Shown one piece after another: positions 1-35,925 of a stretch of 35,925 nt of DNA. This DNA comes from Bacteroidia bacterium (lineage in GTDB: Bacteria; Bacteroidota; Bacteroidia; AKYH767-A; 2013-40CM-41-45). The notes beneath the pieces are model-generated. The model did not search any database, was not told the DNA's origin, and saw nothing but the letters and a program-made list of their open reading frames with translations. The translations under genes were made by a program, and so were the position numbers. The DNA is taken from contig DATDOJ010000264.1 in NCBI GenBank assembly GCA_035293345.1, positions 1 through 35,925 of the forward strand. The letters are read 5' to 3'. Each line of letters opens with the position of its first letter. Positions within the stretch are counted from its first letter, which is position 1.

Positions 1-268
1 CCCTCATGATTTTAACAACGGTGTTACGGCTGTTTTTGGTCTTGGTGTTGGGATTGGTGTGAATCTCATAGATGCCGCGGCTGGCGGGATTGCCGGTGAA
101 CCACTGCGCAAGAAAATCTCCGGCACGGGTTATTTCCTGCGGAGTCAACCCCAAGCGTTCTCCATGGGTTTGCAATGTTGCAGGATTAACGGTGGTGATA
201 AATTTATTGACTCTCTTAATGTAGAGGTCGAACTTCGCAAGTGTGCGCGGAACTCTCGATTTGTCCAT
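1..268 (-). CDS. hypothetical protein, N-terminal part (gene runs off the left edge of the window)
   Basis: The reverse complement reads ATG (268..266) then MDKSRVPRTLAKFDLYIKRVNKFITTVNPATLQTHGERLGLTPQEITRAGDFLAQWFTGNPASRGIYEIHTNPNTKTKNSRNTVVKIM, with no stop before the window edge. It is absent from the ORF track because it is open-ended. It competes with the GTG-started + ORF 59..289, which looks less protein-like. Confidence 0.5.
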   Translation of the reverse strand, partial: MDKSRVPRTLAKFDLYIKRVNKFITTVNPATLQTHGERLGLTPQEITRAGDFLAQWFTGNPASRGIYEIHTNPNTKTKNSRNTVVKIMR

Positions 269-330
269 GATGCTGTAATTTATTGTTAGGCAAATGTAAT
301 ACTTTTCTGATTTAATGTTTATGATTCGCA

Positions 331-451
331 GTGTACACTTTTAACTTATAAGTGTGGACTTTCAAGTTGTAAGTACTAACTTATAGGTTATAAGTATGAA
401 CTGTTCAAATGAAAGTATGCACTTTTAAGTTATAAGTCCACACTTATAAGT
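331..451. repeat. cluster of ACTTATAAGT palindromic boxes, including a 17-bp perfect inverted repeat pair and a 23-bp direct repeat
   Basis: Perfect 10-bp palindrome ACTTATAAGT at 344..353 and 442..451. One-mismatch copies are ACTTATAGGT (379..388) and AGTTATAAGT (428..437), with looser copies near 365..375 and 389..396. ACTTATAAGTGTGGACT (344..360) is the exact reverse complement of 435..451. GTGTACACTTTTAACTTATAAGT (331..353) resembles GTATGCACTTTTAAGTTATAAGT (415..437). The cluster lies between the stop of the SBBP gene and the start of the partial gene at 268. Confidence 0.85.
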
Positions 452-490
452 AAAAACATTACTCCGGAAAGTTCAGAAAGGCAGAAAGAA

Positions 491-2191
491 TTAAATTTTC
501 ACAAGCTTCTTAACTCCCACACTCCTGTTGCCTTCTTTTACATTAATAAAATAAACTCCCGCAGGCAGCGTGCTGATGCTGATGTTGGTTTGGGTGTTTG
601 TGACAGGAACAGTGAGGATTTTCGCTCCAAGGAAATTATAAATGCTTAGGGTGGTATTTGGTTTTACATTGTTGCTGAGGGAAAGAAGAAGTTCGTGGGA
701 GGCGGGGTTGGGGGAGATTAATATCCTATTCTCCATATTATAAGCCCAATCGGGTATCTCAGTTGGAAAGTCGGCTATTTTCTCTACAAAAATGTCATAC
801 CCACCAGTTGAAATCAAATTATACATCCCGAAGCCAGGGTCAAAATCAGCTGTCGCAGAAAAACCACCTGTTGTATATACATTCCCAATTGCGTCAACAG
901 CCATGGATATGCTTCTATCAGAACCTGCCCCGCCCATTTGTACAGCCCAAAGAAAATTTCCGGAAGGGCTAAACTTCGAAACGAAAATATCATCGCTACC
1001 ACTTGATGTCAAGTTATATGTTCCAATGTCTGGATTAAAGTCAACTGTACCAGCAAACCATCCTGTTGTATAAACATTTCCGCTAAGATCAAAATCAATT
1101 GAGAATCCTTCCTCAGTATTTGCTCCACCCATTTGTTTTGCCCAAATAAAATTCCCCGAAGAACTCAACTTGGAAACATAAACATCAAGCATTCCTATTT
1201 CGTTCAGAATATACGTTCCGGGACCAGGATCGAAGTCAGCGTTGCCACCAAAACTGCCGGTTGTATAAACATTTCCGCCCGCATCTACAGAAATTGAATG
1301 AGCATAGCCACCGCCATCAATTCCTCCGAATTGTTTTGCCCAAATAAAATTTCCGGAAGAGTTAAGTTTAGAAACAAAAATTTCATACCCAAAATCCGAC
1401 ATCATATTATAGATTCCCGTGCCTGGATTAAAGTCAGCCGTGTCTTCAAAGATTCCGGTTGTATAAACGTTTCCGCTGGCATCAACTGCAATGCCATAAC
1501 CAGTATCATCACTTGTCCCGCCCATTTGTTTTGCCCAAAGGAAATTCCCGGAAGCATCAAGTTTGGAAACAAAAATATCATCAATGCCAAACGAGGTGAG
1601 ATTATACGTTCCAGTACTGGGGTCAAAGTCAACTGTATTGTAAAATGCTCCTGTTGTATAAACATTTCCGCTGGCATCAACAGTAATGGCAGTACCTTCT
1701 TCATAGTTAGTCCCGCTCAATTGTTTTGCCCACAGAAAATTACCTGAAGCGTCAAGCTTTGAAACAAAAATATCATCATTGCCGAAAGCGGTCAGATTAT
1801 ATATTCCAATGCCAGGGTCAAAGTCAACAGTTCCTTTAAAGAACCCTGTTGTATAAACATTTCCACCAGTATCAACGGCAATTGAATAACCGGCTTCATT
1901 ATCTGTCCCACTCATAGCGCCTGCCCAAATAAAATTTCCCGAAGCGTCAAGTTTGCAAACAAAAATATCACCACTTCCTGCAGAAGTCAGATTAAATACT
2001 CCGCTCCCCGGGTCAAAGTCAACTATGCCGACAAAATATCCAGTTGTATAAACATTTCCGGTCGCATCAATAGCAATAGATTCACCAGCGTCCGTGCTTG
2101 TTCCTCCCATTTGTTTTGCCCATACAAAGTTTTGTGCATAAATAAAATTGCTTGCAAAAAAAGAAATGGAGAGAAGAATAATTTTTTTCAT
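491..2191 (-). CDS. secreted SBBP (beta-propeller) repeat protein with T9SS type A C-terminal sorting domain
   Basis: N-terminal signal peptide MKKIILLSISFFASNFIYAQ. About ten tandem ~47-aa repeats of the form SGNVYTTGxFxGTVDFDPGxGxYNLTSxGxxDIFVSKLDASGNFLWAKQMGG, the SBBP repeat pattern. The C-terminus ISPNPASHELLL...GVYFINVKEGNRSVGVKKLVKI matches the Por/T9SS sorting-domain pattern. Confidence 0.9.
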   Translation of the reverse strand: MKKIILLSISFFASNFIYAQNFVWAKQMGGTSTDAGESIAIDATGNVYTTGYFVGIVDFDPGSGVFNLTSAGSGDIFVCKLDASGNFIWAGAMSGTDNEAGYSIAVDTGGNVYTTGFFKGTVDFDPGIGIYNLTAFGNDDIFVSKLDASGNFLWAKQLSGTNYEEGTAITVDASGNVYTTGAFYNTVDFDPSTGTYNLTSFGIDDIFVSKLDASGNFLWAKQMGGTSDDTGYGIAVDASGNVYTTGIFEDTADFNPGTGIYNMMSDFGYEIFVSKLNSSGNFIWAKQFGGIDGGGYAHSISVDAGGNVYTTGSFGGNADFDPGPGTYILNEIGMLDVYVSKLSSSGNFIWAKQMGGANTEEGFSIDFDLSGNVYTTGWFAGTVDFNPDIGTYNLTSSGSDDIFVSKFSPSGNFLWAVQMGGAGSDRSISMAVDAIGNVYTTGGFSATADFDPGFGMYNLISTGGYDIFVEKIADFPTEIPDWAYNMENRILISPNPASHELLLSLSNNVKPNTTLSIYNFLGAKILTVPVTNTQTNISISTLPAGVYFINVKEGNRSVGVKKLVKI

Positions 2192-2224
2192 GCTGTTATT
2201 TTTATCCCTCTTGTGAACTGTCCG

Positions 2225-2431
2225 CTAAATCTTAACTCCATTCTTCTTTAAAATTTCCAGCACATTTTTTTCGGAAACCTCTCCGCTTTTCATTCCCTCA
2301 TCAATCCATTTTGCCATCATGTCTTCGTCTTCCTTGGATTTGAGTATGCGCGTTTTCAGGCGATGCTTCTTGAAATAGCTTGCAAACATGCTTGCCTTCT
2401 TATCGGGTATTTTTACGATTACGGTTGTCAT
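2225..2431 (-). CDS. small hypothetical protein (68 aa)
   Basis: ORF on the same strand, packed between rocD and the SBBP gene with 33-39 nt gaps. Charged, helical-looking sequence MTTVIVKIPDKKASMFASYFKKHRLK.... No recognisable catalytic motif. Confidence 0.5.
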   Translation of the reverse strand: MTTVIVKIPDKKASMFASYFKKHRLKTRILKSKEDEDMMAKWIDEGMKSGEVSEKNVLEILKKNGVKI

Positions 2432-2470
2432 TTCTCTTTCTGTTTATTGAATGTAAAGATAATCAGGTTT

Positions 2471-3697
2471 TCAGAATTGCTCCAGCGTCTTCTTTATTAT
2501 TCCAACACACTCGCGCAATTGCTCTTCAGTAATAATGAGCGGAGGCGCAAAGCGGATAATATCTCCGTGAGTGGGTTTGGCAAGCAAGCCGTTCTCTTTG
2601 AGGGCAAGACATAAATCCCAGGCGTTTTTTCCTTTGTCGTCAATCACCATGGCGCAGAACAATCCTTTGCCGCGCACGGTTTTTATTTTCGGATGGCGGA
2701 TGCTTTTCAATTCAGCAAGAAGAATTTTTCCGAGGCGCTCAGCGTTGCCGCAAAGATTTTCTTTCTGCAAAACATCAAGCGCAGCAATGGCAACTTTGCA
2801 GGCAATTGGATTACCACCATACGTGCTGCCATGTTCACCAGGTTTTATGCAGAGCATGATTTCATCATCGGCAAGCACGGCAGAAACAGGATACATTCCT
2901 CCGGATAATGCCTTCCCAAGAATGAGAATATCGGGATGCACGCTTTCGTGGTCGCAGCAAAGCATGGTTCCGGTTCTGCCCAAGCCGGTCTGTATTTCAT
3001 CGGCAATGAACAATACTTCGTTGGCGCGGCAAAGGTCATCGGCATTACGGATGTAACCGAGGTCGGGCACAACAACGCCTGCTTCGCCCTGCACGGGCTC
3101 AACCAAGAAGCCGGCAACATCATCTTCAAGAAGCGCTTCTTTCAGCGCTTTAATATCATTGTAGGGAATAATAATAAAGCCGGGAGTGTATGGTCCGAAA
3201 TCATTCCGCGCATCCGGGTCGGTTGACATGGAAACGATGGTGGTGGTGCGCCCGTGAAAATTTCCTTCGCACACAATAATCTTTGCTTTATCCGGTGCGA
3301 TTCCCTTTTTCTGATACGCCCACTTGCGGCAGAGTTTGATAGCGGTTTCAACTCCTTCTGCTCCTGTGTTCATGGGCAGCACTTTATCGTAGCCAAAAAG
3401 TTTGGTGATGTATTCTTCGTATTCGCCAAGAGCGCTGTTGTAGAATGCACGCGAGGTAAGAGAAAGTTTTTGCGCTTGTTCAGTTAATGCTTTTACCACT
3501 GCGGGATGGTTGTGTCCGAGATTCACGGCAGAATAGGCAGAGAGAAAATCGTAGTAACGCTTGCCTTCAACATCCCACACAAACACACCTTCTCCACGCT
3601 CAAGCACAACGGGAATGGGATGATAGTTATGCGCTCCAAAAGTTTTTTCTTTTTCTATTGCTTCGGCTGACTTTGTCATAATATCTGTCTGGTTCAT
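2471..3697 (-). CDS. rocD: ornithine--oxo-acid aminotransferase (class III PLP aminotransferase)
   Basis: The 408-aa translation has the typical OAT N-terminus ([51 protein letters not shown]), plus [22 protein letters not shown], the [14 protein letters not shown] motif and the PLP-lysine context ILGKALSGG. Confidence 0.93.
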
Positions 3698-3735
3698 TGG
3701 AAAATAATTTTAACAAAAATAAAGATAAATATATG

Positions 3736-3818
3736 GAACGCGGATGACGCGGAAAATGCGGATAAGAGCGGATTTTTTTAATCCGTGTAAATCATTGTTT
3801 TCCGCGTCATCCGCGTTC
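3736..3818. repeat. nested palindrome: 21-bp perfect inverted repeat built from GCGGA units, enclosing a smaller hairpin
   Basis: GAACGCGGATGACGCGGAAAA (3736..3756) is the exact reverse complement of TTTTCCGCGTCATCCGCGTTC (3798..3818). GCGGA occurs 4 times on the left and TCCGC/TCCG 3 times on the right. Inner hairpin CGGATT-TTTTT-AATCCG lies at about 3769..3785. The element sits in the 138-bp divergent region between rocD and rlmD. Confidence 0.9.
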
Positions 3819-3835
3819 TACTATTTTTACCCCTG

Positions 3836-5239
3836 ATGAAAGTAAAAGACATTTTCAACGACATAGAAATCACAGGAACCACCGTTGACGGGCTAGGCAT
3901 TGCACGGATTGATAGCTGGGTTGTGTTTATTCCCAAAGTTATGGAAGGTGATGTTGCCGATATAATTATCACGAGCAAAAAACGAAATCATGTATTCGGA
4001 AAAGTTGTTGAGCTGAAAAAAAGTTCTGAGCAAAGAGTGACTCCTTTCTGCGAACATTTCGGTTTGTGCGGAGGATGCTCATTGCAACATATTGATTATG
4101 CAGAACAGCTTCGCATCAAACAAAAATTTGTTGAAGACACCCTCCAGCGAATCGGAAAGGTAGGGGCGAAACATGTTTCGCCCATCATTCCCTGTGCAGA
4201 AACAACTCACTACCGCAACCGTCTTGATTTTGCTTTCGCCAGCAGGCGCTGGCTCGCGAATGAAGAACTGAGCAATCCCGAAATAAAAGCAACCGGAAGT
4301 TTTGCCGGATTTCATGTGCCCGGGCGGTTCGATAAAATCATTGACATCAATACCTGTCATCTTCAGCCCGAGTCGGCAAACACTCTCAGGCATTTTGTAA
4401 AAAACTTTGCCGTAGAAAATGGCTGGACCTTTTATGACACATTAAAGAACGAGGGCTTCATCCGCGACATGATTATCCGCAACACGACAACAGGCGAATG
4501 GATGGTGATTGTGATTTTCAATTCGGATGAAAACGAAAAAATTAATTCACTGATGCAGGCCCTCACGAAAAAATTTCCTGAAATAACATCACTCAACTAT
4601 GTGATAAACCCGAAAAAAAATTCCACGATTTATGATTTGGAAGTTAATCTGTTCAGCGGAAGAAAATATCTGCTTGAAGAAATCGGTGGGTTGAAATTTA
4701 AAATCAGCCCCAAGTCATTTTTTCAGACCAACACAAAGCAGGCGGCTATGCTTTACCATACCGCTCTTCAGTTTGCTTCACTCACCGGAACTGAAACCGT
4801 TTATGATTTGTACACCGGCACCGGCACAATCGCCAATTATGTTGCTGGGCATTGCAAAAAAGTAATAGGCATTGACTCTGTTCCCGATGCCATTGAAGAC
4901 GCAAAAGAAAATTCGCGCAGCAACAACATACACAACACGGAATTTTTTGCAGGTGACATTAAAGAAACTCTCAGTGATGATTTTATTTCTGTTCACGGAA
5001 AGCCCGATGTCATAATAACAGACCCGCCAAGAGTCGGAATGCATCCTGATGTGGTGAAAAAAATGTCGGAAACGGGAGTGACAAAAATCGTTTACGTGAG
5101 CTGCAACCCCGCCACACAGGCGCGCGACATCGCATTGCTTTCGGAAAATTATTCTGTCACCAAAATTCAGCCGGTGGATATGTTTCCGCACACAAGCCAT
5201 GTGGAAAATGTGGCGTTGCTCGAAAGAAAATATATTTAA
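3836..5239 (+). CDS. rlmD: 23S rRNA (uracil-C5)-methyltransferase, RumA/RlmD family
   Basis: N-terminal TRAM-like domain, an Fe-S cysteine cluster (CEHFGLCGGCSLQH ... C), the SAM-binding motif VYDLYTGTGTIANYVA, and the catalytic region DPPRVGMH ... YVSCNPATQARD. Confidence 0.9.
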   Translation: MKVKDIFNDIEITGTTVDGLGIARIDSWVVFIPKVMEGDVADIIITSKKRNHVFGKVVELKKSSEQRVTPFCEHFGLCGGCSLQHIDYAEQLRIKQKFVEDTLQRIGKVGAKHVSPIIPCAETTHYRNRLDFAFASRRWLANEELSNPEIKATGSFAGFHVPGRFDKIIDINTCHLQPESANTLRHFVKNFAVENGWTFYDTLKNEGFIRDMIIRNTTTGEWMVIVIFNSDENEKINSLMQALTKKFPEITSLNYVINPKKNSTIYDLEVNLFSGRKYLLEEIGGLKFKISPKSFFQTNTKQAAMLYHTALQFASLTGTETVYDLYTGTGTIANYVAGHCKKVIGIDSVPDAIEDAKENSRSNNIHNTEFFAGDIKETLSDDFISVHGKPDVIITDPPRVGMHPDVVKKMSETGVTKIVYVSCNPATQARDIALLSENYSVTKIQPVDMFPHTSHVENVALLERKYI

Positions 5240-5298
5240 CTCCGGACCCCTGTAACATTCAGTTCGCCATCTGCGTGTAATTCAACATAAATATTCCC

Positions 5299-6459
5299 AT
5301 GCGGAAAATCTTTTGGTTAATCATCGTTGCCTGCACCGTCAGAATTGTTTTGATTTTTATCATGAATGATTCATTGAAGCTTGGCGGAGATGAAATGCGG
5401 AATTATCAGATTGCGTTGAACCATGTGAACGGATTCGGGTATTCCCTGCTTCAAAACGGAGAATATATCCCTACTGCATTTCACTCTTCCTTCGCGGTAT
5501 TACTGTACGAGGCGCTTATTTTGCTTCATGTCAGCAAAGATTTTGTTACGCTGTTAATCTGGATTTTGTCACTCCTTCTTTACGCTGTTTCAATACAATA
5601 CTTTTACCGCCTGACAGAATTGTTCTTGACCCCTCACAGGTTCACAGCAACAGTTACATACTGCTTCTATCCATCTGTCATATACTTCATCGGCTCGATT
5701 TCTTTGTATGAAAACATTGTGCTTCCGTTGCTGGTGCTCAACTTTTCTTTCCTGCTGACGGACACGCATAAAAAATTTATTATTGTTTCTTCTGTGTTGT
5801 CCTGCCTTGTCCGTCCCAATATCCTGCCGGTTTATGTGTTGCTTTTTTTAGTTCATGCTTTCCATAAAAAAAAGCTGCACGTTCCGGTTTATGCCTTCTT
5901 GCTATTTGTCTTGCTGAATATTCCGGTTCTCATCAAGAATAAAAATACATTCGGAAGTTATTTTCTCAGCACGCAGGGCGGCTTTGAATTTCTCCAGGGA
6001 CACAGCCCTGTGGCGCGCGGCAGCTGGACTGCGATTTGGGCGCGCGAAGAAAGTCCGTTATACCAATACGCGCATGCAAACATTCCGGGAATTGATACCA
6101 TGAACGAATTCCGGGAATCGCAGGCACGGAAAAATCTTGCATGGAAATGGATAAAAGAAAATCCGCTTGGCGAACTGAAACTTGCAGTAAGAAAAGTGCT
6201 TATTTATTTCGCCCCCTTTAATCTCAAAGACCTATGGGGATGTGATATTTTCAATCCTGTAAATTTTTTAGTGCACCTGTTTTTTTTGCTATGGCTTTTA
6301 ACTGCGGCAAGAAGCTATCCGAATTTAATGCTGCTTGCACCTGCTGCGGCAAGCATTATTACTTCGTTAATATTTTTTGTCGGTTACAGGTGGAGGTTTT
6401 ATGCTGAGCCGTTTATGATTATTGCCGCATTTTCATTCCTGAAAAGATTTTCCCGTTGA
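5299..6459 (+). CDS. polytopic membrane protein, probable GT39/GT83 (ArnT/PMT-like) glycosyltransferase
   Basis: 386 aa with about 10 hydrophobic segments. The N-terminal pattern (TM helix followed by DE..Y loop: GGDEMRNYQIALN) resembles dolichyl/undecaprenyl-phosphate sugar transferases. The family assignment is tentative. Confidence 0.6.
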   Translation: MRKIFWLIIVACTVRIVLIFIMNDSLKLGGDEMRNYQIALNHVNGFGYSLLQNGEYIPTAFHSSFAVLLYEALILLHVSKDFVTLLIWILSLLLYAVSIQYFYRLTELFLTPHRFTATVTYCFYPSVIYFIGSISLYENIVLPLLVLNFSFLLTDTHKKFIIVSSVLSCLVRPNILPVYVLLFLVHAFHKKKLHVPVYAFLLFVLLNIPVLIKNKNTFGSYFLSTQGGFEFLQGHSPVARGSWTAIWAREESPLYQYAHANIPGIDTMNEFRESQARKNLAWKWIKENPLGELKLAVRKVLIYFAPFNLKDLWGCDIFNPVNFLVHLFFLLWLLTAARSYPNLMLLAPAAASIITSLIFFVGYRWRFYAEPFMIIAAFSFLKRFSR

Positions 6460-6652
6460 GCGCAACCTGCACAGGTTAAATTAATTATGCCGGACAAAAT
6501 AACTGCCTGTTGAAGCGACAAAACCTGCCTATGGCTTCGAATACGGGGATTCCCGACTTTTGCCACCGTTGCGGTTCAAAACATGTTTCGAAACATTTTT
6601 GCATTCCCGTTTGAATTATATCTTTGAACCGATAAAATTTAAACCCAACTCC

Positions 6653-7516
6653 ATGAAAAAATATTTCTTCTTCATCCTTGCCGCAATAGCAGCCACAGGA
6701 TGCCATGATTACAAAGCCGACAGTGAAATGCTTGCCAGGCAAAGGGACTCCCTCATCACAGAAGCCAACTACAAGGATTCCACCATCAATGCGTTTATTG
6801 CCGGTGTAAATCAAATTGAGACAAACATCAGTGCCATCAGTGAAAAACAGGCGGAAGTTGCCGACCTGACTTCGCAAAACGAGATGAGCAAGAGCCAGTT
6901 CGACCGTATTAACGATGACATCAGCAACATTAACGCACTGATGGAAGCGAACCGCAACCAGATGGAAACGCTGAAGAAAAAAATGAGCGGTGCGAATTTT
7001 AAAATCAAAGAGCTCGAAAAAACGCTTGCCTCACTTCAGCAGCAGCTTGATGCAAAGAATGCCGAGCTTGCGACATTGAATCAGAAAATCGCGGAATTAA
7101 ACACAACGGTTGATGGGCTTAACATGAATGTAAAAACATTGACCGCCACAACCGAAGAGCAGGCAAAAACTATTTCGGACAAAACCACTAAGCTCAACAC
7201 CGCTTACTATGCAACGGGAACATACAAAGAACTCGAAGCAAAAAAGGTGCTTAATAAAGAAGGCGGTTTCTTAGGCATCGGCAAAAACAAAAAGATGATT
7301 AATGACTTCAAGCCGGATGCATTCACTATGATTGATATTACCCAGACAAAAACTATTGAACTGAATGCAAAAGACGCGAAAGTGATTTCAACTCATCCCA
7401 GCAGTTCGTACAAGATTGACAGAAAGGATAAAAACCATGTCAACAGTTTAACCATCAGCGACCCTGACCAGTTCTGGAAGGCATCGAAGTATCTGGTGGT
7501 GATGATTGAAAAGTAA
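6653..7516 (+). CDS. coiled-coil lipoprotein
   Basis: The internal ATG at 6653 gives MKKYFFFILAAIAATGC, a lipoprotein signal with a lipobox Cys; the 31 codons upstream in track ORF 6560 look non-coding. The central region is heptad-rich and low in complexity (KTLASLQQQLDAKNAELATLNQKIAELNTTVDGLN). Confidence 0.8.
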   Translation: MKKYFFFILAAIAATGCHDYKADSEMLARQRDSLITEANYKDSTINAFIAGVNQIETNISAISEKQAEVADLTSQNEMSKSQFDRINDDISNINALMEANRNQMETLKKKMSGANFKIKELEKTLASLQQQLDAKNAELATLNQKIAELNTTVDGLNMNVKTLTATTEEQAKTISDKTTKLNTAYYATGTYKELEAKKVLNKEGGFLGIGKNKKMINDFKPDAFTMIDITQTKTIELNAKDAKVISTHPSSSYKIDRKDKNHVNSLTISDPDQFWKASKYLVVMIEK

Positions 7517-7542
7517 ATTGCCTGCTCAAATTAATTGTAAAA

Positions 7543-7574
7543 CCTTCCGGAAAATACCGGAGGGTTTTTTATTT
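7543..7574. terminator. intrinsic terminator between convergent genes
   Basis: CCTTCCGG (7543..7550), loop AAAATA, CCGGAGGG (7557..7564, one G-U pair), then TTTTTTATTTT. An A-run on the left side makes it potentially bidirectional. Confidence 0.7.
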
Positions 7575-7578
7575 TGTG

Positions 7579-10200
7579 TCACTGCCTTTCCAGCATCAGC
7601 CATTCCAACACCATCTGAAGCTTGCCGTAAGAAATTTCCCCGGGGGCTTTTTCTTTTATTGCAGTGAGTGAGACAAGTTCTGTCTGCGGAGGAAAGTATG
7701 CGGCTATTCTTCTTGCTTCTTCCATCGGCATCAATTCATCTATCTGCACCAATTTGTTTCTTATGGCGCGGGAGAGATGACTTTCAATTGTTCCCCCGGC
7801 TAGATTTCTTTCCGATGCAATTTGTTCTATCGTCTTTCCGAGTTTGAACAGCCGAACACTTTCTTCGATTGTTCCGGAAGAAGTTTTTTTCTTTTCTCCA
7901 TCCCCGGATCTCTTCGCTGAAGCAATAAAAGTTCTTTGCTGAATATTATTTTCCACGCAGTAGTCGTTGACAAGCTCCAGCACTTCATCACCATACATTC
8001 CCACTTTACTTTTTCCGAATCCGTTTACCTTCAATAAAGAATCTTTGTCTTTGGGAAGGTGAACGCAAACATTTTTAATCGCCTGGTTATTGAAAATCCT
8101 GTACAGCGGAAGATTGGTTTCACTTCCGATTTGCCTCCGCAGTTCCGCAATGCGCTCATACAATCCGGCATGCTGCAGTTCATTGGAGCTTATACTGCGG
8201 ATTTTGTTTTGAGCGTAGGTGCTTTCAACAGCCGGAATTTCTTGGTTAAGTTTTTTTCCGTACTTCAGGTATTCACTCAGGAAAAATCCGGTGCGGCAGT
8301 GATTGAACTTGTGAATTATTTCCTGTACCGTTCCGTTGGTATCATTTAATAAAGCGTCAAGTTTCCGTGCTGTCTTTTTTGTGTCGGTGGAAAGAGGGTG
8401 CTTCCTGAACTCTTCCATCCACTTTGTTATCTCGCCTGAAAAATAACGTGCCGCATCTTTGATTCTTTGCTGAAGCGGTTCGTTTTTTTCCACGACAGGA
8501 TTCTGATTGCAGAGTTCTGCAATTCGCGTCTTGAATTTTTCTGCGACTTCGTAAAGCGATTTTTGTTTTTCCATCAGTCCGCTCAGCCATGGCAAACTTT
8601 CCATTGGCAAATCATCTTTCAGTTCATTTAATATTTCCTGCAATCCGCGCAGTTCATAAAACCAATTCGTCCAGGTGAAAATATTTTCAAGTTCGTGCCG
8701 CACAAATTTATCGCGCGACTCATTGAATTTCTGTGGAAGATTTTCTGCGTCATTATTTTTTTCCTGCCAATCGGTGAGTTCCTGATGCGCACCGAGAAAC
8801 TGCCGGTTGATGGGTGTGGTAAGAATTAATCCTTCCAATGTTGTGCAGCGGCTGAGTGCAACATACACCTGTCCGTTGGCGAAAGCATTCTCGGCATCAA
8901 TGATTGCTTTTTCAAACGTCAGCCCCTGGCTTTTGTGAATGGTGATTGCCCAGGCAAGGCGAAGCGGATACTGTGTAAAGCTGCCCAACGTTTCCCCAAT
9001 AATTTCCCGTGTGTCGTTGTTTAGTTTGTAGCTGATGTTTTCCCATTCATATTTCTTAACTGTTATTTCAAAATCCTCGCCCTTGCATTTTACTTTAATG
9101 TAATCATCCGTGAGGTCGGCTATGACTCCGGTCTTGCCATTGAAATATTTTTTTTCTTCAGTGTCGTTTTTAACAAACATCACCTGTGCTCCTTCTTTGA
9201 GTTCAAGTTCCGAGTCCGCAGGAAAAAGATGTTCAGGAAAATTTCCGCGTATTTCCGCCTGATATTTCTCTGAATGCGTGTTTAATTTTTTCAATTTCAT
9301 TTCATTGATTCTGTCCGCCTGTGAATTGTGGGTGGTGAGCATGACATATCCGTCATCATCAGCGGAAACAAAATTTCTTTTGAGACGGCTGTTTAACACA
9401 TCCAGATTTTCACGAGTCAGATTATTGTTTCGGATTTCATTAAGCACTTCAATAAACGCATCATCTTTCTGACGGAAAATTTCCTTCAGTTCAATCATGA
9501 CCGGAATGTTTTCTCTCAGCACAGTACTGTCGAAAAAGAAAACAGACGGATAATAATCTTTTAAGAACTGCCATTCATCTCTTTTCACCACGGGCTGAAG
9601 CTGGTGCATGTCCCCGATAAACAGAACCTGCACTCCGCCAAAGGGCATGCGGTGTCTTTTTCTGACGCTTCGTAAAATCGTATTTATTGCATCCACCGTG
9701 TGAGATGCTACCATACTTGCTTCGTCAATCACAAGCAGTTCAAGATTGCGGAGCAGATTAATTTTGTCCTTGTTGAAACGGATTTGGGAAAGGAGTTGCC
9801 TCACCCCAACCCTCTCCGAAGGAGAAGGAGTTTCCCAACGCATTGGCTCCCTTTTGTTTTGCATATAAAGTGAAGGGGCACTTTCATTTTCTTCACGCGA
9901 GGAAAAAGATTCATCACGCTCCCCCTCTCTTTTGGAGAGTGGATTGGAGGGTGAGGCAGATGGAATGAACGGAGCAAACGGCAACTGAAATAAAGAATGT
10001 AGTGTAACTCCTCCTGCATTGATTGCTGCAACGCCTGTTGGCGCTGCCACCACCATTTTCTTGAAAGAATTTTCGCGGAGGTATTTCAGAAAAGTGGTCT
10101 TGCCTGTTCCGGCTTTGCCGGTGAGAAATATATTGAGGTTGGTTTCCGTCACGAAGCGGTAAGCCAAATCAAACTCACGCGTGTGTTTAATGTTTCTCAT
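7579..10200 (-). CDS. Pif1-like SF1B DNA helicase with C-terminal HRDC and HTH domains
   Basis: Walker A FLTGKAGTGKTTFLKY, motif Ia VAAPTGVAAINAGGVTLHSLF, Walker B LLVIDEASMV, GDMHQLQPV, and the Pif1-type C-terminal motifs AWAITIHKSQGLTF and VALSRCTTLEGL. An HRDC-like segment (LYERIAELRRQIGSETNLPLYRIFNNQAIKNV) and a final HTH-like segment (GKTIEQIASERNLAGGTIESHLSRAI) follow. Confidence 0.9.
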   Translation of the reverse strand: MRNIKHTREFDLAYRFVTETNLNIFLTGKAGTGKTTFLKYLRENSFKKMVVAAPTGVAAINAGGVTLHSLFQLPFAPFIPSASPSNPLSKREGERDESFSSREENESAPSLYMQNKREPMRWETPSPSERVGVRQLLSQIRFNKDKINLLRNLELLVIDEASMVASHTVDAINTILRSVRKRHRMPFGGVQVLFIGDMHQLQPVVKRDEWQFLKDYYPSVFFFDSTVLRENIPVMIELKEIFRQKDDAFIEVLNEIRNNNLTRENLDVLNSRLKRNFVSADDDGYVMLTTHNSQADRINEMKLKKLNTHSEKYQAEIRGNFPEHLFPADSELELKEGAQVMFVKNDTEEKKYFNGKTGVIADLTDDYIKVKCKGEDFEITVKKYEWENISYKLNNDTREIIGETLGSFTQYPLRLAWAITIHKSQGLTFEKAIIDAENAFANGQVYVALSRCTTLEGLILTTPINRQFLGAHQELTDWQEKNNDAENLPQKFNESRDKFVRHELENIFTWTNWFYELRGLQEILNELKDDLPMESLPWLSGLMEKQKSLYEVAEKFKTRIAELCNQNPVVEKNEPLQQRIKDAARYFSGEITKWMEEFRKHPLSTDTKKTARKLDALLNDTNGTVQEIIHKFNHCRTGFFLSEYLKYGKKLNQEIPAVESTYAQNKIRSISSNELQHAGLYERIAELRRQIGSETNLPLYRIFNNQAIKNVCVHLPKDKDSLLKVNGFGKSKVGMYGDEVLELVNDYCVENNIQQRTFIASAKRSGDGEKKKTSSGTIEESVRLFKLGKTIEQIASERNLAGGTIESHLSRAIRNKLVQIDELMPMEEARRIAAYFPPQTELVSLTAIKEKAPGEISYGKLQMVLEWLMLERQ
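9799..9956. mobile_element. roughly 158-bp palindromic (MITE/REP-like) element lying in frame inside the helicase gene
   Basis: Ends CCTCACCCCAACCCTCTCCGAAGGAGAAGG (9799..) and CCCTCTCTTTTGGAGAGTGGATTGGAGGGTGAGG (..9956) are imperfect inverted repeats, with 8/8 match at the tips (CCTCACCC/GGGTGAGG). Each end carries its own CTCTC-loop-GAGAG mini-hairpin. The element encodes the low-complexity stretch SASPSNPLSKREGERDESFSSREENESAPSLYMQNKREPMRWETPSPSERVGVRQ between helicase motifs Ia and II. Boundaries are approximate. Confidence 0.6.
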
Positions 10201-10214
10201 GATGAAAAATAAAA

Positions 10215-11384
10215 TTAATTTTTAATAACTTTTTTCATTGCAGAAGAGTTACCTGATATAATCTTAAGAAAATAAATTCCGGGCGCTAAATCCGAAACGT
10301 CAATTGCAATTTGCTGCTTGCTGCTTGCTTCCGGTTTTCGGCTATAAACATGCCGACCAAGAGCATCGTAAATGTCAATTTTAGTAATTGCCAATTGCCT
10401 TTTGCTCACTGCCAACTGATTTTCTGCCGGATTCGGATAAAGCAATAATTCATCTTTCATTAACTCACTTTCGGAAACGGAGAGATACGGATTCACTGTC
10501 CACCCGATGTCTTTGAGAATGCCGATACAAATCGGACCGGGATTATGATTTGCGTTTCCTGCGGCAGCATTTGGTGTCATCAACTCATTTATATTTCCGG
10601 TTGGATATGTTGATTCATTCAAATGCAAAATACTTGAGCCGAGAGAAAAAGTAGATGGTGCATACATTCTCGGTTTGATGTTTCCATTTGCTGCAAGCGC
10701 ATTGCTGCCGTTGAAATAAATATTGTTATTCGTTAACTGCGCGCCCAATGCAGTTGACGGATTGGCAAATGTATCGAGCGGATGTATGAGCGAATTCACA
10801 ATGAACCGATCGAAGATTCCGGGCAGCGTGTCGAGTTGTGGCCAGGGAAAGGAAGTTATAATGGGCGAAAAGTCCGATGCCTGAAGCAATCCAAACGAAC
10901 CGATGGTACCAGATTTTTTTGCCAGCGATGCAAAGCCGAGCCCATGACCAATTTCATGCAGCACAACGCTTGCCAAATCATATTGTGCAACTGGCACTGT
11001 GTCGGTGGTGTCGGTGTGCCAGTTGATGCTGCTGTTGAGATATAAATCCATATCGAACTGTCCGGGATTTAATTCCGTTCCTGCAATGGAATTTGCAAGC
11101 GAGGTCGGATACCACGTTGAATCCATCGGGGCGCCCGGAAAATCTTTTATGCCGTTCGGAAGAGTGATGCCGAGCAAACCGGGAATCAAAGGAGTGAAAT
11201 ATGCATTCACCTTTATCGGCACGGTTGACTCCAGTGTTTGTGTCCAGATGTTAGCGGCATAGGCAAAAGCAGTTTGCGCCTGCGGAGTAAAACCGGTGTA
11301 GGTAATATTAAATGTCGCGGGATTTTGTGCGCGCCCGGAAATTGACGTGTAGAAAATTAAAACCGCAAGCAGAAACTTTTTCAT
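10215..11384 (-). CDS. secreted zinc metalloprotease-like protein (HExxH) with T9SS type A sorting domain
   Basis: Signal peptide MKKFLLAVLIFYTSISGRAQ, zinc-binding motif VVLHEIGHGLGF, and C-terminal LYPNPAENQLAV...GIYFLKIISGNSSAMKKVIKN. Confidence 0.85.
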   Translation of the reverse strand: MKKFLLAVLIFYTSISGRAQNPATFNITYTGFTPQAQTAFAYAANIWTQTLESTVPIKVNAYFTPLIPGLLGITLPNGIKDFPGAPMDSTWYPTSLANSIAGTELNPGQFDMDLYLNSSINWHTDTTDTVPVAQYDLASVVLHEIGHGLGFASLAKKSGTIGSFGLLQASDFSPIITSFPWPQLDTLPGIFDRFIVNSLIHPLDTFANPSTALGAQLTNNNIYFNGSNALAANGNIKPRMYAPSTFSLGSSILHLNESTYPTGNINELMTPNAAAGNANHNPGPICIGILKDIGWTVNPYLSVSESELMKDELLLYPNPAENQLAVSKRQLAITKIDIYDALGRHVYSRKPEASSKQQIAIDVSDLAPGIYFLKIISGNSSAMKKVIKN

Positions 11385-11476
11385 GCTTCAAACATAGAAA
11401 ACTTTTTTGAAGAGAAAAAATTGCACAATAAAAAACTTGTTTATACAATTGCACTGAACTTTTAAAACCTCATGCC

Positions 11477-12442
11477 ATGAAAAAACTTTTTAAAATTCTT
11501 GGAATACTTATTCTGATAATCATCATTGCTGTTGGCGGCTCCGCTGCCTTTATCGCCATTCGCGGAATACCAAAATATGAAGTGAATGTGCCTGATATTC
11601 CGAAAGTGGAAATCACCCCCGAGCGTGTTGCACGCGGAGAAAAAATTGCCAGCATGCTTTGCCGCGGTTGTCACTTTAGCAGCGAAACGGGAAAACTTAG
11701 CGGAATGGAAATTACGGATGCTCCGGCATTCGGAAAACTTTATTCCCGCAACATCACACAGGACCCCGAAATAGGAATCGGAAAGTGGACTGATGCGGAA
11801 TTAATTTATTTCATCCGCACCGGAATCAATCCCCGGAACGATGGGCAATATGTTCCGCCATACATGGCAAAATTACCTCACATCTCTGACGAGGACATGC
11901 GAAGCATCATTGCATACCTCCGCTCCGATATGCCCGAAGTGCAGGCAAGTAAAGTTGAACTGCCCCCTACAGAGCCATCATTCCTCACCAAGTTTTTATG
12001 CACGATTGCATTCAAACCATTTCCGTTTCCGGAAAAAGAAATTCCGAATCCTGACACAACCAATGCAGTTGAGTGGGGAAAATATCTCGCGCTATACCAG
12101 GTCGAATGTTATACCTGTCACTCCGCTAGTTTCGAAACGGTTGATTTTCTGGAGCCTGAAAAATCAGTTGGTTTTTTCGGAGGCGGCAACCAGTTGACTG
12201 CTAAAGATGGAAAGACAATCATTGCTTCACGGAATCTGACTCCGGATGAGGAAACCGGAATAGGTAACTGGACAGAAGAACAATTTTCTAATGCTGTGAG
12301 AAGCGGAATTGTTCCCAATGGTCCGGCATTGCGCTATCCGATGACACCATTTCCCCGGCTGACAGATTCAGAAGTTCATGCCATCTATTCGTACCTGCGC
12401 ACGGTTCCGAAAATTAAAAATATAGTGAAGAGAAGTTCGTAA
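11477..12442 (+). CDS. membrane-anchored di-haem c-type cytochrome
   Basis: N-terminal TM helix (ILGILILIIIIAVGGSAAFIAI) and two CxxCH haem-binding motifs (CRGCH, CYTCH). Confidence 0.85.
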   Translation: MKKLFKILGILILIIIIAVGGSAAFIAIRGIPKYEVNVPDIPKVEITPERVARGEKIASMLCRGCHFSSETGKLSGMEITDAPAFGKLYSRNITQDPEIGIGKWTDAELIYFIRTGINPRNDGQYVPPYMAKLPHISDEDMRSIIAYLRSDMPEVQASKVELPPTEPSFLTKFLCTIAFKPFPFPEKEIPNPDTTNAVEWGKYLALYQVECYTCHSASFETVDFLEPEKSVGFFGGGNQLTAKDGKTIIASRNLTPDEETGIGNWTEEQFSNAVRSGIVPNGPALRYPMTPFPRLTDSEVHAIYSYLRTVPKIKNIVKRSS

Positions 12443-12463
12443 GGCAAAAATGATTTAGCGCAG

Positions 12464-12497
12464 ACGTCCTCCTGTAAACCGGAGGACGTTTCTTTTT
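12464..12497. terminator. intrinsic terminator between convergent genes
   Basis: Perfect 9-bp stem ACGTCCTCC (12464..12472) / GGAGGACGT (12481..12489) with loop TGTAAACC, followed by TTTCTTTTT. Confidence 0.75.
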
Positions 12498-13345
12498 CAC
12501 TTTGAAGCTGCATTTTTCTTTTCTGCTTCTTCTTCAAACTCCCTGATGTGTTTTGTGAAATAATCCAATGAAGAGCTGAAATTCTCTTGGGTAATATGCT
12601 CACCATAACAGGTGCAGTAATAGGGAAAATCATGGTCCCCTATAATGCTTGATAAGTGAGACGTCTTGAAACATTCCATATCAAAAATGCGGGGTCTTAA
12701 ATACCTTTTCGTGCCGAGCAGGTTTTCTTTCTCCATTAACTGAACGGATTGCCTCAGGAAAGCCAAAGGGATTCTAAGCCAAACAAAGTTCACAGGAACC
12801 GATGTTATACGGAAATCCCTGTCAGCAAGCAACAGCATTCCCGGCAGCACGTTGTCGAGTTGAAGCGGCAATGATTTAGTCAAAGGAATGTTGTCGATAA
12901 ATCTCCTGAAGTGTGCACTATCTTCAATCCCGGTAACCGTGCACATGATGGTAAACATTTTTCCCGCAGGATAAACTGCTGTATTGTGCTTATACGAAGT
13001 GGATTTTTCTGAAGGCCATTCAAACAAAATATTTCTTTGTTCGCGGACTTTGTCCCAAAGGGCTGAAAAACATTTATCCGACCAGAGTTTCAGCCCGGCA
13101 AAATCAGTACATACAGCATCAGACAAAGATGGTTGAAGACAAGAGCGGATATGGCGTCCTTCAAAATAGGTGTGCACTTCGCAATGTGTGCCCTTCCATA
13201 CAACAGAATGAACGCGCTGGCCATCCATTTCATAGTCAGCGGTGAGGATGTTGTTTTCAAAACAGATACTCGGTTCTTTCAGAGTTCCGTAGCCGAGGTA
13301 AAGGGGAAGTTCTCTCTCCTCGCCAAACTGAATCATGTAACTCAT
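12497..13345 (-). CDS. hypothetical protein (282 aa), no recognisable domain
   Basis: Long ATG-started ORF with no competing frame, no signal peptide and no TM segment. It contains several Cys/His-containing patches (THCEVHTYFEGRH, DHDFPYYCTCYGEH). I cannot place it in a family. Confidence 0.7.
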   Translation of the reverse strand: MSYMIQFGEERELPLYLGYGTLKEPSICFENNILTADYEMDGQRVHSVVWKGTHCEVHTYFEGRHIRSCLQPSLSDAVCTDFAGLKLWSDKCFSALWDKVREQRNILFEWPSEKSTSYKHNTAVYPAGKMFTIMCTVTGIEDSAHFRRFIDNIPLTKSLPLQLDNVLPGMLLLADRDFRITSVPVNFVWLRIPLAFLRQSVQLMEKENLLGTKRYLRPRIFDMECFKTSHLSSIIGDHDFPYYCTCYGEHITQENFSSSLDYFTKHIREFEEEAEKKNAASK

Positions 13346-13639
13346 AGGTAAAAGTTTTACAGGATGAATAAATCACTCTGCACCATGAGCGCTGAAAAAT
13401 AAATGCAGAAACGCGGGTGAAAAATTTCCCGAGATTTTTTTGTTCCGCTGAGCGGAGCCGCATTGTTTTGGCACCGTTGGTTTCTCTAACCCGGTTGCCG
13501 ACCTTTTTCAGGTACTCTTAATGCAGGCACAAATATAAAAGCAATTTTTCTTTTGACAAACAGGCTTCTGAAAAACTTTTTGTCAGAGGGCAAACATGAA
13601 AGCGATTCTTCCGTAAGAATTGAACAGATAATAAAGAAT

Positions 13640-15073
13640 ATGGTACTGAGCCGATTTTGGTCATTCATAGTCGCAGGAAGCATCCTGTATATTCTTGTTC
13701 TTCTGGCAACGGGACGGATGTACACCATCGGCAATGTGGTGAACGGAAAACAGGGAGAAGCAATTGTTGTTTCAGAAATTCCGGCAAAAGATTTTCAGCA
13801 AAAGGATTCTGCTTTGTTTGCAAATATTGTTGCAAATAAGTTAACAGGATTCCAGGTTGGCGAAACCGTTTATCAACTAACCGACAACGGAATTGTTCAG
13901 GTGTGCATTGGCAGGCAGCAGGCAGACGGAATTTTCCAGACCTGCAAGAACACGATTATGGATTTGTGGCTTCCGCTCATTGGTTATCTCACCTTTTTCT
14001 GCGGGCTGCTTCACCTGCTCAGCGATTCAAACGCCATGCACAAGCTGGCGAAATTTCTCACTCCCCTTTTCACTAAAATATTTCCTGAGCTTCCAAAAGG
14101 GCACGATGCTTATGGATTCATGACGATGAACTTTGCGGCAAATTTCCTCGGGCTTGATAACGCAGCAACTCCTTTCGGATTGAAAGCGATGGAGAGCATG
14201 CAGGAGGTGAATGCAAACAAAGAGCGCGCTTCTAACAGCCAGATAATGTTTCTGTGTCTGCACGCTGCGGGGTTAACGCTCATTCCCACTTCCATCATCG
14301 GTTACCGCGCAGCGCAGAATGCAAGCAACCCTGCCGATGTCATGCTGCCCATCATCATCACATCGTTTGTCGGTACGCTTGCTGCTCTTATTTTCGTGAG
14401 TATCAAACAACGCATCAATCTTCTCAACTGGATGATTGTGTTATTAGTGACAGGCATCAGCGCTGTAATCGGGCTGCTGTTGTTTTTCATTACGCGCCTG
14501 GACGGAATAGAAAAATTTCATTTCACCGGTAACCTTAGCAACGGCTTCCTGCTGTTTGTTATTCTTCTTATCGTTGCGTACAGCATGTTCAAAGAAAAAA
14601 TCTTCAAACAGAACGGAACAAACATTTTCGATTCGTTTGTCACGGGGGCGAAAGATGGTTTCACAACGGGTGTGCGTGTACTGCCTTATATGATTGCCAT
14701 GCTTGTTGCACTCAGCATTTTCCGCAATTCAGGTTTGATGGACATTGCGATGAGCGGAATTTCTTCCGTGCTGAATTTGTTTGGCGTTGACCCGCAAATC
14801 ACCAACGCCATTCCCGTGGCGCTCATGCGCCCGTTCAGTGCAGGCGGCTCGCGCGGCTTTATGCTTGATGCAATGAAAACATTCGGACCTGATAGTTTAA
14901 CCGGGCAACTTTCCTGTTTATTCCAGGGCGCTGCCGAAACAACTTTTTATGTTGTGGCTCTTTACTTCGGCTCGGTGAATGTGAAGGACGCGCGCTACAC
15001 CCTCGGCATCATGCTGCTGGTTGATTTGGTGTGTGTGCTGACGGGGATTGTGGTTTGCAGCTTGTATTTCTGA
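13640..15073 (+). CDS. nucleoside-recognition (Gate) domain membrane protein, fused SpmA/SpmB-like
   Basis: Start moved to the internal ATG at 13640 (MVLSRFWSFIVAGSILYILV, a typical SpmA-like N-terminus). Multiple TM segments. Conserved-looking motifs NFAANFLGLDNAATPFGLKAM and RPFSAGGSRG. Confidence 0.8.
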   Translation: MVLSRFWSFIVAGSILYILVLLATGRMYTIGNVVNGKQGEAIVVSEIPAKDFQQKDSALFANIVANKLTGFQVGETVYQLTDNGIVQVCIGRQQADGIFQTCKNTIMDLWLPLIGYLTFFCGLLHLLSDSNAMHKLAKFLTPLFTKIFPELPKGHDAYGFMTMNFAANFLGLDNAATPFGLKAMESMQEVNANKERASNSQIMFLCLHAAGLTLIPTSIIGYRAAQNASNPADVMLPIIITSFVGTLAALIFVSIKQRINLLNWMIVLLVTGISAVIGLLLFFITRLDGIEKFHFTGNLSNGFLLFVILLIVAYSMFKEKIFKQNGTNIFDSFVTGAKDGFTTGVRVLPYMIAMLVALSIFRNSGLMDIAMSGISSVLNLFGVDPQITNAIPVALMRPFSAGGSRGFMLDAMKTFGPDSLTGQLSCLFQGAAETTFYVVALYFGSVNVKDARYTLGIMLLVDLVCVLTGIVVCSLYF

Positions 15074-15077
15074 GATT

Positions 15078-16052
15078 CTATTTGCCTTTGTTCACCATAT
15101 CCGGATTTCCCATCTTGCCTGACTGGTAGTCGCTGTAGCACTTCCGGATTTCTTCTTCTGTGTTCATCACAAACGGACCATAAGCATAAACCGGCTCATT
15201 ATGCGGCTTGCCGCCAAGAAGCAACAGTTCTGCATCGCCAGCACTGAACAAATTCACATGGTCATCTCCGCGCTCATACAGGACAACCTGGTTGGTTTGG
15301 ATTTCTTTTCTTCCCTCGGTTTCAATTTTTCCTTTGATGACATATACAAAAGCATTGTGCGCTGGGTTTACAGGCACACTGAGTTTGCAGCCGGCTTTCA
15401 TGTTGATGTGAAAATAAAATACCGGAAAGAGAGTTTCAATTTTTGATTTGGCTCCGAAGAGCTCGCCAAGTACAACTTTAGCAGAGTAATCTTTTTCATG
15501 GATGTCAGCCATCTTGTCCGTGCGGTGAACATCAGTTGCCGGGTTAATCAACTTATATTTCGATGGCATGTTAAGCCAGATTTGAAAACCGTGATACAAG
15601 CCGCCTTGGTCAAAAAGTTTTTTGCCCGTCTCTTCCATGTGGATGGCACCCTTGCCCGAGGTGAACATCATGAAATCACCTTTGCCTATTTGTAAATCGT
15701 AATTCAAACTGTCGCGGTGGTGACCGTTGCCTGCAAGAAAATAAGTGGTGGGAATTATTCCAGCATGAGGATGCGCATCCACGCGCAGCGGCTTGTCATT
15801 CGCATTCACCATTACAGGACCGAACTCATCGAAGAATACATAGGGTGAAACATAATCATTGTGGTCGCCTGCAAAGGCGCGGAGCACAGGCAGCGTGCCC
15901 ACCATGGTTTTGTCTGCCGTCAGCACGCGGTAAACTTTTCTGCCTGTTGATGATTCAAGCATTCCGGATGCATCTTTCAGCAGGTTGGGGACAACAACAG
16001 TTGCTCCTATAATGGCTGAGCCCTTAATAAATTCTCTGCGTTTCATTTTCAT
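15078..16052 (-). CDS. pirin family (bicupin) protein with twin-arginine (Tat) signal peptide
   Basis: MKMKRREFIKGSAIIGATVV has a Tat-type RRxFxK motif plus a hydrophobic region. The pirin-like metal site is HPHAGIIPTTYFLAGNGHHRDS and the protein has a two-cupin layout. Confidence 0.88.
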   Translation of the reverse strand: MKMKRREFIKGSAIIGATVVVPNLLKDASGMLESSTGRKVYRVLTADKTMVGTLPVLRAFAGDHNDYVSPYVFFDEFGPVMVNANDKPLRVDAHPHAGIIPTTYFLAGNGHHRDSLNYDLQIGKGDFMMFTSGKGAIHMEETGKKLFDQGGLYHGFQIWLNMPSKYKLINPATDVHRTDKMADIHEKDYSAKVVLGELFGAKSKIETLFPVFYFHINMKAGCKLSVPVNPAHNAFVYVIKGKIETEGRKEIQTNQVVLYERGDDHVNLFSAGDAELLLLGGKPHNEPVYAYGPFVMNTEEEIRKCYSDYQSGKMGNPDMVNKGK

Positions 16053-16117
16053 TTTTTTTGATTGTATGCAAAAATATAAATGAGGGATAATTATAATATG
16101 AAGGGAAAATACTAAGT

Positions 16118-16133
16118 CCCGATAATTATCGGG
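16118..16133. terminator. perfect 16-nt palindrome downstream of res (possible terminator hairpin)
   Basis: CCCGATAATTATCGGG lies 44 nt past the res stop codon. There is no strong U-tract, so the terminator function is uncertain. Confidence 0.35.
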
Positions 16134-16176
16134 CTCGCTTTTGCCTTAGCGCGAAACTTCGTCTAACGGGGAGATA

Positions 16177-18831
16177 TTAACTACCTAACTCTGTCACGGA
16201 TGAAACTCTTTTATAAATGACATCATCAAAATTCTCGAAGTGCGCTATTCCGCAATCAATTTTCATTTGTTCGCTTGGTCGCAATTGCTCATCCTTTGAT
16301 TTTGTTTCTGCAACAAAATAAATTCTCTTTTCATTTTTAAACACCACTGCCCAGTCAGGGCGATACTTTCCGATTGGGGTATTAATTTCAAACTTATTAG
16401 GCAGTTTGAAATAGAATTCGATTTGCTCACTGCTCTCGCAATCTTTTGCAAATTGATTTTCTACTTTACTGTCAAGAGGGCAATAGTTTTCATAAATTGT
16501 TTTGTCAGTGTCTTTCACAGTTTGAGTGAAATCATCAATGTAAATTTCAATGTCGCTGTCATCAAACAGAGTCATTTCATAAATCTTGCCTCCGATTTTC
16601 TCATATTTAATTCCGTCAATCATTAATTGGTTTAACTGTTCTTTGATTTTTGAAACAACATTGTCCATAAACATTTGTGGGTTTAGTAATAACTCTTTTA
16701 ATCGTTTGGAAGTTTTAAGAATTTCAAAAATGGTGCTTCGTGTCAATTCTGTTTTGCTTTGTATGTAAGCAAGTGAATCAGGAATTTCAAATTGAACTCC
16801 AAAGCTATCGTCTGCACTATCACTTATTAATTGCCCATCTATCCCCTCTTCCGTAATCAATACTTTTTTCTTTGTTGACCTGATGGATGGTTTTTTTGTT
16901 TCATCCATTTTGCTTACTGCATTTGCGGAAAGTGTAATGAGTTTGGCAGTATCGTAGCTGACATTGTATTTTGTTTGATGTCTTATCTTTTCCCAAATCC
17001 GTAGGAACTTCGGATCTGCCTCAAACCCTTTTCTGTAATTTACTTTCTTCTTATCATTTAAATTTTTTATCCTGCCTGTAAATTCTACACCGCAATCTCT
17101 TTCTATTTCCTCTTGTAAACCTTTCGCATAATCTTCAAATCTTTCGTTTGCAATAACAGTCAACTTATTCAAATTCCTGTCCTTTTCTCTATCTCCATTT
17201 TGATTTACGCAAATGCGCAAACCTCTTCCTATTGTTTGTCTTTTATCTCTTTCTGTATTTATTTCTCTCAATGTGCAAATCTGAAATACATTAGGATTAT
17301 CCCAGCCTTCTTTTAATGCTGAGTGACTAAATATAAAACGAAGCGGAACATTGACATCAAGCAACCTTTCTTTGTCCTGCATAATGAGTTTGTATGTATC
17401 ATCATCTAATTGTGTTTCTCCTCCAGTATCTTTAAATCTTCCCTTGTTGTCCTGAGAGAAATAACCATTGTGCAGTTCCTCGACTGAATAAGTAATCAAA
17501 TCTTTGTACGCAGGTTTGGAAATTTCCTTTTGATAAATTTCTTCAAACCATTGTGCAAATTTTCCCTTTAGAGAATTTCCGCTGGAATCATAGTCACGAT
17601 AATTTTTTACCTTGTCAATGAAGAAAAGAGAAAGGACTTTTATTCCTTTCTCTTTATACTTCTTTTCCTTTTTCAAATGTTCCTCGACTGTTTTGGCAAT
17701 CATGAAACGCATCACCTCATCATTCATTCCGCCTTGCGTTTCACCCTTCTGTAAAACCATTCCACTCGGACTTAATTCAATTTGTTCATTGCCAAAATCA
17801 AATTCAGATATTCTTAACCCATCGTATTTTTCATTTTTGTTTGATAATAGAAACAGGTCGTCTTTCCCAACATTTGCTGTAACGGATTTTCTTTTTATCC
17901 CGTCTTCTGTGGCAACATCTATTTTTATTTTTGCTTTGATTGAATTACCTATCCGGGTGATGTTTTCTAGTTGAAGAAACGGGCTGTTGAAATCATTCTC
18001 ACTTACCACAGAATCAACTTCTATCTGCTTAACTAACCCTAAGTCATATGCTTTCACAGGATTTAGTGAATACATCAGATTATAAAGATTAGCATGTGTT
18101 GCAGAATAACGAAGCGTACAAAGAGGTTCTAAATTTTGAATTGCCTTTTTCCGAATGTCTGTTTCCATATTCTGCGGTTCGTCAATAATGACAATCGGCT
18201 TACAGCTTTGAATAAATTCAATTGGTCTTTTTCCATAGGTGTTATCCCTTTGCTGATTGATAATGTTAGCATCCTTGGCAAAGGAATCAATATTGATTAC
18301 TATAATCTGCACGCTGTTAGCCGATGCAAATCCTTTCAGGTTGGAAACCTTCCTGCTGTCGTAAACATCATAACTGAGCGGAACTTTATTGTAAAGATTT
18401 TGCAAATGCTCGTGGGTGATTTTAAGATTTTTCAAAACGCCTTCACGAATAGCAACTGATGGAACAACTATTACAAACTTTTTGAATCCATATAGCTTAT
18501 TCAATTCATAAATGGTACGGAGATAGACATAGGTCTTTCCCGTACCTGTTTCCATTTCAACAGAAAAGTTCCAACCATGCGCAAGAATTTCCTCTCGCGT
18601 CAAGATATTCAGAGCGTTATTCTTCTGAATGTGCTGAATGTTTTCTGTTAACTGGTCAAGGCGGGAAAAATCAATCTTGTTTCCGAAACCATTTTCAGAG
18701 AGCATTGCTCCGGGTTGTGTAAAAGAAAATTCAAAGTCGCCACTGCTCAGCGACTGTCCTTCAAAAATATCCGTGATAGCCCTGATGGCATCAATCTGAT
18801 ATTCCTGCTGGCTGTCAAATTGTAATTTCAT
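16177..18831 (-). CDS. res: Type III restriction-modification system, restriction/helicase subunit (Res)
   Basis: Typical Res N-terminus (MKLQFDSQQEYQIDAIRAITDIFEGQ), SF2 helicase motif I METGTGKTYVY, motif II VIIDEPQNM, and an endonuclease-like C-terminal region (KYRPDWAVVF...YFVAETK). The start overlaps the mod stop by 4 nt (ATGA). Confidence 0.9.
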   Translation of the reverse strand: MKLQFDSQQEYQIDAIRAITDIFEGQSLSSGDFEFSFTQPGAMLSENGFGNKIDFSRLDQLTENIQHIQKNNALNILTREEILAHGWNFSVEMETGTGKTYVYLRTIYELNKLYGFKKFVIVVPSVAIREGVLKNLKITHEHLQNLYNKVPLSYDVYDSRKVSNLKGFASANSVQIIVINIDSFAKDANIINQQRDNTYGKRPIEFIQSCKPIVIIDEPQNMETDIRKKAIQNLEPLCTLRYSATHANLYNLMYSLNPVKAYDLGLVKQIEVDSVVSENDFNSPFLQLENITRIGNSIKAKIKIDVATEDGIKRKSVTANVGKDDLFLLSNKNEKYDGLRISEFDFGNEQIELSPSGMVLQKGETQGGMNDEVMRFMIAKTVEEHLKKEKKYKEKGIKVLSLFFIDKVKNYRDYDSSGNSLKGKFAQWFEEIYQKEISKPAYKDLITYSVEELHNGYFSQDNKGRFKDTGGETQLDDDTYKLIMQDKERLLDVNVPLRFIFSHSALKEGWDNPNVFQICTLREINTERDKRQTIGRGLRICVNQNGDREKDRNLNKLTVIANERFEDYAKGLQEEIERDCGVEFTGRIKNLNDKKKVNYRKGFEADPKFLRIWEKIRHQTKYNVSYDTAKLITLSANAVSKMDETKKPSIRSTKKKVLITEEGIDGQLISDSADDSFGVQFEIPDSLAYIQSKTELTRSTIFEILKTSKRLKELLLNPQMFMDNVVSKIKEQLNQLMIDGIKYEKIGGKIYEMTLFDDSDIEIYIDDFTQTVKDTDKTIYENYCPLDSKVENQFAKDCESSEQIEFYFKLPNKFEINTPIGKYRPDWAVVFKNEKRIYFVAETKSKDEQLRPSEQMKIDCGIAHFENFDDVIYKRVSSVTELGS

Positions 18832-20771
18832 ATCGTCTTAAAATCTATTTCAGCATCACGCATCTGCAACATGGTATTCGTTTTCAGTTGGTCATTGCCT
18901 GTGAAAAGTTTATCAAGCGTAATTACTTTTTTTGGTTTAGCAGAAATGATTTGAGTAATTGTTTTCTGATTCATTTCTTCTAAAGCAATGATAAGTTCTC
19001 CGTCATTTACGGAATAATATTTTTCTTTAGCTTCAACATTATCCGTGAGTAAGCTGCCTGCTTTGAGCATTAGCTCATAAAGCATATTTTCTTTTTCGCT
19101 TCCTTCTTTTACCGGCTTGGTGAAAACCTCTAATTGTTGTTCTAAGTTTTCTTCCGTGATTTCATTGCCTCTCCATATCTTGAAATTGGACGATGCGAGT
19201 TTGAAAACTTTGAAACCTAAATCAAGATTTTTGTTTTCGTCCTCATTCAAAAGATTTTTGCTTTCTTTTATTTCTTTTTCAATTTTCTTTATTACTCTCC
19301 TGATTCTTTCCTTTGAAATGTCAGCGATAGTTTTGTAACCTGCTTTGTATGCCTCACTGTTTTCACCACACAATTCAGGCAATTGAACTAAAATAAATTT
19401 TCTGTTGCCTCCATCTTCTTTGTTCTTTTCTAAAACTGCTTGGGCAGTAGTTCCTGAACCCCCAAAGAAATCAAGAACTATATCGTCATCTTCAATTGAT
19501 AAGTTTATAATTTGTTTTACAAGTGCAACTGGTTTAGGAAAGTCAAAAACATTTTCAAATCCTAATTCTCTTAATTCTACTGTTCCAGTTTCAGTTAAGA
19601 AACTATTATCATCCCAAATTGATTTTGGCTTATACGTTGTCTTTCTATATTTTTCATAAATTCCAAATGAACCATCGCCTTTCTTCTTTCCTATTAAATT
19701 ACTTTGAAGTGTATGTTCGTTAATGTTTGCAATACACTTTTTTTGTCCCCAACGCCAACAGCTTTCCTTCTTCTCCGAATTGAGAGGCAATACTTCAAGA
19801 GCATATTTTTCATTCTTCACCAAACTAACTGGTGAAAATCCATCCTTGTCAGATATTTTTGGATTTACATAAACAGGATAAAAAAGATTTGGTCTATTAT
19901 GTTTGCCAAACTTCGGGTTCCTATTTCTTAATTCCCTTATATTATAATTTCCAATATCATCTTTGAGATTCAAGTCATTATTCTCTTCATCTTTTTCTAA
20001 TTCATTTAAATCCGTCTCAAAATTTTTAGTGTAAACAAGGATGTATTCGTGAGTTTTCGCAATTTGTTTAAAGGTTTGTCCTCTGCTATTTGACCTTACA
20101 ATAACTTGAGCAAAGAAATTCTCCTCTCCAAAAATTTCATTCATCAACAACCGAAGGTTGTGAACTTCATTATCATCAATGTGAACGAAAACAACTCCAT
20201 CATCTGTCAATAAATTTTTTGCTAAGAACAAACGGGGATACATCATGCTTAACCAATTGCTGTGAAAGTGTCCGCTGTCTTTGCTATTCTTCCTGAAGAA
20301 CCCTTCCTTCATTAAATAACCTTCTTCGTCTTTTTCGCCAATTCGCTTTTGATATTCTTCTTTACTTTCTTTAAAACTGTCGGGGTAAATAAAACTGTCG
20401 TTACCTGTATTGTAAGGAGGGTCAATTTCAACAACCTTTACTTTTCCGTAATATGCCTTCTGCAAAACTTTCAGCACTTCCAAATTTTCTCCTTCAATAA
20501 AAACGTTTTCTGTTTTGTCAAAGTTTATGGATTCTTGCTCAGTTGGTTTTAAAGTAGCGGTTGTGGGTTGCTGCAACACTTTAAAGGCGTCTGTCTTTCC
20601 CGCCCAGTTCAAAACGTAACGCTCATTGAGGAACTCAAGATTTTCTTTTCCAAGAGTTGCCTGAAGTTTTTCCCAATCAATTTTTCCTTCCGTAATTGCT
20701 TCAGGAAAAAGTTGTTTCAGTTTTTCTAACTGGTCTTGAAGTATGTCTAATGATTTACCGAGGTCGCTCAT
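18828..20771 (-). CDS. mod: Type III restriction-modification system, N6-adenine DNA methyltransferase subunit (Mod)
   Basis: Catalytic motif IV EIDPPYNTGNDSFIY and SAM-binding motif I VLDFFGGSGTTAQAV, in beta-class order with a variable target-recognition region between them. Gene order mod-res with translational coupling. Confidence 0.92.
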   Translation of the reverse strand: MSDLGKSLDILQDQLEKLKQLFPEAITEGKIDWEKLQATLGKENLEFLNERYVLNWAGKTDAFKVLQQPTTATLKPTEQESINFDKTENVFIEGENLEVLKVLQKAYYGKVKVVEIDPPYNTGNDSFIYPDSFKESKEEYQKRIGEKDEEGYLMKEGFFRKNSKDSGHFHSNWLSMMYPRLFLAKNLLTDDGVVFVHIDDNEVHNLRLLMNEIFGEENFFAQVIVRSNSRGQTFKQIAKTHEYILVYTKNFETDLNELEKDEENNDLNLKDDIGNYNIRELRNRNPKFGKHNRPNLFYPVYVNPKISDKDGFSPVSLVKNEKYALEVLPLNSEKKESCWRWGQKKCIANINEHTLQSNLIGKKKGDGSFGIYEKYRKTTYKPKSIWDDNSFLTETGTVELRELGFENVFDFPKPVALVKQIINLSIEDDDIVLDFFGGSGTTAQAVLEKNKEDGGNRKFILVQLPELCGENSEAYKAGYKTIADISKERIRRVIKKIEKEIKESKNLLNEDENKNLDLGFKVFKLASSNFKIWRGNEITEENLEQQLEVFTKPVKEGSEKENMLYELMLKAGSLLTDNVEAKEKYYSVNDGELIIALEEMNQKTITQIISAKPKKVITLDKLFTGNDQLKTNTMLQMRDAEIDFKTI

Positions 20772-21154
20772 GCTTTTGTGTGTTTAGCCCCGGCTTGAAA
20801 AACACAACGCGGGACTTATGTAACTTATCGCCCGTAGGTACATCCAAGCACCCCCATGCAAATAAGCTACGCCCGCGCTGTACGCGAGCGCTTCGCCTAT
20901 TCCTTGCATGGTTAAATTTTGGATGTTTTTACGGGCAAGAATTTGCTAACGCAAATTTTTATATGTCTTTAGTTTTTACACGATAGTTTTTGTTTTACAG
21001 TTTGAGCAAATGTATTTTATTTTGGGATTGGTTTTCCCTCACCCAGCTTCGGCAAGTTCAGCACCCGCTCAGCAGGATTTATAATCCTGCAATTTCATTC
21101 CCTTTCAAATCCATCCCCGCCAATCCGCGGCAGACCTAATTCCTTTCCATGTTT

Positions 21155-21433
21155 AACCCTGCCGGAGAAAGGCAGGGTTGTTTTTCTTTCATGTGTACCT
21201 CTGCCCATTGCAGGCAGGGTTACTTCTTCTTAAAACATAGGTCTGCCGGAGTTCGGCAGGGTTACAATTGCTTAAAAGATAGCCCTGCTTGTCACGAGCA
21301 GGGTTACATCTGTCTAAAAGACAGGTCTGCCGATGGCCGGCAGGGTTACATTTTCCTTAATCCTAACTCTGCTTATCGCTGGCAGGGGTATCTCTGACTT
21401 AAACATGACTCTGTCGATGGCGGGCGGGATTAC
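21155..21433 (+). ncRNA. array of seven tandem ~42-bp hairpin units (candidate multi-hairpin ncRNA or structured leader; function unknown)
   Basis: Unit consensus is cTTAAAAgAnAGgt-CTGCCg-(5-7 nt loop)-cGGCAG-GGTTAC.
Stems by unit:
- U1: AACCCTGCC/GGCAGGGTT, 21155-21179.
- U2: CTGCC/GGCAG, 21201-21217.
- U3: CTGCCG/CGGCAG, 21243-21259.
- U4: CCCTGCT/AGCAGGG, 21283-21303.
- U5: CTGCCG/CGGCAG, 21327-21343.
- U6: 21367-21387, with G-U pairs.
- U7: 21411-21427, degenerate.
The strand call rests only on the downstream + strand terminator-like hairpin. Confidence 0.5.
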
Positions 21434-21451
21434 TTTTCTTTCAGATTTGCT

Positions 21452-21482
21452 TCTGTTCATGAAGAACAGATATATATTTTTT
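21452..21482 (+). terminator. terminator-like hairpin closing the hairpin array
   Basis: TCTGTTC (21452..21458), loop ATGAA, GAACAGA (21464..21470), then TATATATTTTTT. The stem is AT-rich, so it is only moderately stable. Confidence 0.45.
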
Positions 21483-21547
21483 AAAGAGGTAACGTTTTGA
21501 GGGGGAAGTGCATTAATACTATAGGAGTATTCATAAAACCAAAGACC

Positions 21548-22177
21548 ATGAAAAAGTTTCTTGTAAAATTAGAGTTGTGGAAAAAATCCATTCCACAAAA
21601 AATTGATTTGGGCAAAGGCATATTCAAAGCAATGACAGGCAATGCAAATTTCCTATCGCCCGACCCATCGCTGGCAGAACTTGATGATGCTGTCAATGAA
21701 CTTGCAGGCGCTTCTGCCGAGGTGGAAAGTCATGGAGGCGGCACGCTGTATACATCTGTTATGAATAAGAAGGAAGATGCTTTTGATGAGGTGATGCGCA
21801 GGATGGGGCGTTACGTTGATAACACGGCAAAGGGAAATGAAAACATCATCCGCTCGGCAGGCATGGATGTGAAGAAGCAGCGCGAACCGGCACAGCTATG
21901 TGCTGCTGCTGAAAATCTTTCTGCAACACCCGGGCTGCTTTCCGGTTCTATTGACCTCCGCTGGAAACGCCCGAAGTTTGCAGTGGGGCATAACATCTAC
22001 GTGAGCGCTGACATTGAGAATAACAATGCGTGGAAACTCATCGGGCAAACAACCAACACACGGTTTACGGTTACGGGACTGGAGCCGCTGAAAGTTTATT
22101 GGTTCAAAGTGGAAGGCATCGGCTCGGCAGGCACGGGCGCTGCCAGCGACCCGGCAATGACGCATGCGGCTATGTGA
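21548..22177 (+). CDS. fibronectin type III domain protein with helical N-terminal domain and no signal peptide
   Basis: Start moved to the ATG at 21548 (MKKFLVKLELWKK...). The C-terminal ~90 aa has an FN3 pattern (LSATPGLLSGSIDLRWKRPKFAVGHNIYVS...WKLIGQTTNTRFTVTGLEPLKVYWFKVEGIGSAG). Confidence 0.75.
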   Translation: MKKFLVKLELWKKSIPQKIDLGKGIFKAMTGNANFLSPDPSLAELDDAVNELAGASAEVESHGGGTLYTSVMNKKEDAFDEVMRRMGRYVDNTAKGNENIIRSAGMDVKKQREPAQLCAAAENLSATPGLLSGSIDLRWKRPKFAVGHNIYVSADIENNNAWKLIGQTTNTRFTVTGLEPLKVYWFKVEGIGSAGTGAASDPAMTHAAM

Positions 22178-22244
22178 TTTTTTTCTGATACTTTTCTTAG
22201 AGAAAAGTAGAATGCTTGCGACCTTTGCACAAAGCAAACAGGCA

Positions 22245-22745
22245 ATGACAGAAAAGAAACAAACCAATATGGAACGCATGTTCCTCGTCATTGATGAGGT
22301 TTTTGACATGCGCAACGACCCGCTGCAATTGCAGGTGAATGACAAGGTGATTGCGAAGCTGGCACAGATTCATCCTGCAACATTATCAGAATACAATGAA
22401 GGCGAAGGTCCCATTGCATGGGTGCTTGTGATTCCCACAACAACAGAACTGATGAATCGTTTTGTAGCGGGGCAACTTTCCGAGCAGGCATTGTTCGACC
22501 AAACAAAACCGGGTATGCAATACGATGCACTTTATTTATGCTCGGCAACCACGCTTCCCGAATACAGGGGAAAAGGAATTACCAAAAAACTTTGCCTTGA
22601 TGCAATAAAAAAAATCAGCGAAGGACATCCTCTCAAAGCATTATTCGTGTGGGCGTTTTCTCCGGAGGGAAATATGCTTGCAGAAAGTGTCGCACGGGCA
22701 ACGGGATTACCGCTGTTGAAAAGGGAAATAAAAAAACTTAACTAA
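22245..22745 (+). CDS. GNAT-family N-acetyltransferase (probable)
   Basis: An acetyl-CoA-binding motif-A-like segment, LPEYRGKGITKKLCLDAIKKI (R-x-x-G-x-G/A pattern), within a ~165-aa alpha/beta-sized protein. The start is uncertain: ATG at 22212, 22245 or 22269. The track ORF start at 22164 overlaps the preceding gene. Confidence 0.65.
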   Translation: MTEKKQTNMERMFLVIDEVFDMRNDPLQLQVNDKVIAKLAQIHPATLSEYNEGEGPIAWVLVIPTTTELMNRFVAGQLSEQALFDQTKPGMQYDALYLCSATTLPEYRGKGITKKLCLDAIKKISEGHPLKALFVWAFSPEGNMLAESVARATGLPLLKREIKKLN

Positions 22746-22755
22746 CCGAATAAAC

Positions 22756-23400
22756 TTACTGCTTTATAAATTTAGCGGTGCGGGCATTTTTTCCATCCTG
22801 CAAGCGGATAAAATAAATTCCGCTGACCAAACCTGAAACGTCAACGGTGATTTTCTTTTCGTTGCTTACTATTGGCTGCTGTCTTAAAACTAAATTTCCA
22901 AGAACATTGTAAAGTTCAATGCCCGAAATCGTAAATCGTCCCGAGTACTCGGGATAAATCGTAAATTCATTTTGCACCGGATTAGGAAATATTTTTAAAT
23001 CATTCACAACAAGTTCTGAAACCGAAACCGGTCCGCACCATGTGATAACTGCTGTTGTGTCACCGAATCCTTCGGAGATTAAAAAAGTGTAATTGCTGAA
23101 ATCGGAGATGCCGGTTTGCGTGATGGTGTCGTGATATGTCTGATATGTGTTTCCGAGCTGCGCAAAAAAAGTTACCTGGTTGGAGGGATTCCCAATGGTG
23201 TCGTTTGACGGAGAAACAATTTGCACCGAAGGATAATTCAACTGACCAACGTCTCCGTTGAAAATACGAACGTTAATAAAATTCGGAATTGAGTCGTACC
23301 AAATGCTGTCAACACAAATCAAATTATAATTCACTTGTGCACCGGCATTTGTTATTGATAATAAAAGCAGAATAAAAATGAAGTAGATTTTGTTTTTCAT
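22756..23400 (-). CDS. secreted hypothetical protein with T9SS type A sorting domain
   Basis: Signal peptide MKNKIYFIFILLLLSITNAGAQ and C-terminal IFPNPVQNEFTIY...GIYFIRLQDGKNARTAKFIKQ. The start overlaps the stop of the upstream gene by 4 nt. Confidence 0.85.
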   Translation of the reverse strand: MKNKIYFIFILLLLSITNAGAQVNYNLICVDSIWYDSIPNFINVRIFNGDVGQLNYPSVQIVSPSNDTIGNPSNQVTFFAQLGNTYQTYHDTITQTGISDFSNYTFLISEGFGDTTAVITWCGPVSVSELVVNDLKIFPNPVQNEFTIYPEYSGRFTISGIELYNVLGNLVLRQQPIVSNEKKITVDVSGLVSGIYFIRLQDGKNARTAKFIKQ

Positions 23401-24599
23401 TGTTTGATTATTTTGCCTGTTACCTGTTTATTGGTATGGGTTATTGCTTTGTAAAAATAAATTCCGCCTGAGAGAAAAGATATGTCCAGAACATTGCTTC
23501 TGTTGCAAAGAACTTGGTCAAATACTTTTTCCCCCAGCGAATTTTGAATTGAGAATTCCAATAGCCGTGTGGTATTGTTTTGAACGTTCAATTCACCTGT
23601 TGATGGATTCGGATAAAGGGTAATGAGAGAATTTATACCGTGAGATTCATGTATTCCTGTGAATCCTCCGTTAGTGGTGTAAAGAACTTTCATGTCACTC
23701 ACAGCTATTCCCTGGTTGTAATTAAGGAACGAAATGGAACTTATAGGTTCATTTGCGGGAGTTATTTGCTCAGTCCAGGTATTCCCGAAATCCTGTGAGT
23801 AAAAAATTTTTCCATATAAACTGCTGGCATAAACATAAGAGGTATTGAAATCCAAATCGAAGACTGGCAACACTCCAAAGCCGTCTAAGTCAATTGGGAA
23901 ATAAAACGTTCCGGTGTTCCAGGTTCTTGTCGGATGCGACATGCTGCCTTCGGTGCCATACAGGTACCCATACTGCAGGTCTTTGAAATCATACTTTGCC
24001 TGCAGCACCAGTGGTCCGTTTGTAATGTTTAATGTATCGAAAGAAACGCAGCCATCATTGGTTTTGTAAACGTGCGCAAGGTCATTGGGATTTATGATGC
24101 GTGCGTTCAGCGAGTCAATGAACGAAAACAGATAAACCAATGCTCCGGGTTCATAATGCTGAAACAGAATTGTCCAGCTTGAACCATAATCATCGGAACG
24201 AATAATGTAGGTCGTGTCGTTGCTGGCGTAAGAGCAGAAAAGTTTTTCCCCTGTAAATTTAATTCTCTCTCCCGCGTTGCCACTGACGGATGTCCAGGTT
24301 GTTCCGCCATCGAAAGTCCTGTGAATCCATCCATACAAACTTACAAACCCGGTATCGGCATTTACAAAATCAACGTCCGTAAATTGTGCAAAGGGCCCCA
24401 TGTTAAGAACTTCATTCCATGAAATACCGCCATCAGTGCTTTTATAAACTGCCTGGTATCCGCACATGTATGCGGCATTGGCAGCCGGGTAGTCAACAGC
24501 CGCTCCTCCGGTTGTAAATGCTGATTGATTCCACTGTCCGCTTACTTGAAGTGTGGAAAACAGAATTGATAAAGTTGCAGTGATTGTAGTTAGTTTCAT
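23397..24599 (-). CDS. secreted BNR/Asp-box repeat beta-propeller protein with T9SS type A sorting domain
   Basis: Asp-box-like repeats STDGGISW, TFDGGTTW, SDDYGSSW, SQDFGNTW. C-terminal LYPNPSTGELNV...GIYFYKAITHTNKQVTGKIIKQ. The ATG at 24599 (MKLTTITATLSILF...) is preferred over the TTG at 24620 used by the track. Confidence 0.85.
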   Translation of the reverse strand: MKLTTITATLSILFSTLQVSGQWNQSAFTTGGAAVDYPAANAAYMCGYQAVYKSTDGGISWNEVLNMGPFAQFTDVDFVNADTGFVSLYGWIHRTFDGGTTWTSVSGNAGERIKFTGEKLFCSYASNDTTYIIRSDDYGSSWTILFQHYEPGALVYLFSFIDSLNARIINPNDLAHVYKTNDGCVSFDTLNITNGPLVLQAKYDFKDLQYGYLYGTEGSMSHPTRTWNTGTFYFPIDLDGFGVLPVFDLDFNTSYVYASSLYGKIFYSQDFGNTWTEQITPANEPISSISFLNYNQGIAVSDMKVLYTTNGGFTGIHESHGINSLITLYPNPSTGELNVQNNTTRLLEFSIQNSLGEKVFDQVLCNRSNVLDISFLSGGIYFYKAITHTNKQVTGKIIKQ

Positions 24600-24658
24600 G
24601 AGTGGAAAATTATTTTGCAAGATTATATCATCCTCTTTCTTTCATCAATGCCAAATTA

Positions 24659-24688
24659 ACGGATTGCATGGTAACTTTCACGGATTGC
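24659..24688. promoter_or_regulatory. 9-bp direct repeat ACGGATTGC x2 spaced 21 bp apart, in the divergent promoter region next to the AraC gene
   Basis: ACGGATTGC at 24659..24667 and at 24680..24688, exact copies with starts 21 bp apart. They lie 59-88 nt upstream of the AraC-family gene start. Confidence 0.4.
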
Positions 24689-24746
24689 TTCTCTGAATTT
24701 TCATTTATCGCTTTTTGTATTCGTACTTTCGTGGTCAGTCGAAGCC

Positions 24747-25631
24747 ATGGCAAAAGAAAAAATAATCCCATCTTATGATTTGTACAAAACCCTTGGCGAT
24801 GCATTGGGTTTTGAATTCTGCAAGCTGGAGGAAGCATATAATCCTTACGATGCCACGCTGCCGCACAGGCATAATTATTATGAGATTTTATTTTTCAACG
24901 AAAGCGGTGGCAGCCACGAAATTGATTTCAACTCCTTTCCAATACATAAGAACTCGCTGCATTTTATTTCGCCTGAACAGGTTCATCTGCTCAGGCGGGA
25001 TAAGCATGTGAGCGGCTATGTGATATCTTTCTCAAAAGATTTTTGCTACGAAGAAACTGCAGGAATAGAGTTCATTGACAGCTTTCCGTTTTTCAATAAT
25101 CCCTATGCAGCGCCAATCATTCGGCTCAAAGCAGGAGAGAAAAAAATTATAATGGAAGTAATTGAGAAGATTAATTCAGAATATTTTTCTTCGGGTGAAG
25201 ACAAGGCAAATGTGCTGTCAGCGTACCTCACTATTTTACTTATCGCTGCAAAACGACTCTATAAGCCGCAGAATGTTTCCGGAAAAATTATGCCTCAGCG
25301 CTCAGAGCTTACGCGCAAATTCAAGCTGGAGGTGGAAAATAATTTCATGAAAATTAAATCGGTGAATGAATATGCGGGCATGCTTAACATTTCTTCCGGT
25401 CACCTGAATGACACCGTTCATCACGACACCGGCAGAACTGCAAGTGAAATTATCCATGAGCGGATTATCCTTGAAGCGAAGCGACTTCTGTATCGTTCAG
25501 AAAAAAGCGTGAAAGAAATTGCCTACGCACTCGGTTATGATGACCCGTCTTACTTTGTAAAGTTTTTCAAATCACATGCTGACGAAACGCCTGAAAATTT
25601 CCGCAGGCACATCCGCGAAAAGTATCACTGA
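24747..25631 (+). CDS. AraC family transcriptional regulator
   Basis: N-terminal cupin-like sensor region (PHRHNYYEILFF) and a C-terminal double HTH typical of AraC/XylS (SVNEYAGMLNISSGHLNDTV ... SVKEIAYALGYDDPSYFVKFFK). Confidence 0.9.
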   Translation: MAKEKIIPSYDLYKTLGDALGFEFCKLEEAYNPYDATLPHRHNYYEILFFNESGGSHEIDFNSFPIHKNSLHFISPEQVHLLRRDKHVSGYVISFSKDFCYEETAGIEFIDSFPFFNNPYAAPIIRLKAGEKKIIMEVIEKINSEYFSSGEDKANVLSAYLTILLIAAKRLYKPQNVSGKIMPQRSELTRKFKLEVENNFMKIKSVNEYAGMLNISSGHLNDTVHHDTGRTASEIIHERIILEAKRLLYRSEKSVKEIAYALGYDDPSYFVKFFKSHADETPENFRRHIREKYH

Positions 25632-25634
25632 GAA

Positions 25635-26681
25635 TTATTGTTTCACAAACTTCGCCTGCTGCATATTTTTTCCATCGCTTAATCTGATGAAATAAATTCC
25701 GCTGGCTAAATGAGATACGTCAATGATTGTTGACTTCTGACTTCTGGTTTCCGGCTTCGCGCTATAAATTTTTTGTCCGAGCAAGTCAATAATTTCAACA
25801 CGCACGATTGGTCGTTGCTTATTGCCTATTGCCAATTTGTTTTTTACCGGATTCGGATAAATTGAAATTGCTTCATCCCGAGGCAAAATGTTAATTCCCG
25901 AAGTGCTGTCACAAGACCAAAGCAACGCGTTAGATAATAATCTGTAAAAAGAAGTATCGCTCGTATAATTACTTACATCGTGTCCAAGCGATGTATAAAA
26001 TGACCTGCCGCCACCCGGAAGAATTTTGTACCACGTTACTGCTCGCGCAGAATCATAACTGTTCACTATGTTATTGGGACCGATGGTTTGTTCCACCTTT
26101 TGAAGAGCAATATTTGTTGAATCGAAATATCCGCTTTCCCAATAATAATATTCTTCGGCTTTGTACCACGGATTAGGAATGTAGTTAAGCAACTGATGTG
26201 TTGCTATTGCATCAATCCGGTAAACAGGAGTTCCGTTCACATGATTAGGATTTTGCTGAACGCTTGCACCAAGTGTTTCGGCATACCAGTCCCATCCTCC
26301 CGTGTTTGTTCCGTTGGCTGTTGAATGGCGATAGGTATCACTTGCAGCGTGAATACCTATGAATGCTCCACCATCATTTATATACTGCTCGCAGTTTTGT
26401 TTCTGAACAACATCGAGAATATTATCTCCCGAAGTGTTGGAAAAAATTACCGCATCATATTGCTGAAGATTGCTGAGTGAATTAAAAGATTGTCCTGTGC
26501 TGTCATCATCCACAGTAAATCCATACTGGGCGCCCATCTGTTGAAACATGGCAAACGATGCATTGCGTGTCTGATGGTCGAACCCTGACGTTTCAGTGTA
26601 ATGAAGCACCCTGCATTGCTGCGAATGTGAAAGAAAACAATTACATATAGAAGCAAGAAATAAGAATGTAATTTTTTTCAT
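25635..26681 (-). CDS. secreted ThuA-like (class I glutamine amidotransferase-like fold) protein with T9SS type A sorting domain
   Basis: Signal peptide MKKITFLFLASICNCFLSHSQ. ThuA-like motifs VLHYTETSGFDH, YDAVIFSNTSG, GGAFIGIHAASDT, RSFYTSLGH. C-terminal IYPNPVKNKLAI...GIYFIRLSDGKNMQQAKFVKQ. Confidence 0.85.
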   Translation of the reverse strand: MKKITFLFLASICNCFLSHSQQCRVLHYTETSGFDHQTRNASFAMFQQMGAQYGFTVDDDSTGQSFNSLSNLQQYDAVIFSNTSGDNILDVVQKQNCEQYINDGGAFIGIHAASDTYRHSTANGTNTGGWDWYAETLGASVQQNPNHVNGTPVYRIDAIATHQLLNYIPNPWYKAEEYYYWESGYFDSTNIALQKVEQTIGPNNIVNSYDSARAVTWYKILPGGGRSFYTSLGHDVSNYTSDTSFYRLLSNALLWSCDSTSGINILPRDEAISIYPNPVKNKLAIGNKQRPIVRVEIIDLLGQKIYSAKPETRSQKSTIIDVSHLASGIYFIRLSDGKNMQQAKFVKQ

Positions 26682-26852
26682 CGCGGCTGATTAATTGTTT
26701 TCCCAAATGTAGAAAACTATTACGCACGGTTTCCTGCTCAATAGGGAACAAATTTTCTTACAATCCGCCCATTGTCTGAAAACAAAATGAAGTCATGGAA
26801 AAATAAATGAGAAAGTTGTTGGATGGCGTTCATATTAGTTTACATTTGAAAC

Positions 26853-27041
26853 ATGAATAAAAGAGATACCAGAAAGCCGACACGCAGAAGAAGAAGAGGC
26901 GCGCTTATTCTTACCCAGCCGACTCCCAAAGCTAAAATCAGAGTGCAGCTTGATGCGCGCACTGTCATCACGCTTCCTCACATGTCATCGCTTAAGTTGT
27001 GGAAAGACCGTTATCCTGACGCGAAGATACTCAGTCAGTAA
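26853..27041 (+). CDS. small basic hypothetical protein (62 aa)
   Basis: ATG-started ORF with an arginine-rich N-terminus (KPTRRRRRG). TACATTTG (a TAnnTTTG -7-box match) lies at 26843..26850, directly upstream. No homology evidence is available. Confidence 0.35.
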   Translation: MNKRDTRKPTRRRRRGALILTQPTPKAKIRVQLDARTVITLPHMSSLKLWKDRYPDAKILSQ

Positions 27042-27181
27042 CCCGTCATCCTTTTCCGGATTACAATCAGCAGGCGCTTGCTGCCGCTAATGTTTTTTTA
27101 TGCCGGCTGCAAGAGTTGCTTCGGGTAAATTTCTTTTCTCATACTTTCCTCTTTCAGCCGCCTGAAGAGAAAGAAATAAAA

Positions 27182-28024
27182 TCACTCCCCTGCCGCTTTC
27201 AGTTTTGCCAGTTGCATAAGCTGCAATGCGCGCGCGCTCGGCACAAACTGCTGAAACGCACTTCGCTGCATCAATCCTTTTCTGCGCATGAGTATCATGA
27301 GCTTTCCCAATCCCCCGCTCGAATAGCCGGTGAGCTTTTGCAACTCTTCATACCTGCCGCTGCCTTTGTTATAGAAATGAATCAGCAGCCGCGCTGCCCC
27401 CTCGCGTGCCGAATCGCGCGAGCGCTGGAATATTTGCTTCTCAAGCACTGCCGCAAGCATATAAATATTTTGGTCTGATGAATTTATCGTTTGGGGAAGG
27501 GAAGAAACGGGTTCATTTGCTCCCATGGTTTGCTCAAGAGCAAGATGAACCGATTGCTTCGATGCAGTTTCCTTTTCCGAAGCGGGAAGAATATTTTCAT
27601 TATGTGGAATTGTTGATAAGGAATCGGACGAAACCACTTCATTCGTTCCACTCTCCTTTTGAGAAGGGGATAAAATGGGTTCGTTCATTCCACTTTCCTT
27701 TTTGGGAGTGGGCGAAATGGACTCATTCATTCCCTTTTCCTTTTTGGAATCGGATGAAATGAACTCATTCATTCCGCTTTCCTTTTGCAGAGTGGATGAA
27801 ATCAACTCATTTGTCCCGATTTCCTTTTGAGGATTGGATGGATACAGTTGAATTATCCCACTCTCCTGCGATGGATTGGAAGAAACAGGATTATTTCCCC
27901 CTGTTTGATTTCCGGCACGGGTATTATTCAACTTAAGCATATCAATTTGTTCCAGCAGTACGGATATAATCTTGCGTAACTGTACAATTTCATTTTGCAA
28001 AGCGGATATATCGGGAGCATCCAT
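27182..28024 (-). CDS. coiled-coil / tandem 14-aa repeat / possible winged-helix DNA-binding protein
   Basis: N-terminal heptad segment ISALQNEIVQLRKIISVLLEQIDMLKL. Five 14-aa repeats xxxxKE(S/I/K)G(M/T)NExIS. The C-terminal ~90 aa resembles a MarR-like wHTH (ARLLIHFYNKGSGRYEELQKLTGYSSGGLGKLMILMRRKGLMQRS). TACATTTG, a -7 box on the minus strand, is at 28073..28080. Confidence 0.75.
   Translation of the reverse strand: MDAPDISALQNEIVQLRKIISVLLEQIDMLKLNNTRAGNQTGGNNPVSSNPSQESGIIQLYPSNPQKEIGTNELISSTLQKESGMNEFISSDSKKEKGMNESISPTPKKESGMNEPILSPSQKESGTNEVVSSDSLSTIPHNENILPASEKETASKQSVHLALEQTMGANEPVSSLPQTINSSDQNIYMLAAVLEKQIFQRSRDSAREGAARLLIHFYNKGSGRYEELQKLTGYSSGGLGKLMILMRRKGLMQRSAFQQFVPSARALQLMQLAKLKAAGE
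27621..27830. repeat. five tandem 42-bp repeats inside the coding sequence
   Basis: Units start at about 27621, 27663, 27705, 27747 and 27789. An example unit is GAATCGGATGAAATGAACTCATTCATTCCGCTTTCCTTTTGC. They encode the 14-aa protein repeats and also create the spurious antisense ORF 27406..27762. Confidence 0.9.
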
Positions 28025-28115
28025 GGCAGAAAGTTTTTGTGTTGTTCAAAAAAAGAAAACGAATTGAGGAATCAAATGTAAGAGTTTTTTGGTGATGATA
28101 AAAATTTAAACAACA

Positions 28116-28150
28116 AGCCCGCTGACGATTTCAGAAATCGTCAGCGGGCT
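28116..28150 (-). terminator. strong intrinsic terminator downstream of the giant T9SS gene
   Basis: AGCCCGCTGACGATT (28116..28130), loop TCAGA, AATCGTCAGCGGGCT (28136..28150): a perfect 15-bp stem. On the minus strand it is followed by TTGTTGTTTAAATTTTTATC. Confidence 0.8.
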
Positions 28151-28191
28151 ATGCAAAAATATATTCCCGCGAAATAAAATTTAACCCGAAC

Positions 28192-31100
28192 CTATTCTTT
28201 CTTAATCACTCTCACAAAACCGTGATATGATTTCTTGTCGGGCGTGTTGAGGATATAATAATAAGTGTCGTCATTCACTTCGGCAGCATCCCAGTTGTTC
28301 AGGTATTTGTCCGCTTTAAACACAAGCATTCCCCAGCGGTTAAATATTTCGAGAGCGGAGTTTGCGGGCAATCCCTCAATCACAAAATAGTCGTTGTAGC
28401 CGGGAGAGTTGGGTCTGGGAGTGAACACGTTCGGGATGACAAAGTCGGGGAATAAAAGAATGAGCGTGTCCGTTGCTGCATTGCAGGCATTGGCGGAGTG
28501 AAGCACAAGATAAATGAAGCCGCTGTTGTAATCCGTTTGGCTCGGATGATAGACAGCATTGAGCGAGAAGGAATCGGGAGTGAATGTTCCCGAGCCGGTG
28601 GTTGTCCACCAGCCGCCACCTGCCCCTGTCACCGTTCCGGCAATCGTTGCTGTTGCACCGCGGTTCACGGTTTGGTCAGGTCCTGCATATACACTGAGGA
28701 AGGAGTTCACTGCAACAATAATAGTGTCGCTTTGGTTGGTGCAGATGTTTCCTGTGGTTGTGAGAATAAGCGTTACCGTTCCTGCTGCAATGTCAGCAGC
28801 ACCGGGGATATATGTGGCATTGAGTGTTTGCGCGTTAGGGATAAATGTTCCGTCACCAAGAGTTGTCCATATTCCTCCTCCTGCATTCTGTGTTATTCCG
28901 TTAAGCACTAATGAATCTATATTGCAGATGGCAGTGTCGTTTCCGGCAATGGCAACGCCCCACGGATTTACAAATACTCTGACGCTGTCAGAAGCTGAAC
29001 ATCCGGTGGCATTCGTTACGGTAACAAAGTATATTGTGGTTAGCGCGGGAGAAACAATAATGGATGATGTGGTGTCATTGCCCGGTGTCCATAGATAGGT
29101 AACACCACCGGCTGCCGTTAATGTGGCGCTGTCGCCAAAGCAAATCGTTGTATCGGAAGTTATTGTCACTATGGGGAGAGGAACTATGGTGAGTGTGACA
29201 AACGCTGTGTCGTTGGGACAGGGAGCATTGGCAACAACCATGTAGAGAATGATTATGCCCGTGTCCGCAGGCGAGGGCGTGTAAATGGTTGTGTCATTAT
29301 TCAGGTCGCTGAATATGCCGCTGCCTGAAGTGAACCAGGAAAGATTTGCCGTTGATGCATCACCGTACAATTGTATCGGTTGACTTACGCAGATGACAGT
29401 ATCGGTTGGCGTAGCTGTTGCAACAGGTTTCGGGTTAATGAAAACGTTGTATGATACCGGCAAGCCGGTGCATCCATTTGCCGAAACCTCCACGATGGTC
29501 AATGAGCCGGAAGGCGGAGCGCCCCACGTTACAGTCACGCTGTTCGAACTGTCATTCGGACTCGTGATTGTTCCGTTATTAATTGTCCAGAGATAATAAG
29601 AACCCGCTGTGGGATTGACGCCATACGTAACTCCCGTGTCGCCTTCGCAAACAAGCGTGCTTCCACCGCTTAACGTTGTATTCGGGCGAGGGTTAATGAC
29701 GATGTTTGTGATTAAAGCACTTCCCGTGCAGCCGAAAGAATCTGTTTCCGAAACGGTGATGCTTCCACCGCTACCGAATCCCCAGGTCACCGTGATGGTG
29801 TCTCCGTTTTGCGTGAACAACCCTCCCGTAACAATCCAGTTGTATGTTGAGCCGGGTGTGTTGCCCACATAATAGACAGAGACATCATATTCGCAGACCG
29901 TGTCCGGACCGGTCAATATAAGAGGAGCAGGAAGAGGATGCACCACCACATTGAATGTGTCGGAAACTCCAATACATCCGAATGCATTCATCTCGGTGAC
30001 AATCACGGTTTGATTTCCGGGAGTTGTCCATTGAATATCCATTGTGTCATTTCCCTGCGCACCGGGAACTCCGCTTGAGACAACCCATGTATATATACTT
30101 CCCGCAGTTGCAGGAGATGCTATGTATTGACCGAATTCATTCTGGCAAAGCGTATCGGTTCCCGCAATTGTTATTGCAACAGGAGAAGGATTGATAGTGA
30201 CATTTAAGATTGACGTGCTTCCCATACATCCGAAGAAATTATATTCGGTGACGGAAACAGTTCCGCTGCCTGCTGCTCCCCAGTTCACCGTAATTTGATT
30301 CGACCCATTGCCGCTTGCAATTGTTCCACCTGTCACAGTCCATGAATAAACAGAACCGGCATTATTGGTTACGGAATACACTGCGCTGCTGCCTTCGCAT
30401 ACGGTGTCGGGTCCGCTGATTACAGAAGTTACAGGAAGAGGAATAACTGTTATCTGAACCGTTGCGATTGCATCAGGACAGGGAGGATTGCTCACCGTCA
30501 TGGTCAATGTGACGAACGGTACGTCTGCACTTCCGGTTGTGTATGTCGGAGATGCTGAAGTTGGATTACTGAATGTTCCGTTGCCTGATGTTGTCCAGAG
30601 AATGGTTCCGTTAGTTGCTGTCCCGTTCAACTGAACATTTCCGCCAAGGCAAACCGTATCCTGAACCGCAGTGGCGCTTGCCGTTGGCGTTCCGTTAATT
30701 GTTACTGTTAAAGTTTGCGGAGCACCGGGGCATCCGGATGAATTCACTTCAACAACAGTGATGGTTGCCGTTCCGGGAAGTCCCCAGTCAATCGTCACAG
30801 AGTTTGTTCCCTGTCCGAAAGTTATGTTTCCGTTTCCGGCAACAGACCAGTTGTATGTTGAACCGGCAGTCGGAGGAACGGAGTAAACACTTCCGAGTGT
30901 TCCTTCGCACACAAGCGTGGGTCCTGTTATCGGTGGTGTTATGGGAACAGGGTTAATGACTACATTTAATATTACAGCAGTATCAGAACAACCCACAGCA
31001 TTTGTTTCGACAACAGTAATTGTTCCGCTTCCCGGAGCGCCCCAGGTGACGTTGATGTTGCTTCCCGTTCCTGTGAGAGGAAGCCCCCCTATCACCGTCC

Positions 31101-34100
31101 ATGCATACGTTGAACCGGCAACATTGGTCACGGAATAATTGGCGCTGCTTCCCGCGCAGACGGTGTCCGGTCCTGTGATGACCGATGTGTTCGGTAAAGG
31201 ATTGATGGTAACATTCAGCACTACCGGTGCTCCTGCGCATCCGAAAGAATTTGTCTCGACAACAGTAACCGTTCCTCCGCCTGCGCTGCCCCAGTCAACA
31301 AAGATGGTGTCGTTGCCCTGACCGCTTGCGATGGTTCCGCCTGTTACTGTCCATGTGAATGTTGAACCCGCACTTCCCGATGTGGTGTACATCTGCCCGA
31401 GAACATTTTCACAAACACTTGCTGCGCCATTAATGGATGATGTGACAGGAACAGGATTTACTGTTACAACAACGGTGTCTGTATCGCTGCAGCTTCCTGT
31501 TGTTCCGATAACGATGAACTGATACGGTGAACCTGATGCAGGCAACGGAGGACTTACAACAGTGGATGAAGTTGTATCACCGTTACTCCATTGGTATGAC
31601 AGCGCACCGTTTGCCGTTAATGTCAGTGCATCTCCTTCGCAAATCGTCTGGTTGCCGCTGGTTGTCAAAACCACACCTGCTACAATCGGAATCGTTGTTG
31701 AAAGAGTATCAACGCATCCTGTTACTCCGTCTGTAACAATGACTATGAACGTATAATTGCCGACTACCGGTGGATACGTTGTTGTGACGGATGATGAATC
31801 CAAATTAGATGATGTGATATAAATATAATCAGGAGACAAATACCACTCGTATGTCGAGCCGGCACCCGCTCCTGTAATTGTGAGTATCGCCTGCAGCAGC
31901 GGGTCGGTCGTACAAAGCGCTCCCGGATTTCCTGTGAGTGTTGGCGGGGGATAAACATTCACCGTGGCAGTAACGGTTGAATCGCATCCTGATGCAGCAG
32001 CAACAGTAAGAGTAAACACTGTGGTTGTGGTTACCGTTGCCGTTGTAATTAATAATGTGTCATTTGCTATCGGAACAGGTGGCGCTGAAGTCCATAGATA
32101 TGTTGTTCCCGGGTTGGTGTCGCTGCCTGTTCCGTCAAGAGTGACCACTGTAGCAACACCGTCACAAATAATATTCGGAAGCACGGAAGCAACTGCCGCA
32201 GGATTAGTAGTGGCATTGGCGGAAACCGAAACGCTGTCCGAACATCCTGTGGATGTATCCGTCACGACAAGAGTAAACACATCACTCGTGCAGATGATAG
32301 CAGATGTAACTAATGACGATGGCGAACCAATCGGATTTCCTCCCGCGCTCGTCCAGAGATAAACCATTCCCGGTGTGCTGCCGGTGCCATTCAGCGAAAC
32401 CGTGTCGCATCCGCAGAAAGGAGGAATGGGCGATGCCACTGCAACAGGAAGCGGGTTGACATTCACCGTTGCGGTTAGCTGCTGCGTACATGTTCCTGTT
32501 GTTCCTAATACAGTAAATGTTGTTGTCGCTGTCGGAGAGACATTCTGAGAAGCAAGAGTTGAATCGGCAAACGCATAAGCCGGACTTGCCGTCCATGCAT
32601 AAGTTGTCGCGCCTGTGGCTGTGATGGTAACGGATTGCCCCGCACAAATGGTGAACGGTCCGTTTATTCCCATCGTCAAACCCGGCTGGATGGTGAAGGA
32701 TGTTGAAAGCGTATCCACGCATCCTGTTACTCCGTCTGTGACAATAACCGTGAAGTTGTATGTGGCGGGAACTCCAGAAGGATATGTTGCGGTAACAGAC
32801 GATGAGTCAACGTTAGAAGAAGTGATGTATGAATAATCAGCCGACAGGTACCACTCATAAGTGGAACCTGCACCCGCACCCGTCACCGTGAATGTTGATG
32901 TGAGTGGATTAGGGTCAGTTGCACACAACACCGAAGGCGGTGAGTTAAGTGTTGGCGGAGGGAACACGTTTAAGTCAACACAATCGGGAGTTGAAACACA
33001 GCCGAGTGAATCGGTGACCACCAGACAGTAAGTGACATTTGCAGAAACTATAGTTGTCGGATTTGCAATTGTCGAATCACTTAATCCAGTTCCGGGAGTC
33101 CATGCATAGGTGTAAGGCGGAGTACCGCTCGATGCGCTTCCGTTTAGTTGCACCGAAGAATACCTGCAAACAGTGGTATCATTTCCCGCATTGGCAATTG
33201 GCAGAGGAGTAATCACAACTGAAGTTGTATCCGTGGCAGTACAGCCGTTCGCATCGGTGATAGTGATGGTGAATACATAAGGACCACCGGGCGGCAATCC
33301 TGAAACACTCGTGTTCTGACATGTGGGGCATGCAATAGTTCCCGGACCCGACCACTGATATGAAACAGGAGCTGTTGCATTGCTGTCGGTTGATGTTAAT
33401 GACACGGCAGTGCCCTGGCAAACAGGCGATGGTGAAGCGGCAGTTACAACAGGAGGAGGAAGAAGATTGACAACGATGGTAGTTGTATCCGGTCCGCATG
33501 CTCCGTCAACGATGAGCGTCACGGTGAATGGAGGAATACCTACAAAGATGTGTGTAGGATTTTGCAGGTTGGAAGTATTGGACGGTCCCGATAGCGGGTC
33601 ACCGAAATCCCAAGACCAGTTCACGATATTCGGATTGGTGAAAGGCGGGTCGGGCAGAACACTGGCGCTCCCGGTGAAAGAAACGGGCTGCCCTACGCAT
33701 GTGGTCACAGGTGAATAGTTAATCGCAGGAAACAAATCCTGTATCGTAATTTCCTGTGTAAAAATTGTAGTGCCGCAGGCATTGGAGGCACGCAGCGAAA
33801 TTTCATAGGTGCCTATAGAGTCGTAGCAAACTGTCGTATCGGCTCCCGAAGCAGGAAGATAAGGACATGTTGTGCACAACCGCCAACTGTAGGTTACCGG
33901 TGTGCCATGAGGAATGGTGGTGTTCTGCAGTGTGATGCATGCCGGCACGCAGGCAACAATAGGGTTAGCATTGAAACTGGTTGACGGGCGGGCAATGATG
34001 CCGTCATCGGGAGTTGTGGCGGTGATGGTGAACTGTTCCGGATTGCCTGCTTCTCCGTCAACCATGATGTAATAGACCGTGCCCGGTGTAGTGGCAAAAG

Positions 34101-34455
34101 AAATGGTTGCCGAACCGGCAGGACCAAATCCGGTATCGCATGCACCGGCAATGGGAACGAGCGAGCCGCAGCTTCCTGTATAAGCCGAGATGCTTAGACC
34201 TGCGGCACTGTCAATGTTAGTAAGTGTGATAATCGCTGTTCCGTTGTTGATGCCAAGAATGGTAAACCACATGCTTCGCTGAACAACTCCGTCACCGCAT
34301 GGAAGCGCAGGGTCACTGGCAACCGTTGTTGCCCCTATCGTTGTGGAAGAAACCGAACTGCCTCCGCAAAGCGCGGTTGCATTAGCGCAATCGTCCTGTG
34401 CCCGGACCGCTGCTACCGTACAGATTAAAAAAAGAAATACCGTGAGAAATTTCAT
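28192..34455 (-). CDS. giant (2087 aa) cell-surface adhesin-like protein with Ig/PKD-like repeats and a T9SS type B (gliding motility-associated) C-terminal domain
   Basis: Signal peptide MKFLTVFLFLICTVAAVRAQ. Dozens of ~80-aa T/S/G/V-rich Ig-like modules with paired cysteines (..C.G..V.L.A.G...Y.W..). The C-terminus PNVFTPRPNSPGYNDYFVIEGLPANSALEIFNRWGMLVFKADKYLNNWDA...YYYIL...GFVRVIKKE matches the gliding-motility C-terminal domain pattern. Confidence 0.93.
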   Translation of the reverse strand: MKFLTVFLFLICTVAAVRAQDDCANATALCGGSSVSSTTIGATTVASDPALPCGDGVVQRSMWFTILGINNGTAIITLTNIDSAAGLSISAYTGSCGSLVPIAGACDTGFGPAGSATISFATTPGTVYYIMVDGEAGNPEQFTITATTPDDGIIARPSTSFNANPIVACVPACITLQNTTIPHGTPVTYSWRLCTTCPYLPASGADTTVCYDSIGTYEISLRASNACGTTIFTQEITIQDLFPAINYSPVTTCVGQPVSFTGSASVLPDPPFTNPNIVNWSWDFGDPLSGPSNTSNLQNPTHIFVGIPPFTVTLIVDGACGPDTTTIVVNLLPPPVVTAASPSPVCQGTAVSLTSTDSNATAPVSYQWSGPGTIACPTCQNTSVSGLPPGGPYVFTITITDANGCTATDTTSVVITPLPIANAGNDTTVCRYSSVQLNGSASSGTPPYTYAWTPGTGLSDSTIANPTTIVSANVTYCLVVTDSLGCVSTPDCVDLNVFPPPTLNSPPSVLCATDPNPLTSTFTVTGAGAGSTYEWYLSADYSYITSSNVDSSSVTATYPSGVPATYNFTVIVTDGVTGCVDTLSTSFTIQPGLTMGINGPFTICAGQSVTITATGATTYAWTASPAYAFADSTLASQNVSPTATTTFTVLGTTGTCTQQLTATVNVNPLPVAVASPIPPFCGCDTVSLNGTGSTPGMVYLWTSAGGNPIGSPSSLVTSAIICTSDVFTLVVTDTSTGCSDSVSVSANATTNPAAVASVLPNIICDGVATVVTLDGTGSDTNPGTTYLWTSAPPVPIANDTLLITTATVTTTTVFTLTVAAASGCDSTVTATVNVYPPPTLTGNPGALCTTDPLLQAILTITGAGAGSTYEWYLSPDYIYITSSNLDSSSVTTTYPPVVGNYTFIVIVTDGVTGCVDTLSTTIPIVAGVVLTTSGNQTICEGDALTLTANGALSYQWSNGDTTSSTVVSPPLPASGSPYQFIVIGTTGSCSDTDTVVVTVNPVPVTSSINGAASVCENVLGQMYTTSGSAGSTFTWTVTGGTIASGQGNDTIFVDWGSAGGGTVTVVETNSFGCAGAPVVLNVTINPLPNTSVITGPDTVCAGSSANYSVTNVAGSTYAWTVIGGLPLTGTGSNINVTWGAPGSGTITVVETNAVGCSDTAVILNVVINPVPITPPITGPTLVCEGTLGSVYSVPPTAGSTYNWSVAGNGNITFGQGTNSVTIDWGLPGTATITVVEVNSSGCPGAPQTLTVTINGTPTASATAVQDTVCLGGNVQLNGTATNGTILWTTSGNGTFSNPTSASPTYTTGSADVPFVTLTMTVSNPPCPDAIATVQITVIPLPVTSVISGPDTVCEGSSAVYSVTNNAGSVYSWTVTGGTIASGNGSNQITVNWGAAGSGTVSVTEYNFFGCMGSTSILNVTINPSPVAITIAGTDTLCQNEFGQYIASPATAGSIYTWVVSSGVPGAQGNDTMDIQWTTPGNQTVIVTEMNAFGCIGVSDTFNVVVHPLPAPLILTGPDTVCEYDVSVYYVGNTPGSTYNWIVTGGLFTQNGDTITVTWGFGSGGSITVSETDSFGCTGSALITNIVINPRPNTTLSGGSTLVCEGDTGVTYGVNPTAGSYYLWTINNGTITSPNDSSNSVTVTWGAPPSGSLTIVEVSANGCTGLPVSYNVFINPKPVATATPTDTVICVSQPIQLYGDASTANLSWFTSGSGIFSDLNNDTTIYTPSPADTGIIILYMVVANAPCPNDTAFVTLTIVPLPIVTITSDTTICFGDSATLTAAGGVTYLWTPGNDTTSSIIVSPALTTIYFVTVTNATGCSASDSVRVFVNPWGVAIAGNDTAICNIDSLVLNGITQNAGGGIWTTLGDGTFIPNAQTLNATYIPGAADIAAGTVTLILTTTGNICTNQSDTIIVAVNSFLSVYAGPDQTVNRGATATIAGTVTGAGGGWWTTTGSGTFTPDSFSLNAVYHPSQTDYNSGFIYLVLHSANACNAATDTLILLFPDFVIPNVFTPRPNSPGYNDYFVIEGLPANSALEIFNRWGMLVFKADKYLNNWDAAEVNDDTYYYILNTPDKKSYHGFVRVIKKE

Positions 34456-34613
34456 TTATGAAGTTACCCGCTCTGCTGTCGGGTAAACTTATACTAATAA
34501 GAAACTTCAAAAGTTCGCCTTATTCTGCATTTATTCACATGTAAGAATAGATTACTTTTATTTCTAAAATGCTGCAAAAGCTGTCATAGTCAGAAACGCA
34601 ACTACGGGGAGTA

Positions 34614-34895
34614 ATTCCGCTTATGTCAATGTTCATTCCACGTGTGTCAGCAGCGATTTCGCGCTTGTACGATGTCATTCCACGGCTGTAGACAGCGATT
34701 CCACGCCTGTACGATGTAATTCCACGGCTGCCGATATTGATTCCGCGCTTGTCAGCATCAATTCATCAACTGCCGAAAGTGTTGCCGCGGCTGTCGGAAA
34801 GAATGCTTCACGTGCATTGCTTTATTCCCCGATTGTCGAGGGTTTATTCCTGGCGGGCAGACCAGATGCAATTCATGCGGGTTTGAACCGCGGGA
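34614..34895. repeat. 21-bp-phased tandem array (~11-13 units, head motif ATTCCRCG) in the divergent intergenic region
   Basis: Unit heads fall at 34614, 34635, 34656, 34677, 34698, 34719, 34740, 34761, 34782, 34803 and 34824, in exact 21-bp steps; the units at 34782 and 34803 are degenerate. Looser units follow at 34846 and 34871. Alternate units resemble each other (ATTCCACGGCTGT... versus ATT(C/T)C(A/G)CGC(C/T)TGTACGATG...), giving a 42-bp higher-order period. Confidence 0.85.
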
Positions 34896-35005
34896 TTATC
34901 AGGACCCCCGGTGAAAAACCGCAATGGAAATTACAATGCTTTTTATTCGCTAAAAATTACCTTTGTATTCCAAAACAATTAGTTGACAGCAAATGAAAAC
35001 AAGCT

Positions 35006-35925
35006 ATGCGAAACGACCACACGGAAAAATCTCTCCGTGACGAAATCGAAAAGTCGGAGCGGTCGCTGAAAATTTTTAACGACACGAAAAAGGCGCTGCA
35101 AACCGAAGAACGGTTTGTGAATTTTTTCAAGGGCTACAATCAGAGCTCTGTGGAATCATTCATAACTTCTTACGCGCAGCAAAAAGCATTCTGGTATTCA
35201 TACAGCGATTCGGTTGCGAAGAATAAAATGCATGAGCGCAGCATCTATCGCAACAATGCCGTTAATGCGCTGAAAGAAATTTATGTCAAAAAACTTTTTG
35301 ACCTGAAATGCCGGTGGGTGGCGGGGGAAATGGATTTGCCCGGAGTCGAAACATCGCATAATTTCCACCGGCTGGAAAAAAAACCTGAACTAGGCACAGC
35401 CATTAAGCCCATCACGGAAGAGGAAGTGAATTGCTACATTGCTTTTCTCGACTACAAAAAAGAAAATCCTGAAAAGGACTACGATGACCCGGGCACTAAT
35501 CTTGCGCTGCATTTTTATCATCAGCATAAGTCAACCGCGCTGGAGGACTTCGGGGATGAAGAATACATCCCCGTATGGTTCATGTTTTATGACAGGCGCT
35601 TCGGCACAGACGAGTTGCTGAAGTTGCCGACCACGCGCGTAGACATGGAATGTGATTTACACGACATCTGGCTGGAACACATTTTTCCGAAAACGCTGAC
35701 GGAGGAACAACTGAAAACCGTTACTCCTCATCTGAACCGCACCAAACGTATGGAGCTGAAACAGGACAAGCAGAAACGCGAAGCATATTTTGCAGAACAA
35801 AACCGCCAGTATGAAGAGCAGAAAAAAAATTCACCGAAGTATGAGCACATGAGCACGTATGACCGGAAAAAAATGAAAACCCTTGTGGCGCTGATTGAAA
35901 CACCGGAAGTGCAGAAGTATTACAG
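35006..35925 (+). CDS. hypothetical protein, N-terminal 306 aa (gene runs off the right edge)
   Basis: The ATG at 35006 opens a frame with no stop to the window end: MRNDHTEKSLRDEIEKSERSLKIFNDTKKALQTEERFVNFFKGYNQSS...WFMFYDRRFGTDELLKLPTTRVDMECDLHDIWLEHIF.... It is absent from the ORF track because it is open-ended. No recognisable domain. Confidence 0.7.
   Translation, partial: MRNDHTEKSLRDEIEKSERSLKIFNDTKKALQTEERFVNFFKGYNQSSVESFITSYAQQKAFWYSYSDSVAKNKMHERSIYRNNAVNALKEIYVKKLFDLKCRWVAGEMDLPGVETSHNFHRLEKKPELGTAIKPITEEEVNCYIAFLDYKKENPEKDYDDPGTNLALHFYHQHKSTALEDFGDEEYIPVWFMFYDRRFGTDELLKLPTTRVDMECDLHDIWLEHIFPKTLTEEQLKTVTPHLNRTKRMELKQDKQKREAYFAEQNRQYEEQKKNSPKYEHMSTYDRKKMKTLVALIETPEVQKYY

Follow-up and report, generated by a model that had tools for sequence, protein, structure and literature searches.

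The window (the whole 35,925-nucleotide stretch of DNA analysed here) carries on its forward strand, at 21116-21493, an array of nine to ten palindromic units in an exact 42-bp phase, directly upstream of a gene for a 209-aa protein with a C-terminal fn3 domain. Since it forms the conserved upstream region of a gene whose relatives always have a tandem array, it most likely acts at the DNA level as a control region, rather than as a covarying structured RNA.

The array is confirmed as genuine and far above chance. Tandem Repeats Finder (TRF) reports a period of 42 with 5.7 copies (21199-21438), and a repeat search aligns six copies, 64-77% identical, whose starts lie exactly 42 apart (21200, 21242 and so on to 21410). 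The pattern CTGCC-N7-GGCAGGGTTAC, allowing up to three mismatches, has 11 matches in the window where 0.12 are expected, and ten of them fall at the array locus; the eleventh, at 14325 with three mismatches, looks like chance. Not one insertion or deletion separates the roughly 28 units of the window array type, despite about 30% substitution divergence. An earlier, sequence-only reading had counted seven 42-bp hairpin units. The array and its period stand, but the count rises to nine or ten with the degenerate in-phase units that start at 21116 and 21158. The same reading took the hairpin TCTGTTCATGAAGAACAGA (21452-21470) for a terminator-like structure closing the array. The hairpin and its T-run do exist, but the hairpin is in phase and is itself the last unit, and the T-run (21477-21482) begins 6 nt past its stem.

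From left to right, the locus opens with the palindrome GCAGGATTTATAATCCTGC (21072-21090, forward strand, as for all features below), which has 8-bp arms, a polarity opposite to that of the units and a terminator-like match, and which lies just outside the segment shared with the orthologous array of L146, where homology begins at about 21095. Unit 0 (21116-21157), CCCGCCAATCCGCGGCAGACCTAA plus linker, is degenerate, keeps the 42-nt register and aligns with degenerate unit 'b' of L146. Unit 1 (21158-21199) is a near-perfect palindrome, TAACCCTGCC-GGAGAAA-GGCAGGGTTG followed by TTTTTCTTTC, and is degenerate in the orthologue. Units 2-7 (21200-21451) are six 42-bp units marked by exact spacing, pairing statistics, a half-site consensus and a phased dyad (z = 4.4). 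Each reads aTAAC/aTAGG-TCTGCY-N5-7-GGCAG-GGTTAy, continues into a T-rich tract and TTAAAA, and holds two inverted GGCAGRGYTAY half-sites. The terminal unit 8 (21452-21493), TCTGTTC-ATGAA-GAACAGA with the T-run, is the best conserved of all; it is also found downstream of the otherwise different arrays of L179 and, in remnant form, of L184. The stems quoted in the sequence-only reading are present as written. Its conserved 3' flank GGTTAC is present too, but belongs to a longer palindrome as the outer portion; pairing with the ATAAC/ATAGG that closes the preceding spacer on its 3' side brings the arms to about 11 bp. The 18-nt 'spacer' is semi-conserved between units, and the 5-7-nt loop is the only strongly variable part. 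The idea that each 42-bp unit consists of two full inverted 21-bp half-units was rejected, the dyad comprising only the 11-bp arms and the linker being asymmetric (p = 0.5).

Between the array and the start codon lies the promoter-like box GGTAAC-GTTTTGAGGGGGAAGTGC-ATTAATACTATAGG (21488-21525), conserved in L146, L175 and L179 and in part (GGGAACGTTTTG) in L184. With its counterpart in L175 it shares about 85-90% identity, whereas third codon positions there reach just 54%. Its first element, GGnAAC, resembles a -35 element of ECF type, and the box is a putative promoter. The partner gene follows at 21548-22177.

The array is discrete and non-coding, as had been supposed, with stops in every frame. 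Could it nonetheless be a coding repeat, 42 bp being 14 codons, for instance within the 82-aa ORF at 21149-21397? The period is a multiple of three, that ORF spans five units, and gene callers place ORFs over several arrays of the family. However, all six frames are stopped in the arrays of this type, relatives have periods of 22 and 65, neither divisible by three, Pfam gives no match, and the frame of the 82-aa ORF in L146 has five stops and no start. The ORF is not conserved and is spurious, and the coding explanation is effectively refuted. The array is not a CRISPR either, in agreement with the sequence-only reading: the whole period is 42 bp, the loop alone varies strongly, and the 18-nt 'spacer' is itself semi-conserved, where a CRISPR array would have repeats of 24-48 bp and unique spacers of similar length. 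There are no cas genes among the Pfam-scanned ORFs of 491-26681 (R-M, Pirin, fn3, GNAT-like, T9SS-tail and other non-cas), and PADLOC, run on nine selected proteins, returned only weak, chance-level Cas3b/DinG matches on the Res helicase.

The linkage of array and fn3 gene, already proposed from the window, extends to the gene family. Upstream DNA could be read for 12 distinct family loci (the window, L146/L174, L175, L178, L179, L184, L176, L177, L180, L182, L183 and L142), and in every one of them a tandem array lies directly 5' of the gene and on the same strand. One of them, L142, was found solely through a scan for the DNA pattern and proved to encode a family member. In the flanks examined at the family loci, TRF detected no further tandem array of similar size between genes. 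The arrays belong to unrelated sequence families with periods of 21, 22, 42 or 65 bp; across these unrelated sequences the periods are close to multiples of two helical turns. The 21-22-nt units of relatives are present in 10-16 copies, and some arrays are homogeneous (94% in L183, 90% in L182). A phased dyad is significant in five of the ten arrays tested (the window, L175, L176, L177 and L184) and not significant in the other five (L179, L180, L183, L142 and L182), so it is not a universal property of the family. The array of L142 has the same GCAGGGTTAC core as the window units, arranged as direct 22-bp repeats with no inverted partner; its protein is 31% identical to that of the window, yet the arrays share the core. 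Contigs often break at arrays of the family.

Taking L146 and L174 to come from similar genomes, an assumption based on an 18-nt overlap inside a repeat element, the unit arms are 84-86% identical to L146, the loops 83-86% and the linkers 89-90%, against 70% at the third codon positions of the coding sequence compared with L174. The primary sequence, and not pairing alone, is constrained, because arms, loops and linkers all exceed the third-codon identity; the whole unit is under purifying selection. Array position, unit consensus and the exact 42-bp phase are still kept upstream of the same gene when the proteins share no more than 59-66% identity and third codon positions approach saturation. 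The unit of homology comprises the array, the box and the ORF (about 21095-22177). To the left of the array the window and L146 are unrelated, and there is therefore no conserved promoter before the array. On the right, homology with L174 stops at the stop codon of the fn3 gene, which removes from the module the GNAT gene that the sequence-only reading had included. The Type III R-M genes, beside which it had noted the array, are incidental neighbours: the orthologous array of L146 adjoins an HNH gene and MscL. An association with defence islands (R-M in the window, HNH in L146, PemK in L180) was rejected given the housekeeping neighbours in L142, L175, L176 and L177. A conserved sigma-factor partner was also rejected. 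Genes for ECF-type sigma factors lie ahead of the array in L176/L177 and in L179; these two kinds share only about 20% identity, and there is none in the window. The units were further considered as decoy copies of the promoter box, from a comparison of TTAAAACATAGG with TTAATACTATAGG by eye. Local alignment of each array with its own promoter-proximal region was nominally significant in only one of 12 tests (L175, forward strand, p = 0.013), through a 10-nt A/T-rich match no better than cross-family controls, and the idea was dropped.

The 209-aa protein lacks a signal peptide and has an N-terminal beta-strand, three long helices and the C-terminal fn3 domain (Pfam, 26 bits). Its AlphaFold2 model has a mean pLDDT of 89, and a Foldseek search of the PDB picks up fn3 domains and nothing else. 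A deep profile search with the full-length protein was uninformative, returning giant multi-fn3 proteins, and it was the N-terminal domain alone that gave relatives, at least 232 of them. No function could be assigned: a toxin was sought with PADLOC, Pfam and NCBIfam without a match, and structure, Foldseek and domain searches gave neither a toxin nor a DNA-binding fold. A phage or plasmid origin of the family was rejected, with no matches on viral contigs, in 72,556 plasmids or in 50,697 phage records.

Pairing and covariation were tested on 27 aligned units from four genomes, with the 3' partners shuffled among units 500 times. Paired stem cells amount to 83.8%, against 82.9% after shuffling (122 of 500 shuffles equal or exceed the observed value), and the covariation score is 0.253 against 0.233 (85 of 500). 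The compensatory stem changes that the sequence-only reading took for selection on structure thus do not amount to significant covariation, and the stems are conserved palindromic sequence with mostly one-sided C/T changes. One clean compensatory change separates the orthologues, in unit 5, from G-C to T-A. Both strands fold better than shuffled sequence (z = -6.4 for the forward strand, -5.1 for the reverse), and the forward strand has the lower minimum free energy per nucleotide in all three arrays of this type (window, L146 and L175). Among non-Watson-Crick stem pairs G·T outnumbers A·C by 20 to 5, and in the outer stem by 34 to 10. Selection on a forward-strand RNA would give this excess and the better forward folding, and so would a transcription-coupled mutation bias. 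A 1-kb scan yields 12 terminator-like matches against 1.4 expected, six of which are array units on the forward strand. Rfam has no match over the array at gathering thresholds, and at E-values up to 10 it gives only chance-level matches of 17-22 bits, far below the gathering scores.

How might such an array work? Our tentative preference is that it serves as a helically phased, double-stranded DNA binding-site array controlling the promoter of the downstream gene. Each 42-bp unit would offer a two-fold symmetric site made of the two inverted half-sites, and the spacing would correspond to exactly four helical turns, which would place all sites on the same face of the helix. A protein specific for this sequence, in the simplest case a dimer, could bind the units cooperatively and build an extended nucleoprotein complex whose promoter-proximal end is the palindrome at 21452-21470, some 20 bp before the GGTAAC box. 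In this way the complex would govern transcription at the gene's own promoter, and the hairpin potential would be a by-product of the inverted half-sites. We infer both the binding of a protein and the sign of its effect on transcription; the candidate binders are the gene's own product and an ECF-sigma-linked regulator. Counted in favour of this scheme are the invariable linkage of array and gene family, the periods near multiples of two helical turns with the indel-free phase, the constraint on primary sequence, the boundaries of the homologous segment, the lack of hairpins shared across the family and of significant covariation, and the position of the box between array and start codon, with no conserved promoter before the array. 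Counted against it are the lack of a recognisable DNA-binding fold in the 209-aa protein, an array motif that does not track the protein phylogeny (L142), the G·T excess with better forward-strand folding, and the resemblance of the units to RAYT-associated REPs. It is also possible, though doubtful, that the array and the helical-plus-fn3 gene make up a hitherto undescribed, self-contained two-part system, in which the protein or a dedicated sigma factor or regulator acts on sites phased at about 21 bp, or in which an array RNA pairs with the protein. With at least 232 family members, such a system would occur widely in Bacteroidota and also in other phyla, its array sequence turning over between lineages while an array is always kept. 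[quoted passage not shown]

Three further explanations have to be set against DNA-level control of the promoter. A forward-strand transcript might run over the array, either as a long leader joined to the fn3-family mRNA or as an RNA of its own that stops at the last hairpin and its U-run, and act as a protein-binding scaffold or sponge; in the extreme case it would be a type III TA-like repeat RNA pairing with the downstream protein. We regard this as somewhat unlikely. The G·T excess, the lower forward-strand free energy in all three arrays, the T-rich tract after each hairpin together with the terminator-like units, and the compensatory change in unit 5 all argue for it. So does the succession of array, short palindrome and gene on one strand, which is the search criterion for type III TA loci, and a 42-nt unit falls within their range of 31-62 nt. 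In L176, L177 and L179, moreover, the co-directional sigma gene ends just before the array, and read-through transcription is therefore plausible. These points are opposed by the non-significant covariation, by loops and linkers as conserved as the stems, and by the half of the tested arrays without a phased dyad, several family arrays having units of only 21-22 nt. The conserved promoter-like box lies downstream of the array and none lies upstream, the T-run starts 6 nt beyond the terminal stem, and Rfam recognises nothing. As to the toxin-antitoxin version, the protein combines a helical bundle with fn3 and is no ToxN/Kid/MazF-like nuclease, no PADLOC model matches it, and nine to ten copies fall outside the 1.9-5.6 of type III antitoxins.

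The other two explanations place the origin of the array in repeat biology. It may be a REP cluster of a Bacteroidota family that a RAYT (Y1) transposase encoded elsewhere in the genome mobilises or maintains, reiterated head to tail, in which case its effect on neighbours would be generic (termination, insulation, mRNA stabilisation). The sequence-only reading dismissed REPs on the grounds that all units are direct. That argument fails, for head-to-tail REP clusters are documented (PMC3733652), and in L071 an array of this kind adjoins a RAYT transposase. A REP origin is compatible with direct orientation, because RAYT-linked Bacteroidota REPs form head-to-tail arrays. On the minus strand the window unit reads GTAA(C/T)-CCTGCC-N7-GGCAGA, a tetranucleotide head and imperfect palindrome as in GTAG-type REPs; T22/A23 of the unit are nearly invariant, the head is GTAA and not GTAG, and a symmetric TA is present on the other arm as well. 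The Flavobacteriales MAG L071 has at least five near-identical CCCTGCA-N11-TGCAGGGTTAC hairpins that follow one another head to tail with a period of 44 bp and share the GCAGGGTTAC core with the window units. This array starts 8 nt past the stop codon of an ORF with HUH (HFHVM) and YIHNNPVKDG motifs. The best PDB match of the ORF is TnpA_REP 4er8 (E = 0.034, aligned over the tyrosine motif); several of its homologues (43-51% identity) contain PF01797, and a more distant one (37%) bears the name 'REP element-mobilizing transposase RayT'. A homologous ORF in L063 adjoins GCAGGGTT...AACCCTGC palindromes, and the head-plus-stem GTAACCCTGC is common to the window array and the RAYT-adjoining arrays of L071 and L063. 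These repeats are likely related to the window units, though part of the resemblance may be chance because the shared 10-mer was the search key. Even so, we think a REP cluster unlikely. No unit copies occur outside arrays in about 47 kb (the 36-kb window plus about 11 kb of L146, L174, L175 and L178), tblastn with the L071 RAYT finds no homologue in the window, and public scans with a two-core pattern found the array type solely at the orthologous locus. Position, consensus and phase are kept to 59-66% protein identity, both arms end in a symmetric TA, unlike in L071, and by their appearance the units and the conserved promoter-proximal palindrome are paralogues in phase with one another. Nor would a REP cluster explain arrays of unrelated sequence at 12 of 12 family loci. 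It is improbable that the array is a functionless minisatellite at a mutational hotspot, where the promoter-proximal palindrome seeds slippage duplication, new arrays repeatedly form upstream of the gene, and seed size rather than helical phasing sets the unit length. The units are indeed in-phase variants of the terminal palindrome, those of L179 and L184 also resemble it (by eye only), the homogeneous arrays of L183 and L182 look young, and contig breaks at arrays would fit. Yet conservation of the array, down to the loops and linkers of individual units, exceeds that of third codon positions, about 28 diverged units show no indels, and the dyad-less arrays of L142, L183 and L180 share the 21-22 bp period.

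Phased palindrome arrays are known from plasmid centromeres, iterons and operators. Iterons are direct repeats of about 21-22 bp, two helical turns, beside a gene whose promoter region carries a related palindrome. The 21-22 bp spacing at the family level recalls them, whereas the window units are 42-bp palindromes and not 19-22-bp direct repeats; the 209-aa protein shows no winged-helix or Rep similarity, and the chromosomal context has no origin features. The plan of the window array, with one palindrome per unit, head to tail, and a period of 42 bp, is almost that of F-plasmid sopC, which has 12 direct repeats of 43 bp, each with an inverted-repeat protein-binding motif (PMC3177203). However, sopC lies downstream of sopAB and the window array upstream of a single small gene of unrelated fold. 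No ParA or ParB is encoded among the Pfam-scanned ORFs of 491-26681, the gene content is chromosomal, and neither the plasmid nor the phage set contains the family. With REP/BIME elements and their RAYT (TnpA_REP), the window unit shares a GC-rich imperfect palindrome, a tetranucleotide end (GTAA), an extragenic position and tandem reiteration; it differs in being confined to a single locus in the available sequence, in conserved position, phase and consensus, and in its symmetric outer TA. Type III TA systems (ToxIN, CptIN, TenpIN), whose antitoxins comprise 1.9-5.6 repeats of 31-62 nt (PMC3401426), have the same order on one strand of array (here 21116-21451), short palindrome (21452-21470, with the T-run) and small gene (from 21548), and their repeats too are unrelated between relatives. 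The window locus departs from them in lacking a Kid/MazF-like endoribonuclease, in its nine to ten diverged copies, in the 21-22-nt units of its family, and in the box that separates array from gene. The minisatellite-MITE BrickBuilt of Porphyromonas gingivalis is likewise a Bacteroidota tandem array between genes; it has leader and tail parts and is reported to show promoter activity (PMC4596501). It differs in its 23-nt units without spacers, its roughly 19 copies per genome and its terminal inverted repeats, the window array being a single locus tied to one gene family.

A chromosomal gene family always preceded by such an array, of a sequence that varies between lineages, is absent from the literature searched. 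If the linkage holds across the at least 232 members, array and gene would constitute a new module of cis element and gene in Bacteroidota and beyond, give a direct experimental handle on an uncharacterised protein family, and explain why these loci fragment metagenome assemblies. If the array is a plain REP cluster, the finding would be ordinary; the present comparison documents RAYT-linked REPs in Bacteroidota that form head-to-tail arrays.

A tandem array of palindromes lies in the interval from the divergent Type III mod gene, which is on the minus strand and starts at 20771, to a small gene that begins at 21548. Tandem Repeats Finder assigns it a period of 42 across 21199-21438, a repeat search of the window finds six copies spaced by exactly 42 bp (64-77% identity), and the unit pattern CTGCC-N7-GGCAGGGTTAC occurs 11 times in a scan of the window against 0.12 expected, essentially at this locus only. 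The sequence-only reading had recognised a real array but counted seven units; set out in 42-nt rows, the sequence resolves into 9-10 units that share one phase (21116-21493). The conserved 3' flank GGTTAC that it described is present, but as a palindrome arm. It pairs with the ATAAC/ATAGG closing the preceding spacer, which makes each unit an imperfect palindrome whose arms measure ~11 bp; a T-rich tract and TTAAAA come after it. The unit comprises two inverted copies of the motif GGCAGRGYTAY, and a symmetry test of the units detected no dyad symmetry in the linker. What had been taken for a terminator-like hairpin closing the array is its own last unit, the palindrome TCTGTTCATGAAGAACAGA (21452-21470, plus strand), which keeps the 42-nt phase.

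How far does the conserved element extend? Genome and metagenome collections were scanned with two cores one period apart and then script-filtered, yielding one true orthologous array (L146). Its units correspond one to one, in an identical 42-bp register, to those of the window, which is part of a metagenome contig of 37 kb. Homology to L146 spans only ~21095 to 21526 and the flanks are unrelated, the left flank of L146 carrying an HNH gene and MscL; the adjacency of the Type III R-M island, pointed out in the sequence-only reading, is therefore incidental. The R-M pair itself is complete in the window (16177-20771, minus strand), with Mod at 18828-20771 (PADLOC MTase_III, E = 6.6e-189) and Res at 16177-18831 (PADLOC REase_III, E = 2.5e-294), and is missing from the L146 locus. 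The last 18 nt of L146 are also the first 18 nt of L174, a contig that carries a homologue 81% identical to the downstream gene, and homology to L174 stops at the stop codon of that gene (22177). In this L146/L174 relative, an unrelated repeat element (...CACTTCGACTTCGCTCAGTGTGACAAGAAA) separates the promoter-like box from the fn3 start codon, and both contigs break inside it (L146 at its right end, L174 at its left). By these limits the conserved unit is a ~1.1-kb module of array, conserved box and one ORF. Of the proposed link to the FN3 and GNAT genes, the fn3 part holds; the GNAT-like ORF lies outside the module, as homology stops at 22177.

The partner ORF (21548-22177, plus strand, 209 aa; Pfam fn3 26 bits; AlphaFold2 pLDDT 89) encodes an N-terminal strand and three long helices followed by a C-terminal fn3 domain (Pfam; AlphaFold2 model). 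Foldseek matches cover the fn3 part only, and the N-terminal domain is unexplained by Pfam, NCBIfam, PHROG, PADLOC or PDB matches. A profile of this domain recovers at least 232 proteins of ~200 aa from Bacteroidia, Chitinophagaceae, Verrucomicrobia and others, none of which has a functional name and many of which lie on very short contigs; in the collections searched, the family was not found on viral contigs, plasmids or phages. Many members are truncated or on contigs <2 kb, and several contigs (L175, L178, L183, L184, L182) start within the upstream array. Family arrays evidently break short-read assemblies.

In all 12 distinct family loci with readable upstream DNA, the gene is immediately preceded, on its own strand, by a tandem array. 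Arrays of the same 42-bp palindrome type precede proteins 66% (L175) and 59% (L178) identical to that of the window; other relatives have 21-bp units (L179, 52%; L180/L181, 34%), 21/42-bp units (L184, 55%; L176 and L177, 50%, with TTTACATAG / CTATGTAAA units), 65 bp x 3.1 copies (L182, 36%) or 22 bp x 10.9 copies (L183, 27%). L142 was reached via the DNA pattern only, yet encodes a family member; its direct array (22-bp x 11.7, TGCAGGGTT[A/G]CATTGGGGTGCA) precedes the start codon by ~70 nt. Its protein is only 31% identical to that of the window, so the array motif departs from the protein phylogeny. The family arrays belong to unrelated sequence families with periods of 21, 22, 42 or 65, and in the flanking sequence retrieved for the 12 loci Tandem Repeats Finder detected no further intergenic array of similar size. 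The array is linked to the fn3-family gene and not to the R-M system, and this invariable linkage is the most interesting result and one open to direct test. The segment between array and start codon is conserved in the window, L146, L175 and L179, and partially in L184. Made up of the terminal palindrome, a T-run and a GGnAAC...ATTAATACTATAGG box, this segment shares ~85-90% identity with L175, against only 54% at third codon positions. In three loci an ECF-type sigma-70 gene ends ~5-50 nt before the array in the same direction (L176 2536-3216, L177 1712-2308, L179 1843-2445). The L176 and L177 sigmas are orthologues (65% identical), that of L179 is only ~20% identical to them, and the window has no such gene.

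Do the palindromes act as RNA hairpins or as DNA sites? The compensatory stem changes cited for structural selection are real examples, but no commoner than chance. In an alignment of 27 units drawn from four genomes, 83.8% of stem cells are paired, against 82.9% with partners shuffled among units; 122 of 500 shuffles reach the observed value, nor is the covariation score significant against shuffles. The stems are conserved sequence. A plus-strand or RNA reading is favoured by three observations: G·T pairs exceed A·C pairs where pairing is non-canonical, by 20 to 5 in the stem and by 34 to 10 in the outer stem; the plus strand folds better than the minus strand in all three arrays of the 42-bp palindrome type; and one orthologous stem pair changed from G-C to T-A. 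A double-stranded DNA reading is favoured by the exactness of the 42-bp spacing (zero indels among ~28 diverged units), by the recurrence, in unrelated arrays, of periods close to multiples of two helical turns, by the lack of a phased dyad in five of 10 family arrays tested, and by L142, which shares the GCAGGGTTAC core but in direct orientation only. Compared with L146, arms (84-86%) are no better conserved than loops (83-86%) or linkers (89-90%), and third codon positions fall to 70%. The array is genuine, and it is both conserved and constrained. Moreover, the promoter-like box is conserved downstream of the array, and upstream of it there is no conserved sequence. On these grounds we prefer, tentatively and at somewhat less than an even chance, the reading that the units form a helically phased protein-binding array and would control the gene's own promoter; DNA-level control is the probable role rather than a covarying structured RNA. 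By linkage the adjacent 209-aa protein would be the obvious candidate binder, albeit one with no recognisable DNA-binding fold and with a phylogeny from which the array motif departs.

It is also possible, though unlikely, that the array is a REP cluster, a description that may fit the origin of the unit without its present role. Direct orientation had been held against this idea, an exclusion that proves invalid: REP clusters reiterated in tandem are documented (PMC3733652), and in L071 (Flavobacteriales MAG JBEIPA010000045.1, 96-982) GTAACCCTGC-headed hairpins make a direct tandem array next to a RAYT-like Y1 transposase gene. This ORF, with HUH and YIHNNPVKDG motifs, has TnpA_REP 4er8 as best PDB match, aligned on the tyrosine motif; several of its homologues contain PF01797, and one goes by the name RayT. 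Eight nt past its stop codon begins a period-44 head-to-tail array of near-identical hairpins, CCCTGCA-N11-TGCAGGGTTAC, with at least five units; the available L071 sequence ends within the array. In L063 (Bacteroidota bin BJGQ01000005.1, 1001-1800) a homologous ORF with PNHLHFIMF and YIHNNPIQ motifs adjoins a cluster of GCAGGGTT-loop-AACCCTGC palindromes that face either way, and an ABC-permease-like gene lies downstream of them. Both loci indicate that GTAACCCTGC-headed hairpins are REPs in some Bacteroidota, forming direct tandem arrays. Against a plain REP cluster in the window, the 10-mer it has in common with L071 and L063 is the search key itself, a homologue search found no RAYT encoded in the window, and ~47 kb from genomes with the 42-bp palindrome array type contain zero units outside arrays. 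In addition, the array has long kept its position, phase and consensus upstream of a single gene family; its units are variants, in phase, of the promoter-proximal palindrome, which is itself conserved; both arms carry the outer TA symmetrically; and the arrays of family members are unrelated in sequence.

Among known systems, the closest architectures are F sopC, with 12 x 43-bp direct repeats each containing an inverted-repeat SopB site (PMC3177203), and iteron/operator arrays; the present array differs in its chromosomal context and in having no partition or Rep genes. Type III toxin-antitoxin loci, searched for by array, palindrome and gene (PMC3401426), resemble it in layout but not in protein fold, copy number or the 21-22-nt units of relatives. 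The 23-nt units of BrickBuilt in P. gingivalis belong to a multi-copy minisatellite-MITE (PMC4596501). By these comparisons the locus falls outside each of these families. Comparison with Rfam, suggested earlier, gave no family match for the array. A coding repeat was rejected (stops in all six frames), as was the 82-aa ORF at 21149-21397, whose frame in L146 has five stops and no start. CRISPR, already dismissed by the sequence-only reading, is excluded by the period of 42 and by strong variation confined to the 5-7-nt loops.

The window contains further elements. A SAM-I/IV riboswitch (13426-13529, minus strand; Rfam RF01725, 53.1 bits, above the gathering score) lies upstream of a minus-strand ORF of 282 aa (12497-13345) without Pfam match. 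A second intergenic array (34635-34865; period 21, ~10 copies of ATTCCACGnCTGT..., no dyad symmetry) occupies the divergent region between a 2087-aa PKD/CHU_C gene (28192-34455, minus strand) and a gene from 35006 (plus strand), and has no link to any fn3-family gene. A third (330-451; 21 x 5.8 copies, AGTRTnnACTTTTAAGTTATA) has a significant phased dyad (z = 2.6) and adjoins the SBBP/T9SS gene (491-2191) at its 3' end; arrays of 21-bp period thus seem common in this genome. The 42-bp x 4.8 repeat at 27626-27840, inside a 280-aa ORF (27182-28024, minus strand) without Pfam or PADLOC match, probably encodes a 14-aa repeat and is probably not related to the palindrome array. Finally, the 195-bp x 6.4 repeat at 833-2077, in the ORF at 491-2191 (minus strand), represents the beta-propeller (SBBP) repeats of a protein with a T9SS tail.

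Follow-up and report, generated by a model that had tools for sequence, protein, structure and literature searches.

A non-coding array of 21-bp tandem repeats with a conserved bipartite core between divergent genes of a Bacteroidia genome

Bacterial tandem repeats with a constant unit of 20-21 nt are a published puzzle, in that their length is conserved across distant bacteria and their sequence is not. In the account of Subirana and Messeguer (PMC8161180), they are non-coding, occur as several families of equal length per genome, carry a short conserved sequence in every repeat, have a related form of 40-41 nt, and are left without an explained function. The same account places them mainly in Bacillus and Paenibacillus, and also in Cyanobacteria and Actinobacteria, describes the families as species-specific, and proposes that a protein polymerises on the DNA at intervals of two helical turns (PMC8161180). 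A second system, BrickBuilt of P. gingivalis, belongs to the Bacteroidota: its 23-nt units (AGAYCATARTATCCTCTCRTRTG) are arranged in tandem without spacers, strictly in intergenic regions, in many genome copies and near promoters, and are accompanied by conserved leader and tail segments and by terminal inverted repeats related to IS5-family elements (PMC4596501).

The array described here lies in a window of 35,925 nt from a Bacteroidia bacterium (the window being the whole stretch of DNA that was analysed), between a gene for a large surface protein and a divergent gene (Table 1). It is a further example of the bacterial constant-length repeats of 20-21 nt, not a switch dedicated to the adhesin gene. 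Like the arrays of that class, it has a strictly constant unit of 21 nt with a 42-nt higher order, is intergenic and non-coding, and contains a short sequence in every repeat; moreover, the window, which is 36 kb of the genome, holds two arrays of equal unit length and unrelated sequence (330-455 and 34614-34844). It departs from the class in three respects: 1) the host is in Bacteroidota, a phylum absent from the class description in PMC8161180; 2) its core is likely common to several Bacteroidota genera, although part of this sharing may be chance, whereas the families in that description are species-specific; and 3) its decay has gone unusually far and lays the core bare. BrickBuilt resembles it in phylum, in tandem intergenic units of about 20 nt without spacers, in the many genome copies, and in nearness to promoters. 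The two units are unrelated in sequence, and the window array has unique flanks and none of the terminal inverted repeats of BrickBuilt. Conserved array flanks of the BrickBuilt kind are present in Flaviaesturariibacter and absent in Emticicia.

Table 1. Coordinates of the array, its flanking genes and other features in the window.
Feature	Coordinates	Strand	Detail
Repeat array, 11 x 21-bp units	34614..34844	.	Lattice 34614 + 21n, n = 0-10; units start at 34614, 34635, 34656, 34677, 34698, 34719, 34740, 34761, 34782, 34803, 34824
Core template on first unit	34614..34627	+	ATTCC = positions 1-5, CG = 7-8, TGYM = 11-14
Degenerate array extension	34845..34907	.	ATTCC at 34846 (+1 shift), looser units thereafter
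Flanking gene: 2087-aa PKD-repeat surface protein (adhesin)	28192..34455	-	Pfam: PKD repeats and CHU_C type IX secretion signal
Flanking gene: conserved hypothetical protein, 428 aa on full contig	35006..35925	+	First gene of conserved two-gene unit
-7 box TACCTTTG	34958..34965	+	Exact TAnnTTTG match, 41 nt upstream of ATG 35006
-7-like boxes AACTTTTG (starting 34515) and TAAGTTTA (starting 34491)	34484..34515	-	One mismatch each
AraC-family gene	24747-25631		Pfam; within 10 kb of array
280-aa winged-helix-like conserved protein	27182-28024		Invariant helix-turn-helix-like C-terminus; within 10 kb of array
Further 21-bp array	330-455		Non-coding, unrelated sequence
Further 42-bp array	21157-21492		Non-coding, hairpin type

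A sequence-only reading of this stretch had proposed that eleven consecutive units fit an exact 21-bp lattice and, from the likeness of alternate units, that there is a super-period of 42 bp; both proposals are borne out. TRF reported a period of 21 (65% matches) and a period of 42 (79% matches), and the base autocorrelation of the array at lags 21, 42 and 63 reached 0.418, 0.516 and 0.488, respectively, whereas lags 20 and 22 gave 0.24-0.26. The three peaks exceed all maxima obtained in 2000 shuffles (lags 5-69; mean 0.312, highest 0.375). Units two apart are more alike than neighbours, tail identity being 0.43 at lag 2 and 0.21 at lag 1. The head motif ATTCCRCG occurs exactly in five units (34635, 34677, 34698, 34719 and 34740), with one mismatch in three (34614, 34656 and 34824) and with two in one (34782), and is poor at 34761 and 34803; the earlier count of nine clearly conserved heads was thus slightly generous, eight having at most one mismatch. 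Across the whole window, ATTCCRCGNNTG with at most one mismatch gave 15 matches, a count reached in none of 100 shuffles, and 8 of the 15 fall inside the array, all in phase. The repeat signal fades by about 34907, through an extension whose GC content (0.56) is the highest in the spacer. Contigs from Logan, assembled from four separate soil metagenome runs at 3-6x depth, are identical to the window sequence over both flanks and the array interior and show no alternative joints; because all of them break off between 34677 and 34754, the k141 assembly is the sole source of the copy number in this interval. A CRISPR array is ruled out, the 21-bp units abutting without spacers and being themselves diverged. 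The array resembles contingency and VNTR loci in being a tandem repeat in the promoter region of a surface-protein gene, and a related array in Flaviaesturariibacter shows a one-unit indel. Yet such loci have near-identical units, whereas the units here agree at no more than 65-79% of positions and exact direct repeats reach 12 nt at most, which speaks against the contingency switch suggested earlier. The other two arrays in the window are listed in Table 1.

Every unit carries, at the same offset, the bipartite core ATTCCnCG-nn-TGYM, of 11 positions. Per-position counts and information content show T2, C7, T11 and G12 to be invariant in 11 of 11 units, and the likeness of units is concentrated in the core: pairwise identity is 0.78 there and 0.28, near random, at the other ten positions. 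Since the core was 78% kept while the tails were randomised, neutral decay cannot explain the pattern, and this comparison supports the view that selection acts on the conserved head as it would on a recognition site. Alternatively, the core could have been preserved because amplification requires it, not because it serves the host. The same split between core and tail separates two paralogous copies of the Flaviaesturariibacter array, which show no difference at unit positions 11-13, 4 differences at positions 1-7, and 22 at the remaining 11. The two blocks of the core lie about 9.5 bp apart, centre to centre. As the blocks are thus about one helical turn apart, and the units exactly two, all cores lie on the same side of the duplex; the phasing at two helical turns put forward by the sequence-only reading holds, as does the non-coding nature of the array. 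To our knowledge, no tRNA 3'-end, DnaA-box, ECF-promoter or Pho-box fits the core in sequence or spacing, and a literature search with the motif string returned primers only.

How far the core extends to other genomes has to be read against a control. A first scan for the head at a 21-bp period gave 41 loci, and a scrambled head gave 23, including arrays of 13-19 units; at least five units at 21 bp were found in 17 genomes for the real head and in 6 for the scrambled one. The enrichment over the scrambled head is about 3-fold overall and, within Bacteroidota, amounts to 7-9 versus 2 genomes, so that much of the apparent cross-genome family could be chance. Because the scrambled motif also recovers long 21-bp arrays, this period is generic and not tied to the motif. 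Conversely, variable-gap scans found the head in arrays of period 19, 26 and 30, with 21 and 30 as generic modes; head and 21-bp spacing are therefore not strictly coupled, and a pan-bacterial motif family is rejected on both counts. Periods divisible by three prevail in the real scan as well as in the control, and a coding origin of some arrays can for this reason not be dismissed; those of Kapabacteria look coding. What plausibly stays of the motif family is a Bacteroidota subfamily: at positions that the search did not force, the arrays closest to that of the window are in Flaviaesturariibacter, Emticicia, Segetibacter and Mariniphaga, three of which have the TGTCA extension in common. Same-core arrays adjoin unrelated genes (aspS, hppD, a GH10 xylanase, an MFS transporter, UbiD and a urea transporter), and one lies between convergent genes. 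Pfam annotation of their neighbours revealed no regulator or adhesin, and a tblastn search with all window proteins gave no relevant hit at the array loci, by which a link to any conserved neighbour is rejected. A phage origin is rejected as well, viral contigs having given only two matches of two units each.

The explanation that we favour, and to which as a whole we give about an even chance, is that the array is a decayed minisatellite whose cores are phased sites for a putative two-headed DNA-binding protein and are kept by selection. The array would be an old, partly decayed, non-coding minisatellite with a 21-bp unit, last amplified as double units of 42 bp. By the most probable mechanism, each unit would be the site for one copy of a sequence-specific protein reading two adjacent major grooves, with a geometry that can be likened to that of AraC/XylS-type or LytTR-type domains. 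Neighbouring copies would then contact each other along the array and build, centrally in the region of the divergent promoters, a phased nucleoprotein stretch whose effect on the adhesin and 428-aa genes, by insulation, occlusion or altered DNA topology, would be a local by-product. We infer that a protein reads the core as double-stranded DNA; its identity and any regulatory consequence stand at the same conjectural level. A same-face protein array, as the sequence-only reading had it, is thus a reasonable idea given the difference between core and tails, and the literature on the class suggests it. The part of that idea which dedicated the array to the adhesin is not supported.

Several observations would also fit a selfish or neutral minisatellite, turned over by slippage, unequal exchange or an enzyme that nicks or recombines at the core, and having no host function; in such a process, the core would be over-represented by molecular drive, as only core-bearing units re-amplify. 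First, arrays with the same core occur in unrelated intergenic regions, including the one between convergent genes, and there are orthologous loci without an array. Second, the Flaviaesturariibacter array forms part of a repeated element, 515 bp long or longer, that is found at no fewer than two loci, and its two copies differ by one whole unit. Third, the arrays of Emticicia, L014 and Kapabacteria are 86-96% homogeneous, which indicates recent expansion. Fourth, P. gingivalis offers a known case of a 23-nt minisatellite borne by a MITE (PMC4596501). Against this stands the age of the window array: with its randomised tails and short exact repeats, drive should have stopped, yet the core is conserved. 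Its flanks are unique, lack terminal inverted repeats and have no similarity to other loci, and the three Emticicia arrays share no flanks. A MITE is rejected more specifically, since the flanks recur neither elsewhere in the window nor at any of the loci fetched, and contain only weak inverted repeats of 10-14 nt. We regard a purely selfish or neutral origin as possible, though on the unlikely side.

A dedicated operator or activator array, serving the adhesin gene, the 428-aa gene or both and bound by the local AraC-family or 280-aa regulator, was the main idea of the sequence-only reading and is favoured by the position of the array. The type IX-secreted adhesin of 2087 aa named in the sequence-only reading is borne out by Pfam, and the distances given there are correct: the array extends from 159 to 440 nt from the adhesin ATG (34455) and from 111 to 392 nt from the ATG at 35006. 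In Bacteroidetes, the -7 box of sigma-A promoters has the consensus TAnnTTTG. The exact match TACCTTTG, to which the array comes within about 110 bp on the upstream side, is likely the core promoter of the 428-aa gene, and the minus-strand boxes AACTTTTG and TAAGTTTA, 30-60 nt upstream of the adhesin ATG and about 100 bp short of the start of the array, can weakly be put forward as candidate adhesin promoters. The array would then lie between the predicted core promoters of the divergent pair, at about 100-130 bp from each, with two potential regulators within 10 kb. Direct-repeat operators of this general kind include the 9-bp repeats of AgrA with a 12-bp spacer, araI1-I2, and the TGCA-N6-GGNTA repeats of XylS. 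Operators of the LytTR and AraC/XylS families match the array in having direct repeats 21 bp apart, centre to centre, and a bipartite element of about 14 bp that serves one monomer in two major grooves. They consist, however, of two sites and only seldom of three or four, placed at a fixed distance from one promoter. The window array has at least 11, a number far beyond the known operators of either family, and no conserved association with either a regulator or a target gene. The sequence-only reading had taken a dozen sites, far more than in a normal operator, as a sign of something exceptional; this is weakened, because 21-bp non-coding arrays are a common generic class, a scrambled motif also retrieves them, and two more arrays lie in the window.

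Comparison, too, speaks against control dedicated to the adhesin, as first envisaged. Same-core arrays elsewhere flank unrelated genes and have no regulator or adhesin nearby, and orthologues of the 428-aa gene, at 47-53% identity, come without an array: it is absent in both of those with readable upstream DNA, and a third has only a 100-bp upstream gap. A link to this downstream gene is rejected on this account. The 428-aa protein has no match in Pfam, NCBIfam, PADLOC or PHROGs, and the neighbours of the array have none in NCBIfam, PADLOC or PHROGs. No LytTR gene occurs in the window, and the 280-aa protein has a candidate DNA-binding fold at most, its AlphaFold model being of low confidence (pLDDT 47). 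A dedicated operator is rather improbable in our judgement.

The array might instead be transcribed and act as RNA, as a sponge for an RNA-binding protein or as a source of processed small RNAs. Such action was proposed earlier for 52-nt repeats of Bacillus, and that class is transcribed in B. coagulans, according to the published accounts (PMC8161180; PMC8625621); in about 6-7 of 10 arrays, the strand of the core is co-directional with the downstream gene. Yet the predicted folding of the window array is no more stable than that of shuffled sequence, whichever strand is taken (z = +1.04 and +0.82), no Rfam family matches it, and the predicted promoters of both flanking genes face away from it. 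A structured repeat RNA, such as the ToxI-like antitoxin of a type III toxin-antitoxin system, is rejected on the lack of structure and of an Rfam match, and on the absence of any known toxin family among the downstream genes. To an RNA role of this array, which is non-coding and has no RNA structure, we give little credence.

Protein coding, as a cryptic or decayed heptad repeat (I-P-R-[LVM]-S-x-x on the plus strand, or x-x-D-x-R-G-I on the minus strand), is suggested by the core itself, whose variable positions 6, 9 and 15 are wobble positions in both frames, by NTG, which always encodes a hydrophobic residue, by an open stretch of 142 codons across the array in frame 3, and by the general dominance of multiple-of-three periods among tandem repeats. 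The wobble pattern is, however, partly imposed by the N and R positions of the search pattern. The gene caller called nothing in this intergenic array, forward frame 1 has an in-frame TAG, the Flaviaesturariibacter and Mariniphaga arrays contain stop codons, and no reading frame was found open across all related arrays. The open stretch in frame 3 lacks any start codon upstream of 34817. Open frames close near the array edges, a few dozen nucleotides away at most, and no features of a protein N- or C-terminus are seen there. Differences between the Flaviaesturariibacter paralogues are distributed as 6/11/9 over the codon positions, with no excess at the wobble position. A coding origin is on these grounds hardly tenable. 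Tandem direct repeats of 20-22 bp, bound cooperatively into a nucleoprotein superstructure, are also found in the R6K and pPS10 iterons and in the 20-bp repeats of pSK41 parC. The array shares with iterons and type II partition centromeres its repeats of about 20-22 bp, and the two-gene unit downstream of it is found elsewhere in variable surroundings that resemble defence islands, but such repeats adjoin rep or parMR genes and the window array is chromosomal, with housekeeping genes on the contig, no Rep, ParM/ParR or ParA/ParB gene nearby (Pfam, window), orthologous two-gene units without arrays and several arrays per chromosome in Emticicia, so that iterons of a plasmid or integrative element, the former mentioned for their geometry in the sequence-only reading, or a ParR-parC-like centromere are scarcely conceivable.

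That all but a bipartite core of 11 positions has been randomised in an old array indicates that these bases are under selection; their geometry is one of one helical turn within the unit and two turns between units. If the core is common to several Bacteroidota genera, a conserved trans-acting factor exists. The position of the array between two divergent promoters makes an effect on transcription testable, and for annotation it follows that arrays beside surface-protein genes should not be called gene-specific switches without comparative support. A bolder reading, which we hold to be doubtful at present, is that the core ATTCCRCG-nn-TGTCA, at 21 bp in Chitinophagaceae, Cytophagales (Emticicia) and Marinilabiliales, marks loading platforms of one conserved putative Bacteroidota DNA-binding protein that would polymerise along one face of the helix. 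If this were true, the decayed array of the window would display exactly which bases the protein reads, and the repeats of 20-21 nt would be a nucleoprotein system that organises chromosomes or insulates promoters.

The window, from a Bacteroidota genome, makes up the first 35,925 bases of a soil-metagenome contig of 37,183 bp. The array occupies part of the 550 bp that separate two divergent genes, and its G+C content is 50%, vs 33-35% in the flanking spacer. One neighbour encodes the adhesin, and type IX secretion C-terminal domains are encoded by many genes of the window; the other, of 428 aa, has homologues that come from uncultured Bacteroidota. Because -7 boxes, called with the established Bacteroidetes consensus, stand 5' of both start codons, the array is placed between two predicted core promoters, about 100-130 bp from either.

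The phasing noticed in the sequence-only reading is real. Eleven consecutive units, set out as 21-base rows from 34614, have in common the head ATTCC(A/G)CG..TG, which is exact in five, has one mismatch in three and is poorer in three; a twelfth has its head displaced by one base, and the repeat has faded out near 34907. At lags 21, 42 and 63 the base autocorrelation reaches 0.418, 0.516 and 0.488, compared with about 0.25 at lags 20 and 22; whatever the lag, none of 2000 shuffles exceeded 0.375. TRF returns period 21 with 65% matches and period 42 with 79%, confirming the proposed 42-bp super-period. Sites with at most one mismatch to ATTCCRCGNNTG number 15 window-wide, a count never reached in shuffled sequence, and eight of the 15 lie inside the array, all in phase. 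Four independent soil metagenome runs yielded contigs with the same array sequence; these contigs are interrupted between 34677 and 34754, where copy number is that of the k141 assembly only (ERZ27254861, k141_865704).

Per-position counts reveal a bipartite core, A1 T2 T3 C4 C5 n C7 G8 n n T11 G12 Y13 M14, in which T2, C7, T11 and G12 are invariant across the units. Compared in pairs, the units have an identity of 0.78 over the 11 positions of the core and of 0.28 over the other ten (the tail), the latter being near random expectation. The tails of alternate units are more similar (identity of 0.43 at lag 2), and the longest exact direct repeat within the array is 12 nt. Since core blocks are spaced about 9.5 bp and units 21 bp centre to centre, all blocks lie on one helix face; the earlier geometric argument (two turns, one face) is sound and agrees with published speculation (PMC8161180).

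The work of Subirana and Messeguer on bacterial tandem repeats describes only two repeat sizes: 20-21 nt, with a few related repeats of 40-41 nt, and 52 nt (PMC8161180). The 20-21-nt class is mostly non-coding, occurs in many bacterial groups and forms several equal-length families per genome, a short sequence being kept in all repeats of each; its authors equate the length with two helical turns, call the function unknown and propose either a protein polymerising on DNA or transcription into small RNAs. The array has the unit length, the non-coding nature and the short kept sequence of this class, and the window holds two further non-coding arrays, of 21 and 42 bp; we therefore assign it to this class, of which, as described there, it is a new example.

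The other arrays of the window (see the table) differ in nature. One, non-coding and of unrelated sequence, has six 21-bp units AGTRTnnACTTnTAAGTTATA, an internal 10-bp palindrome (ACTTATAAGT) and 28% G+C; lying 63-190 bp upstream of a minus-strand gene starting at 267 and just past the stop of a T9SS beta-propeller gene, it looks like phased palindromic operators. Another has eight tandem 42-nt units, each made up of a GC-rich 6-7-bp hairpin (CCCTGCC...GGCAGGG) and, after it, a T-rich tail. No stem pair is lost, two show compensatory changes, and folding of the region is far more favourable than that of shuffles (z = -7.9). The array immediately precedes an fn3-domain gene (21497) and is divergent from the gene of the Type III methylase; such a terminator-like hairpin array before a same-direction gene is odd. 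The third, of 42 bp, is coding: its 14-aa units (QKESGMNExxSSxS) form the variable linker of a 280-aa protein that begins with a coiled coil and ends in an invariant domain, about 90 aa long, resembling a helix-turn-helix. Repeat content varies among five homologues (212-248 and 175 aa); searches of Pfam, NCBIfam, PADLOC, PHROGs and PDB gave no match to the protein, whose AlphaFold model has a pLDDT of 47.

Coordinates of features in the window and of related loci in other genomes (L numbers are fetched loci)
Feature	Position	Strand	Remarks
Adhesin gene	28192-34455	minus	2087-aa PKD-repeat protein with CHU_C secretion signal
-7-like boxes	30-60 nt 5' of adhesin ATG		one mismatch each; candidate adhesin promoters
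Bacteroidetes -7 box	34958	plus	exact match, TACCTTTG; 41 nt 5' of ATG at 35006
Conserved hypothetical gene, 428 aa	ATG at 35006	plus	
Two-gene unit (428 aa + about 377 aa)	window 35006-35925; L001 3-2178		
Second 21-bp array	330-455		
T9SS beta-propeller gene	491-2191		
Coding tandem repeat, 195 bp, 6.4 copies	833-2077		SBBP beta-propeller repeats of T9SS protein 491-2191
SAM-I/IV riboswitch	13426-13529	minus	53 bits (gathering score 41); upstream of 282-aa gene
282-aa gene	12497-13345		no Pfam or NCBIfam match
Complete Type III restriction-modification system	16177-20771	minus	very strong PADLOC matches, both genes
mod	18828-20771	minus	
res	16177-18831	minus	
42-nt hairpin array	21157-21492		
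Gene of 280-aa protein	27182-28024	minus	
Coding 42-bp repeat	27626-27880		inside gene 27182-28024
Flaviaesturariibacter element copies	L019 2363-2873; L041 5774-6262		reverse-complemented coordinates
tRNA-adjoining short arrays	L104 Streptomyces 1563-1638; L076 Prevotella 4363-4412 (reverse-complemented coordinates)		

A scan of one genome per species (596 Gb) with two heads 21 bp apart gave 41 loci. Long arrays occur at three loci of Emticicia (16-20 units) and in Mariniphaga, Segetibacter, Flaviaesturariibacter (two loci), Odoribacteraceae, Tannerella, two uncultured genomes and Kapabacteria, where they look coding; some Acidobacteriota and Verrucomicrobiota also hold such long arrays. With the head scrambled but its composition and the spacing unchanged, a control scan gave 23 loci, among them arrays of 13-19 units in two Bacteroidales genomes, an Oscillochloris and a gammaproteobacterium. 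Five or more units were present in 17 genomes for the real head (7 Bacteroidota, Kapabacteria and one unclassified among them) and in six for the scrambled one (two Bacteroidota). In variable-gap scans, among the matches listed, the real head also occurs in arrays of period 19, 26 and 30, and periods 21 and 30 are the commonest in long arrays of real and scrambled heads alike. The 21-bp period is therefore generic, and the exceptional status once claimed for the array finds no support. In a database of this size, chance can account for much of the apparent cross-phylum family, and a Bacteroidota subfamily that survives the controls is plausible. At positions left free by the search pattern, Flaviaesturariibacter, Emticicia, Segetibacter and Mariniphaga have the arrays nearest to that of the window, and three of these four have the TGTCA extension in common with it, for which our own estimate of chance sharing is about 3 in 1000.

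Another abundant 21-bp family came from the control scan, in Bacteroidales MAG Gx481_bin90 (loci L150, L152, L160, L163, L149), with unit CTTACAYGCYGTGGTAYGCAT and 13-18 units at five or more loci in one genome; a second Bacteroidales genome has one 18-unit array (L145). Arrays of 21 bp with unrelated sequences can thus be numerous in Bacteroidales genomes. Short same-head arrays with periods of 19 and 25 bp also lie directly 3' of a tRNA gene and its terminator hairpin.

In Flaviaesturariibacter sp., an element of at least 515 bp is repeated at two loci with 86% identity; in it a 21-bp array, whose 13-14 units keep their order from copy to copy, stands between a leader and a tail that are both conserved. 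One copy has exactly one unit more than the other, direct evidence that units are gained or lost. Their differences number zero at unit positions 11-13, four at 1-7 and 22 at the remaining 11. Neutral decay does not leave randomised unit tails beside a kept core, a contrast present in the array of the window and again between these paralogues; the core is therefore recognised by some factor. As RNA structure is lacking and both predicted promoters face away from the array, the simplest reading is that a putative protein reads the core as duplex DNA. AraC/XylS and LytTR domains have two reading heads in one monomer; by analogy, one such monomer may occupy each unit, and neighbouring monomers would touch along one DNA face.

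Chief among the alternatives is a selfish minisatellite that requires the core for its amplification. Three observations favour it: same-core arrays are dispersed in unrelated contexts, the Flaviaesturariibacter element was duplicated with a one-unit indel between copies, and the arrays of Emticicia and of locus L014 are very homogeneous, evidently young. A dedicated adhesin switch, as originally proposed, is unlikely on comparative evidence. First, same-head arrays adjoin unrelated genes (aspS, tadA, hppD, and those of a GH10 xylanase, an alpha/beta hydrolase, an MFS transporter, UbiD and a urea transporter with an M23 peptidase domain), one is flanked by convergent genes, and no homologues of window proteins were found beside them. 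Second, no array lies upstream of the 428-aa orthologues at the two loci with DNA available (L043 and L044); at a third orthologous locus the upstream gap is just 100 bp. A fast contingency locus is unlikely because the units of the array are too diverged.

The 428-aa gene is always followed by one of about 377 aa, in variable surroundings. This conserved two-gene unit of uncultured Bacteroidota, which had no match in any family library searched, adjoins restriction-modification, Vsr, PemK toxin, AAA ATPase and T9SS cargo genes, a defence-island-like context.

A protein-coding array is suggested by forward frame 1, which translates the head as Ile-Pro-Arg-(Leu/Val/Met), and by variable positions 6, 9 and 15, which are wobble positions in that frame and in reverse frame 2, an apparent codon pattern partly imposed by degenerate positions in the search pattern. 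This reading was rejected: a TAG interrupts frame 1 at 34689, the related Flaviaesturariibacter and Mariniphaga arrays also carry stop codons, no single frame is open in all of the 15 arrays compared, and the 26 array differences between the Flaviaesturariibacter paralogues fall 6/11/9 by codon position, with no third-position excess. Frame 3 (142 codons), the sole frame open over the whole array, has its first start codon not before 34817, and open stretches stop no more than a few dozen bases from the array edges, with no protein-like termini. Structured RNA is rejected by folding no better than shuffles on both strands (z = +1.04 and +0.82), and Rfam gave no match to the array even at E = 10; a MITE like BrickBuilt (PMC4596501) by unique flanks and weak inverted repeats of 10-14 nt only; and iterons by the lack of a rep/par gene and the chromosomal gene content of the contig.

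The value of the array is that its selected core is laid bare, and this provides a testable handle on the 20-21-nt repeat class in Bacteroidota.
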